Positions 1 through 64,000 of a stretch of DNA of 64,000 nt are shown here, piece after piece. The position numbers and the translations under genes are program-made. The stretch spans positions 1,116,001 through 1,180,000 of the forward strand of contig JAUPSS010000001.1 of the NCBI GenBank assembly GCA_040285825.1, given 5' to 3'. Below the pieces are notes generated by a model. That model was not told the DNA's origin. It saw nothing but the letters and a program-made list of their open reading frames with translations, and ran no database searches. The stretch is from Eukaryota sp. TZLM1-RC. Its lineage: Eukaryota > Protista > Metamonada: BaSk clade. The number at the start of each line of letters is the position of its first letter. The stretch's first letter is position 1.

Positions 1-829
1 CATATTGTTTTTGTTCTGAAAGAAACACCACAATTTCCGCAAAATTTGTTTATCTGATAAGGAATCAGAAATCATGAAATACACAACTAAAGCTTCACAT
101 CCTCCAAATGTGTTTCTCCTACATCAAAACAATTAATTACTAAAAAAAAGGTTAATCGTTATGAATCAGTCTATCTCATGAGCTACCTTCACGCCATCAT
201 TAATGTATATTGATGATGGAGGTTTGTGGTTATGTTGTCCCTGAATCTCTGTGATGTTTGCATGTTGCCGTTAGGCATTGAGCTAGCTGTATGTATGGGT
301 TAGTGTGGTAGTTAAGGTACTTACTTAGGTACTCACTAGTGGGGTATATAGTATTCTGCAAACTTTCTTTCCAACAATCCAATTTGTGATGAGATGTTTT
401 TGTACAATAGATTATAAATGGACAGACTAAATCGTATACTTGTGTACTTGAAATCAAAAATCAGTTATCATGATATTGGATCTACGACAACAACGAAAGC
501 AAAAGCGTCTGGTATTGATGATGTTAGATATTCCAGATCATAGACAAAACATGGTGAGAAATCATTGTTGACGGAGCGTTAAGGTTAACCAATAGGTTAT
601 CTCTGTTACCAAGCTCACAACTCTGTGGTTTTGGCATAATTTGGTAGATCTGAAAAAGAAACAATTCTGCTCTTTGTATCAGCTTGTTGAGAAGGGTTAA
701 AGTGTTTGCCATATGCAAACGAAAAAAAAATGTCAGAAAATGCTTGAAAGAATCCGGATTTGAGAAAACAAATGAATCAAAAGACAAACCAATATGGATA
801 CTGGTGAAGAGAGTGAACGGTTTTGAAAG

Positions 830-943
830 GTGAAAACCTCCCAGAACCATGTTGAAGGTTAAGTAGTTCCCAGATGCGGCAACCAGAAGTCGAGAATTGG
901 GTGGCAAGTTAAAAAATACATAAATTTTCTCACTGCATGTCAG
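830..943 (+). promoter_or_regulatory. Conserved leader upstream of Fanzor locus A (homologous to 58941-59062)
   Basis: GTGAAAACCTCCCA.AACCA.GTTGA.GGTTAA...CCCAGA...GGCAACCAGAAGTCGA.AAT.GGGTG.CAAGT...TTCTCACT(G/A)CATGTCAG occurs at both places; function (transposon left end or promoter) is inferred. Confidence 0.6.
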
Positions 944-1072
944 TCTCAGTCCCATGATCAAAGATGATTCTTGATTATATCGATTCGCTGCTAAGTGAAA
1001 CCATCCAGGAGCAGGCTTGCACTTAGCTCTACAAAGCTCATTTCCAGCCCTCGTGAAATTTGACGTTCATAG

Positions 1073-2202
1073 GTGAGCTCTTGTTCAACCAAAGGTAGCA
1101 ACGGAACTTTCTGTCACGCAAAACCTTCCTACCATTTGTTTGAAAATGGACTACTTGATCAGATTGAATCTTCCACTTTTTTTAAGAAATGTCAATTTGT
1201 CGAAGTAGTCCAGCATGAAATTTTTATGAATTGTGTATTAATTAATTGTTCAACATTTTTGATTAATAAACATTTTATAAATCCTTCAAGAAAACACAAC
1301 ATATATGAATTTGCTGGTCGTGTCTGGGGCACAAACCCGAAAGCTGACACCCTTATCACAATAAGAAATTCTACTGGTAGAGTGAATCTAACCAATTATG
1401 AACCATCTGAAGAACAACAACGAAGGATGGCTGATAGTTTATTAAGAGGTGAAGTACCTCAAGAAATCAATATTCCCCACGAAGTTGATTACTCATTCAA
1501 TTTGAGAAACAATAATCACACGACTAAATCTGTAGCAGAATGGGAAGCAACTTTATTCCAATTCAATTCCAAATACTGCAGATTTGATAGATTTATGAAG
1601 TATATTAAACAAAAGAATTTTGTAAATAGTATTGTTGGTCAAGTCTATCATCAAAAAATATTCAGGAAACTAAAATGGTGGGCTGAGATCAATCGCACAA
1701 GATCTGAGGCGAAGATGATCCAGAGATTCAAATCAGTAATTGGTGATCCCAGCCAAGTAGTTATTGGAATCGAAGACTGGGAACAACGAAAACACAGGAA
1801 AATCAAAGAACCTACTAAAGGAAAAAGTTTGAGAATTTGATTAAAAAGGATAGTTATAGGGTCTTTTTAATTGATGAGTTTCAAACCAGTTGTTGTTATT
1901 TCAACTGTAAAAAAGCGGAGAAAACAGTTGAAACATTCCAATGGTGCAGAAATCCTAGGCCATGGAAGAGGCATGAGATGTCTATTCGTCACTGGGTTAC
2001 CATGTGTAAATCATGCGAAAGCTTGTGCAATAGAGATCGAAATGCTTCACTGAATATGTTGGCAGTGAATAAAGTACATGTAAAAGGTGGAGATAGATCG
2101 GAATACCTGCAGAGAGCCAAGGTTGATGAAGGTTCAAAGAAAAAAGTATCAAGGAGACAATCTTCCACCTCTCAAAAACTCAGTCCCTCTACATCGGTGT
2201 AA
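1073..2202 (+). pseudogene. Fanzor1 (TnpB-like) nuclease, C-terminal half, frameshifted (locus A)
   Basis: ORFs 1073-1840 and 1837-2202 give FRKLKWW..INR.RSEAKMI.RF...G.P...VIGIEDWEQ.KH.K.KEPTKGK, then VFLIDEFQTSCC..C (RuvC-II), CKSC and NRDRNASLNM (RuvC-III). RuvC-I looks degenerate (WGTNPKADTL). Frameshift near 1837. Confidence 0.85.
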
Positions 2203-2243
2203 AAAGGACACCTATTTCATTGTGATAGACATCATCTGTTTCA

Positions 2244-3848
2244 ATGACATCCTTAGCCCAACCTATAATAGACCGCATTCTGGACCACTGCAACCATCAG
2301 GGCTATTCCTTCTCCCCTACCCTCGTAGCTTTCGCTCTCAACGCTACAATCCTCCGGGATTTTGCTGACTCTAACATTGACGACGCACTCTCCTCTGACG
2401 ATGTCTCTCTTATCATCCACAATGTGTCCTCTTACCTCTGTGATACTTCCAACATCGATGTACTCACCCTCCAACTCCAGAGTGCTTTCCATGATGCACA
2501 GAAAGAAGGACAAGATCATTTCTCCACTATCTTTTCCAAACGTCGCACTAACCTCAACTCGCTTCGTGACCAAATCTCCAAACTTTCTGTTACAGACACA
2601 ATGAATGCTTACACTCTCCTTCTCCAGTACTGCATGTCTTACATGTTCCTAGTCCATGGCACTGATCCAGCCAAGGATACTGATGTGAGCAACGCTTTGG
2701 AGTCCGTCCTGCCACGTGGCGAAATGTCTTCCTTTCTTTCCCTTTCTCCTTCTACTCGAACTGCACAACTTGACGAACTTTCAGAAATTGTCCATGGAAT
2801 CTCATTGTTGAATGCAAAAGAAGAATTGCTTTCTGCCCAAGGTATGGCTAATGAGACTATCAATAACTGCATTTCCACACTTAATTTATTAAAGAAAAGT
2901 AAGTCTGGTGCAGAATTTACGGTTTCAAATTTATTAGAAATTATAACTTTTTTCACTCGTAATAATATGAATACTTCTAATAAAGGCGGTATTGATAGAA
3001 TTGTTTCTGAGCACGTGTTTGGATCTCAATTCTTGACTTATCTTGACTATTTGATTGATGATGTGACGGAGCTCAAAAAAACAGTTGACCAATCATTTTA
3101 CTCGCTCAAAACGGAAGTTGCTGAAATTGTGGATTTGATTGGTAGAAAGACCGCTGTCCCCAAAAAGGATGTTTACCCAAAGTTTATTTCACTATCTAAA
3201 TGCTTTAATCTTTTGTTTAAGGAGAAAACGGCGTTAAGGGTAGTTGGAATGATTTTCTATAAGATTAATGATGTATATTCAAAATTTGAGTCATTAATGG
3301 ATTCTGACGATTTGAAAATTTCACACAGAGACTCAAATTTTGAGGGTGATCCTGTTCAGGAATACATTCCATCTTTAGGCACAATTGTAAAAAAAGACGA
3401 AGTTTTGGATAAACGTCATCTGGCCTTGTCACGACCTTGTCTAGTGTCGTTCGTTGGATCAGAAGAGCTCAACACACCAGAACTGTCGATGGAGACTGAA
3501 ATTTTGAAGGGTGACAACTCTACAGTGGTTGATCAAGATTGCCAAACACCACTTCATTTTGTGGAAAAACATATCGATTATAATTATGAATTCTCGGAAT
3601 GGAAACTACGTCAACGGGCATTAAAATTGGCTAATTTATTAAACAAAAAGACATCATCAATGCAGACCACCGATTCTGCCTTCAAGAGGGACCAAGAGAG
3701 TCAGATTTATTTGACTAAAAATAGAAACATGCAAACTAATCATGATCAATCAACCAATACTGGACAGTTAAAAACCTTTTATTCTGGACTAGTTGGAAGA
3801 CCCGAAATAAAACCAAAGGTGGTGAATCTCGAATTAAAGTTTGATTAA
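2244..3848 (+). CDS. CFAP206: Cilia- and flagella-associated protein 206
   Basis: 534-aa ORF; ALESVLP, LDELSEIVHGISLLN, KTAVPKKDVYPKF and C-terminal QTPLHFVEKHIDYNYEFSEWKLRQRALKLANL..K.TSSMQT..S.FKRD match recalled CFAP206/C6orf165 motifs. Confidence 0.85.
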   Translation: MTSLAQPIIDRILDHCNHQGYSFSPTLVAFALNATILRDFADSNIDDALSSDDVSLIIHNVSSYLCDTSNIDVLTLQLQSAFHDAQKEGQDHFSTIFSKRRTNLNSLRDQISKLSVTDTMNAYTLLLQYCMSYMFLVHGTDPAKDTDVSNALESVLPRGEMSSFLSLSPSTRTAQLDELSEIVHGISLLNAKEELLSAQGMANETINNCISTLNLLKKSKSGAEFTVSNLLEIITFFTRNNMNTSNKGGIDRIVSEHVFGSQFLTYLDYLIDDVTELKKTVDQSFYSLKTEVAEIVDLIGRKTAVPKKDVYPKFISLSKCFNLLFKEKTALRVVGMIFYKINDVYSKFESLMDSDDLKISHRDSNFEGDPVQEYIPSLGTIVKKDEVLDKRHLALSRPCLVSFVGSEELNTPELSMETEILKGDNSTVVDQDCQTPLHFVEKHIDYNYEFSEWKLRQRALKLANLLNKKTSSMQTTDSAFKRDQESQIYLTKNRNMQTNHDQSTNTGQLKTFYSGLVGRPEIKPKVVNLELKFD

Positions 3849-5619
3849 TATTGTTTTTCATTATATTTTGTATTTTTAATCCTTGTTTTATATTTTTGAT
3901 GAGGTTTTTAATTTAATTGTATTATATTTTAAATAAACATGGTGATGTTTCAAAAAAATATTTTGATTGCCTGAATTTAATTTAATTTTTTTTTATTTTA
4001 TACGTGTCAAAATGTAGTTGTTACTCTTGAATACTGTAAATGTTTATTAAACAGAAAGTACAAATGCTTCAATATTGATGAAATAATTTTCTTTTCCAAC
4101 CAATCAGTTCCAACTTTAATTTTAAGAATATAAATAGACTTCATATTATTGGGTTTGTTAGGTTGGGTTTATTAGGATTGAACTAACGTTGATTTTACTT
4201 TCTCAATGCTGCTCTGGTGTTCTATTCTTATCTATAAATCATTTTCAGATAACTGTTCAAATTGCAAATAAATAGGGCTTATATTCAAAAATTAATTAAA
4301 ATTAATTAATTGAATTTTCTGGGCACAGTTTTTGTAATCAAAGAAACAATCAAAATTACTGAATAAAAAGATTCAAGTAGATGTGTACGGATCATACATA
4401 ACAAGAAAACAAAAAATCTTAGTGAAAATTTTGCAAGAAATGGATAGAAGAGGGTGTGAGATTCATATTCCTGTTTTGAAAAGATGTTAGAATTCAAGGT
4501 TGTATTGTTGTAATTTATTGATGTGTTAATGAATAGAATCAAAATGTATTTTAATTAATTTTGAAATTAATACTACTGGCTTGTGATGTTGATTACGTAT
4601 GTGAAATACTGAAAAGCAGTTGTATAATTAAAACAATTTTATTGAAGTACAAAATCTAGATTGAATGTGGTACCTTATGAATGGCAATAATACAGAAGCA
4701 ATAATTTTATTATGCAAGAAAATTGATTTCCACGGAGTTTTCATACTTCCATAAATTTCAATTTAGCATAAACTTCCTGATTATTCATTACGTTTTCCAT
4801 ACTTCGTTCTTAGTGAAACGATTAAATAGGCTTTTTCTTACAATATTAAATACATCTGTTATGACTTACCGTATGTGTCAAAAAATCAAGGCAAAATGGT
4901 TTTATTCCATTCCGACAGATTTTCTCAGACTGCATTTTGTTTTTTTAAGCTTATGTTTTCAAAACAATAAGTTATTTTTATTATCAAACCACGAATACAA
5001 CAATTATGTAAATCTAATTCCAGGAAAAATACAGAGCAATAATTTTGCACACCATCTTTCTTCTGAAAGGAATAATCACGGAGTTGAAACAAACCCAAAT
5101 TGCCAATTAAGTGACAAAACAGATGAACAAGTCTGTATATTTCAGACCAGACTAATGCGTAGTCTAGCCATTAGTTTTCTTTCAATTGTATCCTAATTCA
5201 GACCTAGCACAGACCGACCAACCCGGAAGTTTGTCTGTGTGAATCACTTATATCCAAGTAGTATGACAGTAAATCCGATAGATATGGCGTGTTTGTAAGA
5301 ACTTTGGGACTTCTTCCATTATGGCCCGAATTTTTTCCGTCTTTATTTATTCTTCTTTAGATGTCATCAGCACTTCGCCTTTATGAACGATGGAAGCCAC
5401 AATCAAAGACTACAACTATTATTGTAACTCAACATATACCACATATAATCGAAATTCACCGCGCAAACCTTAGTATCTCCACTTTCAAAGAACGTTCTCA
5501 AGTCTAATAAGATTTCAAATCTTCAAATCGACAATAACTCAAAATTCGTCACGATTTAACTTAACATGGCAACACTGAAAAACAAATTACTGGAAAAGCT
5601 AAAAAATTAATTAATTAAC

Positions 5620-6325
5620 TTTGAGTTGTATCCAAGTGGACCTTTAGACAATTCTGTTTGTATTTGCACTGAAGAACCTTCTATCAATTTTGGTCCTATT
5701 GTGAGTTATAAAGTTGCTTCAATATCGGTCAGTTCTTCATAATGCTCTTCGTGATGTGACTAATGAAATGTTTAAATGTTCCGATTTTAGTTGCAAAGAA
5801 GAACCGTTGTTGGAGCATTATAGCGATAATAATTTGTTTGATTCTCGTTGTGGCGATTTAATTGCTATTTTTGTGGAGTCCTTTCAAGTTATTGTTGATT
5901 TTATTACTGTTGATCTCTTTGCTTTAATTTATCGTGATGATGTTTTAGTTAGTTCTAATGGTCACTTGAACAAGGCTGAGGTTCGTAAACGAAACAAATA
6001 TGCCACTGTTATTGAATGATTAAAATAAGAACCTATACTCGAAGTTTTTTGTTCCTTTTGCCGTCTCGATTTTTTATAGTATTGATCAGTTGGGTTTGAA
6101 TTTTATCAATAATTTGGATAACCTTTGTTGTTCGAATGGTAAGAATTTAACTGGGTATTTATGGAAGAATCGTATCATTTTTGCTTTGTATAGAAGTGTT
6201 CCCAAGTATTTAAATTTAATGATGTCCAAGATGTGCAAGGATTCCCCCACATTTGGTGTGGAGAATTTTGTTGCTTATGTGTTGCAATTTGTTTTGTTTT
6301 GTAATTACGTAGAAAATAAATATTT
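5620..6325 (+). mobile_element. 5'-truncated CRE-clade non-LTR retrotransposon (Zn knuckle + RLE), degenerate
   Basis: CIC...SVLHNALRD...EPLL...R.GDL...VIVDF...AEVRKRNKY...W.NRIIFAL; ends near AATAAA; same subfamily as the 30-44 kb copies. Confidence 0.8.
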
Positions 6326-6795
6326 TATTATTTAATTAATCAATTAATTAATTTTCGAAAAAATTATTGTGAAATAAAAAACCAAGGAGACCTACAACAC
6401 TGCCTGAAAACATTCACCAGTTCCTTTTAATATTCTGACAGAGATTTAAACTATATTTTCGTGGTATTATCGCTTCAACTTACGTTTTGAGTATCACCAA
6501 AGAAGAGATCGTAGGAAAATGGAAAAGCCAACCATTGAGACAATGTGGGAGATATCAGCCTACCTGAATCCTGAGACAATGGAATACCGTGGCATCAATT
6601 GAAATCGGCTTCATGGAAGCCCACCAATACTAAAAAGCTCGTTCCTGTTGCGAAATAAAATACCGCATCGACAATGGCAGTAGACATTCAAGGTAACAAA
6701 GCTCTCCTACTATGGTATCATCACCACACTTTCAATCTCAAATTGGTCCACTCAGAAGATGATTCCTTAATAGATCCTTCTCCTATAGTTCAAAG

Positions 6796-9443
6796 TGTTA
6801 GCTAAGGCTAAACTCGTTTAGGAAAGTATCACGTTTCCCATCACGTGATCTTTAGTTTAAATTCCTTATGTACTCTTTATAGCTTGATTTTCTTATTCCG
6901 GTTCATAAACTTTCCGATTTATATTAGATTATGAACAACAGTGCACTAAAGCCAACAGTAATTACTGTGGACCCAAGCGAATCCACATCTGCGCCAAGTA
7001 CTTTTATGTCGCCCCCTACCTGCAGCGTACTGGTCGAGAAGCCATCTCCCAATATGTAGATGCGCTCAACGTGTATGTGTCTCGTATGTCATTTCATCTT
7101 GTTCTCGTCAAACATGACAAAGAGATATCCGTCCTCTACTCACTCTCAGTCTCCCTCCTGCTCGAACGCGACCCAGTCCTCCTTCTGCAACTCTGACCAA
7201 AAAGCTATTAAGGCTCTCACCCTGTAAGTCGCTGCCTTGAGGTCGAGACTTTCCCTCTTTGAAAGACCTGAACCCACCTCCGAGGAACCCTCCGAATCCA
7301 CCCCTGCTTCTATAGAAGCGAAGAAACCCTGTCCGACCTTTAACCCTCGAGATTTTAAACTTCCCTCAGAACAAGCATATGAAGATAGTTTAGACCAATC
7401 TTCCGACTCTTCCGACTCTACAAACGTTGCTACCTTCGAGAAGCGCCGCCTTGTCTCTGAAAAGCAACTACATCAAGCCATGCTCCCTTAGGTACTATGC
7501 ACAATTGCTCCCGTGGTACTAGAAACCTTCGAGATCTTTGAAGACATTGACCCAAATGATCCCGAAGCCATCGTCTTTCATCTGTTATCCTTCTGCCAGT
7601 GCGAAGACTCTGCCGAAGGTTACCACAAGCTCCAATCCCTGAAACTCAATTTGTCTGCTCCAACCACTGAAGAAACCATTACTACTTATATTTCTGCTGT
7701 CCTCAAGAAGCTCCGGCTCTGTCTCTTCGAATTACCTGAAGCTGCCCGTTTGAAGTTCTTTGTCAATGGAATTCGTTTTGAAGGACTCCGCTTCATCATT
7801 CGAGCTGATGTAGAAACCGGCTCCTTAACAAGCTTCTCCTCTCGAGTTACTTGCCTCCGCAAACTCCTCCCCTCTTGTCACCTTCCTCATTCTACTTATT
7901 ACACTCTACATGACTCCGTCCCTCCTCCTCCTCGAAGACCTCAACTTTCTCGTCCTAACCCCCGAACTTCCCAAACAAATCCCAGCCCCAACAAGTCCTC
8001 ATCCTCCTCTCGTCCAGCCAACTCTCCTTTCAAGTACTTCCCTCCTAAGAAGTCTCTTTCTCCTATCAATTGTTTTTATTGTAAAGAGCCTGGTCATGTG
8101 GTTAAGAATTGCACCAAACCAGGTTGCCGTGCCAGCAAAGCTCCCCGAAAATACGGAAACAATACTATTATCCAAAGAAAACATAACCTCAGAAGCTCCA
8201 TCAACCAAATGGCCCACAACAAACCTGAAGGACCCCAAGTCAACTCCATCACTTACTCTATTCAATCTGCTCTCTTTGAAGATCCAAGTCGAATGTACCT
8301 ATCACCCTGGTGCTCAATCTTCGTCCTCCTCTAGCTCTGATACTGAGATGTATCATGTTATTTTGAATCTTTTGTCCCAAATAAAACGTGATAACTACGG
8401 CTCATCTAAATCCAACTACACTTCTTCCTCTGATGATCAAGAATTCCAAGACCTTTTTGATAACTTAATATTGAGCACTCTCTTTCGATACCACATTTTC
8501 CTCAGTCGAATGGCCTAATCGAATGCCAGCATCGCACTTTCTTACAAGCTTTACGAAAGCTTCTATTGGACTTCTCCGACTATGATAACTGGTCTCACTA
8601 CGTACCAATCTGTCGAATGATTATTAACTCCCAGTCCCGCTCTTTTCTACTCCATTACCCCTACCAGCTGGTTTTCGGCACTGATTGTTCGCCTCGACTG
8701 CTCCCTCACACCCTATTGAACGACCTTGTCTCTATACCTCAAGAACCTGACATTCCTGAGTATATAGGCCACGCGTCTTTAAATACCAAGCGTCTGGCAC
8801 AATCCTTGAAGTCTGTCTCAGCTGCCCCTAAAAAGTATCCTACCCCTGAAACTCCCAAGTACTCTCCCCAAGTGAATGATTGAGTCTTTGTTCTGCGCGA
8901 GAAGCCAGGCAAGCTCCATGGCAACTTTGTAGGCCCTTACTCTGTGCAAAAAATCCTGTCTGCTAGCTCCGTACTAATTCTGAATCTCGTGTCCCACTCT
9001 TCCTTAAAAACGTCTGTTCATCTCATCAAACCTTGTCACTCCCATTTACCTCCCGCCATTCTTGACGCATATGTTGCTGCTGATTCCAGTGAGACCTTTC
9101 TAGATGCTATTCTAAAAATCTCCAACAATACAGCCACCATTTTGTGGTCCGATGGAACCACCACCAAACAAACAGTTTCCTCCGTGAAGAATACCTCCGC
9201 TTATTCACGTTGCCTCAAGTTATCCGATCCTCCCGCTTCGAAGAAACGCGGAAGAAAGAAAAAGAGGCAGTGTTAGCTTAGGCTAAACGTGTAACTCGGA
9301 ATTAGGAAAGTTGACGTGACATCACGTCATCACTAGTTTAAATTCCTTGTTGCTTTATAATATTTTGATATTCTCCCTCAGCATAAACGTCTCGTATTAT
9401 TCTTGTTTAATTTTAGTTTATAAATTGTGCACTAACCCCAAGA
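6796..9443 (+). mobile_element. Internally deleted Ty3/Gypsy LTR retrotransposon (gag + integrase 3' end, no RT)
   Basis: Diverged LTRs starting TGTTAGCT at 6796 and 9271; polypurine tract GGAAGAAAGAAAAAGAGGCAG before the 3' LTR; gag knuckle CFYCKEPGHVVKNC; integrase tail PYQLVFG and KLHGNFVGPY. Confidence 0.8.
7513..8334 (+). pseudogene. Retrotransposon Gag with CCHC zinc knuckle
   Basis: CFYCKEPGHVVKNCTKPGC, preceded by a helical capsid-like region (FFVNGI). Confidence 0.75.
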
Positions 9444-9804
9444 GTTGCAGGAACCTAAGGTGAAAATTTCTAACAAGACGTTGCTTACCTGTCTAACATA
9501 GCTGAACAACTTACCCTCTTACGAAACTTTCAACGGAAACGTTCCTCGGTTGAAAAAAAAAACTTCAAAAAATTTAGTGTCAGAAAAAAAGAAAGATTAC
9601 CTTAGAAGCCTTGTAGAAGGTGAAACAAAAGGCCATGTGTCTCAAAATTCCTAATAATGTCCTTATAAAACGCTTTGCCGATGGAACTGCTCCAAATGGT
9701 ATTGCTGAGTCTCCTGTGCCCTAAAGAAATAATCAATTGATCCCTGATTTCAAAACACTTGTGCAAGTTGCTACCGATGAAGCGTAATCACGATAGGTCT
9801 CAAG

Positions 9805-10913
9805 TCGGGTTGCACAAAAAACGTAATCAGCTTCAGAATACATAAATGTAACGGATACGTTACGTCACGTTACAATTACGGATACGTAACAGATTTTGCA
9901 TTTCTATCCACTACACTTTCCCACTACAACTCACATGTCCACTCCTTCAACACCTACAAGAAGATAGTTGACACTCAAAGGAGTGTTCTACGAGGTGAAA
10001 CACATACAAATCCTCTCTTTGCATCGCATATCAACATTCTCAAACCTCTCTCTCCTACCTCTCCTGGACAAAGTAGTCCCCGTTATCCTAAAGTGATTTG
10101 TTGTCATTGCGATCATACTTTTAGTGGTTCTTGTGGTTTAGGAATATTATTTGAAATGGAAGGCCCAGCAGACATCAAAATTGAGAAAAACATGTGATGA
10201 AGTCGAGAAGACTATCGGAGACAATCAATTGTGATCAAATATTGAAATGGCTTTGAAGTTGTGTTCACCGGTTCATGAGCTAATCAACTTCGTCAACAGT
10301 GATAGTGAATGTATGAGTCAAGTTTACCCAAAGTCTGTGGGTATTTTGACAGTCATTGAAAAAGAAGATTTTGGGTTACTTAATCAGTTTTGAAACGAGA
10401 TTAGGACTCATTTTGTTGCCCGTTGGGAAAAATACGCAAGTGACCTTTATCTATGTTGCTTTGTCCTTGACCCACGAAATTTAGAGACGGGATACACTGA
10501 TGAGGTAGTTCAAGGGCTTTATCGAGTTTTGGAGAAGCTATTAAGTCAATCTGCCCAGTTAGATGCTTGTTTGGAGTTTCAACAATATTCCAACAAACTG
10601 AGGAACAGACTCAGTCATCAAAGAGCAAACGATCTAGTTTATGTTCATAGAAATATTCGCTTGTTGAGAAAGATGAAAGAAAAAGAATTTTGTCCACAGT
10701 ATATGATTGATGGTGAGCTACAGTCAGAATATTGAGTTTAGCTGTAACAAAGCCTTGTACTTATAGATTTATTCTCATAAAGTTTGGTTTAATTGTACAT
10801 GAATGTCATACTGTATTCGAGGTTAAATTCTGTGCCCAGAATTGAAGCAATGTGGTTGTTACGGCTGGATCTCAGAATACGTATTAGTTACGGATAGGTA
10901 TCGTGCAACCCTA
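9805..10913 (+). mobile_element. Non-autonomous hAT DNA transposon
   Basis: TIRs TCGGGTTGCAC / GTGCAACCCTA (1 mismatch); 8-bp TSD GTCTCAAG at 9797-9804 and 10914-10921; subterminal (T)ACGGATA repeats; hAT dimerization-type peptide KLRNRLSHQRANDLVYVHRNIRL and FVLDPR. Confidence 0.85.
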
Positions 10914-11321
10914 GTCTCAAGTCTGGTCTGTATCATTGTGTGGTCCTAGCACCAATTCAGCCACCAAACACACAGATAATAATGCTCAGACTTGTAAGAT
11001 GAAAGAAAAAGAATTTTGTCCACAGTATATGATTGATGGTGAGCTACAGTCAGAATATTGAGTTTAGCTGTAACAAAGCCTTGTACTTATAGATTTATTC
11101 TCATAAAGTTTGGTTTAATTGTACATGAATGTCATACTGTATTCGAGGTTAAATTCTGTGCCCAGAATTGAAGCAATGTGGTTGTTACGGCTGGATCTCA
11201 GAATACGTATTAGTTACGGATAGGTATCGTGCAACCCTAGTCTCAAGTCTGGTCTGTATCATTGTGTGGTCCTAGCACCAATTCAGCCACCAAACACACA
11301 GATAATAATGCTCAGACTTGT
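10670..11321 (+). repeat. Tandem duplication of 326 bp covering the hAT right end, TSD and flank
   Basis: 10670-10995 is repeated at 10996-11321 with no difference seen by eye. Confidence 0.9.
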
Positions 11322-14300
11322 TATTGTTACCATAAACCAGACCACAATGCTGTCAACTGTTCTCTCCACAGTGGCAAAATCCCTGTATACGGTGTCAAGA
11401 AATCCGTAATATTAGCGAAAGTGATACTGGCATTTGTTCTGATTTATGACAAGAAAATGTGCTGAATTCAGACGACTGTGATTCTTTATAAGGAGAACCA
11501 TATGAAGCTGAACTTAATCTTTCCACAGAGAAATCCCATCAACTGATGGAAGAAGGTGAAAGAACGGTAGTGATAGATGTTGGATAACATCAAATCAAGT
11601 GTGATAATAGTGTGAATTCTGTTTTTGATAATTTAATAAAGCTCTTCCTTAGGCCACTGTAGTGGTAACCCACCCATTCACTGACACCATTGACGTTATT
11701 GACTCCATTATGACTTTGAGCGAAATAAAAATGGAAACTGAGAGTACCAGAAACAAGAAGAAGGCAGATAAGACTGCTCAACTTTTTTCCCAACACAACT
11801 AGTGTACCAGAATAAGAATATGATGTTATGGAAATTGAATAGATTTACAATAAAACCATATTTCAATATTAATAATTTCATTGAATTCCTGGTTTTGGTT
11901 AGTTCCCAAGAACCAGAACTAATAAAAAAGTTAACTGTTTTTAAAACATACTGAGTAAACATGCTGTGTTATGATTCAACACGTTTGTAATAACACACAA
12001 TTTAAAAGAAATATTTCGCTCCCATTTGAATGTACCTTTTGAGACTTTTGAGAGTACCAGATGAATGCATCTGTATTTATGTCAGAAGCTCCATCACTCA
12101 AATTACATCACTTGAAGAAAGCTTCTATGAACACAAACAAATATAAACTAATGAACACGTGATACTTTCCTATTCTGGAAAACATGTATAGCTAGTGATA
12201 TTTGAAAACGAAACGTTTAGCTGATAAGGACAACCCTAACTTTGCCAGGTCCCAGACAAGGAAAAAAGAAAACCAAATTGTTAGTACTGTTACCTCTTGG
12301 AGGATCCCAAAGACTTTTCTAGAACTTTCTGTGAACAACTTTTGAGCCAACCTCACGAAGTATCGTTGCAGATAGAAGCGCAGTAACAGCAAACTGTCTT
12401 TAATAATGAGTCTACTAATCCTGTAGATGTGGTTCTTTTTGACTTGTCAGAACAGCTTGACGTTCTTGCCATTCAAGTATCAGTTTTTCCGTATCCTCCT
12501 CAATCTTCTTCTTTCATTGAAAGATTAGAAGTACGCCGTATTTAGTGCAAATAATGTTATAAATCTGTTTTTTGTAGTTAAATGATGAACTTGTAATGGT
12601 AATTATAACCGTGGTTATGTTTGGCCACCATGTTTTGGTTCCCTTTGATAAAGACATGATCCTTCAGTATCAAAATCAAACTAATCACATCACGTGATGT
12701 GATTTTGTGAGTGATATATATAGTGAGAGTTTCGAACATTTCTTTTCATTTGGCCTGTGGAATTTTTGTTGTTTTTTGGTGGTGGTTTGAACTCATTGGT
12801 TGTTCAACTGGAACCACCAGGACTTTTGTAATTGAATTTGAGTTCATGGTCATAAATGATGTATTCCTGTAACGTCGGTTCAAAATCGCCTCTGTCTCAT
12901 CAGTGTAATGATGGACCCATATCATCAAGGCTTGTTGTCTAGCTTTATAATTCAAGGTGTCTGCATTACTCATTTGTTCCCTTTTTGCCTCAATGAGATT
13001 TGGAATTTCAAAGCAAGTTTTACTCTTACTCAGTTTTTTGATTTATTATATCCCAATTCTTGTCAAAATTCTACCATCAAAAGCACGGTGTTTTGGCATT
13101 TGGATCTTCTCTAAAAATCAATTTAAAAATTCTGATGGTATACAGAATTCCAAACAAATCTCGTCTTTCCTTCCCAATTCAGCTGTCAATATTGCACCAT
13201 TGATAGTGACAGCTAAAGAGACGGCGTTCCCTCTCTTTACTTCCATTCTTAGCTATTTGTGGAATGGGTAGAACGAAAAATAGGTAGTTAAGGTGGGAGT
13301 GTCATTTTATAGACAACACCAATAACATATTATACTTTTCAGCAATTTTTCATTTTTGTTGCATTTTTACCAGCTTCTTTCGCTTCAAGAACAGAGAATT
13401 GTTTGGTGCTAATTCATTTACGAAAAAATCATCCCAAAGATATTCCAATATACTAATGGTTCACGAAAGGGGCAAGGTCATTAGGAATTAAAACTTTTTT
13501 TGGACATTGTTCCATCAAAAACTAACCACACTGTGCTTCAATAGATACAAAGATCCAAAAACATGTAGACTATACAGACACATGTAATCAGATCTTTCTT
13601 GACCGTAATCAATTGCAAAAAGTTAAAAACTGAATGATTGAAGATTACTCAGTCGTTTATATATTTAAGAATAGAGGCTCTAAATAAAGAGAATTACTCT
13701 CAATATTTGGTAGAGCCTCTGAAATTTTGCGACTGAAATGGAAAAGTAGTTTTTGTTCTTTACCAACAATTCGAGTGTACACATTAGGCAAAGTTTATGA
13801 TTATTTTCAGTAGCAAAATCAAGAAAACTCCAATCAAATACCTTTAACGTAAATACTGAATCAATCATGGAAAAACAGCAAGTAAAAGCCAAGTAAATGC
13901 TTCAGATTTAATTAAGAATTATTGCTGGATGACGGTAAGAGCTTGACAATGAATACTAGAAAGATTTATTGAATTGAATATATTTCAATAGAAAACGAGT
14001 TTTGTTCAGTGATATTACTGGAATAAAAGGAACATTACATTGGATTACCAATTCTTTTAAGTTTGGTAATTGTATTTGAATATTGACAAGACCCTATTGT
14101 TTTTGCAGCGTATATACAACTAAAGCCGATCGATCGGCTTACCAATCGAGCGGAAAACCATGTGGGTATATGGTTTCTCATAATGTGCATGAATGAAAGA
14201 GAAGTGGTGGAAAGAACTGGACTGAAACAGCATAAACAAGCGATTAACAAGGAAGTAGAAGAAGATCGAAAGCAACAATTTTGAGTAGCCGTCTGAGAAG

Positions 14301-14699
14301 ATGTTGAGCCATTCCTTGATATCACATACTCGAGAAGCAAGTCGAAAGGTTTTGTGAAAAAGTCGAAGGAAGTCATGGAGTCGGATCCAAAAACAAAGTA
14401 TCAGATATGATAGGGGAATATGAGATTGAAGTGTTGTAGAAGACCACTCTTGAGTATGGTTAGTAGGGGAGATCATGATGTGTGAACACTCATCAGTGCT
14501 AGAGTCACCAGTCTCAAGTTGAGAGAACTTTTATAATGACAAACTTATTGGTTCCGTGAACACTGAGTTTTAGGCTAAGTTTCAAGAATTTGTTGATTGG
14601 ACCACATTGATGAACTGGCTAGTTTGCACATTTTGCAGAGAACTAAAAAAGTTCACCACATACGAAGACAAATGTTCTTTTATTTAAATACAATTATAC

Positions 14700-15390
14700 A
14701 ATGATTAATTTATTGAATTTGCACACTTGATTAAATTAAATCATAACTAATGGGACGACTATCATTAAACCAAGATTTCCTCTACAAAATCTTGATTTGC
14801 TTGCTGTCTAGCTAAAGCTTCTCTAATTCGATTGAAAAACCGCGGTAATCTATTAATAATGGCAAATTGAATCCGTGAACGCCATAAAAAAATATCAAAT
14901 CTTTTCATTGTTTTTTCTTTCACCATTTTTTGGAAGTCATCCAAAAAAGTTTCTGCTTCAACTGATAATCTTCCATTTATCGAAAATGGGAAAGCAATAA
15001 AAACCAGCTGTGTATTTCTATCGATATTTGCATCTTCAATTTCTTTATCATATTTTCTATGTTTTTCTTTTGCTTTAAAATCCAGAGCAGCCACAGGATT
15101 AAGTTTTCTTCTGTGAACCAAAGTATCGTTTGCAACATTACATGAGACAAAGTCAACAATAGCTTCAGAATTATCAATCCAATCACAGTATACATCACCT
15201 CTATCATCAGAACCAAAATTATTCAGAGAAAGTGTTTCTTTCAGCAGGGGCTCTTTGATACACGATATCCTTGCAGTTTGTGCCATATTGAAAACAGTGT
15301 CTCTAACAGCATCATGTAATGAAGAACGATAAGTTATCAATTTAGAGCAATTTAGAGCATGGCGCAAAGTGAGTTGAGGTGAATTCGATT
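14700..15390 (-). mobile_element. CRE-clade non-LTR retrotransposon 3' fragment (RLE domain), second subfamily
   Basis: ORF 14765-15367: RHALNC...SLHDAVRD...KEPLL...DRGDV...IVDF...KAKEKHRKY...FIAFPFSINGRL; homologous copy at 55780-56450. Confidence 0.8.
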
Positions 15391-16629
15391 ACAATTATTG
15401 AATTTCAATCTTTAACAAGAAACACATAACTACAGGACTTTTCTCTATTAGTGACACTGTGTGACCTGCATGAACTAGACAAACCTCTCTCATGGTGTAT
15501 CGTCAATTATCAGGAATAAATTAATAGCTATGAGCCAGCAAAATACCTTTTATTTATCATGGTGCAATAAAGTTCTCTCCATTCTCATAATCGAAAGTAA
15601 TTCAATCTTACAAACAAAATCACATTCACCTTTGAACAACACAAATAGGGGATGCAATTCCAACAGTAAACGAGGATCTGGATTAAGACACATCACCGCT
15701 ACTTTTAAAAAATGTCAACTAATCCAATGTTTGATTCTACAAAGGTCAACAATGGAAAGGCTGAAATTGAATAATGAATCGAAAACAGCCACCTTATTGT
15801 GAAATAACATAGGCAAAGCGTTTGTGTATTGATAATGCAAATTTCGTCCTTGTTCATGTTCTTGATTGCTGTCCATTGATTCTCATCGAGAAAAATTGCA
15901 ATACATTCTTATTGCAATAGAATATTTTGCAAAGAGCAAGCAACGAAAAGATTGGTCCAAATAACAATGATATTGAATTTTCAGACATTGTTGAGGTCTC
16001 TTTAGTGAATCTGAAACAGAATAAACAGCCATTCAAGTCGTTCCGATCATACCAGGTTTCCTTTTCTTGTATAACTTAAGTACAAGTTAATGTCTAATGT
16101 AGTGTTCCAAAAACTAGTCAATACTGCTTCAATTAGTTCGCATCTTCTGTTGAGATGATAGTTTTTCCACTTTCTTCGTCAATGGAATCAAAAGTTACGG
16201 TAACTCAACCTGGTCTAAAAAAAGTTGATTTTGTTAATTGCATAAAAATGGTTTTGGAAACAGCTGCTCATTTTTTTTAAATAATAGTGTTTTATTCAGA
16301 AATTGACTGTATAAATGGTGGATGTTTCAAACATCTGTTGACAAAAACATCTCATCGACAGCAACTCGTAGTTATGCAAAACGCCACGTCATCAACACCA
16401 ATGTCATCTTGAAAGAAGAACATGATCAGTGAATGTTGAGTACAAGCCTTCATATAAGATTCCATATCAGTTGACACAAACTAGGTTCAGTAATTCAATA
16501 CGTGGTTTTTTATAAAAAAGGAAAATACAATAAAATAAAATTTTGAAACAATAACTAAAAATTTACAAATAAAATTTATTGTTAATTTACTAAATTTTTT
16601 ATTGTTAATTTACTAAATTTGCTTATGCG

Positions 16630-16995
16630 TTCTTCTGCCAGTTACATCAATGCTGTCTGAAATTGTTGAGATTTTAACCCAGCTATATAGAGAAAGGAGA
16701 CTTGAAACGGAATGTATGACTGAAGAATTCATGGATGATGTAGAAATGTTTCTCGAACCAACAATGTTAGCCGCACAAAATTTGAAAGTTGATAAATAAT
16801 CGGAAAATATATCTGCTGTTAGAGATGGTGAATATCTATATTCAGTTGACCTGCATGAGAATAATTGTAGTTTTAGCTGCTGGAATCAACAAGATGTGCT
16901 ATGAATTCAATTTAGGGATATAGCCAGACGTGTACAAATTCATCCACGTCATTGTGTGTCGCCTTATTATTTAGTAGAAAAATTCGATGCAACAC
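16630..16995 (+). pseudogene. MULE/MuDR transposase C-terminal fragment with degenerate SWIM zinc finger
   Basis: Hand translation LPVTSMLSEI...YRERR...LKV...AVRDGEYLYSVDLHENNCSFSCWNQQDVL*IQ...CVSPYYLVEKF follows the MuDR pattern LPI..l.e...RR...VDL...CSC..W...PC.H...yv..yy; two in-frame stops. Confidence 0.7.
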
Positions 16996-18040
16996 ATTTT
17001 TTACATTATTTATTTAGCACATTTATTGAAACTTTACAATAAATTGTTTATTATATTATTTATATGTTTGTTATTTTCAGGGTATTTGTTTGAAAAATTT
17101 ATGATTCTCGAATTTCATTTGTAGAAGGAATTTCGGGCAAGGTTTAACTTAATAATAGTAAATATTTTCAAGATACCTGGCAATTTGACCTAGTTAATCT
17201 TAATTCTGTTGATTCTTCATTCATAGATCTTGTTTTTATTCTACAAACAAGTAATTTCATTGTAAATTAAGGTAAATGAGGAGTCGAAACTATCGGTTCT
17301 AATTATTCTATTAGTATTACCTCGTTATCCTTACCTTTTTTGCTGCATGCTATGTGATGTATGAAAAGATGCAGGAGGATCTTGGGGTAAGATGTCTGAC
17401 GTGCTGATAGCTGTTTGATTTGAGTTGGCTGATAGCTATGGTGTTCCTTATTACTTCATTGATGGTCATTAATGAACTTTGCCTTAATTTGGAGAATTGG
17501 AACAAAATCAATGACTTAAAATCGAATGAGATAAGGTTCTTATATTTTTCCCTTATTCTATTGAAGCCTGAATGCGCCAACATTGAAGTGGAATTTGTTT
17601 CCTGGGAATTGTTTTTAAACACGAATATGAACAGCAAACAATAGTCGGGTGATAAATCAGCGCAACAAATTCAATTGGTTGAGCATGACTCAGATATTTT
17701 TGTCTTTGAAAACTAAGATTGATGAACAACAATAAAATGGGTGACCAAGAATACTGAGACAGTAGAGGTTGTCAAATACTGACTAGCGAAATATTTTGAA
17801 TCGTAATCCTATTTCTGCAAAAAGAGATCCATTTCACGAAACATAGCCCATTATAAGTAAAAACCTAAATCTATCCAAGGCCTGTGTGGAACAAGTGAAA
17901 ATTCCGACAACACTCATATGGTTTAAAAAGCTTTATACAACAACTCATCAGTAAAAGAAATTTTGATCATAACATTTATTGTGCACATCCAAGAAGTAAA
18001 CAGAAGTGATATTTGCCTAAACAAAATCCTTCAGCTGAAA

Positions 18041-20383
18041 CTAAAGCCCTATAGTACCTTCATCTACATGGTAACTAAAAATATCAATCAAATACCGTTC
18101 AGCCGAGTACTTAATCCACCATGGAAAACAAGATAATTCGACTAAATAGTCGTTCTTACTGATTGTAACAGATTTAATTAAACCTTGATTACTAAGTTTT
18201 GTTGGAGATAGACGAGAACCTAGCAGACTGTCTTCATCAGGTTTAATCAATTGAATAAATTTCAAAGAAGGAAAGTTTTGTTCAGTGATATTGACAATAT
18301 CTTTGTTATCAATTACCAATTCCTTCAAATTTGCAAATTTTACAAGTATATCAAGGCTGTAAGGATCTCCAAAACTGAAGTTACGTCCATACCTGAGTTC
18401 CAATGTTGCAATGGATTGAGGTAAAGGTATTTTACCTGGTAAAATTCTGTCTGAAATAACACAAGATAACACCACCAATTCTTTTAATGATGTAAGATAG
18501 CTTAAATCAGTAACCTGAATGAAATCATTTTGAAGCACCAACGTCACTAGTGAAGTCGGTAATTTTTCTATGTTGAATGCAAAATCAAGAACTAGACACT
18601 TGAGTTTTGATAAATGCGCCATGTTTATAGGCATTTTAGTATATCTCGAACCAACAAACTTAGCAACCTCAACATTTGGGAACAAGGAAAATAACTCTGT
18701 ATCATAACAAATAAGGTCATAGTTAACATCAAGTTTGTTAATTCTACTATTGGCTGCTTTGGGAACTTTATAATCAGTAGTTAATCGTAATTGTAAATCA
18801 TCAACATTTTCATCTAAATAGAAAGCTTCAGGATCCTTCAAAAAGATGGAGCTTCGTATTGGATGAACATTAAACACTTCCTTGGCAAGTACACCCACCT
18901 TCTTGCTAATACTACACTTGAGGTAAAATCTCGCTTTAACATACGGATAATTTCCAAACAACATTTTCAAATAATTTAAATATTCGTAGAGCAAATACTT
19001 GATTAGACCACTAAACATTCTATCCAAAGGTTGTTTTGGATATTGGAAACTGCCAAGTACTTCAGATACAAATACTTTAACAGGTTGTGGTCGATCAATC
19101 AAATCACCTGTACCTAATTGACCTTTATCATTTCTTCCCCAAGCCCAAACAGTGTTTTTGCTGTAGAAAAACATACATTCATGACCTACTGAAATACCTT
19201 CTATGTTGGTAAGAGCTTCAATACACCTTGGTTGATCGACATCTTCATAAATATCACTTATTATACTCAACTCACCCCACACAAAAACTTTACCATTATT
19301 ATCGAGAGACGCAAATATACCACCACAACCACTAATAGAAACTATATTGCTTAACCCTAGAACTTTGGTGGGATTGTTATTAAAAGATTCTTCATCATTA
19401 CCCTTGTCGAATTTCCAAACAACACCATTAGTATCAATAATAAACAAATAATTAGCACTGTGACGAACTCCTGACACCAATAAAGCTGAACCCTTTATCG
19501 GTGTTCTTGGAAAGAGATTGAGGGTAATTGGTGTGTAAGTTTTGGTGAAATATTCACCAACATCATCGCAATAAGATACAGAGTCATTGTCTTGATCAGA
19601 GCCAGAGAAGATACTTTGACCAGAATAAAAATGATGACCAAAGCTATCGACTGCGATCAAAGAATCACCTTCAACAGAAAGATAAACAATATTATGTAAT
19701 TCTTCCATTAATTCGAATGATTTACCACCTCCCCATTTAACAACTTTTTCTTGATGAGTTAACGCAAATGAATTTCGAAAACCACCATAAACTTCTTTAA
19801 TGCTATAAGGAATGTCTATTGAGGAGACTGGAGAAATCCAATCTGTTGACATATTAATTTGCTGATCTAAATTGCAGTCCCAACCATACAAGTTTCCATT
19901 AGAAGAAATGGCGAGGGAGTGTTCAAAAGCAGCTGAAATGGAAATGATATTAGTTAATGATAATTTGATTGGTGATTTGATTGTTTGAGGTCCATTATAA
20001 AGAACTTGACCTCGATTATTATTCCCCCAACCATAAACCTGACCAGAATAGGTGAGTAGAAGGGTGTGGCGTGAGCCGCTGGAAATAAACTTAATTCCTC
20101 TCACTGAGTCTTCTTGAATAATCCGAACTTGTATTGACTCTGCATCGAGAGAAAGGTCACCCGATACTGAGAGAGTCGAATGAGAAACATCTAGACCGGT
20201 AAGTGGATATGTCCTATGCTGTTGGTCTGATTGAACTGTATCTAGAGCAGTGGGCAAAAGACTGAAAGGAGGGTTTGTGAAACATTGAGAAAGGCGTTCT
20301 GAAGGAAAACACGTATATCCACCACCAGAAAACTTATCTAGATTCTGAGTTTGTTGAGAGTCATGAGTCATGGTAGTTGGCAT
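18041..20383 (-). CDS. RCC1-repeat beta-propeller protein with C-terminal LRR-like region
   Basis: Intact 780-aa ORF; RCC1 repeats (SSGSRHTLLL..SGQVYGWGNNNRGQ, AAFEHSLA..GNLYGW, VWAWGRNDKGQLGTGD); C-terminal L..L..L.L repeats (LPTSLVTLVL, LTSLKELVV). Confidence 0.85.
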   Translation of the reverse strand: MPTTMTHDSQQTQNLDKFSGGGYTCFPSERLSQCFTNPPFSLLPTALDTVQSDQQHRTYPLTGLDVSHSTLSVSGDLSLDAESIQVRIIQEDSVRGIKFISSGSRHTLLLTYSGQVYGWGNNNRGQVLYNGPQTIKSPIKLSLTNIISISAAFEHSLAISSNGNLYGWDCNLDQQINMSTDWISPVSSIDIPYSIKEVYGGFRNSFALTHQEKVVKWGGGKSFELMEELHNIVYLSVEGDSLIAVDSFGHHFYSGQSIFSGSDQDNDSVSYCDDVGEYFTKTYTPITLNLFPRTPIKGSALLVSGVRHSANYLFIIDTNGVVWKFDKGNDEESFNNNPTKVLGLSNIVSISGCGGIFASLDNNGKVFVWGELSIISDIYEDVDQPRCIEALTNIEGISVGHECMFFYSKNTVWAWGRNDKGQLGTGDLIDRPQPVKVFVSEVLGSFQYPKQPLDRMFSGLIKYLLYEYLNYLKMLFGNYPYVKARFYLKCSISKKVGVLAKEVFNVHPIRSSIFLKDPEAFYLDENVDDLQLRLTTDYKVPKAANSRINKLDVNYDLICYDTELFSLFPNVEVAKFVGSRYTKMPINMAHLSKLKCLVLDFAFNIEKLPTSLVTLVLQNDFIQVTDLSYLTSLKELVVLSCVISDRILPGKIPLPQSIATLELRYGRNFSFGDPYSLDILVKFANLKELVIDNKDIVNITEQNFPSLKFIQLIKPDEDSLLGSRLSPTKLSNQGLIKSVTISKNDYLVELSCFPWWIKYSAERYLIDIFSYHVDEGTIGL

Positions 20384-20399
20384 CTAGGCAAATGAAACT

Positions 20400-20680
20400 A
20401 TATGAAAATAATATATGTTTTATTCCTGTCAATGACAATATACAAGGGAGTGGTGGTTTACATTGGAGTTTATTAATCTTTGAAAACTATAATAATAGGA
20501 GACATTTTTACTACTTAGATTCTTTGACTAAATCACTTTTGAGGTTACAAACTTGATAGATAATCAGTTTGGTGACTTGGCACCATTTGTCACTTTAATG
20601 ACATACCACGTCAAGCTAATGGATATGATTGTGGAGTGTTTGTATGTTGGTACGCTGCTATGATCAGGCAAGTGTATGAA
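20400..20680 (+). pseudogene. Ulp1/SENP8-like (C48) cysteine protease catalytic fragment
   Basis: Hand translation FIPVNDNIQGSGGLHWSLLIF...YYLDSL...IPRQANGYDCGVFVCWYA contains His-Asp-Cys plus the oxyanion Gln; no N-terminus, frameshifted. Confidence 0.8.
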
Positions 20681-21279
20681 TCAGATGACCACCACTTAGA
20701 TTTGGTGAATATTATAGATTTATTATATGGATCTGATTAAACGTGGCTGAATTTAGAATTAATTTAAAATTTTTAGACACTTACCCTTGCACTGAATTAC
20801 CCTTGCACTTAATTATTGATTCTTAGTGCACTTAGATTCCAAAAACCTTAGCTATACCTCGAATAGATGTAAGGACCCCGAAAAATGAAATTCAGCCGAA
20901 AAAGCCCAAGACCAGTGGGAAAATCAAAAAAAAACAAAAAAAGCAATAATAATAAAAAACCAATAATAAAAATGTTCAGCATTGCTGAACTGAAAGCTGT
21001 TGAATCTGCAAGGTCAGTTCTTTTGAAATCAACAAATAAATTTCAGTTAAAAAAAAACAAAAGATGAACGAGATGAGTAGTTAAACGGGTCACGGCCTGA
21101 AAAAAGCGAGCGATGAGAAACAATTAAAATAGGTCATTAACTAAGAAGTTTTCATTATATCTGATGTCTTTGGACTATTTGAAAAGATGAATTTTATATG
21201 CAAAAAAGATTTATCGCTTCATGTGCAGAAAAACCTGTAGGGATGGTGAAATTTCCTGATAATTGTAAAAATTGTAATT

Positions 21280-21385
21280 TTTTTGGTACGAAGCAAGAAT
21301 TGTTATTATTTTTCTGTGCAATTTTTAACTGATCACAAACCTGATGTTTTGACAGGTTTTAATATTGTAAAATTTGTTGGTCCAA
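21280..21385 (+). pseudogene. Family-B DNA polymerase 3'-5' exonuclease (ExoII) fragment
   Basis: KQELLLFF...HKPDVLTGFNIVKF resembles E.eLL..F...PD.lTGyNi..FD; very short and frameshifted. Confidence 0.5.
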
Positions 21386-21564
21386 CATAATGCAACAGGT
21401 TGGAAATTTATGGAAAGTCTTTCCCAGAATAAATGGAATGAGAAAACATTCAGCTGTTTTTATCCGATTTTTGACAGAAAGTTCCCTCTAATTGCAATGG
21501 TTTAACTATCTGTAATTCACTTGTATATGCTAAACAATTTATTACATCAAAGTCGAATGAATCC

Positions 21565-23130
21565 TTGAGATTTCCTAGTTGGTTCCTGTCAAATGAGTCT
21601 AAAGGGTATCTTCATGATACATTTAAGAACCTTTTACCAATTGATTGTTTTATAAGTATACCCCAAGATACCATTGATTATTGGTTCAGAGATAGTGTGC
21701 TTGGTTTAAAATTATTTCTACTGTTTCAATCAAACAAGGTGGTTCGACCAACTTTTGTTACTCACAAAACCACATTGAAATCTGTTGTCAAGCATAGAGG
21801 ATTGGAACTTTTGTTAAATCATTATGCGCAATTGATTCACAGATTGAGCATGAACAGGTATATATATAATATTATAAAAAAATATATATTATATATTGAA
21901 AAAAATATTGAATATAATATTGTCCCAAATTATTACTTCTACATTTAACTGGAAATGGCCAGGATTTTCCTGTGATAACTCGAAAAGAAATGGAACAAAT
22001 TCAAATGTTGCTCAGTAAAATTTCTACCATTAAACACAATATTAAACTCAATAGAAGAGTAACCCTGGTAATTAATGAGGACTTGAAAATTTTTGTTGAA
22101 AAAAGTAAAAGCAGTTGATGGAAAATAATGGTAATATTCCTCTTTTTTCCATTAATCAATGTACTAAATTAAGGGCGTTTATCGCAGAAACCATCAAAAC
22201 GAATTAAGAAGTCAATTTACAAACAAGGTATGCTCAATGTATTGAAAAATTTATTAATCTATATTATGAGAAAATGGAAGATGAAGAAGAGATGACCCAA
22301 AAAAATATGTTTTTCGTTGGAGATTACGTCAAGTCAAGAATCTATTTCTTCAAACTAATCATAATAATTTTCCGTCTGCCGATGATCAAATTGGTAATTT
22401 CATTATACTTTCTGATGATGAAATCTTGAACGAAGACAATGAAAAATGTTTGAAACAATCAGCAAAAACTGTTATTTTAGACAGTACTCATCCGACAATT
22501 TGTAAGTTATTGAAAGATGAGAATTGGGTGAATTCAATTTTTCCTATATCTATTGTAGTAAATAAGTCAAAACAAGAGGAGCATGCTTTTGAAAGTAAAT
22601 CATTACTGTCCCCCGTGGAAAAACATCCCCAATCTTTTATCAAATCAACTGTCAAAATTAATATTTTTATAGAAGACGCTGAGGGAAAACATTTAATATC
22701 ATTTTGATTGTTCGAAGTGAAACTCCTGAATTGTTTGAAATTGATAGCCAAGGACTATGGGGTATTTTGCGTTGTATTTTTAAAGAAGATGAAATTAATG
22801 ACAAGAAAAATAATTCCAAGTGGAATTCAATAGCTGACATTGAACATATGAGTCCAGAAGAACAAATTTTATTTTGTTTGTTTTGGATTTAATAAACCAT
22901 TTACTAAACAAAGCTACAAATTTAACAACACCATGAAAACTGATGGTTTTGCAGCCTGTATAGAGCTAGCAAGAGAGGATTGTATTGGCAAGTTATTCAA
23001 GCCTGATAGTGCAAAGTTTGCAACCACTTCGAACTATTTGGATGTTGAATTTCTATCATCAAAACACAAAATACATATTGACCTTGGTAAAAGTGATTTA
23101 CTTTATTTTTGTAGTTATTTCTCTGAGAGT
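21565..23130 (+). pseudogene. Fanzor1 N-terminal half up to RuvC-I, heavily decayed (locus C)
   Basis: HKTTLKSVVK, AETIKTN*EVNLQTRYAQCIEKFIN, FNNTMKTDGFAACI and HIDLGKSDLLYFC follow Fanzor1 N-terminal, TDG and RuvC-I motifs; ends where Gypsy sequence begins. Confidence 0.7.
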
Positions 23131-23139
23131 ACATTCTAC

Positions 23140-24701
23140 AGAATTCTGCCAGATGCGGGAAATAGTAACCAGATTGCTGCTGAAGTTGTATTTAAATGTA
23201 AGGCAAGTCTATTAAGGAAGTTTGCTGTGAAGTTCTCCTCCTAGTGGCTCTCAGTCATTCTTTACTGATGAACTTAGTTTATAATATACCATTTAATAAA
23301 GAGACAACCTAAATATACAAAACTCAAACACGACAATTTTTGTCGTGAGACATTTGGAAATGGAAGTATCCAATGGGAAAACGCCATTGTGTCCCAATGT
23401 GGAGTTTGCCAGAAATCATCGAATATTCCGAACAAATTGCCTACCAACACAGGCTCTCTGGGATCATCAGTACCATTCGAGCGGCTGCATCTGGATTGCA
23501 TTACACTACCCAAAGACGCAAAAGGTTTCAAATACATCTTTGTGATTGTTGACGGGCTTTCCAAGTTCACGTTATCAACCCCATTTATAAAAACTCTCAG
23601 CCGAATCAACTTGTGAAGTTCTGCTGTCGAAGGTCTTTAACTTATTTGGACTGCCATTGCACATTCAATTCAGATGGGGGAAGAGAATTTGTCAACAACC
23701 TAGTAAGAGACCTCCTCTTAAAGCTCAACATCAAGCACACCTTTTCCTTTCCCCACCATAGCCCCTCAAACGGACTTGTAGAACGAGTCAACCAGCGAAT
23801 AGTAAAACTTATTCGCAAACTGAGTACTGATGCCGCCAACCACACAGATTGGAGTGACAAGATCCCTCTAATTCAACTCATTTTTAGCTCTGAGGTTTCA
23901 TCATCTACTAAACTGGCACATTATACTTTATTGTTTGGTCGGCATACTAAACCCAGACGCAACTTATTCGATGTCCTACAATATGATGACCAATCTTCAA
24001 TCCAGACTCCAAATTCACACTCCTTTGTCAACAACATATCCAAGGAAACTCTTAAGCTTAAATCTGAAGCGAGCTCTCGAAGAAGGAACACTCTTGATGC
24101 CAATCCAAGCTACTTCGAAGTTAACGACCTTGTGCTCTTAGACGACGCCCCTAATAAACTACTCAACCTTCTGGGCCCATTCCAAGTAATCAAAAAACTT
24201 GGTAGTTCTGGCTATGAGATCAAATCCATAGTTGCAGACCAGAAAAGAACAGTGTCAGCTAACGCCTTATACCCTTTTTCTCCCAATAACCTTGATGAAA
24301 ATCAAAGAGACTTGCCGCTTCTGACTATGACCAACATCTTGTCAATCAGATCGTCATTCATGATTCTGAAAACCAATGATTTCTGCTAAGGTTCTCGAAC
24401 GGAGTAGAAGCGTGGCAGACTCTAGATAACTTAAGAGACGGTAGCAAAATCAACTCTCGGTTACAAGATTATTGCACTATACATGAACTGAGTCTGATTC
24501 CCAGAAAAAGAAGAAGAGAGAAGAAGCTATGTCAGGTCAATAACGAATTGCAATTATGACCTATGAGTATGTAGTTTTGTGTACTTCTTGGGAATAAATT
24601 ACTTTTCACACTCGTTTTACGCGTAGAAGCAACACTTTTAAGATTCTTTTCAACTTCTCCAAAACCATCTTTACGAAGTGTAATTTTCGTTATCTACAAC
24701 A
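23140..24701 (+). mobile_element. Ty3/Gypsy 3' fragment: integrase, PPT and putative 3' LTR
   Basis: CGVCQK, PFERLHLDCI, IVDGLSKF, SDGGREF, SNGLVERVN, GPFQV; PPT AGAAAAAGAAGAAGAGAGAAG followed by TGTCAGG at 24530; LTR end (…CAACA, 24701) is tentative. Confidence 0.8.
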
Positions 24702-25744
24702 GCAAAAACAAGAAGAAATGTTTGACCATCCGAATTTATGACTGTAGCCACCAACAACACAGCAAGATATTGGGTCTCGATTTGGCAGCCATCCAACCCC
24801 AACACAGGTTTTACATGCTAAAACCCTTTAATTGAAGTCTCAAGTGCAAAGAAGCATTTGTCAAGATGTCGTTTCGCGTCAAAGATGAAAAAGGCTGCGC
24901 TTCCTTCCATTTTTTTTCATTTATTAGAGCAAAATATGCTAATAAAAGTGTATAAGATGATTCTTTGTCGCCAAATACCTAGTGTTGTGCAGGCTGAATA
25001 GTTCTTGCTGCAGAAGTATCATTATTGATAACGGAACTTTTCCGTGCCAAGTACCTCAGGGAAAGTGGTGCCTCAACCTTCGTCCACATCTGAAGAAAAT
25101 ACTTGATGGTTCTGTACAGATTAACCCTTTTTTTATTTATTTAATTTATTTATTTTATTTATTTTATTTTGCTAATAATTTAGAAATATTTTTATATCTA
25201 AATATATGTAAATATTTACTATCCACTGTAGCTTTTCACCACAAAATGTACTCACGTGTCCTTTTTGTGGATATCGATTCATTTGAAGACAAATTTAAAC
25301 TTTAAGTAAACAACAGTTACATCCAGACAGCATTCACCAATTTTGGAACTCTCCCAAACAAATTCACTTTCTCAAACACAATTAACTCACGGACCCTCTC
25401 CCATTTCTACAACCCTTTGTGTCACATAGAACTGGTAGCAAACAAGTCTTGTGCCCGCTCGTACTTGATGTTATGGTTGATCACAAGTACCTCGGCTTTG
25501 AATGATGCAAAAAACATCAGTCAGTATATCAGAATAAGAATAAAATGGGTGTTCAAATTACTAGAATTAAGTTGAGATTGCAATTACGTATGCAAGCAAA
25601 ACATTATAGAAAACAAAATTAAGATAAAACTCAACAACACTATAATTTAAGTCTCTTGCTCTGCAGGAATCCAATCTCTTATTTCAGTAATGATGTTCTC
25701 GGTAAACATCTACAATCTGCCGTGTGCAATGTACGAACACTTAA

Positions 25745-27225
25745 TTCTTGTTGTGTAAGAACTTAAGCTCAACATTCGTATAAGTGAAACAAGTGAATAC
25801 AGGCACTGTTTCCTGATACATTTCCTCAGTAAAAGCAGTAATTTCGGATTCAAGTTGCAAAATACAGATTTTTTCACAATTTTGCCAAACAACCAATAAT
25901 TGGAACAAAAATGTGAAAGACTATGCTGAAATGTTTCAGTGGAAAGAAAATTGCTTCTATCAATTTTATATTCTCCAGTTGTTTCCCTAAAAGTGTGTTC
26001 AGTTCCTCGGTCAAAGAACAAATGATAGCATCCATAAGGAGTTGGTGTATAATCAACTTCAAACAGTTGAAAACTGAATGATTAATGATTAATGATTAAT
26101 GAGTCGTTTATGTATTTATGGGACTCTAACTCAAGAGTACTACTCTCAATATTTTGTCGAGACTCTGAAATATGAGAATAAACGATATTTTAATTTTATT
26201 TTATATTTTAATTTAGATATTTTAATTTAAACGAAATTTACTTGAAATATCTCTCTTTCTTAAGATTAAGATCAAATGAATCAATGCAACATATCTAATG
26301 ATACAGTAAATAATGTCACAACAAATAATAAATTATTTTGAACAAACAAATAGTTATTGACTAAAATGAAAAACAAATATTCTTTGAAAAAATCATGAAA
26401 ATCAAACTAAAGCAATAGAAAATAAATCAGGCTATGAGCAATGATGAACCACAATGAATGATACCTATATTGGAGAAAAGAATAACTGGAACAACTACGT
26501 AAACTCAAAGTAGCAAAGAAAACACAGAAAAACAAAGAAAACATCACAAATTCTATATAGAACAAACAATAAATAAAACAAAAATGACAGGAAAACAGTA
26601 AATGAAATAATATAAGAAAGGAAAATAATCAACAGGAAAAGTAGAACAAAACCAAAAATTATATAAACTAAATTAGAAGATTAAACAACTCCAACCCGAA
26701 CCCTAATATAATCTTATTACACCTTATTCAGGATAGGGTGATGGTGTAATAACAACTTTGATTGTTCTTTCATGGCTTGTGACCATTCGACTTTACTTGC
26801 AAATGACGTGAAGAATAGAGAAACATAAATTGAACTCGATCTCGTTCTGATTGAGACAGCTGTGTCCATAGATGTGCAAGAAACGGAACGATTATTGAAG
26901 GAATCAGAAGAGAAGTGGAGTTTGTCTATATGGAAAGGTGAATAAAGAAGACGAAACATATGAACAGAAAAAGAAAGTCATGGCAATATGTAGGGGTATT
27001 TCCAACAATGACATACGATCATTCTGATTTGTAGGGGATGTATAGCTGGTGTATAGAGATGACTAAATGAGAAATTCTGCTCAAGAGAAATTTACCATCC
27101 TCTGCAGAAAACTACATCACAACCTTCAAACAATGCAATACTGACTTTGATGAGACCGACTGTAGTAATCAAGATGATGTACTACCAATGCACTTTAGTC
27201 CTTTGATCACTCCAATGACATGTGG
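25745..27225. repeat. ~1.5 kb dispersed repeat, copy 1 (copy 2 at 53088-54585)
   Basis: Near-identical by eye over the whole length; the ORF track shows the same short peptides at both loci; short diverged piece also near 13625-13725. Confidence 0.9.
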
Positions 27226-27482
27226 AAGTTTGGATCAATGGAAGTTTGGATCAATCTTAACCCTTTATAATCACCTTTACTTTACATTTCACTCTTATTT
27301 GGAGATTTTTTACTACTGTTATTTGGTTGAATTATTTTCACATTTTAATTTCCAAAACTTTATTTCCAGGCATTAATTCCGATAAATCTCTTTTTATTTC
27401 AAATTTCTTTTACGTGTTTTTTTACTTATTTTTTGGTTTTGAATCTGTTCAATACATTGACACATGATCTTAAGCAACAACG

Positions 27483-27505
27483 TTAGGTTTAGGGTTAGGG
27501 TTAAG
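27483..27505 (+). repeat. Short interstitial telomere-like tract
   Basis: TTAGGTTTAGGGTTAGGGTTAAG. Confidence 0.4.
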
Positions 27506-27869
27506 TTTTTTTCAATTTTAAGACAAAGAAATTTTCATAAATACAATTTTCGTAAAAAAGAGATGGTTGCCATCCAACATAATCTAAGACAGTAGTTTGT
27601 CTGGTGGTTGTTTGACACGATTTTTCCCGTTAAATTAATTTCCATCCAGGGTAAAAGGAGAAACAACAACAAAGATGTTGTGGTTGTTGCAGCTGATACC
27701 CTAGGTTGAAACATCCGAAGATTTCACGTTATAACGTGGCATTTGTTCAAGAACATGCATCTTGATTAATAAATGCTCTTTCTTCTGTCTTTTACTTCTT
27801 TGGTATTTTTTTTGTTCTTTTACAATTGAAATTTATTTTCAACGCTAAAAAATATTAAACAAAAAACTA

Positions 27870-30330
27870 GAACTCAATATCCTCAATACACGCATCAACA
27901 TCATCAAATGTTTTCAGCGCGCGATTTTCATGCTCTATTCCTAATTGTAACCGTGCTTTGGTCAACATTTCTGGAATTGCTTTAAGAATACCAAAAACAA
28001 TTCTATTGTCCAGAAATTGAAGTTCAATTCATTTCCTGCTCTTTCTTTTATTAAACTTCTGAAACCTTCAAGAAATTTAATGCCAGATATTCCAATGTTA
28101 CCAAAAAGAGAAACAGCAAATGGATCCAACTGATACTTAACAAGCTCAACACGTCCTAGCTGAGATAAGGGTTCATTGTACTTTTTGATTTTGCTCTTTT
28201 CAGCAAAGCAAAGTGGAGTTTCATCTCTTTTAGCAAAATCAATTGCTGAGTTTTTACAAACATCAACAGTAACAACATCAACAACTTTAATAACACCATC
28301 AGACGTAGGGGTAATTAAATCAGCACGGCGTTTCCCAAAAGTATTTTCATCTTCATTTTGAGATGACAACCTTGGCACAAGTGGTTCAACAAAAGCTTCA
28401 ATGTGATGACTTTTGCACATAGCGTATAGTTGGTCTCTAACAGCATCGTGAAGAACTGAGCGATATGTTATATTAAATTTGCAATTAAATCAATGATTCA
28501 GATTAATGAGCTGACCACAACGACAAATCAAATCATTTGGCACACTACATGGCCACAGAAAACATCTCATCCTGAATGCAGTTGTCCATTGATGATCATT
28601 TAATAATAGACCATACACAGTTGGAAATATTTAGAGAAAGTTCAATTTGATAATATCGCTGTTGAACAATTTTAGCAATTGTTCTCAATGAATCAATTGG
28701 ACCAATTATTGAAATGTCATCCATATAGGCAGTTATATGAACATCTGGAAATTCTTGTTTTAATTCACACATTAAAGGATGGATAGCAAGGTAGAAAAAG
28801 AAAGGACCTAATGGATCACCTTGTTTGACACCAGATAATGATATTAGATTGAATTCCTCATATACAAGAGTCGACTGTTAGCCATAAAAATTGTAGAAGA
28901 ACAACTCAGCTTCTAGGAAATGAGTTTGATGCAAAGGCAAGATGGACGACCTTTTCACTGCATTAAAAGCACATTCAAAAGGTTATTTTAAAATAGAATT
29001 TGAATTACTTGAATTTAAGAAACATCAAAGGCAGGGCCGCAGTAGAAGCTCCATCAACTGTTTTAATACCAAATTAAGAAGAACTGAAATTATTTTAGCT
29101 TTTTTACGAATCCTACCAAACACAGCTGAAGCAAGAATACGAAATAATAATTCACCAATTACAATTGGTCTTATTTTCGAATCATTCTTTTTTATTGCAA
29201 TCAACCATGGTCACTTCAGAGGGTAGCTTCATCTTCAAGGTTGAAATTTTATGGACAAATGAGACCAAATCATGATTGTTTTCAGGACATTGGTTCATCG
29301 ATAATTTCAACATTTCAAAAGTCAAAAGTCATCATTGAAGGTCCAGCTGCTTTCCCAAAGGGTAAATTGTTAATTAATTCAGATTTTCTCATCAACGGTT
29401 AGGGGATTTTGGTCCGAATAATTGACATTATCAGGTTTGGGACACTTGATGTCTTCAATTTTCAAACAGACGGAGGTTATTAAGCTGAGCAACAGTGTTG
29501 CTATTACATTCAGCAAGTTCTGATGAAGATAGGCATTGTTTAGCGAGCCAATACGACCTTTAAAGCTAATTTGCGAACAATTTTGTCTTTTTTCATAAAA
29601 GTACGGCGAAATTTGGAGTTGGAAGACAATACTGTTTTAGCTTTAAGCAAAAAAATTTCCATAACCGTGTGATATCCCATATTCCTTTATTATTAAATTA
29701 AATTATTAGTAAATTTCCAGAAGCAAATTGAAAAGGAAGATAGAAGATAGAGGAGTTACCTGTGATGTAACACGTATAATATTTTGAACAATCTACAGCT
29801 TTACAAGATTCACAAAAACGTAATGGTCGGTTAGAAGGATTAACTCTTAAATTTTGTGTGCAAAAATTGCAATTATTTTTTGGAGAATCAGTGGACGAAT
29901 TCACATGTATAAGAAGGAACTTTTCGAGATTAATAAGCATGTGTTCTTCAACGACCCTGAAAAGGCCAAGTCAATTACAAAGTTCTTCAAGAGTTTGAAA
30001 AAATTTCCACACATGCGTCTGGAAACAATAATTGTTTTAGTCTCGATTCTGATGATCAAGAGATACAGAGTCATAACCACCTCATCATTGGTGGGCAACA
30101 CATGGGCAAAAGTCCCCCCATCTGTCCATTGTAGCCCAGAAAGTGATCAAAAAAGTGCAACGGGATTTGCGTAAAAACAGAGCCGTGTTGGTGAGCTCTT
30201 TGGTCAAAATTTTGAGGACAACACAACCAAGGATCAAACTATCATTAGTTTTCAACACATGAATTCTTACTGGAACCTGTGGATAGCCAGCAAAAGATCC
30301 CAGTTCCAAGTACAGCGTTCCTGAAACAAT
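27870..30330 (-). mobile_element. Decayed, near full-length CRE-clade non-LTR retrotransposon (third subfamily)
   Basis: Minus strand has IRPIVIGE, GVKQGDPLGPFLF, AYMDD (RT), a C.C...H...C knuckle, and EPL...RRADL...VVDVVTVD...AEKSKIKKY (RLE); Cys-rich N-terminal region near 29700-29940. Confidence 0.8.
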
Positions 30331-30363
30331 GAACTGGCTGGTGATAGCTTATTATTGACCTAG

Positions 30364-31959
30364 GTGAATATTTACAGCGATAATAATCTGTTTAATTCAC
30401 GTCGAGGTGTTTTAATTGCTCCTTTTGTTGATTTCTCTCAAGTTGAAACCTTCGCTTTTATTTATCGTGATGATGTTTTACCTAGTGCTAATGGTCATTT
30501 TAACAAGGCTGAAGATCGTAAAAGAAATAAATCAACTGGGATATTGAATGATTTAAATAAGAATCTTTACTCAAAGTTTGTTCCTTTTGCCTTTTCGATT
30601 TTTGGCAACATTGGACAGTTCGCCTTGGGTTTTATCAATGATTTTGGTAATTTGTGTCGTTCAAGTGGTAAGAAGTTTGCAGGGAATTTATGGAAGAATC
30701 GTATCATTTTCGCTTTGTACAGAAGTGTTCCCAAATAATTTTGTTTTGATTTAATTTGATTCTGCGTAGAAAATGAATATTTTTGTTAAAATTACAGTAA
30801 CAATTTCTCACAAAAGGAAATTTTTGCGAATAACATGCAAAATTAAGATCCACAACAACACAAAATACCCAATCTTAAGAATCACGCTCATTGATCAAGC
30901 ACGATGCAGACCAAAGAAAGCAAAAGAAAAGAAAAACATGCCAGAACTGCACTAGTTTATTATTATCTCAGCAACCAAGGTCATTTGGTCTGCACTTAAC
31001 AAATGAAGCTTGAAAACAAAACATGTAGTTGAGATTAGAGTTGTGTCCAAGTGGTCTTTTGGGCAATTCTGTTTGTATTTGTAATGAAAAACATACTACC
31101 AATTTCCGTCATATTGTTAGTTGTAAGAAATTCCTTTAATATCGGTCAGTTCTTCATAATGCCGTTCGTGATGTGACATATGAGATGTTCAAGTGTTTAA
31201 ATTTTAGGTGCAAAGTAGAAACGTTGTTGAAGCATTATAGCGATAATAATCTGTTGAATTCACGTCGAGGTGTTCTAATTGCTCCTTTTGTGGATTCCTC
31301 TCAAGTTGTTGTTGATTTTACTAGAGTTGATCCCTTTGCTTTTATTTATCGTGATGATGTTTTTTTTTAGTGAAGACCGAAAAAGAGGTAAATAGACTGC
31401 AATATTAAATGATTTAAATAAGAATCTTTACTCGAAGTTTTCGTTTATTCTTTTTGCCTTTTCGATCTTTGGCAACATTCGACAGTTCGCCTTGAATTTT
31501 ATCAATGATTTTGATAATTTATGTCGTTCAAGTGGTAACAATTTTGCAGGAAATTTATGAAAGAATCGTATCATTTTCGCTTTGTATAGAAGTGTTCCCA
31601 AATAATTTTGTTTCATGTGTGTTTTAGTTTGTTTTGTTTTGATTTGATTCTGCGTAGAAAATCAATATTGTTGTTAAAATCACAGTAACAATTTCTCACA
31701 AAAGGAAATTTTTGCGAATAACATGCAAAATCAAGATCCACCAAAACCTAAAATGCCCAATCTTCAGAATCACCCTCATTGATCAAGCACCATGCAATCA
31801 GACCAAAAAAACAAAAGACAAAAAGAAAAGAAAAGAAAAGAAAAACAAGCCAGAAGTGCACTAGTTTTATATCTCAGCAACCAAGGCTATTTGGTCTTCA
31901 CTTAACAAATGAAGCATGGAAACAAAACATGCCGTTGAGATTGGGGCTGTATCCAAGTG
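30364..31959 (+). mobile_element. Head-to-tail degenerate RLE 3' fragments with A-rich linkers
   Basis: Two copies of the RLE end plus 3' segment, each followed by a (CAAAA/GAAAA)n tract and GCCAGAA(C/G)TGCAC. Confidence 0.85.
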
Positions 31960-32812
31960 TTTTTCCTGGGCAATTCTGTTTGTATTTGTAATGAAAAACC
32001 TACTACCAATTTCCGTCATATTGTTAGTTGTAAGAAATTCCTTCAATATCGGTCAGTTCTTCATAATGCCGTTCGTGGTGTGACATATGAGATGTTCAAG
32101 TGTTACAATTTGAGGTGCAAAGTAGAACCGTTGTTGAAGCATTATAGCAATAATAATCTGTTTAATTCACGTCGAGGTGATTTAATTGTTCCTTTTGTGG
32201 ATTCCTCTCAAGTTGTTGTTGATTTTGCTACAGTTGATCCCTTTGCTTTTGTTTATCGCGATGATGTTTTACCTAGTGCTAATGGTCATTTAAACAAGGC
32301 TGAAGATCGTAACAGAGATTAATATACTGGGATATTAAATGATTTAAATAAGAATCTTTACTCAAAGTTTTCGTTTGTTCTCTTTGCCTTTTCGATTTTT
32401 GTCAACATTGGACAGTTCGCCTTGGATTTTAATCAATTTGGTAATTTATGTCGTTTAGGTGGTAAGAAGTTTGCAGGGAATTTATGTAAGAATCGTATAA
32501 TTTTCGCAGGGAATTTATGTAAGAATCGTATAATTTTCGCTTTGTACAGAAGTGTTCCCGAGTACTTGAGTTTAATGATGTCCAAGCTATATAAGGATTC
32601 ATCAAGAGTTGGCGTGGAGAATTTTGTTTCTTATGTGTTTCAGTTTGTTTTGTTATGTTTTGATTCCGCGTAGAAAATCAATACTGTGAAAATTTCCGTA
32701 CCAATTTCTCACAAAAGGAAATTTTTGCGAATATCATGCAAAATCAAGATCCACAAAATCCTAAAATGCCCAATCTTCAGAATCACCCTCATTGATCAAG
32801 CACCATGCAGTC

Positions 32813-32946
32813 GGACCCGGAAAGTGGGAAAGGAAATGCTGGCTCCCACTTTGGGGTCCCCTTTTGCCAGAAGTGCACAGATGGGATTCGAACCATGTTG
32901 CCAAAGCAGAGAACGAAGTGCAAACCCACTGGACTACGATGTTGGC
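32813..32946 (-). ncRNA. tRNA-like Pol III element (A box + B box) followed by a GC-rich hairpin; SINE head or tRNA pseudogene; one copy in each of the 5 units
   Basis: Minus strand TAGTCCAGTGG (32926-32936) and GGTTCGAATCC (32884-32894), 31 nt apart; hairpin arms 32813-32829 and 32844-32859; other B boxes at 34280, 35676, 37732, 39821; cloverleaf stems are imperfect. Confidence 0.6.
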
Positions 32947-33150
32947 AAATGATGTTGTTGATTTTTCTAGTTTATATTGGGTTTTGATTTGTATTGATGT
33001 TGGACGATTTTGTAGTTGGTTTTGTGTTGATAATAAAAGTGATTGAAATGTGTTTATTAAACGGAAATTTGAAGAGAAGGACGATTAGATGCTACTTGTC
33101 GAAGTTTGGATTTAGTTGGATTGCTAATGTCGTTGGACTCAAGATCCAAT

Positions 33151-33355
33151 TCAGTCAGACTCAAGATCCAATTCAGTCAGAGTGGAATTGCTCTCCAGAG
33201 CACGGGCGAGAGCACTAGCGCCTTCAGAGGTAATGTTGTTGGACCGAAGATACAATTCAGTCAGAGTGGAATTGCTCTCCAGAGCACGGGCGAGAGCACT
33301 AGCGCCTTCAGAGGTAATGTTGTTGGACCGAAGATACAATGTAGTCAGAGTGGAG
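33151..33355 (-). pseudogene. LRR cassette 1 (2 full modules + terminal module)
   Basis: Matches the 3' end of 40088-42913; no kinase N-terminus. Confidence 0.9.
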
Positions 33356-34546
33356 TTTTTCCTGGGCAATTCTGTTTGTATTTGTAATGAAAAACCTACT
33401 ACCAATTTCCGTCATATTGTTAGTTGTAAGAAATTCCTTCAATATCGGTCAGTTCTTCATAATGCCGTTCGTGGTGTGACATATGAGATGTTCAAGTGTT
33501 ACAATTTGAGGTGCAAAGTAGAACCGTTGTTGAAGCATTATATCAATAATAATCTGTTTAATTCACGTCGAGGTGATTTAATTGTTCCTTTTGTGGATTC
33601 CTCTCAAGTTGTTGTTGATTTTGCTACAGTTGATCCCTTTGCTTTTGTTTATCGCGATGATGTTTTACCTAGTGCTAATGGTCATTTAAACAAGGCTGAA
33701 GATCGTAACAGAGATTAATATACTGGGATATTAAATGATTTAAATAAGAATCTTTACTCAAAGTTTTCGTTTGTTCTCTTTGCCTTTTCGATTTTTGTCA
33801 ACATTGGACAGTTCGCCTTGGATTTTAATCAATTTGGTAATTTATGTCGTTTAGGTGGTAAGAAGTTTGCAGGGAATTTATGTAAGAATCGTATAATTTT
33901 CGCAGGGAATTTATGTAAGAATCGTATAATTTTCGCTTTGTACAGAAGTGTTCCCGAGTACTTGAGTTTAATGATGTCCAAGCTATATAAGGATTCATCA
34001 AGAGTTGGCGTGGAGAATTTTGTTTCTTATGTGTTTCAGTTTGTTTTGTTATGTTTTGATTCCGCGTAGAAAATCAATACTGTGAAAATTTCCGTACCAA
34101 TTTCTCACAAAAGGAAATTTTTGCGAATATCATGCAAAATCAAGATCCACAAAATCCTAAAATGCCCAATCTTCAGAATCACCCTCATTGATCAAGCACC
34201 ATGCAGTCGGACCCGGAAAGTGGGAAAGGAAATGCTGGCTCCCACTTTGGGGTCCCCTTTTGCCAGAAGTGCACAGATGGGATTCGAACCATGTTGCCAA
34301 AGCAGAGAACGAAGTGCAAACCCACTGGACTACGATGTTGGCAAATGATGTTGTTGATTTTTCTAGTTTATATTGGGTTTTGATTTGTATTGATGTTGGA
34401 CGATTTTGTAGTTGGTTTTGTGTTGATAATAAAAGTGATTGAAATGTGTTTATTAAACGGAAATTTGAAGAGAAGGACGATTAGATGCTACTTGTCGAAG
34501 TTTGGATTTAGTTGGATTGCTAATGTCGTTGGACTCAAGATCCAAT

Positions 34547-34751
34547 TCAGTCAGACTCAAGATCCAATTCAGTCAGAGTGGAATTGCTCTCCAGAGCACG
34601 GGCGAGAGCACTAGCGCCTTCAGAGGTAATGTTGTTGGACCGAAGATACAATTCAGTCAGAGTGGAATTGCTCTCCAGAGCACGGGCGAGAGCACTAGCG
34701 CCTTCAGAGGTAATGTTGTTGGACCGAAGATACAATGTAGTCAGAGTGGAG
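34547..34751 (-). pseudogene. LRR cassette 2 (2 full modules + terminal module)
   Basis: Same as cassette 1. Confidence 0.9.
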
Positions 34752-35942
34752 TTTTTCCTGGGCAATTCTGTTTGTATTTGTAATGAAAAACCTACTACCA
34801 ATTTCCGTCATATTGTTAGTTGTAAGAAATTCCTTCAATATCGGTCAGTTCTTCATAATGCCGTTCGTGGTGTGACATATGAGATGTTCAAGTGTTACAA
34901 TTTGAGGTGCAAAGTAGAACCGTTGTTGAAGCATTATATCAATAATAATCTGTTTAATTCACGTCGAGGTGATTTAATTGTTCCTTTTGTGGATTCCTCT
35001 CAAGTTGTTGTTGATTTTGCTACAGTTGATCCCTTTGCTTTTGTTTATCGCGATGATGTTTTACCTAGTGCTAATGGTCATTTAAACAAGGCTGAAGATC
35101 GTAACAGAGATTAATATACTGGGATATTAAATGATTTAAATAAGAATCTTTTCTCAAAGTTTTCGTTTGTTCTCTTTGCCTTTTCGATTTTTGTCAACAT
35201 TGGACAGTTCGCCTTGGATTTTAATTAATTTGGTAATTTATGTCGTTTAGGTGGTAAGAAGTTTGCAGGGAATTTATGTAAGAATCGTATAATTTTCGCA
35301 GGGAATTTATGTAAGAATCGTATAATTTTCGCTTTGTACAGAAGTGTTCCCGAGTACTTGAGTTTAATGATGTCCAAGCTATATAAGGATTCATCAAGAG
35401 TTGGCGTGGAGAATTTTGTTTCTTATGTGTTTCAGTTTGTTTTGTTATGTTTTTGATTCCGCGTAGAAAATCAATACTGTGAAAATTTCCGTACCAATTT
35501 CTCACAAAAGGAAATTTTTGCGAATATCATGCAAAATCAAGATCCACAAAATCCTAAAATGCCCAATCTTCAGAATCACCCTCATTGATCAAGCACCATG
35601 CAGTCGGACCCGGAAAGTGGGAAAGGAAATGCTGGCTCCCACTTTGGGGTCCCCTTTACCAGAAGTGCACAGATGGGATTCGAACCATGTTGCCAAAGCA
35701 GAGAACGAAGTGCAAACCCACTGGACTACGATGTTGGCAAATGATGCTGTTGATTTTTCTAGTTTATATTGGGTTTTGATTTGTATTGATGTTGGACGAT
35801 TTTGTAGTTGGTTTTGTGTTGATAATAAAAGTGACTGAAATTTGTTTATTAAACGGAAATTTGAAGAGAAGGACGATTAGATGCTACTTGTCGAAGTTTG
35901 GATTTAGTTGGATTGCTAATGTCGTTGGACTCAAGATCCAAT

Positions 35943-36840
35943 TCAGTCAGACTCAAGATCCAATTCAGTCAGAGTGGAATTGCTCTCCAGAGCACGGGCG
36001 AGAGCACTAGCGCCTTCAGAGGTAATGTTGTTGGACCGAAGATACAATTCAGTCAGAGTGGAATTGCTCTCCAGAGCACGGGCGAGAGCACTAGCGCCTT
36101 CAGAGGTAATGTTGTTGGACCGAAGATACAATGTAGTCAGAGTGGAATTTCTCTCCAGAGCACGAGCGAGAGCACTAGCGCCTTCAGAGGTAATGTTGTT
36201 GTCCCCAAGACTCAATCTAGTCAGAGTGGAATTGCTCTCCAGAGCACGGGCGAGAGCACTAGCGCCTTCAGAGGTAATTTTGTTGAACCCAAGATACAAT
36301 TCAGTCAGAGTGGAATTACTCTCCAGAGCACGGGCGAGAGCACTAGCGCCTTCATCAGCAATTTGGTTTTCCGTGATAGCAAAAGGGCCATTTCCAAGAT
36401 CTAATGTAGTCAGAGTGGAATTACTCTCCAGAGCACGGGCAAGAGCACTAGCGCCTTCAGAGGTAATGTTGTTGTGCTCAAGATTCAATTCAGTCAGAGT
36501 GGAATTGCTCTCCAGAGCACGGGCGAGGGCACTAGTGCCTTCATCGGTAATGTCGTTGAACTGAAGATCCAATGTAGTCAGAGTGGAATTGCTCTCCAGA
36601 GCACGGGCGAGATCACTAGCGCCTTCAGAGGTAATTGTGCTGCCCCCAAGAAACAATGTAGTCAGAGAGGAATTGCTCTCCAGAGCACGGGCGAGAGCAC
36701 TAGCGCCTTCAGAGGTAATGTTGTTGGACCGAAGATACAATTCAGTCAGAGTGGAATTGCTCTCCAGAGCACGGGCGAGAGCACTAGCGCCTTCAGAGGT
36801 AATGTTGTTGGACCGAAGATACAATGTAGTCAGAGTGGAG
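35943..36840 (-). pseudogene. LRR cassette 3 (10 full modules + terminal module, reshuffled order)
   Basis: Open frame of 28-aa RI/NLRC3-type repeats, fused upstream to antisense RLE sequence. Confidence 0.9.
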
Positions 36841-37998
36841 TTTTTCCTGGGCAATTCTGTTTGTATTTGTAATGAAAAACCTACTACCAATTTCCGTCAT
36901 ATTGTTAGTTGTAAGAAATTCCTTCAATATCGGTCAGTTCTTCATAATGCCGTTCGTGGTGTGACATATGAGATGTTCAAGTGTTACAATTTGAGGTGCA
37001 AAGTAGAACCGTTGTTGAAGCATTATATCAATAATAATCTGTTTAATTCACGTCGAGGTGATTTAATTGTTCCTTTTGTGGATTCCTCTCAAGTTGTTGT
37101 TGATTTTGCTACAGTTGATCCCTTTGCTTTTGTTTATCGCGATGATGTTTTACCTAGTGCTAATGGTCATTTAAACAAGGCTGAAGATCGTAACAGAGAT
37201 TAATATACTGGGATATTAAATGATTTAAATAAGAATCTTTACTCAAAGTTTTCGTTTGTTCTCTTTGCCTTTTCGATTTTTGTCAACATTGGACAGTTCG
37301 CCTTGGATTTTAATTAATTTGGTAATTTATGTCGTTTAGGTGGTAAGAAGTTTGCAGGGAATTTATGTAAGAATCGTATAATTTTCGCTTTGTACAGAAG
37401 TGTTCCCGAGTACTTGAGTTTAATGATGTCCAAGCTATATAAGGATTCATCAAGAGTTGGCGTGGAGAATTTTGTTTCTTATGTGTTTCAGTTTGTTTTG
37501 TTATGTTTTGATTCCGCGTAGAAAATCAATACTGTGAAAATTTCCGTACCAATTTCTCACAAAAGGAAATTTTTGCGAATATCATGCAAAATCAAGATCC
37601 ACAAAATCCTAAAATGCCCAATCTTCAGAATCACCCTCATTGATCAAGCACCATGCAGTCGGACCCGGAAAGTGGGAAAGGAAATGCTGGCTCCCACTTT
37701 GGGGTCCCCTTTTGCCAGAAGTGCACAGATGGGATTCGAACCATGTTGCCAAAGCAGAGAACGAAGTGCAAACCCACTGGACTACGATGTTGGCAAATGA
37801 TGCTGTTGATTTTTCTAGTTTATATTGGGTTTTGATTTGTATTGATGTTGGACGATTTTGTAGTTGGTTTTGTGTTGATAATAAAAGTGACTGAAATGTG
37901 TTTATTAAACGGAAATTTGAAGAGAAGGACGATTAGATGCTACTTGTCGAAGTTTGGATTTAGTTGGATTGCTAATGTCGTTGGACTCAAGATCCAAT

Positions 37999-38896
37999 TC
38001 AGTCAGACTCAAGATCCAATTCAGTCAGAGTGGAATTGCTCTCCAGAGCACGGGCGAGAGCACTAGCGCCTTCAGAGGTAATGTTGTTGGACCGAAGATA
38101 CAATTCAGTCAGAGTGGAATTGCTCTCCAGAGCACGGGCGAGAGCACTAGCGCCTTCAGAGGTAATGTTGTTGGACCGAAGATACAATGTAGTCAGAGTG
38201 GAATTTCTCTCCAGAGCACGAGCGAGAGCACTAGCGCCTTCAGAGGTAATGTTGTTGTCCCCAAGACTCAATCTAGTCAGAGTGGAATTGCTCTCCAGAG
38301 CACGGGCGAGAGCACTAGCGCCTTCAGAGGTAATTTTGTTGAACCCAAGATACAATTCAGTCAGAGTGGAATTACTCTCCAGAGCACGGGCGAGAGCACT
38401 AGCGCCTTCATCAGCAATTTGGTTTTCCGTGATAGCAAAAGGGCCATTTCCAAGATCTAATGTAGTCAGAGTGGAATTACTCTCCAGAGCACGGGCAAGA
38501 GCACTAGCGCCTTCAGAGGTAATGTTGTTGTGCTCAAGATTCAATTCAGTCAGAGTGGAATTGCTCTCCAGAGCACGGGCGAGGGCACTAGTGCCTTCAT
38601 CGGTAATGTCGTTGAACTGAAGATCCAATGTAGTCAGAGTGGAATTGCTCTCCAGAGCACGGGCGAGATCACTAGCGCCTTCAGAGGTAATTGTGCTGCC
38701 CCCAAGAAACAATGTAGTCAGAGAGGAATTGCTCTCCAGAGCACGGGCGAGAGCACTAGCGCCTTCAGAGGTAATGTTGTTGGACCGAAGATACAATTCA
38801 GTCAGAGTGGAATTGCTCTCCAGAGCACGGGCGAGAGCACTAGCGCCTTCAGAGGTAATGTTGTTGGACCGAAGATACAATGTAGTCAGAGTGGAG
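37999..38896 (-). pseudogene. LRR cassette 4 (10 full modules + terminal module, reshuffled order)
   Basis: Same translation as cassette 3. Confidence 0.9.
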
Positions 38897-40087
38897 TTTT
38901 TCCTGGGCAATTCTGTTTGTATTTGTAATGAAAAACCTACTACCAATTTCCGTCATATTGTTAGTTGTAAGAAATTCCTTCAATATCGGTCAGTTCTTCA
39001 TAATGCCGTTCGTGGTGTGACATATGAGATGTTCAAGTGTTACAATTTGAGGTGCAAAGTAGAACCGTTGTTGAAGCATTATATCAATAACAATCTGTTT
39101 AATTCACGTCGAGGTGATTTAATTGTTCCTTTTGTGGATTCCTCTCAAGTTGTTGTTGATTTTGCTACAGTTGATCCCTTTGCTTTTGTTTATCGCGATG
39201 ATGTTTTACCTAGTGCTAATGGTCATTTAAACAAGGCTGAAGATCGTAACAGAGATTAATATACTGGGATATTAAATGATTTAAATAAGAATCTTTACTC
39301 AAAGTTTTCGTTTGTTCTCTTTGCCTTTTCGATTTTTGTCAACATTGGACAGTTCGCCTTGGATTTTAATTAATTTGGTAATTTATGTCGTTTAGGTGGT
39401 AAGAAGTTTGCAGGGAATTTATGTAAGAATCGTATAATTTTCGCAGGGAATTTATGTAAGAATCGTATAATTTTCGCTTTGTACAGAAGTGTTCCCGAGT
39501 ACTTGAGTTTAATGATGTCCAAGCTATATAAGGATTCATCAAGAGTTGGCGTGGAGAATTTTGTTTCTTATGTGTTTCAGTTTGTTTTGTTATGTTTTGA
39601 TTCCGCGTAGAAAATCAATACTGTGAAAATTTCCGTACCAATTTCTCACAAAAGGAAATTTTTGCGAATATCATGCAAAATCAAGATCCACAAAATCCTA
39701 AAATGCCCAATCTTCAGAATCACCCTCATTGATCAAGTACCATGCAGTCGGACCCAGAAAGTGGGAAAGGAAATGCTGGCTCCCACTTTGGGGTCCCCTT
39801 TTGCCAGAAGTGCACAGATGGGATTCGAACCATGTTGCCAAAGCAGAGAACGAAGTGCAAACCCACTGGACTACGATGTTGGCAAATGATGCTGTTGATT
39901 TTTCTAGTTTATATTGGGTTTTGATTTGTATTGATGTTGGACGATTTTGTAGTTGGTTTTGTGTTGATAATAAAAGTGACTGAAATGTGTTTATTAAACG
40001 GAAATTTGAAGAGAAGGACGATTAGATGCTACTTGTCGAAGTTTGGATTTAGTTGGATTGCTAATGTCGTTGGACTCAAGATCCAAT

Positions 40088-42913
40088 TCAGTCAGACTCA
40101 AGATCCAATTCAGTCAGAGTGGAATTGCTCTCCAGAGCACGGGCGAGAGCACTAGCGCCTTCAGAGGTAATGTTGTTGGACCGAAGATACAATTCAGTCA
40201 GAGTGGAATTGCTCTCCAGAGCACGGGCGAGAGCACTAGCGCCTTCAGAGGTAATGTTGTTGGACCGAAGATACAATGTAGTCAGAGTGGAATTGCTCTC
40301 CAGAGCACGGGCGAGAGCACTAGCGCCTTCAGAGGTAATTTTGTTGAACCCAAGATCCAATGTAGTCAGAGTGGAATTTCTCTCCAGAGCACGAGCGAGA
40401 GCACTAGCGCCTTCAGAGGTAATGTTGTTGTCCCCAAGACTCAATCTAGTCAGAGTGGAATTGCTCTCCAGAGCACGGGCGAGAGCACTAGCGCCTTCAG
40501 AGGTAATTTTGTTGAACCCAAGATACAATTCAGTCAGAGTGGAATTACTCTCCAGAGCACGGGCGAGAGCACTAGCGCCTTCATCAGCAATTTGGTTTTC
40601 CGTGATAGCAAAAGGGCCATTTCCAAGATCTAATGTAGTCAGAGTGGAATTACTCTCCAGAGCACGGGCAAGAGCACTAGCGCCTTCAGAGGTAATGTTG
40701 TTGTGCTCAAGATTCAATTCAGTCAGAGTGGAATTGCTCTCCAGAGCACGGGCGAGGGCACTAGTGCCTTCATCGGTAATGTCGTTGAACTGAAGATCCA
40801 ATGTAGTCAGAGTGGAATTGCTCTCCAGAGCACGGGCGAGATCACTAGCGCCTTCAGAGGTAATTGTGCTGCCCCCAAGAAACAATGTAGTCAGAGAGGA
40901 ATTGTTCTCCAGAGCACGGGCGAGAGCACTAGCACCTTCATCGGTAATGTTGTTGCCCCAAAGATTCAATTCAGTCAGAGAGGAATTGCTCTCCAGAGCA
41001 CGGGCGAGAGCACTAGCGCCTTCATCGGTAATGTTATTGTCCCCAAGATTCAATTCAGTCAGAGAGGAATTGCTCTCCAGAGCACGGGCGAGAGCACTAG
41101 CGCCTTCATCGGTAATGTTGTTGTACCGAAGATACAATTCAGTCAGAGTGGAATTGCTCTCCAGAGCACGGGCGAGAGCATTAGCGCCTTCAGAGATAAA
41201 GTTGTCCCCAAGATTCAATTCAGTCAGAGAGGAATTGCTCTCCAGAGCACGGGCGAGAGCACTAGCGCCTTCAGAGGTAATGTTGTTGTAGTGAAGATAT
41301 AATTCAGTCAGAGAGGAATTGCTCTCCAGAGCACGGGCGAGAGCACTAGCGCCTTCAGAGGTAATGTTGTTGTAGTGAAGATACAATTCAGTCAGAGTGG
41401 AATTGCTCTCCAGAGCACGGGCGAGGGCACCAGTGCCTTCATCGGTAATGTTGTTGAACTGAAGATCCAATTCAGTGATGGAACCATCAACCAAACCCTC
41501 AACACCCTTCTTCACCTTATCCCCCAATCCATTCCAATATACATTCGACTTGATTTCTTCCAAAATTTCTTCCTTAGATACAGAATTAGTTCTACTGAGT
41601 AGAATATTTTGCCTTTTCAATTCATCAATGGTAGATCTAAGGTTGGCATTTTCTGTATCTTTCTCAGCAATACTAGCCTTGCTGGCATTAAAAGCTTCTT
41701 CCATAGTGGCAATTCTAGCATCACGTTCTTCCAAAATGTGACTGAGGTGTTGATTGGAAGCATTGATACCGGCCCTTTCTTCTTCCAACCGCCCAATTCT
41801 GGAATCCCGTTCAGTCAAATCGTTGATGAGTTGTTGATTGGAAGCCTCCAAATCAGCAACATTCTTTCGTAGAGACTCGATTGTAGAGTTGGCAGATTGC
41901 AGTTGCGTTTGAAAATCATTGTTAATATTAATAGGATTTTCATCACCTTCTTCAGCAAAGTCATCCAATTGATCCAAAACTAGAAGAACTTGAGCAATAC
42001 TTGGTCTGGCAGCTGGATCTGAAGAGCAACATTGGGCGATTAATTCTTTGAGAACATGGGGAACGTGTTCACCCAAAGCAAATGGTGTCTTAAAATACTT
42101 AGCTCCCATTATGGCAATCTGATCCATATTGACAAATGGCCTATAATTACAGAGTAACTCACAAAGGATGATTCCAATTGCATAGATGTCTGAGGCAAGA
42201 GACAATTTGTTCTCAAACTGCTCCAAGGCTGCATACCGTGCTGTACATGATAGATTGGTAGCCGTGGAAGTCTTGGCAACAGTCCTGGATGTTCCAAAAT
42301 CGGCTAATTTGATTTGCCCATTGACAAAAAGAATGTTTTCGGGCTTGAGATCTCCATGTGCAAGTGATTTGGAGTGCAGAAAACGGACTGCCTGGCAGAT
42401 CTTCTTGGCAAACAAGAGACTTTGTTTAGTCAATCTTGACGGCACTGACAGAGAACCTTCAGCAAGTTCCATAATTATGGCGAGTCTGTCCATTAAGCTG
42501 ACCAGACCAAAAACGCGGAGGATAAAGGGATGATCAATCTTGGCCATAATACCAATCTCTTTCCTCAGTCGTTTCTTACCTTCTTCTGTGAGAGCAACAG
42601 TCTTGGCGGCGACGTCCGAATCAAACCAAGAAGCAGCAAACACCTGGGCATATCCTCCTTGACCAATCATGTGCAAAAGTTTGACCTGATTAGAGGGAAT
42701 GTGTACACAGAGGTCCTCCTTGCAAGAAGCTTTGGCTATATCGCGCAAACTGAGGTTGACTTCCGGTGACGGCAGGATATCTTCATTGCAGATCGGACAG
42801 GATTCCACAGCATCAGAGCATACACCGCATACACTATGCCGCTGACTGCAAACAACCAGTGGCACACGAGACTCTTCGTTGAAATCCATTGAACAATGTG
42901 GACACGAGAGCAT
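40088..42913 (-). CDS. RING-finger / TKL-type protein kinase / coiled-coil / 16x RI-like LRR protein
   Basis: CPHC...C..RHSVCGVC...CPIC (RING); GQGGYAQV, AAK, HGDLKPEN, DFG, YAALE, DIYAIG (kinase); heptad region; NSTLTELxLxxNNITSEGASALARALES repeats; C-cap cut off by a 22-bp duplication. Confidence 0.92.
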   Translation of the reverse strand: MLSCPHCSMDFNEESRVPLVVCSQRHSVCGVCSDAVESCPICNEDILPSPEVNLSLRDIAKASCKEDLCVHIPSNQVKLLHMIGQGGYAQVFAASWFDSDVAAKTVALTEEGKKRLRKEIGIMAKIDHPFILRVFGLVSLMDRLAIIMELAEGSLSVPSRLTKQSLLFAKKICQAVRFLHSKSLAHGDLKPENILFVNGQIKLADFGTSRTVAKTSTATNLSCTARYAALEQFENKLSLASDIYAIGIILCELLCNYRPFVNMDQIAIMGAKYFKTPFALGEHVPHVLKELIAQCCSSDPAARPSIAQVLLVLDQLDDFAEEGDENPININNDFQTQLQSANSTIESLRKNVADLEASNQQLINDLTERDSRIGRLEEERAGINASNQHLSHILEERDARIATMEEAFNASKASIAEKDTENANLRSTIDELKRQNILLSRTNSVSKEEILEEIKSNVYWNGLGDKVKKGVEGLVDGSITELDLQFNNITDEGTGALARALESNSTLTELYLHYNNITSEGASALARALESNSSLTELYLHYNNITSEGASALARALESNSSLTELNLGDNFISEGANALARALESNSTLTELYLRYNNITDEGASALARALESNSSLTELNLGDNNITDEGASALARALESNSSLTELNLWGNNITDEGASALARALENNSSLTTLFLGGSTITSEGASDLARALESNSTLTTLDLQFNDITDEGTSALARALESNSTLTELNLEHNNITSEGASALARALESNSTLTTLDLGNGPFAITENQIADEGASALARALESNSTLTELYLGFNKITSEGASALARALESNSTLTRLSLGDNNITSEGASALARALERNSTLTTLDLGFNKITSEGASALARALESNSTLTTLYLRSNNITSEGASALARALESNSTLTELYLRSNNITSEGASALARALESNSTLTELDLESD

Positions 42914-43226
42914 TGTGAGAAAATATGATAATTACCAAAATTGCCAATGAGGATTCCCTCATGCTGATTTCTATTTCCCAATGGTCATAGGTGCCATTTC
43001 GCACAACATATTTCACATATTTGTCACGATCTATATGTGCCCCATCTAGACCACCATTTAGTACTCAGTTTTGGGCATATCGTGCTACATGAGAATTGCC
43101 ATAATGAAAATGACACTTTGAGCAAAGACTTCGTACACCTGGACCCGTGTATTACAATCCAAGACTTCCCTTCAAGCAAACCTTCGGCCAATCACGCCTT
43201 TCCACAGCTCCTCCCCGAACAATTTT

Positions 43227-44525
43227 AACACTTGAACATCTCATATGTCAAATCACGAACGGCATTATTAAGAACTGACCTATATTGGAGAAATTTCTTA
43301 CAGCTCACAATATGACGGAAATTGGTAGTATGTTTTTCATTACAAATACAAACAGAATTGCCCAAAAGACCACTTGGATACAACCCTAATCTCAACTACA
43401 TGTTTTGTTTTCAAGCTTCATTTGTTAAGTGAAGACCAAATGGCCTTGGTTGCTGAGATAATAATAAACTAGTGCAGTTCTGGCATGTTGTTCTTTTCTT
43501 TTGCTTTCTTTGGTCTGCATCGTGCTTGATCAATGAGCGTGATTCTTAAGATTGGGTATTTTGTGTTTTTGTGGATCTTGATTTTGCATGTTATTCGCAA
43601 AAATTTCCTTTTGTGAGAAATTGTTACTGTGATTTTAACAACAATATTGATTTTCTACGCAGAATCAAATCAAATCAAACTAAAGCACATAAGAAACAAA
43701 ATAATTTGGGCTTCTGTACAAAGCGAAAATGATACGATTCTTCCATAAATTCCCTGCAAAATTGTTACCACTTGAACGACACAAATTACCAAAATCATTG
43801 ATAAAATCCAAGGCGAACTGTCCAATGTTGACAAAAATCGAAAAGGCAAAAGGAACAAACGAAAACTTTGAGTAAAGATTCTTATTTCAATCATTTGATA
43901 TCCCAGTTTATTTATCTCTTTTTTGGTCTTCAGCCTTGTTAAAATGACCATTAGCACTAGGTAAAACATCATCACGATAAATAAAAGCGAAGGTTTCAAC
44001 TTGAGAGAATTCAACAAAAGGAGCAATTAAATCACCTCGACGTGAATTAAACAGCAACAATGGTTTTACTTTGCAACTAAGATTGTAACACTTGAACATC
44101 TCATATGTCACATCACGAACGGCATTATGAAGAACTGACCGATATTGAAGGAATTTCTTACAACTAACAATATGACGGAAATTGGTAGTAGGTTTTTCAT
44201 TACAAATACAAACAGAATTGCCCAAAAGACCACTTGGATACAGCCCCAATCTCAACCGCATGTTTTGTTTCCATGCTTCATTTGTTAAGTGGAGACCAAA
44301 TGGTCTTGGTTGCTGAGATAATAAACTAGTGCATTTCTGGATGTCTGATAAAAAGGAAGCAAATTATTAATCATTATTATTATTAGTCACACAAAGTCGT
44401 TTAGGCAAATCCAAGTCTTAAAAACCAATCAGAACAGACTTCTCTAAGTTCACAACAGCAAGGCAAGATGAAGATTGTAGAAAGCTCTCGAAGGTACAGC
44501 AGGCAAACTTGAAGGAAAACTCCTA
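43227..44525 (-). mobile_element. 3' end (RLE) of the CRE element continuing at 51696-53080, plus a second partial tandem copy
   Basis: MRLRLGLYPSGLLGNSVCICNEKP...HNAVRD...RRGDL; the frame VDVWN|RSFPSSLPAV continues across the Gypsy insertion. Confidence 0.85.
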
Positions 44526-44604
44526 TGTTGCCTAAAGTCTATTGTAGTAAAGAAAAGTCTGATTTATTTTCTATTCATATTATATAAGCCTTAGGGCGCC
44601 AACA
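44526..44604 (-). repeat. 3' LTR (79 bp)
   Basis: Identical to 51617-51695; abuts the PPT. Confidence 0.92.
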
Positions 44605-44733
44605 CTGCTTCTTCCCTTTTTCAAAATAAATCAGCTTATATGAATATGAAATAAAAACTATATACAATTAACAAAACAACTATAATAAATACATATAATC
44701 GATATAATATAAATAATCGATATAAACTAAGAA

Positions 44734-46131
44734 TTAGCTCCTCTTCCTAATTCTATAACTGCGTCTAGGCCTCTTAGAAGGCGTAGACTCATTGGAGGTA
44801 CTTTGTCGTCGACTAGTGGTACGTTTTCCAATTTTCTTGTTATCCTTACTAAATAACTTATAAGCTTCTGAATGTTTAACCGAATGGAGTGGCTCTTCTG
44901 TTGTCTCACCGCCAAACCACTGAACAGTACAGAAACTACCTGAATCAGAGTGGTATTCTGAGAGGATTTTCTCTATAACGTGTTTTTCGGAATCGCCTGC
45001 AGCGACTGCCTTGAGGAATTCAATGTCCTGTGGATTTTCTGCGTTATAGATTTTGCAATCTTTCTTGGCAGCTTTTAATTCTGTGCCAGTAGTAAGATTC
45101 TTCAATAATAAAGTGGATTTGGAAGGAAGGTCAATAACTAAAAATGGTCCATTCCAAGATCCATGCAATTTATTATTTTGCTTGGTTTTACGTAAGACGT
45201 AGTCACCAATATTAAATACTATAAAACACGAATTAGTATTATCTACTGAAGACGGAGTATTTAATGTTTGGTGACGCTCTGCTTCTTCCCTTTTTTTCTT
45301 GTAGACGAGTGTTTTTCATTTTGATGTCATCTAATAAAGGGATATTAGTTTCAAATTTGGATAAATTTCCTAATATATTAGCAGGGTCTGTTCTTGGACT
45401 AATCGAAGAACCGAACATGAGTTCGTATGGGGTAAAACCAGTTTTTCTGCTTTTAGTAGAATTTATTAATAGTTGGGATATAGGTACGTATGTAGACCAA
45501 TTTCCGTAATCATTGAAATCTATTAATAGTTTCCTTAAGCATTGAAGAACGTCTCTATGTTTACGTTCTACAAGTCCATTACTTTCTGAATAGTGGGGAA
45601 TTGAGTTACTCATCTCAATCGCTAATCTGTTACACACTATTTTGAAAGTCTCATTGGCGAACTCAGGTCCATTATCACTATGAATTAACATAGGTATGCC
45701 AAAGATAGCGCAAACATTCCAAATCAAGGCATCTGCGGTTTCTAAGGCATTGAGTTCTTTTAGAGGGACTAAAATTGTATATCCAGTAAAAGAGTCTACA
45801 AATACTAATAGATATTTATTTCCTTCGTTGTCAGAATTTAGGGGTCCAATTGTATCGACATTTAATCTGGCAAAGGACGATCTGCCCATAAAGATCCTGT
45901 GGAAGGTGTTTTTGATCTTTTAACTGGAGCCGTTTTTTGACAAGTTGGGCATCTTTTGACATGATTAATAAGGTCCTTTCTCATATTGGGCCAGTAGAAA
46001 TCACTTTTGGACAGTTTGTGTAAACTATCGCTTTTGCTGGGGTGACCAGATTGAACCAAACCATGTATTAATAATAGTGCCTGTTTTCTGAGGCTCTTTG
46101 GAATCAAAATTTTGTTTTTATTATTTTCCAA
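44734..46131 (-). pseudogene. Gypsy integrase + chromodomain-like tail (frameshifted)
   Basis: H..GHP...CPTCQK, VDTIGP, SDNGPEF, SNGLVER, TPYELMFG, WNGPF, VIEKIL...VQWFGGETTEEP. Confidence 0.88.
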
Positions 46132-47540
46132 ATTTGAGTGTTTACATCTAGAATTGCGTTATCAAATAAAGAGTCGTTGTTGTTTTTGGCTATTTGTTGT
46201 TCAGATCTTATCTTAGACAGCCAAGAAGAAAAAATAGGTAGGTCTTGGTGTCTACTTAGAGATGAGATTGAAGGGATGTCTTCAAGATCCGAATCAGAAT
46301 CATCGTCTAGTGGAGGTATCTCGTAATTTGAAAGTAAAGTGTCTGGTATATTTATACTACAAATAGAAGGAGTTTCCTCGTTTTGATCCAAATCAATATT
46401 CCTCGATAACATATCTGCCCAATGGTTGTCTTCACCAGGTTCGTGGACTATGTCAAAGTCGAATTCAGATAGTATCGGCAGCCATCTCTTTACAATTCTA
46501 TTTTTCTCTGGGGCTGTAGCCAGGAATGCAATGTTTTTATGATCTGTGAAAATTGTTAAATGTCTAGTTAACAAGTAGCTTTCTAAACAACTTTCAGTTA
46601 AAAATCAGAAGTATTGCGTATAATTCTTTTTGTAAGGTGGACCATTTTTCTTTGTGTTTCTGTAAGTAATCTACTATAGAATGACAAAGGTTTCACTTTC
46701 CTTTTATTTAGCGGGGTTCCTGCAGGGGAGTAGGGTTCAATTTCTTGCCAAATAACACCTCCTACTGCTACATCTGAAGCGTCAGTACTTATCAATACTC
46801 GCTTGCCCGGAGCTGGTAATTCAAGGGGCATGTGGTTTACTATTAGGTCTTTTATTTGTTTTAAGTAATCGTCATGCTTGCAAGTCCATTTAATTATTCT
46901 GGGTTTTCCTTTAATTAGCTCGTTAATTGGAGCAATTAATTCAGAAATACCTGGAAGCCAATCTCTAATATAATTGATGGATCCTACCAATGAGCGAACT
47001 TCTTTCACTGTTTTTGGTCTAGGGATTCTCATCAAGGCTTCGATTTTTTTCTTACTTATAAATCTAGTTTTATCCTGGAAGGTACTTCCTAAAATGTCGA
47101 TAGGGTGTTTTGATGTTACGAATTTACATTTACGTAAGCCTATATTTACACGTCTATTTCTGGCGCATTGGAGGACTCTTTGTAATCTCTTATAGAAATC
47201 TTCGAAAGTCGTTCCAACTATTATGATATCATCAATATATATAAAAACGCCATCAATTTGGAATATTTCCATCATTACATTTTGGAAAACTGCTGGGATG
47301 TTCTTTAATCCGAAGCAAGCTCTTTTAAACATAATTGATCTTCCAGGGATTGAGATTGATGTTTTCTCAATATCCTTCTCAGCAACATTCATCTGCCAGA
47401 AAGCTTTTGGTAAATCAAGCGTGGCGATGTAATTTGCTCTACTCAAAAATTCTAATATATCACTAATCCTAGGTAGATTAGGCTCTACTGAAATCGTATG
47501 GGCATTAACTCCATCTTTACCACTAAAGTCTCCAGTTAAC
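46104..47540 (-). pseudogene. Gypsy reverse transcriptase / RNase H (frameshifted)
   Basis: LDLPKAFWQ, FGLKN.PA.FQ, YIDDII, TDASD, TDHKN, G.DN..AD.LSR. Confidence 0.9.
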
Positions 47541-50500
47541 CTGGGTTTTTGCCGTCAGGGTATATAACTAAGACAATAGGAGAGCTGAATTTATAATTAG
47601 ATTCAACTGCATAGCCCATTTCGATCAGTTCATCAAATATTTTGTTTGCTATTTCCATTTTGCTGGGATTTAACCGTCTAGCAGGTTTATGTACTATAGC
47701 ATTCTCATCTCTAAAGGGGATTGTTAGAGGATTACAATCGATTCCTTTTCTATTAGGAGTTTCACTAAAAACATCGCTGAATAATTTTAGTAGACTCGTT
47801 AATTTTAATTTATTATTACTATCATCTAAATTTATCTCACATCCAGATCTTGCTAATTGCTCCTCAAAATCAGAAGGACTTGGTGATTGGTTATCTAAGT
47901 TCCCAATCGAATGTTGAGCGATCCTAGAGTCGAATTCTGATTCTGCATTTAGCAAAGTGCGGTGTTCTTTGTCTAATCTAATGAAAAGACCATCATCCGT
48001 CTGAAGCCCAAGTGCTTTTAACATGTCTGTCCCTATTAATAATTTGTTCGAACCCGGTATTATGGGAAGAGTATGTTTATAGTGAACTTGTTGCGCAATG
48101 CTTCCTACGTTGAACGACAGAATACCAGTTGCACTCCCTAGCGATTTTGTGGATACGTTATTAGCTGGTAAGAACTTAATAGTATCCTTGCTATTGATTG
48201 ACATATGGCATTGTTCAGCTAAATCTGCAGTAATAACTGAACAAAACGCAGCCGCATCTATAGTCGCAATCATTTTAATATCATTTATTGATATCTCCAG
48301 TCTTAGAAATGGAGAACGCTGGGACCTGACGTGGTTTTCACTAACCGTAGAATTAATATCAAAAATGCTATTGATATCAGAGCTGGTTTGGTGAATTTGT
48401 AGAGGAATTAAAAGATTTTGTTGAGCTGTTGGAAAGTTGTTGACTGGGTTTCCTAAATCGGTTGTTGATTGGTTGTGATTGATTGCGTTGATATGTACCC
48501 GATTAGGAAAGTTGCCTGTCCTGCTGTTCCGGTTGCTGTTGTTGATCCGTCTGTGAGGAACCGTACTCGAACGGGTCGGTTTTGACTCAGTAGGGGATGC
48601 GTTTGATGATATGTCCTCTGTTGTGTTTATGTTATGTATAGGTCTGTACTGACCTCTTCCTTTATGACCTCTATAACGGCCTCCACGGCCTCTAAATTTG
48701 AATCTATGTACACGTCTACCACGGCCACCTCGGCCCCTTTCTACACTGCCTCTACTAGCAGGCGCCTCCTGTTCTCCTAATCTGAATCTTTCTTCTTTGG
48801 GAACTCTGCTTCTAGCACAACGAGGATCTTTGCATTCGAATACAGTGTGGCCAACAGGATTGTTACCTTCGACGTTGCTGCAGAATGTACAGAATTTTGA
48901 CCCTTCTCGTTCATGCTTTTCAGGGATGTATTTGTGTTGAGGGGTTCCTCTTGACTTTCCACCTGATCGTCTTGCTCGTTTTGTTGGAGCCTGGGCTGAT
49001 GGTGTTACTCCTCTTGAGTAAGTTCTCATTGCCGTGAGTCCCAAAGGAATATCTTCTTCGTTAGCCCTGTTCCTTAGTACATCCATTGTGGGCTTGTTTC
49101 CTGCTGTGTAACACCAAGCGAGGAAATGTCTTCTCGTTGTCGATATCAAATCGAGTAGAGTTGTTCTGTTCGGTGAGTCCCACAAGGATTCCCTAGTCCA
49201 TACTGGGAGGAGTTCGCTTGATATAGCAAAGTTATCCAGACCCATAAGGAAGTACTCGGCTATTAGAGCGGGAGATATGGTTATCAACCCACTGCTTCCT
49301 CTAATTAAATCGGGGATGGTTAGGTCGGTCATGTAGGTGGTCATTCTCAAGACGTCTCCAAAATCTTCTACATAACGACCAAACTCGTTGTCAGCCTCAT
49401 GCCTATTGTGGATTTTCCTCCAATTTATTCTAGGCTTCATTAGAGCTGTACCAGCCTCATGATATGATGTGAATTGCGTTCTTTTTAACAGAAATACCAT
49501 GACGTCGGCGTCGGTATAATCAACACCGAGTAAACCTTGACTCTGCCATCTAGATAGAAGGCTAGGGTCGATCATGCTGGATATTCCTGTGGGGCAAGTG
49601 CTCATCATCATGCTCCTAAATAAATCATAATGGTGGATTGGGGGTCCGAGCTTATCTGTTATAGCTGGATCAATCCTTACCAAAGGCTGTGTTGTATCCC
49701 TGGTGATCTCGTCGCGTATATGTTTGGGGAGATCTTTAATCCTATCTTGGGTTATTTCTGCTTGGCCTTCTCCAAATAGCTGGGTAGCTATCATAAAGGC
49801 TCTGGTCCAATCTGATTGACCTGGGGCTTCGAAGCTTCTATTAACTATCTTTCGCCCGTATTTATCCCAAGTTTGAAATTTTAAAAGAAAAGCTATGATA
49901 GACATTTTGTTAATAGGGTCATCAGCGGATAATCGAGGTCTTTTATAGTCGATATCCTTAGACCGTGGATCAATCTGTCTATGAAGGCTACTAGCTATGC
50001 TCATGTCAATAGCTCTTCTTGAGGATTGTAGGTCCTCAATACGCATAGGTCTATCGGAAGAAGAGTCTCTTACTGAGGGTTGAGGAGGAGCCGTTTCTCC
50101 AACGACTGGCCCGTTCAACTCAATGTCTTCTCCAATTTCACTTTCCATGGGTTTAGAGGAAGTTGGTTCTTCCTGAGGTGCAACGTCTTGTCTTGTTACA
50201 GGTTCCGGGACGTTCACTGTTGGAACATGATCGGGTATGCTGTCGATAGAGCAGACCTGTATTGGTTGGCTTTTTTCAGAAATTATAGGGGCTACAACAG
50301 GCAGTTTGGGAAGGTGGAGAGATGTGGATGGATCTCCCGTTACCCATTGTCTAAACTCTCGTTGTTTTGTGAACGAGTTACCATGTTGTTGGGTGTAGTT
50401 GTTAGGACGGCTCCTATACGTGGATACAGCTGATCGTTCCGTATGAATGTTATTTAGAGCGTCTGCATCAAACCAGGGGGTTACTGGTTCAAGCTTGTCT

Positions 50501-51539
50501 TGTTCACTACTATCCTCCTGCTCCATAAATTCCCTAAAATATGTGGGTGCACCCTCTGTCAGCTCCGTGTAATTATGGATTTCCGTATCAAAGTTAGGAT
50601 CAAACCAGGCAGGCAATTTGGATTGTAGGATGTCTTCCGAGTCGGTCCTACTTCTCTGTTCGATGGAGAGAAACCTTATTCTCCTGCCGTATTGATCTAG
50701 GAAGGAGGCCTTCCAATCCAATCTATCTTTGATGGGAAGAGACATCAATTCATTGATTCTCTTGTCCATTCCAGAGATTCTGGGGCGGCGTTCTGCGTTA
50801 CGCCCGAATGTCTCTCTACTCAATTTATCGAGTGCCTTTATGAGTTCATTCCTTTCATTGAGGGAAATTTCCAATACCTTTTGGGTATCCCCAATCATTC
50901 CGAGGGTCTGGAAACCAACGTTTCTGCCTCTTTTTGAACATAACTCCATAAAGGGGGAAGTTGCTCGAACAGACAGAAATCTGTTGGTTCGAGGTAAGCC
51001 TCCGCGTCCTCTCTTAATAACTTGTAGAACCCCTCAGAAGAGTCGTCTTCTCCCTCCATTTCATCTAGTTGAGATTGAATTTCTTCATATTCTCCTAATG
51101 GGGAAGACGTGTCTAAGGTGGGATCTCCATCCGTTCCCTTTGAGACAGGTTCTAGAATTGGGAGGGGAGAGGGAGCCGGGTCCGTTCTCGTTGCCTCTTC
51201 CATTGCTTTGAGGGGAGAGGGAGCCGGGTCCGTTCTCGTAACCTCATCTGTTACTTTTTTCCTGAGGGGAGAGGGAGCCGGGTCCGTTCTCGTAACCTCA
51301 TCTGTTACTTTTTTCCTGAGGGGAGAGGGAGCCGGGTCCGTTCTCGTTACCTCTTCTGTTGTTGAAGATGGAGGGACCTCGTCCACTCTTTCATCTTCTT
51401 CTACATTAAGGGAGGGGGAGGTGGGATCCGGGTCCGTTGCCTCGTTGCCCTCTATATCATGTGTATGTGATGCTGGTACCTGCTGCATATTAAGTGGTGG
51501 ATTAGAGTCAGAGATATCTGGTTGGGAGATGTCTGACAT
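47536..51539 (-). pseudogene. Very long Gag + aspartic protease + RT start (ORFs 50895-51539 and 47536-50949)
   Basis: CTFC-x10-H-x4-C knuckle, RGG tract, protease-like ATIDAAAFCS, SSPIVLV; acidic, Pro-rich N-terminus. Confidence 0.8.
51160..51350 (-). repeat. Coding minisatellite (54-bp period) in the Gag N-terminus
   Basis: EVTRTDPAPSPLRKKVTD repeated about 4 times, one copy shortened. Confidence 0.85.
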
Positions 51540-51616
51540 GCTGTAAAGTGTCTGAAGATGTTCGCTAATGCTGAAGTTATGGTATACCTTTTGACTTTAA
51601 AATGGCCAATAATTAT

Positions 51617-51695
51617 TGTTGCCTAAAGTCTATTGTAGTAAAGAAAAGTCTGATTTATTTTCTATTCATATTATATAAGCCTTAGGGCGCCAACA
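51617..51695 (-). repeat. 5' LTR (79 bp)
   Basis: Identical to 44526-44604. Confidence 0.92.
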
Positions 51696-53080
51696 CTATT
51701 CCAAACATCAACAGGTAGTTCCTGCACCATGTTTTCAAGAGAAATTAATAATGGATGTGTTTCATTCAAAGGAATATGATCAAAACGAAGTTTCCACTCA
51801 AAAAGAAAATTTTTGATACCGCCAATAAAAGCACTTTTATATAAATACTCTGCTTTTGAAAAACCAACTCCACCAATTTTATTACTAAAAATGCATGATA
51901 AGGAATTTTTGATGGACAAACTTCTACTAAATCTCCTAAGAAATATGTTCTCAAAGTATTTAATTGACGTGCAAAATCATGTGAAATTGTGGGGGATAAA
52001 GAACGAAGAAGGTGATTAATTTTTGATCCAAAGCATACATTTAGGACCGAAAACGCTAAATGTTCGTCAATTTCTAGATTTTGAATAGCAAAAAGTTGCT
52101 CTTCGATTTTCCCAAAATACCTGACAAAATCGATTTAACTTTTTCACAAGTTCCAAATTTAAAGCCAAGAAAACGAATAGCATCTTCTTCATAATCAAAG
52201 TATTTGATATATGTTTCATTAAATGCTACCCCAGCATCCTGATTACCAATAATGAAACACTTGGGCAATTTTATATCTAACACTGTTTGGACAGGATAAC
52301 GAAATGTTGTACCCGTGCGGTAGAAAAAACAAAGGGCCGATAAGTGATAAATCATCTGCATCAGCACATATATGAATGTCAAGAAAATCCAACTTAAATT
52401 TTACCAACTGATTGCAGTGCTAAGCAAAAGAAAAATGGACCCAATGGATGGACCTCTTGACGAAACAATATACTGAGAATGAAAAATTAAGTAAGAGGGT
52501 GATCCATACATCAATTTCAAATACGTCAAAAGTGGAGAATTATGTAGTTCAAGTTATTGTAAAATACTTGAGCGAAAAACCGTGTGGTAAACATTTTTAG
52601 AATCAATATTCAATGAATAATTCTCGCCTTTTTAATTGAAAAATAAATCTGTACACAACGCAGCACAAATTGTGCCATCAGAAATGCCAATTGCAAACTG
52701 ATAAGGACGAAAAATTTAATTGCGGATGACTTAAGTTTTTTAAAAGAAATAATTGCTAATAATCTCATTATGGACTCACCAACAGCAATAGGTCTGACAC
52801 CACCCCCAGGCTTACTTAGAACAACTAAACGAGATGCCATTAACGCTTGTGGTAATTTAAGGCGTCCCATGATAACACCATTAAAAAAGAAAGCTAAATC
52901 ATCCACGATTTATGTACATATGTTGACGTCCGACTTCAAATAATCATAACTAAGTCCAGAAGTCCCAGTAGAACGACCAGACGTAAGTCCTTTAATAGCT
53001 ACACTAACTTCATCAGAAGTAATAAGGTTAGCAGTGAAGAAATCACGTTTAGTATCAGAGACAATATGATTAATGGTGAA
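51696..53080 (-). mobile_element. CRE-clade non-LTR retrotransposon, RT portion (decayed)
   Basis: GRSTGTSGLSYDYLK, ASRLVVLSKPGGGVRPIAVGESIMRL, PLGPFFFC, ADD, RFLG..FG, IGGVG. Confidence 0.85.
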
Positions 53081-53087
53081 AACTTGA

Positions 53088-54585
53088 TTCTTGTTGTGTA
53101 AGAACTTAAGCTCAACATTCTTGAAAGTGAAACAAGTGAATACATGCACTGTTTCCTGATACATTTCCTCAGTAAAATCAGTAATTTCGGATTCAAGTTG
53201 CAAAATACAGATTTTTTCACAATTTTGCCAAACAACCAATAATTGGAACAAAAATGTGAAAGACTATGCTGAAATGTTTCAGTGGAAAGAAAATTGCTTC
53301 TATCAATTTTATATTCTCCAGTTGTTTCCCTAAAAGTGTGTTCAGTTCCTCGGCCAAAGAACAAATGATAGCATCCATAAGGAGTTGGTGTATAATCAAC
53401 TTCAAACAGTTGAAAACTGAATGATTAATGATTAATGATTAATGAGTCGTTTATGTATTTATGGGACTCTAACTTAAGAGTATTACTCTCAATATTTTGT
53501 CGAGACTCTGAAATATGAGAATAAACGATATTTTAATTTTATTTTATATTTTAATTTAGATATTTTAATTTAAACGAAATTTACTTGGAACATCTCTCTT
53601 TCTTAAGATTAAAATCAAATGAATCAATGCAACATATCTAATGATACAGTAAATAATGTCACAACAAATAATAAATTATTTTGAACAAACAAATAGTTAT
53701 CGACTAAAATGAAAAACAAATATTCTTTGAAAAAATCATGAAAATCATGAAAATCAAACTAAAGCAATAGAAAATAAATCAGGCAATGAGCAATGATGAA
53801 CCACAATGAATGATACCTATATTCGAGAAAAGAATAACTGAAACAACTACGTAAACTCAAAGTAGCAAAGAAAACACAGAAAAACAAAGAAAACACCACA
53901 AATTCTATATAGAACAAACAGTAAATAAAACAAAAATGACAGGAAAACAGTAAATGAAATAATATAAGAAAGGAAAATAATCAACAGGAAAAGTAGAACA
54001 AAACCAAAAATTATATAAACTAAATTAGAAGATTAAACAACTCCAACCCAAACCCTAATATAATCATATTACACCTTATTCAGGATAGGGTGATGGTGTA
54101 ATAACAACTTTGATTGTTCTTTCATGGCTTGTGACCATTCGACTTACTGGCAAATGACGTGAAGAAAAGAGAAACATAAATGGAAGTCGATCTCGTTCTG
54201 ATTGAGACAGCTGTGTCCATAGGTGTGCAAGAAACGGAATGATTGTTGAAGGATTTAGAAGAGAAGTGGAGTTTGTCTATGTGGAAAGGTGAATAAAGAA
54301 GACGAAACATATGAACAGAAAAAGAAAGTCATGGTAGGATGTAGGGATATTTTCAACAATGACATACAATCATTCTGGTTTGTAGGGGATGTATAGCTGG
54401 TGTTTAGAGATGACTAAAGATGACTAGAGATGAGAAATTCTGCTCAAGAGAAATTTACAATCCTCTGCAGAAAACTACATCACAACCTTCAAACAATGCA
54501 ATACTGACTTTGATGAGACCGACTGTAGTAATCAAGATGATGTACTACCAATGCATTTCAGTCCTTTGATCACTCCAATGACATG
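53088..54585. repeat. ~1.5 kb dispersed repeat, copy 2
   Basis: See 25745-27225. Confidence 0.9.
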
Positions 54586-55779
54586 TTTACCTCCAAGGCG
54601 ACTCACCGTTAGAACTGAGCAAGCAAAAACATTGAAAAATACATTCTCAGCACCAAGTACGTCTTCTCTTACAAATTTTCGTCATTTCAGAAATTATTTT
54701 TGAAAATTGAAATAGAAATTGCAGACATTACTTGTCTAACCTCCCTGTTCAACTGAACTTTTAGAAGTTGAATATTCGGAGGTAGTCGCAACTGATTCGC
54801 AGATGTTTCAGTTTATTATGGTTATTCAAATTGCTCCAAGTTATGTTAGTTGGAAATTGTCTCTCAAATTCTATTTATTTGTACTTAATATAAATATAGA
54901 TCACAGCCCCAAGGTTGGTACAACTATTCGAAATAGGGCTCTAGTTTTAAATTCGGTAAATATTGTGCGAAATCAGTCTAAAACTGTAAAACTGTATTCT
55001 AAAGTATTTTAATTTTTAGCCTTACCTTGCTCTTTACGGTTGAAAATTCATTAAAATAGGTCAAAATGGCTCAAGTTGCTTTGTCTCCTCTCCAAATTTT
55101 TGCTAGTTTCAATTTTCGATTATTGGTTTAGTATGATATTCTGTCACTTTCTGGTCAGCCCTTAAAAAGCGTGCAACAGTTTGATTTCAATGATATACAC
55201 ATTGTTTATTCTGTTATTAAACCTATTCTGTTTATTGGTGGAAAATGAAGAGACACAATGTACCTAAATTGATTTGATACCGAAATGACTATTGGCGAAT
55301 AGAAACAGTAAAGAGTATGCTTGTATGGACAATGAACAAATCAATAGGTGTTGTAAATGTGTACCTTAAAATGTTAAGCCCAACCAGAAAGATTGACGTA
55401 TAACAGTATTTGTCACCTTGATCCATCTTAAAAACACTACAAACGTAAAACTTGAAAAATTATTCAAACTTTGTTGAAACATCTTCTTTTTAATTAGGGT
55501 CAAGTATACATTCTTTCAACATTACAGAAACGATTTTCTGGAATGTATGAAAATGATCTTGATAATAATATTTGCAGCTTGGCTGTTTTAAATCAAAATC
55601 TTTACTCATTGTGATTGAAACAGGGTGGTTGTGAAAATAAGTCATCAGATTCTCCATTTTTTATAACCAGTGTACCACGAAGATTTGGATTGTGTGTCAT
55701 TAATGAAGCATTTGTAACAAAGACGAGGTTATATTAGAATATCCCCATTAATCAATTATTAGCAAAAGAAAAATGTATT

Positions 55780-56450
55780 TGTTCGAATTCACCTCAAGTC
55801 GCTTTGCGACATGATCTGAAATGTTTTCAAATGATAACTTATCGTTCTTCATTACATGATGTTGATAGAGACACTGTTTTTAATATGGCACAAACTGGAA
55901 GAATATTGTGTATCAAAGAGCCTCTGCTGAAGGAAACACTTTCTCTCAATATTTTTGGTTCTGATGATGGAGATGAAGTATTCTGTGATTGGATTGATAA
56001 CTTGCAAGCAATTGTTGACTCTGTCTCGGGTAATGTTGCAAATCATACTTTGGTTCACAGAGGAAAACTTAATCCTGTGAGTGCTCTTCATTTTAAAGCA
56101 AAAGAAAAACACAGAAAATATGATACAGATATTGAAAAAAGCTAATGTTGGTAGAAATACACAGCTGGTTTTTATTGCTTTCCCATTTTCGATAAACGGA
56201 AGATTATTAGTTGAAGCAGAAACTTTTCTCAATGGCTTCCAAAAAATACAATGAAAAGATTTGATAATTTTATGGCGTTCTCGGATTCAATTTGCCATTA
56301 TTAATAGATTACCTTGGTTTTTGAATCGAATAAGAGACGCTTTAGCTAGACAGCAAGTAGATCAAGATTTTGAAGACGAAATCTTGGTTCAATGATATTC
56401 GTCCCATTAGTTATGAGTTAATTTAATTAAGTGTGCATGTTCAATAAATA
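55780..56450 (+). mobile_element. CRE-clade RLE 3' fragment (same subfamily as 14700-15390)
   Basis: MRHDLKC...SSLHD.DRD...KEPLLKE...KAKEKHRKY; 3' UTR also matches. Confidence 0.82.
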
Positions 56451-57130
56451 CTGTACTTCAAATATGTCTATTCAGATCATTATCACTTTGTTGAAACCTA
56501 CTGATGATTTACATTCACCGACACATAATCTACTTGTCAAATGACTGGCTCAAGAAAATTAGTTGTTACTTGACTCGAGTCCAATCTAAGTAAATTTGTC
56601 AAGGAAATCTTACTCTTCTAAAGAAGACAATTCTAGTTATACCTTTAATAAAAAAATTCATTAGTATTTACCTATTGCAATTCTATAATACCAGTTCTGT
56701 GACCAGTTATTCTCATAGCAATCAACAAAAACTGTTTGTTTTGCTTTTATCATTCTTCCCCCCCCCCAGGACTTCCGAATAATAAAAAATCACTCGGTGA
56801 GAACTCTCTCACTTTGGTGGTAATGATGAAGTACTGATTGGTTAGCGTTACGTTATTTGAGAACCATGAAGAGATAATGAAGATGATGATTAGAAGGCTG
56901 TTGTTTATTAATGAATTAGTGTAAATTTAGGACGAACACGTGTACAAAATGAGAAGAGATGGGAAGATATTTTTCACAAACTGTCTTGGTACGATATGCC
57001 TAACCTCTAATCAACACATAAGCAAATGAGAAAACTTGTTTGACTTTATGAAACTAATTGTCCGATCACAAACTGCTACGATTATATTTTGGCAAGACGA
57101 TTGGCTTAATTCAACAGGTAGAATCCGTAA

Positions 57131-57687
57131 CAAAACGCAGTTCCAGGATCGTATTGCTTATTCTCTTTATTTATTACTAGCGGGTTTCCCAAAGCAGTGT
57201 CTCCTAGGCTACTCAATGATAGTTGAGTTGGTAAACATGATCGGTTTTCCCGAGTTGAGCAAGACGTTGCCTAGCTGAAATCAGACGTTATTGAGCTGAA
57301 ATCAGACGTTAATGAACTGAAATCAGATGTTGCCGAACTGAAATCAGACGTTATTGAACTGAAATCAGACGTTACTCAGCTGAAATCAGACATTGCTGAG
57401 CTCAAAGCAGGCATGATTAGATTTATAGCACTATTGGAATCACAAGTTTGTCTTGTTGATTTACATAAAAACAGAAGAATGTGGTTGACCAAATGTGCAT
57501 ATAAATATAAACAAACCAAAGACTTTGGAAATCAGCATCATCGGAATTAGTCCAGTAACATCATGCAAGAAAAGCGATCAAGTTTACCAATACAACTATC
57601 CTTGAATGGTCTAGAAAACACTTCTTTGGGGAACCCTCTAGTAATAAATACAGAGAAGAACCAATACGATCCTGGAACTGCGTTTTG
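57131..57687. repeat. ~119-bp diverged inverted repeats enclosing a 21-bp heptad-coding tandem repeat
   Basis: Arms 57131-57249 and 57569-57687; about 7 copies of (G/A)CTGAAATCAGACGTTnnnGA at 57253-57410 (ELKSDVx). Confidence 0.8.
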
Positions 57688-58108
57688 CTAAAGATACTAC
57701 AAAGTAAGAAAGGACTTTGATCAATATGGTAATCAAAGTACCTCAATGGCACATTACATATTTCGACTAAACATGGCTTGGGAGAAAGGAAATAGGATAC
57801 CTAGATGTTGGAACTCCTCGTGAATCATACAGAAACACCTTCGAATGCTGCGTTCACGAAGAAGGATTCAGAATGCGGAGGCGTGTTTCTTTGGAATACA
57901 TTGAAGATACATTCTCCTCCCTGGTTTCCAAAGTTCCTAGAGTTATTCTCAAACAATAAGATCCAGGACAAAACCGGCTGCAACCTAACTTCTAAAGTTC
58001 TAACATGTATGGACAAATGCTAGTATGTTGCTGACAGCCACATGTTGAGTGAAAACAAAAAAACTTACCAGTAGCAAGTATAAATGGGAATTCATTTCTT
58101 TTTTATTA

Positions 58109-58807
58109 TTAGATGAACTGACTTTTGTAATTTTGCGCTTCCTTTTGAATTTGTTGAAATTCAGTTTCTAAAATATTATTTTCAGCCACTTGATTAGTTA
58201 ATTCCAAATCCTTTTCATTAATTTCAGACATTAACTGGGAATTTCGGAATCTTAACTTTGAAATTTCAGTTTCCAGTTTAGACATTGTTGATTGGTGATC
58301 AGAAACTTGCGATTGTAAATTAACCAACTCTAACTGTTGGTTGACCGCCTTGCCATCGTGATTGCTTTTCAGCTCAGTTATTAACCTTTCCTTTTCAATC
58401 AAATCATTTTCAAGTTCGGAAAGCTGCAGACTCTGAGATTGAGTAGTTTCATTTAATTTAGATACTTCACACTCAAGTTGGTGGTTTAGTGATTGAACAC
58501 TGCTCATTTCTTGGTTAAGTTGTGATATGTGCGCATCATGAGAGTGTAGAGACGACAGAGCAAGGGAAAGAGAGGACTGTAGTTGAGATTCAATTGAGGT
58601 AAGTTCTGCATTGATATCATGGCGAAGGTCATTGAGATCAGAACGAAGCGAGAACGCATTTGAAACCTTCTGGAGTGTGTCTGGAGCGAAAAATACATCA
58701 CTTACTTGTGGAAGAGGAAGATTATGTGATTTGCAGTAGTTTTGATAAGTAGTGATTGTGTGTTTAAGCTGAATCACCTTGGTTTGTAAAGAATTGAGTT
58801 TAGACAT
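58109..58807 (-). CDS. Coiled-coil protein (may be part of a longer, spliced gene)
   Basis: 232-aa heptad-rich ORF; possible 5' UTR intron GTAAG...CAG at ~58912-58841; GTAAG donor near 58067. Confidence 0.65.
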   Translation of the reverse strand: MSKLNSLQTKVIQLKHTITTYQNYCKSHNLPLPQVSDVFFAPDTLQKVSNAFSLRSDLNDLRHDINAELTSIESQLQSSLSLALSSLHSHDAHISQLNQEMSSVQSLNHQLECEVSKLNETTQSQSLQLSELENDLIEKERLITELKSNHDGKAVNQQLELVNLQSQVSDHQSTMSKLETEISKLRFRNSQLMSEINEKDLELTNQVAENNILETEFQQIQKEAQNYKSQFI

Positions 58808-58940
58808 CGGCTAATAACACAAAACGTCAAACAGTGGTAACCTGTTGAGATTAATGGAGGACGTGGATAAAATGAACTGAGATGCTGAACTACTCAGTTG
58901 GAGAATTCTTACAATGAAGTGAGGGGAAAGTGTGGGAATA

Positions 58941-59062
58941 GTGAAAACCTCCCAAAACCAAGTTGAGGGTTAAAAACCTCCCAGAATAGGCAACCAGAAG
59001 TCGAAAATGGGTGACAAGTGTAAAATTTGATAGATGAGCTCTTTATTCTCACTACATGTCAG
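58941..59062 (+). promoter_or_regulatory. Conserved leader upstream of Fanzor locus B
   Basis: Homologous to 830-943; contains AAAACCTCCCA twice; ends at the Fanzor ATG (59056). Confidence 0.6.
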
Positions 59063-61012
59063 ACACCCCCTCTGTATCACGTGTATTCACTCGGTCTTGT
59101 GCACTTAACTCGCTGCTGACCCCTGCAGCGGTGCAACAAATTCGGACTGACCTTCCTGTGGTCACCGAGATTTGTCATGAAGCGTCTTTATTACTTCAAT
59201 CTTTTCTTCTAAATTTTCCGTTGGCATCAAGAGCTTTAGTGGAACAGGATGTATGGTATCTGTTTATGACCGTCATCACCACTGGTTCTTTTCCAAAGCC
59301 TTCCACATCTAAAGGCCAACGCCAATTACTCCATATCTTTTACAATGGATTTCTTCCTGAATGCCCACAAGACAGGTCTCTTGTTTCTGTGTGGGAAAAT
59401 TCTTTAGTACCTTACAGAAATTCATTCAATCTTTTCCTCAATGATTGGCTGCAGTCCCAGAACTGTAATTTTATCAATAGAAAAGGGCTTTCTTCTTATC
59501 TTGCCTGTCGTGCTCATCAATTGGCCTCCAACGTTAAGACATGTTTACCCAAAATTTGTCAATCCTGGACAAAAAACTTTATTCGTGCTCATTGTAGAGC
59601 CCTGAATAAAACAAATGTCTTTGCAAATAATATTCTTTCACTTTTGCCAGATGAACTACTAGCCCAACCCGAGGAAGTAGTAGTTGATTCTGTTCTTGAA
59701 TACCTCATCAATTTCAATTTGAATAATTCAAGAGAAAGATTTTTTTTATTGAATGCATGTAGGTTTATCTTGAATCTCTTTCAAAGATTTCCTACCACTG
59801 CCTCCCTACTGTCCTCACATGATAAAATCACTTTTTCATCAAAGGAAATTAGTGAGCTTTTTCTCTTCAATCTTAAAATTTCACAATACTTACTCACTTT
59901 CTTTTCTCATATGCATTGCTGGAAGAAATTTAGAATAATACCTTTAGCTTCTCATAAAGGTTCTAAATTTATTGAGGTACCTTCACAAATTTTCCACTCT
60001 GTGAAAAAAATTTCCAATTATTGAAGGATCATCTTCCAAAACAAAGTTTATCAAAAATACATGTCTGAAACGAATATTCAAACAATGTCCTTACCAAAAA
60101 TTCAATATCAACAGAAAAAGTTTGAAAAATAGATTTAACAAAATTTTATTGAAAACTAATGGTAATGAACTGCTTTTGACCTTTGAAGGTAAAAATAATG
60201 ACTCAGAAAACACAGATGAGCTGGATGAACCACCGAAAAAGAAAAGAAGATCAAAAAGTGAAATGAAAAGTGACCCTAATGCCAACAAAACCAGAGAAAC
60301 ACAGTTGAAGGGTACTAAAAAATGCCCCGTCGAAGACGTAGACATCCAGTCGAAATTTTACCTGAAAGGCCCCTTATCGGCGTTGATCTTGGCCAATCAA
60401 GATTATGTGGTTACTTCTTAAATGATAATCAATGTGGAGTTATCCCTTGTCCAACTGGCAGAAGATACATGACAAAAAAATTCACCCAGTAAACACTCTC
60501 CCAACCAATATTCCGTTCAAAATTTCAACCAATATTTGAACCATTGGAATTTGGTCAGGAGGAAAGTGTATTTGGAAAGTAATCGCCAGAAATGGAAAAT
60601 AATTAAATTTGATAACCGCAGACGAAAAGAGAGACGGTTCAGAGAGAGTCTCAACAAATTTCAAAGTCTGGCTGGACATCCTGAAAAACTCTATCTTGCT
60701 GTGGGTTCTGCTAATTTCCCTTCTCATTGCCGAAAAGTCAATCGATATGGATCAGCAAGGGCTTTCAGAAAATGGTTGTGTTATCAAAAGGACGTGAAGC
60801 ACTTGTCAACCAGTGAATTTAATACAAGCAAAATGTCAAGTTGTTGCATGGCCGAGAATATTCAAGCAGGCTCATGGCAGATGCGTATTTGTACTGAGTG
60901 TCAAATAGTATATGACAGAGATATTTCCGCTGCAAAAAATATTCAAATTAAGAAGAAAGCGGAATTGTGGCCGGAAAGATACATTTGCCCAGATGCTCTG
61001 CTGAGGAGATGA
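59056..61012 (+). CDS. Fanzor1 RNA-guided endonuclease, ~650 aa when three frameshifts are corrected (locus B)
   Basis: N-terminal RSCALNSLL and EICHEASLLLQSFLL; LKTNG; RuvC-I LIGVDLGQ (alternative frame ~60373-60397); LAVGSANF; RuvC-II SEFNTSKMSSCC; CTEC; RuvC-III YDRDISAAKNI. Confidence 0.85.
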
Positions 61013-61135
61013 ATAGGGAACGTGAGCATACAGAAACAAAAACTTTTGAGACCGATCTACAAATACCCTAGTAGCATTTGGTAGATCCACTTAGATACAT
61101 CAAGTCGCGAGGCTTTGTTCTGTGAATGCAGTAGG
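61013..61135 (+). ncRNA. Candidate Fanzor omegaRNA scaffold
   Basis: Outer stem GCATACAGAAACAAA (61026-61040) / TTTGTTCTGTGAATGC (61114-61129); inner stem GATCTACAAAT / ATTTGGTAGATC (61054-61087); directly 3' of the Fanzor stop. Confidence 0.45.
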
Positions 61136-61768
61136 TGTATTTAAGTGAGGTAGCCCATTGATGAAGATCAAGTTGTCTTTGTCAAATGATGCTACATGTC
61201 TCTTACAGCCTGTGAGTAGACATTGAGAAAGTTGAAAACAGGAGTGAATTTCACAGGGGAATGCATGATAAGTGAAATTCACAGTTAGATGAACTCTTTT
61301 TTTTCTCAATTATTCTTCACTCCAATAAATGTCCTCCCTCTTCTACAAATCAAAAGATGATTGAAATAGTTCTATGCATTCATATGCCCACAAATAGTGA
61401 ATACCTTGATGTGGTTCCAGATCAAGAGGTAAAATGCAAGTCAAATACGATATGTAGGTCCTACTTATTATTTAATGAAAATCTATGGTTTTGTTCTAAA
61501 AAAGTTTTAATATAGAAAAATTTCTAAATCATTAAATACAACAATTACTACTTGAAATAAACCTTAACCACTGTCTTTTACTATTTTAAATCCTGATTTC
61601 AACCAATTTGTACCATAGCTTAACCTCTCAAGATTACTGCTTGGTTTTTTAGTAAAATTCGTTGGCATTTCACAGGAACTCATGCTGATAAAAATGATCA
61701 TGAAACATATAAAAATCACATATTATGAACACCAATCAAAACGAAGATTTATTCACCAAATAAAACAA

Positions 61769-63142
61769 TTATTTCTTGAAAAATCCACGCAAAATTCCCT
61801 TTTCTTTCTTTTCTTTTTTCTGCAAATCAGCAATCTTATCATCTAATTCGGGAAAATCAACACAATTGTAAACCAAATCCAAAACAAAAGGTTTGGCATG
61901 TACAACTTCCAATTTTGGGGGGTAATCAGCAATGTTACTATTCTTAGTAACACAATCAAAATAAGATTGGTGATTTTTCGACCCTATAATCGCGTCAGCA
62001 ACAGTACTATACTGTAAAGACTTAGCCTGTGAGTTCACCAAAACTACCCAATTTTTCAATTGTTGCATAAACTCCACGTTCCCCACCATTAATTCATCAA
62101 TCAAAATGATTGATTGACTGAGATAACGATAACTCTTCCCGTACAACTCAGCAGCCGTATTGAACTGTAAGGCCTTGCTGAAAGAGAGAGCACTGTAGAA
62201 AACTCTTAAAGATCTGAAACAAGAACCTAAAACATTACCCAACTCCTCTTCCAACGGTTCACAATTAGAGATCAAAATTTCCAAAAGTCTGACCAGTTCT
62301 GTTGACTTTGCTTGACCAGCTTCTACTTCTTTCTTCTTTAACAAAGCCATAACAAGATTTCTATGCAAAACACGGTTTGCCTTCTCGTTATGAACGTATT
62401 CAAAAGCCTTGTTAAAAGATTCTCTCGTCTCTTCATCAATAGAACCCTGAACACTTCGCAAGGCATCTTCCGTCTCGCCCAAGCACATTAACAAAGGTTG
62501 AAAGACACCAACAATTTCTTCTTCTGTTTTAGATTCTAAATTATTAATATTAACATTGAGCACCTTCAAAGCTTCGTTAATCCCCATGATAGCTCTTATC
62601 AAGGTAGGTGACGCTGGTAGGATTAGATTAATGGCCATTTGATCTTGACCAAGAGAGACTGTCACGTGACCAGTGACGTCAGCTTGTTTCTCCATAGCAA
62701 GAGCGTGTTCAAGTTGAAGATGATATTGTTTGGCGAGTTGCTTGGCCTTCTCGCTTCCTTTATGCTCTATGAGTTCAGCAAGAAGAGAGGAATGTTTGAC
62801 GGCCTTAGAGAGACGTGATAGAGCATGATGCATCACCTTGGTTGATTTTTGGCTAGCAGCTTCTTGCTTGAGATACATTGCGTGTGACCAGGCACGTTCT
62901 GCTTCTAAAAGTTTGATAAGGAAGAATCTATCAGATCGGACATCATCGGGGGTGATAGTTTTGGGTTTTTGTTTACGAGGATGGGTGTGTTTGAGGGACT
63001 GGCGCAGACGGTGAAGACGACGGCTACAGTATTGTTGATAACGCTGGAAATCTCCCAAGGAAGCACCATATGTAGATTGCAACTCATGGACAATATCAAA
63101 TAAAGGAAAGTCAAAGAGTTGTGGGGAATCGGGAGGAGACAT
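61769..63142 (-). CDS. SRP68: Signal recognition particle subunit SRP68
   Basis: DFQRYQQYCSRRLHRLR, AERAWSHAMYLK, HHALSRLSKAVKH, YPPKLEVVHAKPFVLDL. Confidence 0.92.
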   Translation of the reverse strand: MSPPDSPQLFDFPLFDIVHELQSTYGASLGDFQRYQQYCSRRLHRLRQSLKHTHPRKQKPKTITPDDVRSDRFFLIKLLEAERAWSHAMYLKQEAASQKSTKVMHHALSRLSKAVKHSSLLAELIEHKGSEKAKQLAKQYHLQLEHALAMEKQADVTGHVTVSLGQDQMAINLILPASPTLIRAIMGINEALKVLNVNINNLESKTEEEIVGVFQPLLMCLGETEDALRSVQGSIDEETRESFNKAFEYVHNEKANRVLHRNLVMALLKKKEVEAGQAKSTELVRLLEILISNCEPLEEELGNVLGSCFRSLRVFYSALSFSKALQFNTAAELYGKSYRYLSQSIILIDELMVGNVEFMQQLKNWVVLVNSQAKSLQYSTVADAIIGSKNHQSYFDCVTKNSNIADYPPKLEVVHAKPFVLDLVYNCVDFPELDDKIADLQKKEKKEKGILRGFFKK

Positions 63143-64000
63143 TGACTACTGGTTGGCTGGAAGTACAATTTAATAAAGAGCAAATACAAATGTAGTCTTT
63201 TGGATTGAATGTGATTCCTGAGTGTTCATCACCCCATCAACATTTGCACAACGCACATCTTTTTTTCCATTTACACATCTCACCTTTATTTCTTAATTAA
63301 ATGCGTCTTGAAATCATGCCATCAGCCAAGCAGATCAAGATTTTGTTGAGGATATCATGGTTCAATAAATTTTGTCCAATTATTTATGAGGTTATTTTGT
63401 TGGGTTGGCGGCAAGTTTTATAAATCAAATCATGCCGTAAATTATTTCAATCAACATTCTTTTACTTTTATTACAATTCAACTGAATCTCGATGTTCTAA
63501 TATACCGAATCTGATCTCAGTTCAGGACTCAGAAGGAGAATATTGTAACTCGCCACAAAAAAATTGTAGAAGAAATAACAGGATAGTTCTTCTTATAAAA
63601 AACTTTGAAAATTTGGGGAAAGAATTGGTCTTCAAAATCTTCAATCTTTTTCATCTACTTCAAAGTTTAATTAAACTTCCTCTTAACCGCCACCTTTCTG
63701 CGTTTCTAATACATCACCAACAATCATACCTACAACCACTTTGTTTAAATTACAACTTTTATCATATATTTCGATCTACAAATCCTCTTGTCACTAGGTC
63801 TTTGACCCAGAAGTTCAATGAATTACGTGTAGTAGTTTTGTCACAATTACTTGGATGGAAAATGTTCCAAATTCCTGATCATGCTTATCTTAGTCCACAT
63901 TAAGGCGGTTTAGGTTGGATAAAGGCTTCTATTGTTTTTTCATGTGGTTTTATTGGTGGATGCAGAAATGTAATATTTGAGTGTTCTTAAAGATTTGAAG

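Follow-up and report, generated by a model that had tools for sequence, protein, structure and literature searches.

The headless LRR cassettes found downstream of a kinase-LRR gene of Skoliomonas litria are best read as the debris of recent local repair and recombination behind a probably damaged member of a family of sensor-like RING-kinase-LRR genes, and we give this reading a probability of roughly 0.8. The debris records a shuffling of repeats similar to that of the fungal HNWD genes. The first-pass annotation of the locus had favoured a modular diversification system and had kept the debris of unequal crossing-over as a fallback; the evidence supports the fallback, and the locus is very probably not a diversification system. 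TZLM1-RC is the type isolate of S. litria, a free-living anaerobic metamonad (PMC11603281). The window, i.e., the whole stretch of 64,000 nucleotides that was analysed, lies on contig 1 of its assembly (JAUPSS010000001.1, 4.04 Mb; GCA_040285825.1), which was built by ABruijn from Nanopore R9.4 reads and then polished, using Nanopolish as well as Illumina reads (10.1101/2023.05.03.539051).

The array lies behind a gene with the following features.

40088..42913, minus strand: RING-like/Ser-Thr kinase/coiled-coil/16 RI-type LRR gene, an uninterrupted ORF of 941 aa
40088..41488, minus strand: LRR array within this gene, with 16 full modules and a half 'end' module
40073..40118, minus strand: 22-bp tandem duplication that causes a frameshift and removes the C-terminal cap from the product

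The kinase, the coiled coil and the 16 full LRR modules were recovered as first described, but the RING-like motif is weak: the Cys-rich N-terminus has only a marginal match in Pfam (Sina_RING, E 0.043). The kinase domain (residues 79-310, E 2e-44) is of the non-RD type, with HGDLKPEN and DFG motifs. Kinase and LRR were matched in Pfam, NACHT and WD40 were not. The LRR array has no introns and its modules are 84 bp long, with the exceptions of module 4 (81 bp) and module 11 (105 bp); they differ at 2-16 nt per 84 bp, mostly in beta-strand codons.

Compared with its relatives, this gene is probably damaged. The C-terminal cap is kept in all 11 paralogues, whereas the product of this gene stops just before it, and 30 aa (90 nt) of the linker that the paralogues keep are missing. 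The 22-bp duplication is absent from all nine paralogue 3' regions that were checked; each of the four cassettes carries it (37984-38029, 35928-35973, 34532-34577 and 33136-33181). The sequence of the cap can still be read in another frame, and a candidate GT-AG interval of 37 nt at 40054-40090, near the size of the annotated introns (28-38 nt), would restore that frame if spliced. Splicing could thus bring the cap back, and the damage is not proven.

Downstream of the gene and on the same strand we find four headless partial copies of its LRR region, in the module orders first reported, which a comparison module by module confirmed.

31959-40294: extent of the cassette array
33151..33354, minus strand: cassette 1, modules 15,16,end
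34547..34750, minus strand: cassette 2, modules 15,16,end
35943..36839, minus strand: cassette 3, modules 15,16,8,9,10,11,12,13,15,16,end
37999..38895, minus strand: cassette 4, modules 15,16,8,9,10,11,12,13,15,16,end

The first-pass annotation had set the limits of the feature at 30388 and 44054; these positions delimit two retrotransposon remnants in inverted orientation, not the cassette array. The cassettes are not free-standing, since each belongs to a tandem unit that also includes 1.2 kb of flanking and retrotransposon sequence. The units are arranged head to tail and measure 1396, 1396, 2089 and 2056 bp; the difference of 693 bp between units of 1396 and 2089 bp does equal 7x84+105, as had been calculated. 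Only 196 bp of the short unit (1,396 bp) are LRR sequence, the other 86% being 3' flank and remnant of an RLE retrotransposon. The cassettes hold 8 of the 16 modules of the gene, no module of their own and only two new adjacencies, and their modules show no difference from the matching gene modules except for one base at the founding junction. In a self-comparison, the exact matches between copies of the array range from 171 to 1608 bp, far beyond chance, and cassettes 1 and 2 share a match of 1,608 bp. The LRR modules inside the unit make the exchanges of the array legible.

The frames of all cassettes are open, which is expected at the age of the array, yet would equally be seen in an archive that is maintained. 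The NCBI annotation predicts ORFs in these copies, with products of 307 aa and 76 aa obtained through a 34-nt GT-AG intron. Together with the open frames and the existence elsewhere of a kinase-less copy of the family (P0122), this could suggest that LRR-only genes of recent origin, decoys or competitors, are expressed from the long cassettes, starting at an ATG in the retrotransposon remnant, which is antisense to them. However, the predictions come from an AUGUSTUS-based pipeline and place both the start and the intron within transposon sequence, while the predicted products lack both caps and have an arrangement found in no paralogue. We regard such genes as very unlikely.

Three junctions define the internal structure of the array.

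38895..38896: founding blunt junction between retrotransposon and module 15, with zero overlapping bases
38725..38731, minus strand: 16/8 crossover, identity window of 7 bp, repeated at 36669-36675
38185..38205, minus strand: 13/15 join, identity window of 21 bp, repeated at 36129-36149

The founding junction is identical in all four cassettes (the other copies are at 36839/40, 34750/51 and 33354/55). The first-pass annotation had all breakpoints falling in register. This is true of the internal joins, 16/8 and 13/15, which are the only in-register breakpoints of the cassettes, but not of the blunt 5' junction of all cassettes, which has zero overlap. The 16/8 crossover has just 7 bp of exact identity, which counts against the debris reading.

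Between and beyond the cassettes lie five spacers, and repeats of the same remnant are found on both sides of the array and gene.

31959..33150: spacer S1, the original distal copy, with ancestral alleles; continues into the retrotransposon remnant
33355..34546: spacer S2, S1-type haplotype
34751..35942: spacer S3, S5-type haplotype; its private differences are partly in homopolymers
36840..37998: spacer S4, one copy of a 33-bp tandem repeat missing
38896..40087: spacer S5, 3' flank of the gene and 3' remnant of the RLE non-LTR retrotransposon
30372..31958, plus strand: older tandem array of ~860-bp units with RLE remnant and family flank, copies 82-87% alike
43221..44344, minus strand: RLE-remnant array in inverted orientation, located upstream of the gene; 92.7% identical to 30388-31203

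Judging from its sequence, the element in the spacers is a remnant of an RLE non-LTR retrotransposon, carried on the plus strand, tail-to-tail with the gene. Its translation contains a zinc knuckle and the motifs RHNAVR (RHN), RRGD (RxxD), DF and E..K..KY, and near-identical copies follow an RVT_1 domain in two other loci (L002 and L008); the remnant by itself has no match in Pfam. ARAGORN and Rfam gave no tRNA or known RNA in the spacer, where A/B-box-like words are visible. The older array at 30372-31958 is of the same kind as an array of eight units found behind a paralogue (P0023).

Over about 1.4 kb, between 1 and 7 substitutions separate the five spacers, in addition to a 33-bp indel and two indels of a single base. 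They form two haplotypes, S1/S2 and S3/S4/S5, of which the latter includes the spacer adjoining the gene (S5). At the two sites that can be polarised by the paralogues, S1/S2 carry the ancestral state and S3-S5 the derived one. Since the divergence of the spacers is at most 0.5%, against 5-10% between the flanks of paralogues, the radiation of the family must be older than the array by a factor of roughly 10-20.

The SNPs of the spacers fit a history that begins with a single duplication and continues with about four unequal exchanges. In a first step, a blunt non-homologous join would have produced a second copy of a 1,396-bp segment that runs from module 15 across the 3' flank into the RLE remnant, giving the arrangement gene-Sa-(15,16,end)-Sb; the junction is present in the sequence, from which we infer the mechanism. 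An in-register unequal crossover between module 16 of the cassette and the 7/8 boundary of the gene would then have copied the 3' half of the gene, with the spacer of the gene, into the cassette. The donor of this second step would have been without module 14, through an in-register deletion of one module, an allele lacking module 14 or a later gain of the module by the gene. In the third and fourth steps, the long unit and the short unit would have been duplicated by unequal exchanges. When replayed, this history gives the observed order of modules and the observed order of spacers (Sa,Sa,Sa,Sb,Sb); because the replay was built to match the modules, the order of the spacers is its only independent check. 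The events recorded in the array thus reconstructed appear to run from gene to cassette.

We also considered retrotransposition with a large target duplication as the origin of the unit, and rejected it. The supposedly new copy of the element is 99.5% identical to the degenerate resident copy and contains the private 33-bp duplication of the latter, all units have one truncation point in common, and the junction is without poly(A).

The copy number and the module order of the array derive from a single Nanopore assembly with Illumina polishing. Assembly and polishing could affect the copy number and the perfect identity of the units, polishing being able to homogenise repeats. A rival reading is that assembly itself produced the array, or the number of its copies, by expanding repeats or by joining two haplotypes in tandem. 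The use of ONT R9.4 reads with ABruijn and Illumina polishing (10.1101/2023.05.03.539051), the 1,608-bp match between cassettes 1 and 2 and the homopolymer-type private differences in S3 are in line with this. The Logan contigs of public DNA runs are fragmentary: they align to 35400-41300 as short pieces, none of which spans a cassette junction. Yet assemblers do not invent new junctions, and the array has three, of which two keep the codon register. Every unit can be told apart, the pattern of SNPs shared between units agrees with the polarity given by the paralogues, and similar arrays, free of LRR, are found behind two paralogues. An artefact is unlikely overall; a wrong number of cassettes is plausible, whereas their total absence is unlikely.

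The debris reading can be set against the rest of the family. Seven close paralogues, at 86-90% over the first 480 aa, came out of a word search, along with two further relatives that have a different RING-kinase head and one kinase-less copy; all lie on contig JAUPSS010000001.1. The survey took in 10 loci with 10 kb on each side, one of which also contains an eleventh gene with its downstream side beyond the sequence covered, so that the comparisons cover 11 paralogues on one contig. All ten paralogues examined have the 3' flank and the RLE remnant in common, and none of the ten has LRR sequence of this type outside genes within 10 kb downstream. Two have LRR-free tandem arrays at the corresponding downstream site, of three 1,219-bp units (P0006) and of eight units of ~889 bp (P0023), and other duplications of at least 97% identity are present in 7 of the 10 loci. 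The retrotransposon-bearing 3' flank is thus prone to tandem amplification (3 of 11 genes examined).

The modules of the family are diverse even where cassettes are absent. The genes have between 4 and 16 LRR modules, and 94 of 99 modules are distinct across 12 genes (a single module in the eleventh gene was parsed wrongly). Near-identical pairs of modules within a gene are found in 6 of the 11 paralogues, all without cassettes. These intragenic pairs and the large share of distinct modules indicate that the family diversifies and shuffles its repeats without cassettes. Its diversification, as the comparison of modules suggests, is by point change at variable codons and by intragenic gain and loss of repeats, as in the fungal HNWD NLRs. 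The kinase-less P0122 is the sole LRR-only relative in S. litria among 8000 candidates of 0.55-1.75x the query length. It was examined as a possible cassette array and rejected, since it is a paralogue that has lost its 5' part but has modules of its own and an intact cap.

Could the cassettes nevertheless be maintained as a donor stock from which programmed gene conversion feeds the expressed kinase-LRR gene, as the first reading, by analogy with VLR, vlsE and VSG, had proposed? They are adjacent, headless, in the same orientation as the gene and in open frame, two of their joins are in register, and the family is hypervariable. A single crossover between gene and cassette can give 151 module orders, of which 120 are out of reach of a single crossover between two copies of the gene and take two or three such events without cassettes; all 151 are reached by gene-by-gene crossovers in at most three. 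However, the diversity of the donors is nil, against ~90% identity for the vls cassettes (PMC11499132), and in lamprey the VLR loci hold donor cassettes by the tens to hundreds (PMC12264053). Unlike a germline VLR gene, which is incomplete, the gene here is complete. As a recipient it lacks the C-cap. The information recorded in the array flows from gene to cassette, and the array is far younger than the family. Cassettes behind paralogues, whose absence the first-pass annotation had named as one half of what would refute it, were found in 0 of 10. An archive of this kind is therefore highly improbable: as the cassettes hold no new sequence, they are very probably not an immune-style archive of diversity.

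If debris, the cassettes are passive, and further crossovers can lengthen, shorten or reorder the LRR region of the gene. With no new modules among them, the array may speed such passive reordering, but it cannot add variety to the binding face. A related reading, with a donor archive at its birth or already at work, would have the identical adjacent copies raise the rate of in-register rearrangement within clones, which selection could keep; this we think very doubtful. Were it true, a free-living metamonad would possess a simple combinatorial device for diversifying a receptor, and were the full archive true, cassette-based diversification of LRRs would extend to a free-living protist.

Among known systems, the array corresponds to local tandem duplication and unequal crossing-over beside a remnant of an RLE non-LTR retrotransposon. 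It matches this class in its blunt founding junction, its head-to-tail units, the mosaic SNP haplotypes and the in-register changes of unit length, and nothing essential differs. Borrelia vlsE/vls (PMC11499132) also has a full gene beside a contiguous run of headless partial copies, but the vls cassettes, ~90% identical to vlsE, are present in every strain and are one-way donors, whereas the Skoliomonas copies match the gene exactly, have transposon-bearing spacers between them and are specific to one locus. The lamprey VLR loci (PMC12264053) likewise have LRR modules near a receptor gene. There an incomplete germline gene is assembled, probably by means of cytidine deaminases, with donor cassettes that number in the tens to hundreds; here the gene is complete and the copies hold eight redundant module types. 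A further comparison is the LRR exon shuffling in the ROCO genes of the brown alga Ectocarpus (PMC3341825), where non-coding LRR units near candidate sensor genes were proposed as a reservoir. In these genes each LRR is an exon and the spare units lie in introns, with inverted non-coding units at 19 loci, whereas in Skoliomonas the LRR array is intron-free and the spare units lie downstream, at 1 of 11 genes examined.

By analogy, the HNWD/NWD NLRs of Podospora (het-d, het-e; PMC1805685, PMC12222747) are a closer parallel than vlsE or VLR. As in the Skoliomonas family, their sensor repeats are near-identical with few variable codons, and unequal crossing-over changes the number and order of the repeats; broken copies with intact repeats, the HNWD pseudogenes, join the exchange passively (PMC1805685, PMC12222747). 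The two differ in that HNWD proteins carry WD40 repeats on NACHT proteins and the Skoliomonas proteins RI-type LRRs on a RING-like kinase, and in that the spare repeats of Skoliomonas are adjacent, identical tandem copies of the gene's own tail, which is not so in HNWD. A function in non-self recognition has been shown for HNWD. The joins mapped to 7 and 21 bp indicate that the LRR modules of the kinase family recombine as units of 84 bp, which parallels what has been proposed for the fungal HNWD sensors.

The gene and its four headless LRR cassettes are flanked on both sides by inverted copies of an array built from the 3' remnant of an RLE non-LTR retrotransposon, and the inverted repeat is adjoined on its upstream side by an LTR-retrotransposon-like element. 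The window also contains several other repeats.

30388-31203 and 43221-44344: inverted RLE-remnant array copies, 92.7% identity
44734-50949 (-): LTR-retrotransposon-like element with RT, RNase H and integrase matches; its 1137-aa ORF has no Pfam match
25735-27223 and 53078-54586: direct repeat pair, 1.5 kb, 96%
14708-15388 and 55783-56449: inverted repeat pair, 87%
10670-11321: perfect tandem, 2x326 bp
5620-6322: older RLE remnant

At the equivalent upstream boundary (-307 bp) of three paralogue loci (L002, L004 and L006), the RLE piece lies in the opposite orientation to that in the window, so the gene locus here has undergone a local inversion-type event. Where the ~860-bp units of the older array join, there is a 12-13-bp word that occurs both in the gene flank and in the ORF of the retrotransposon (window 31850, 32867 and 44329); this word reads as the microhomology behind the creation of that array.

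The RLE 3' remnant is present in all paralogues (L002-L011), tail-to-tail with the gene and ~400-1000 bp past the stop codon, with 5' truncation at a few differing points (about 252, 295, 337 and 444 in query coordinates). Spread of the gene via retrotransposon 3' transduction could be the source of this pattern. The spacer contains, at ~39810-39880 (-), words similar to A and B boxes that recall a tRNA-derived element; they recur in every tandem unit and in the one inspected paralogue flank (L007), and ARAGORN and Rfam identified no tRNA or known RNA there.

Two modules of the gene are atypical, with no counterpart of either change among paralogue modules.

40621-40651: module 11, 7-residue insertion
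41156-41236: module 4, 1-residue deletion

One family copy, P0122, has its upstream region joined to the end of the kinase from the P0018-type head.

L011 9684-10978: P0122, coiled coil, four LRRs (modules its own) and an intact cap

In two paralogues, P0018 and P0023 (L009/L010), the coiled-coil/LRR tail is the same but the RING-kinase head is of another type, which suggests a head swap.
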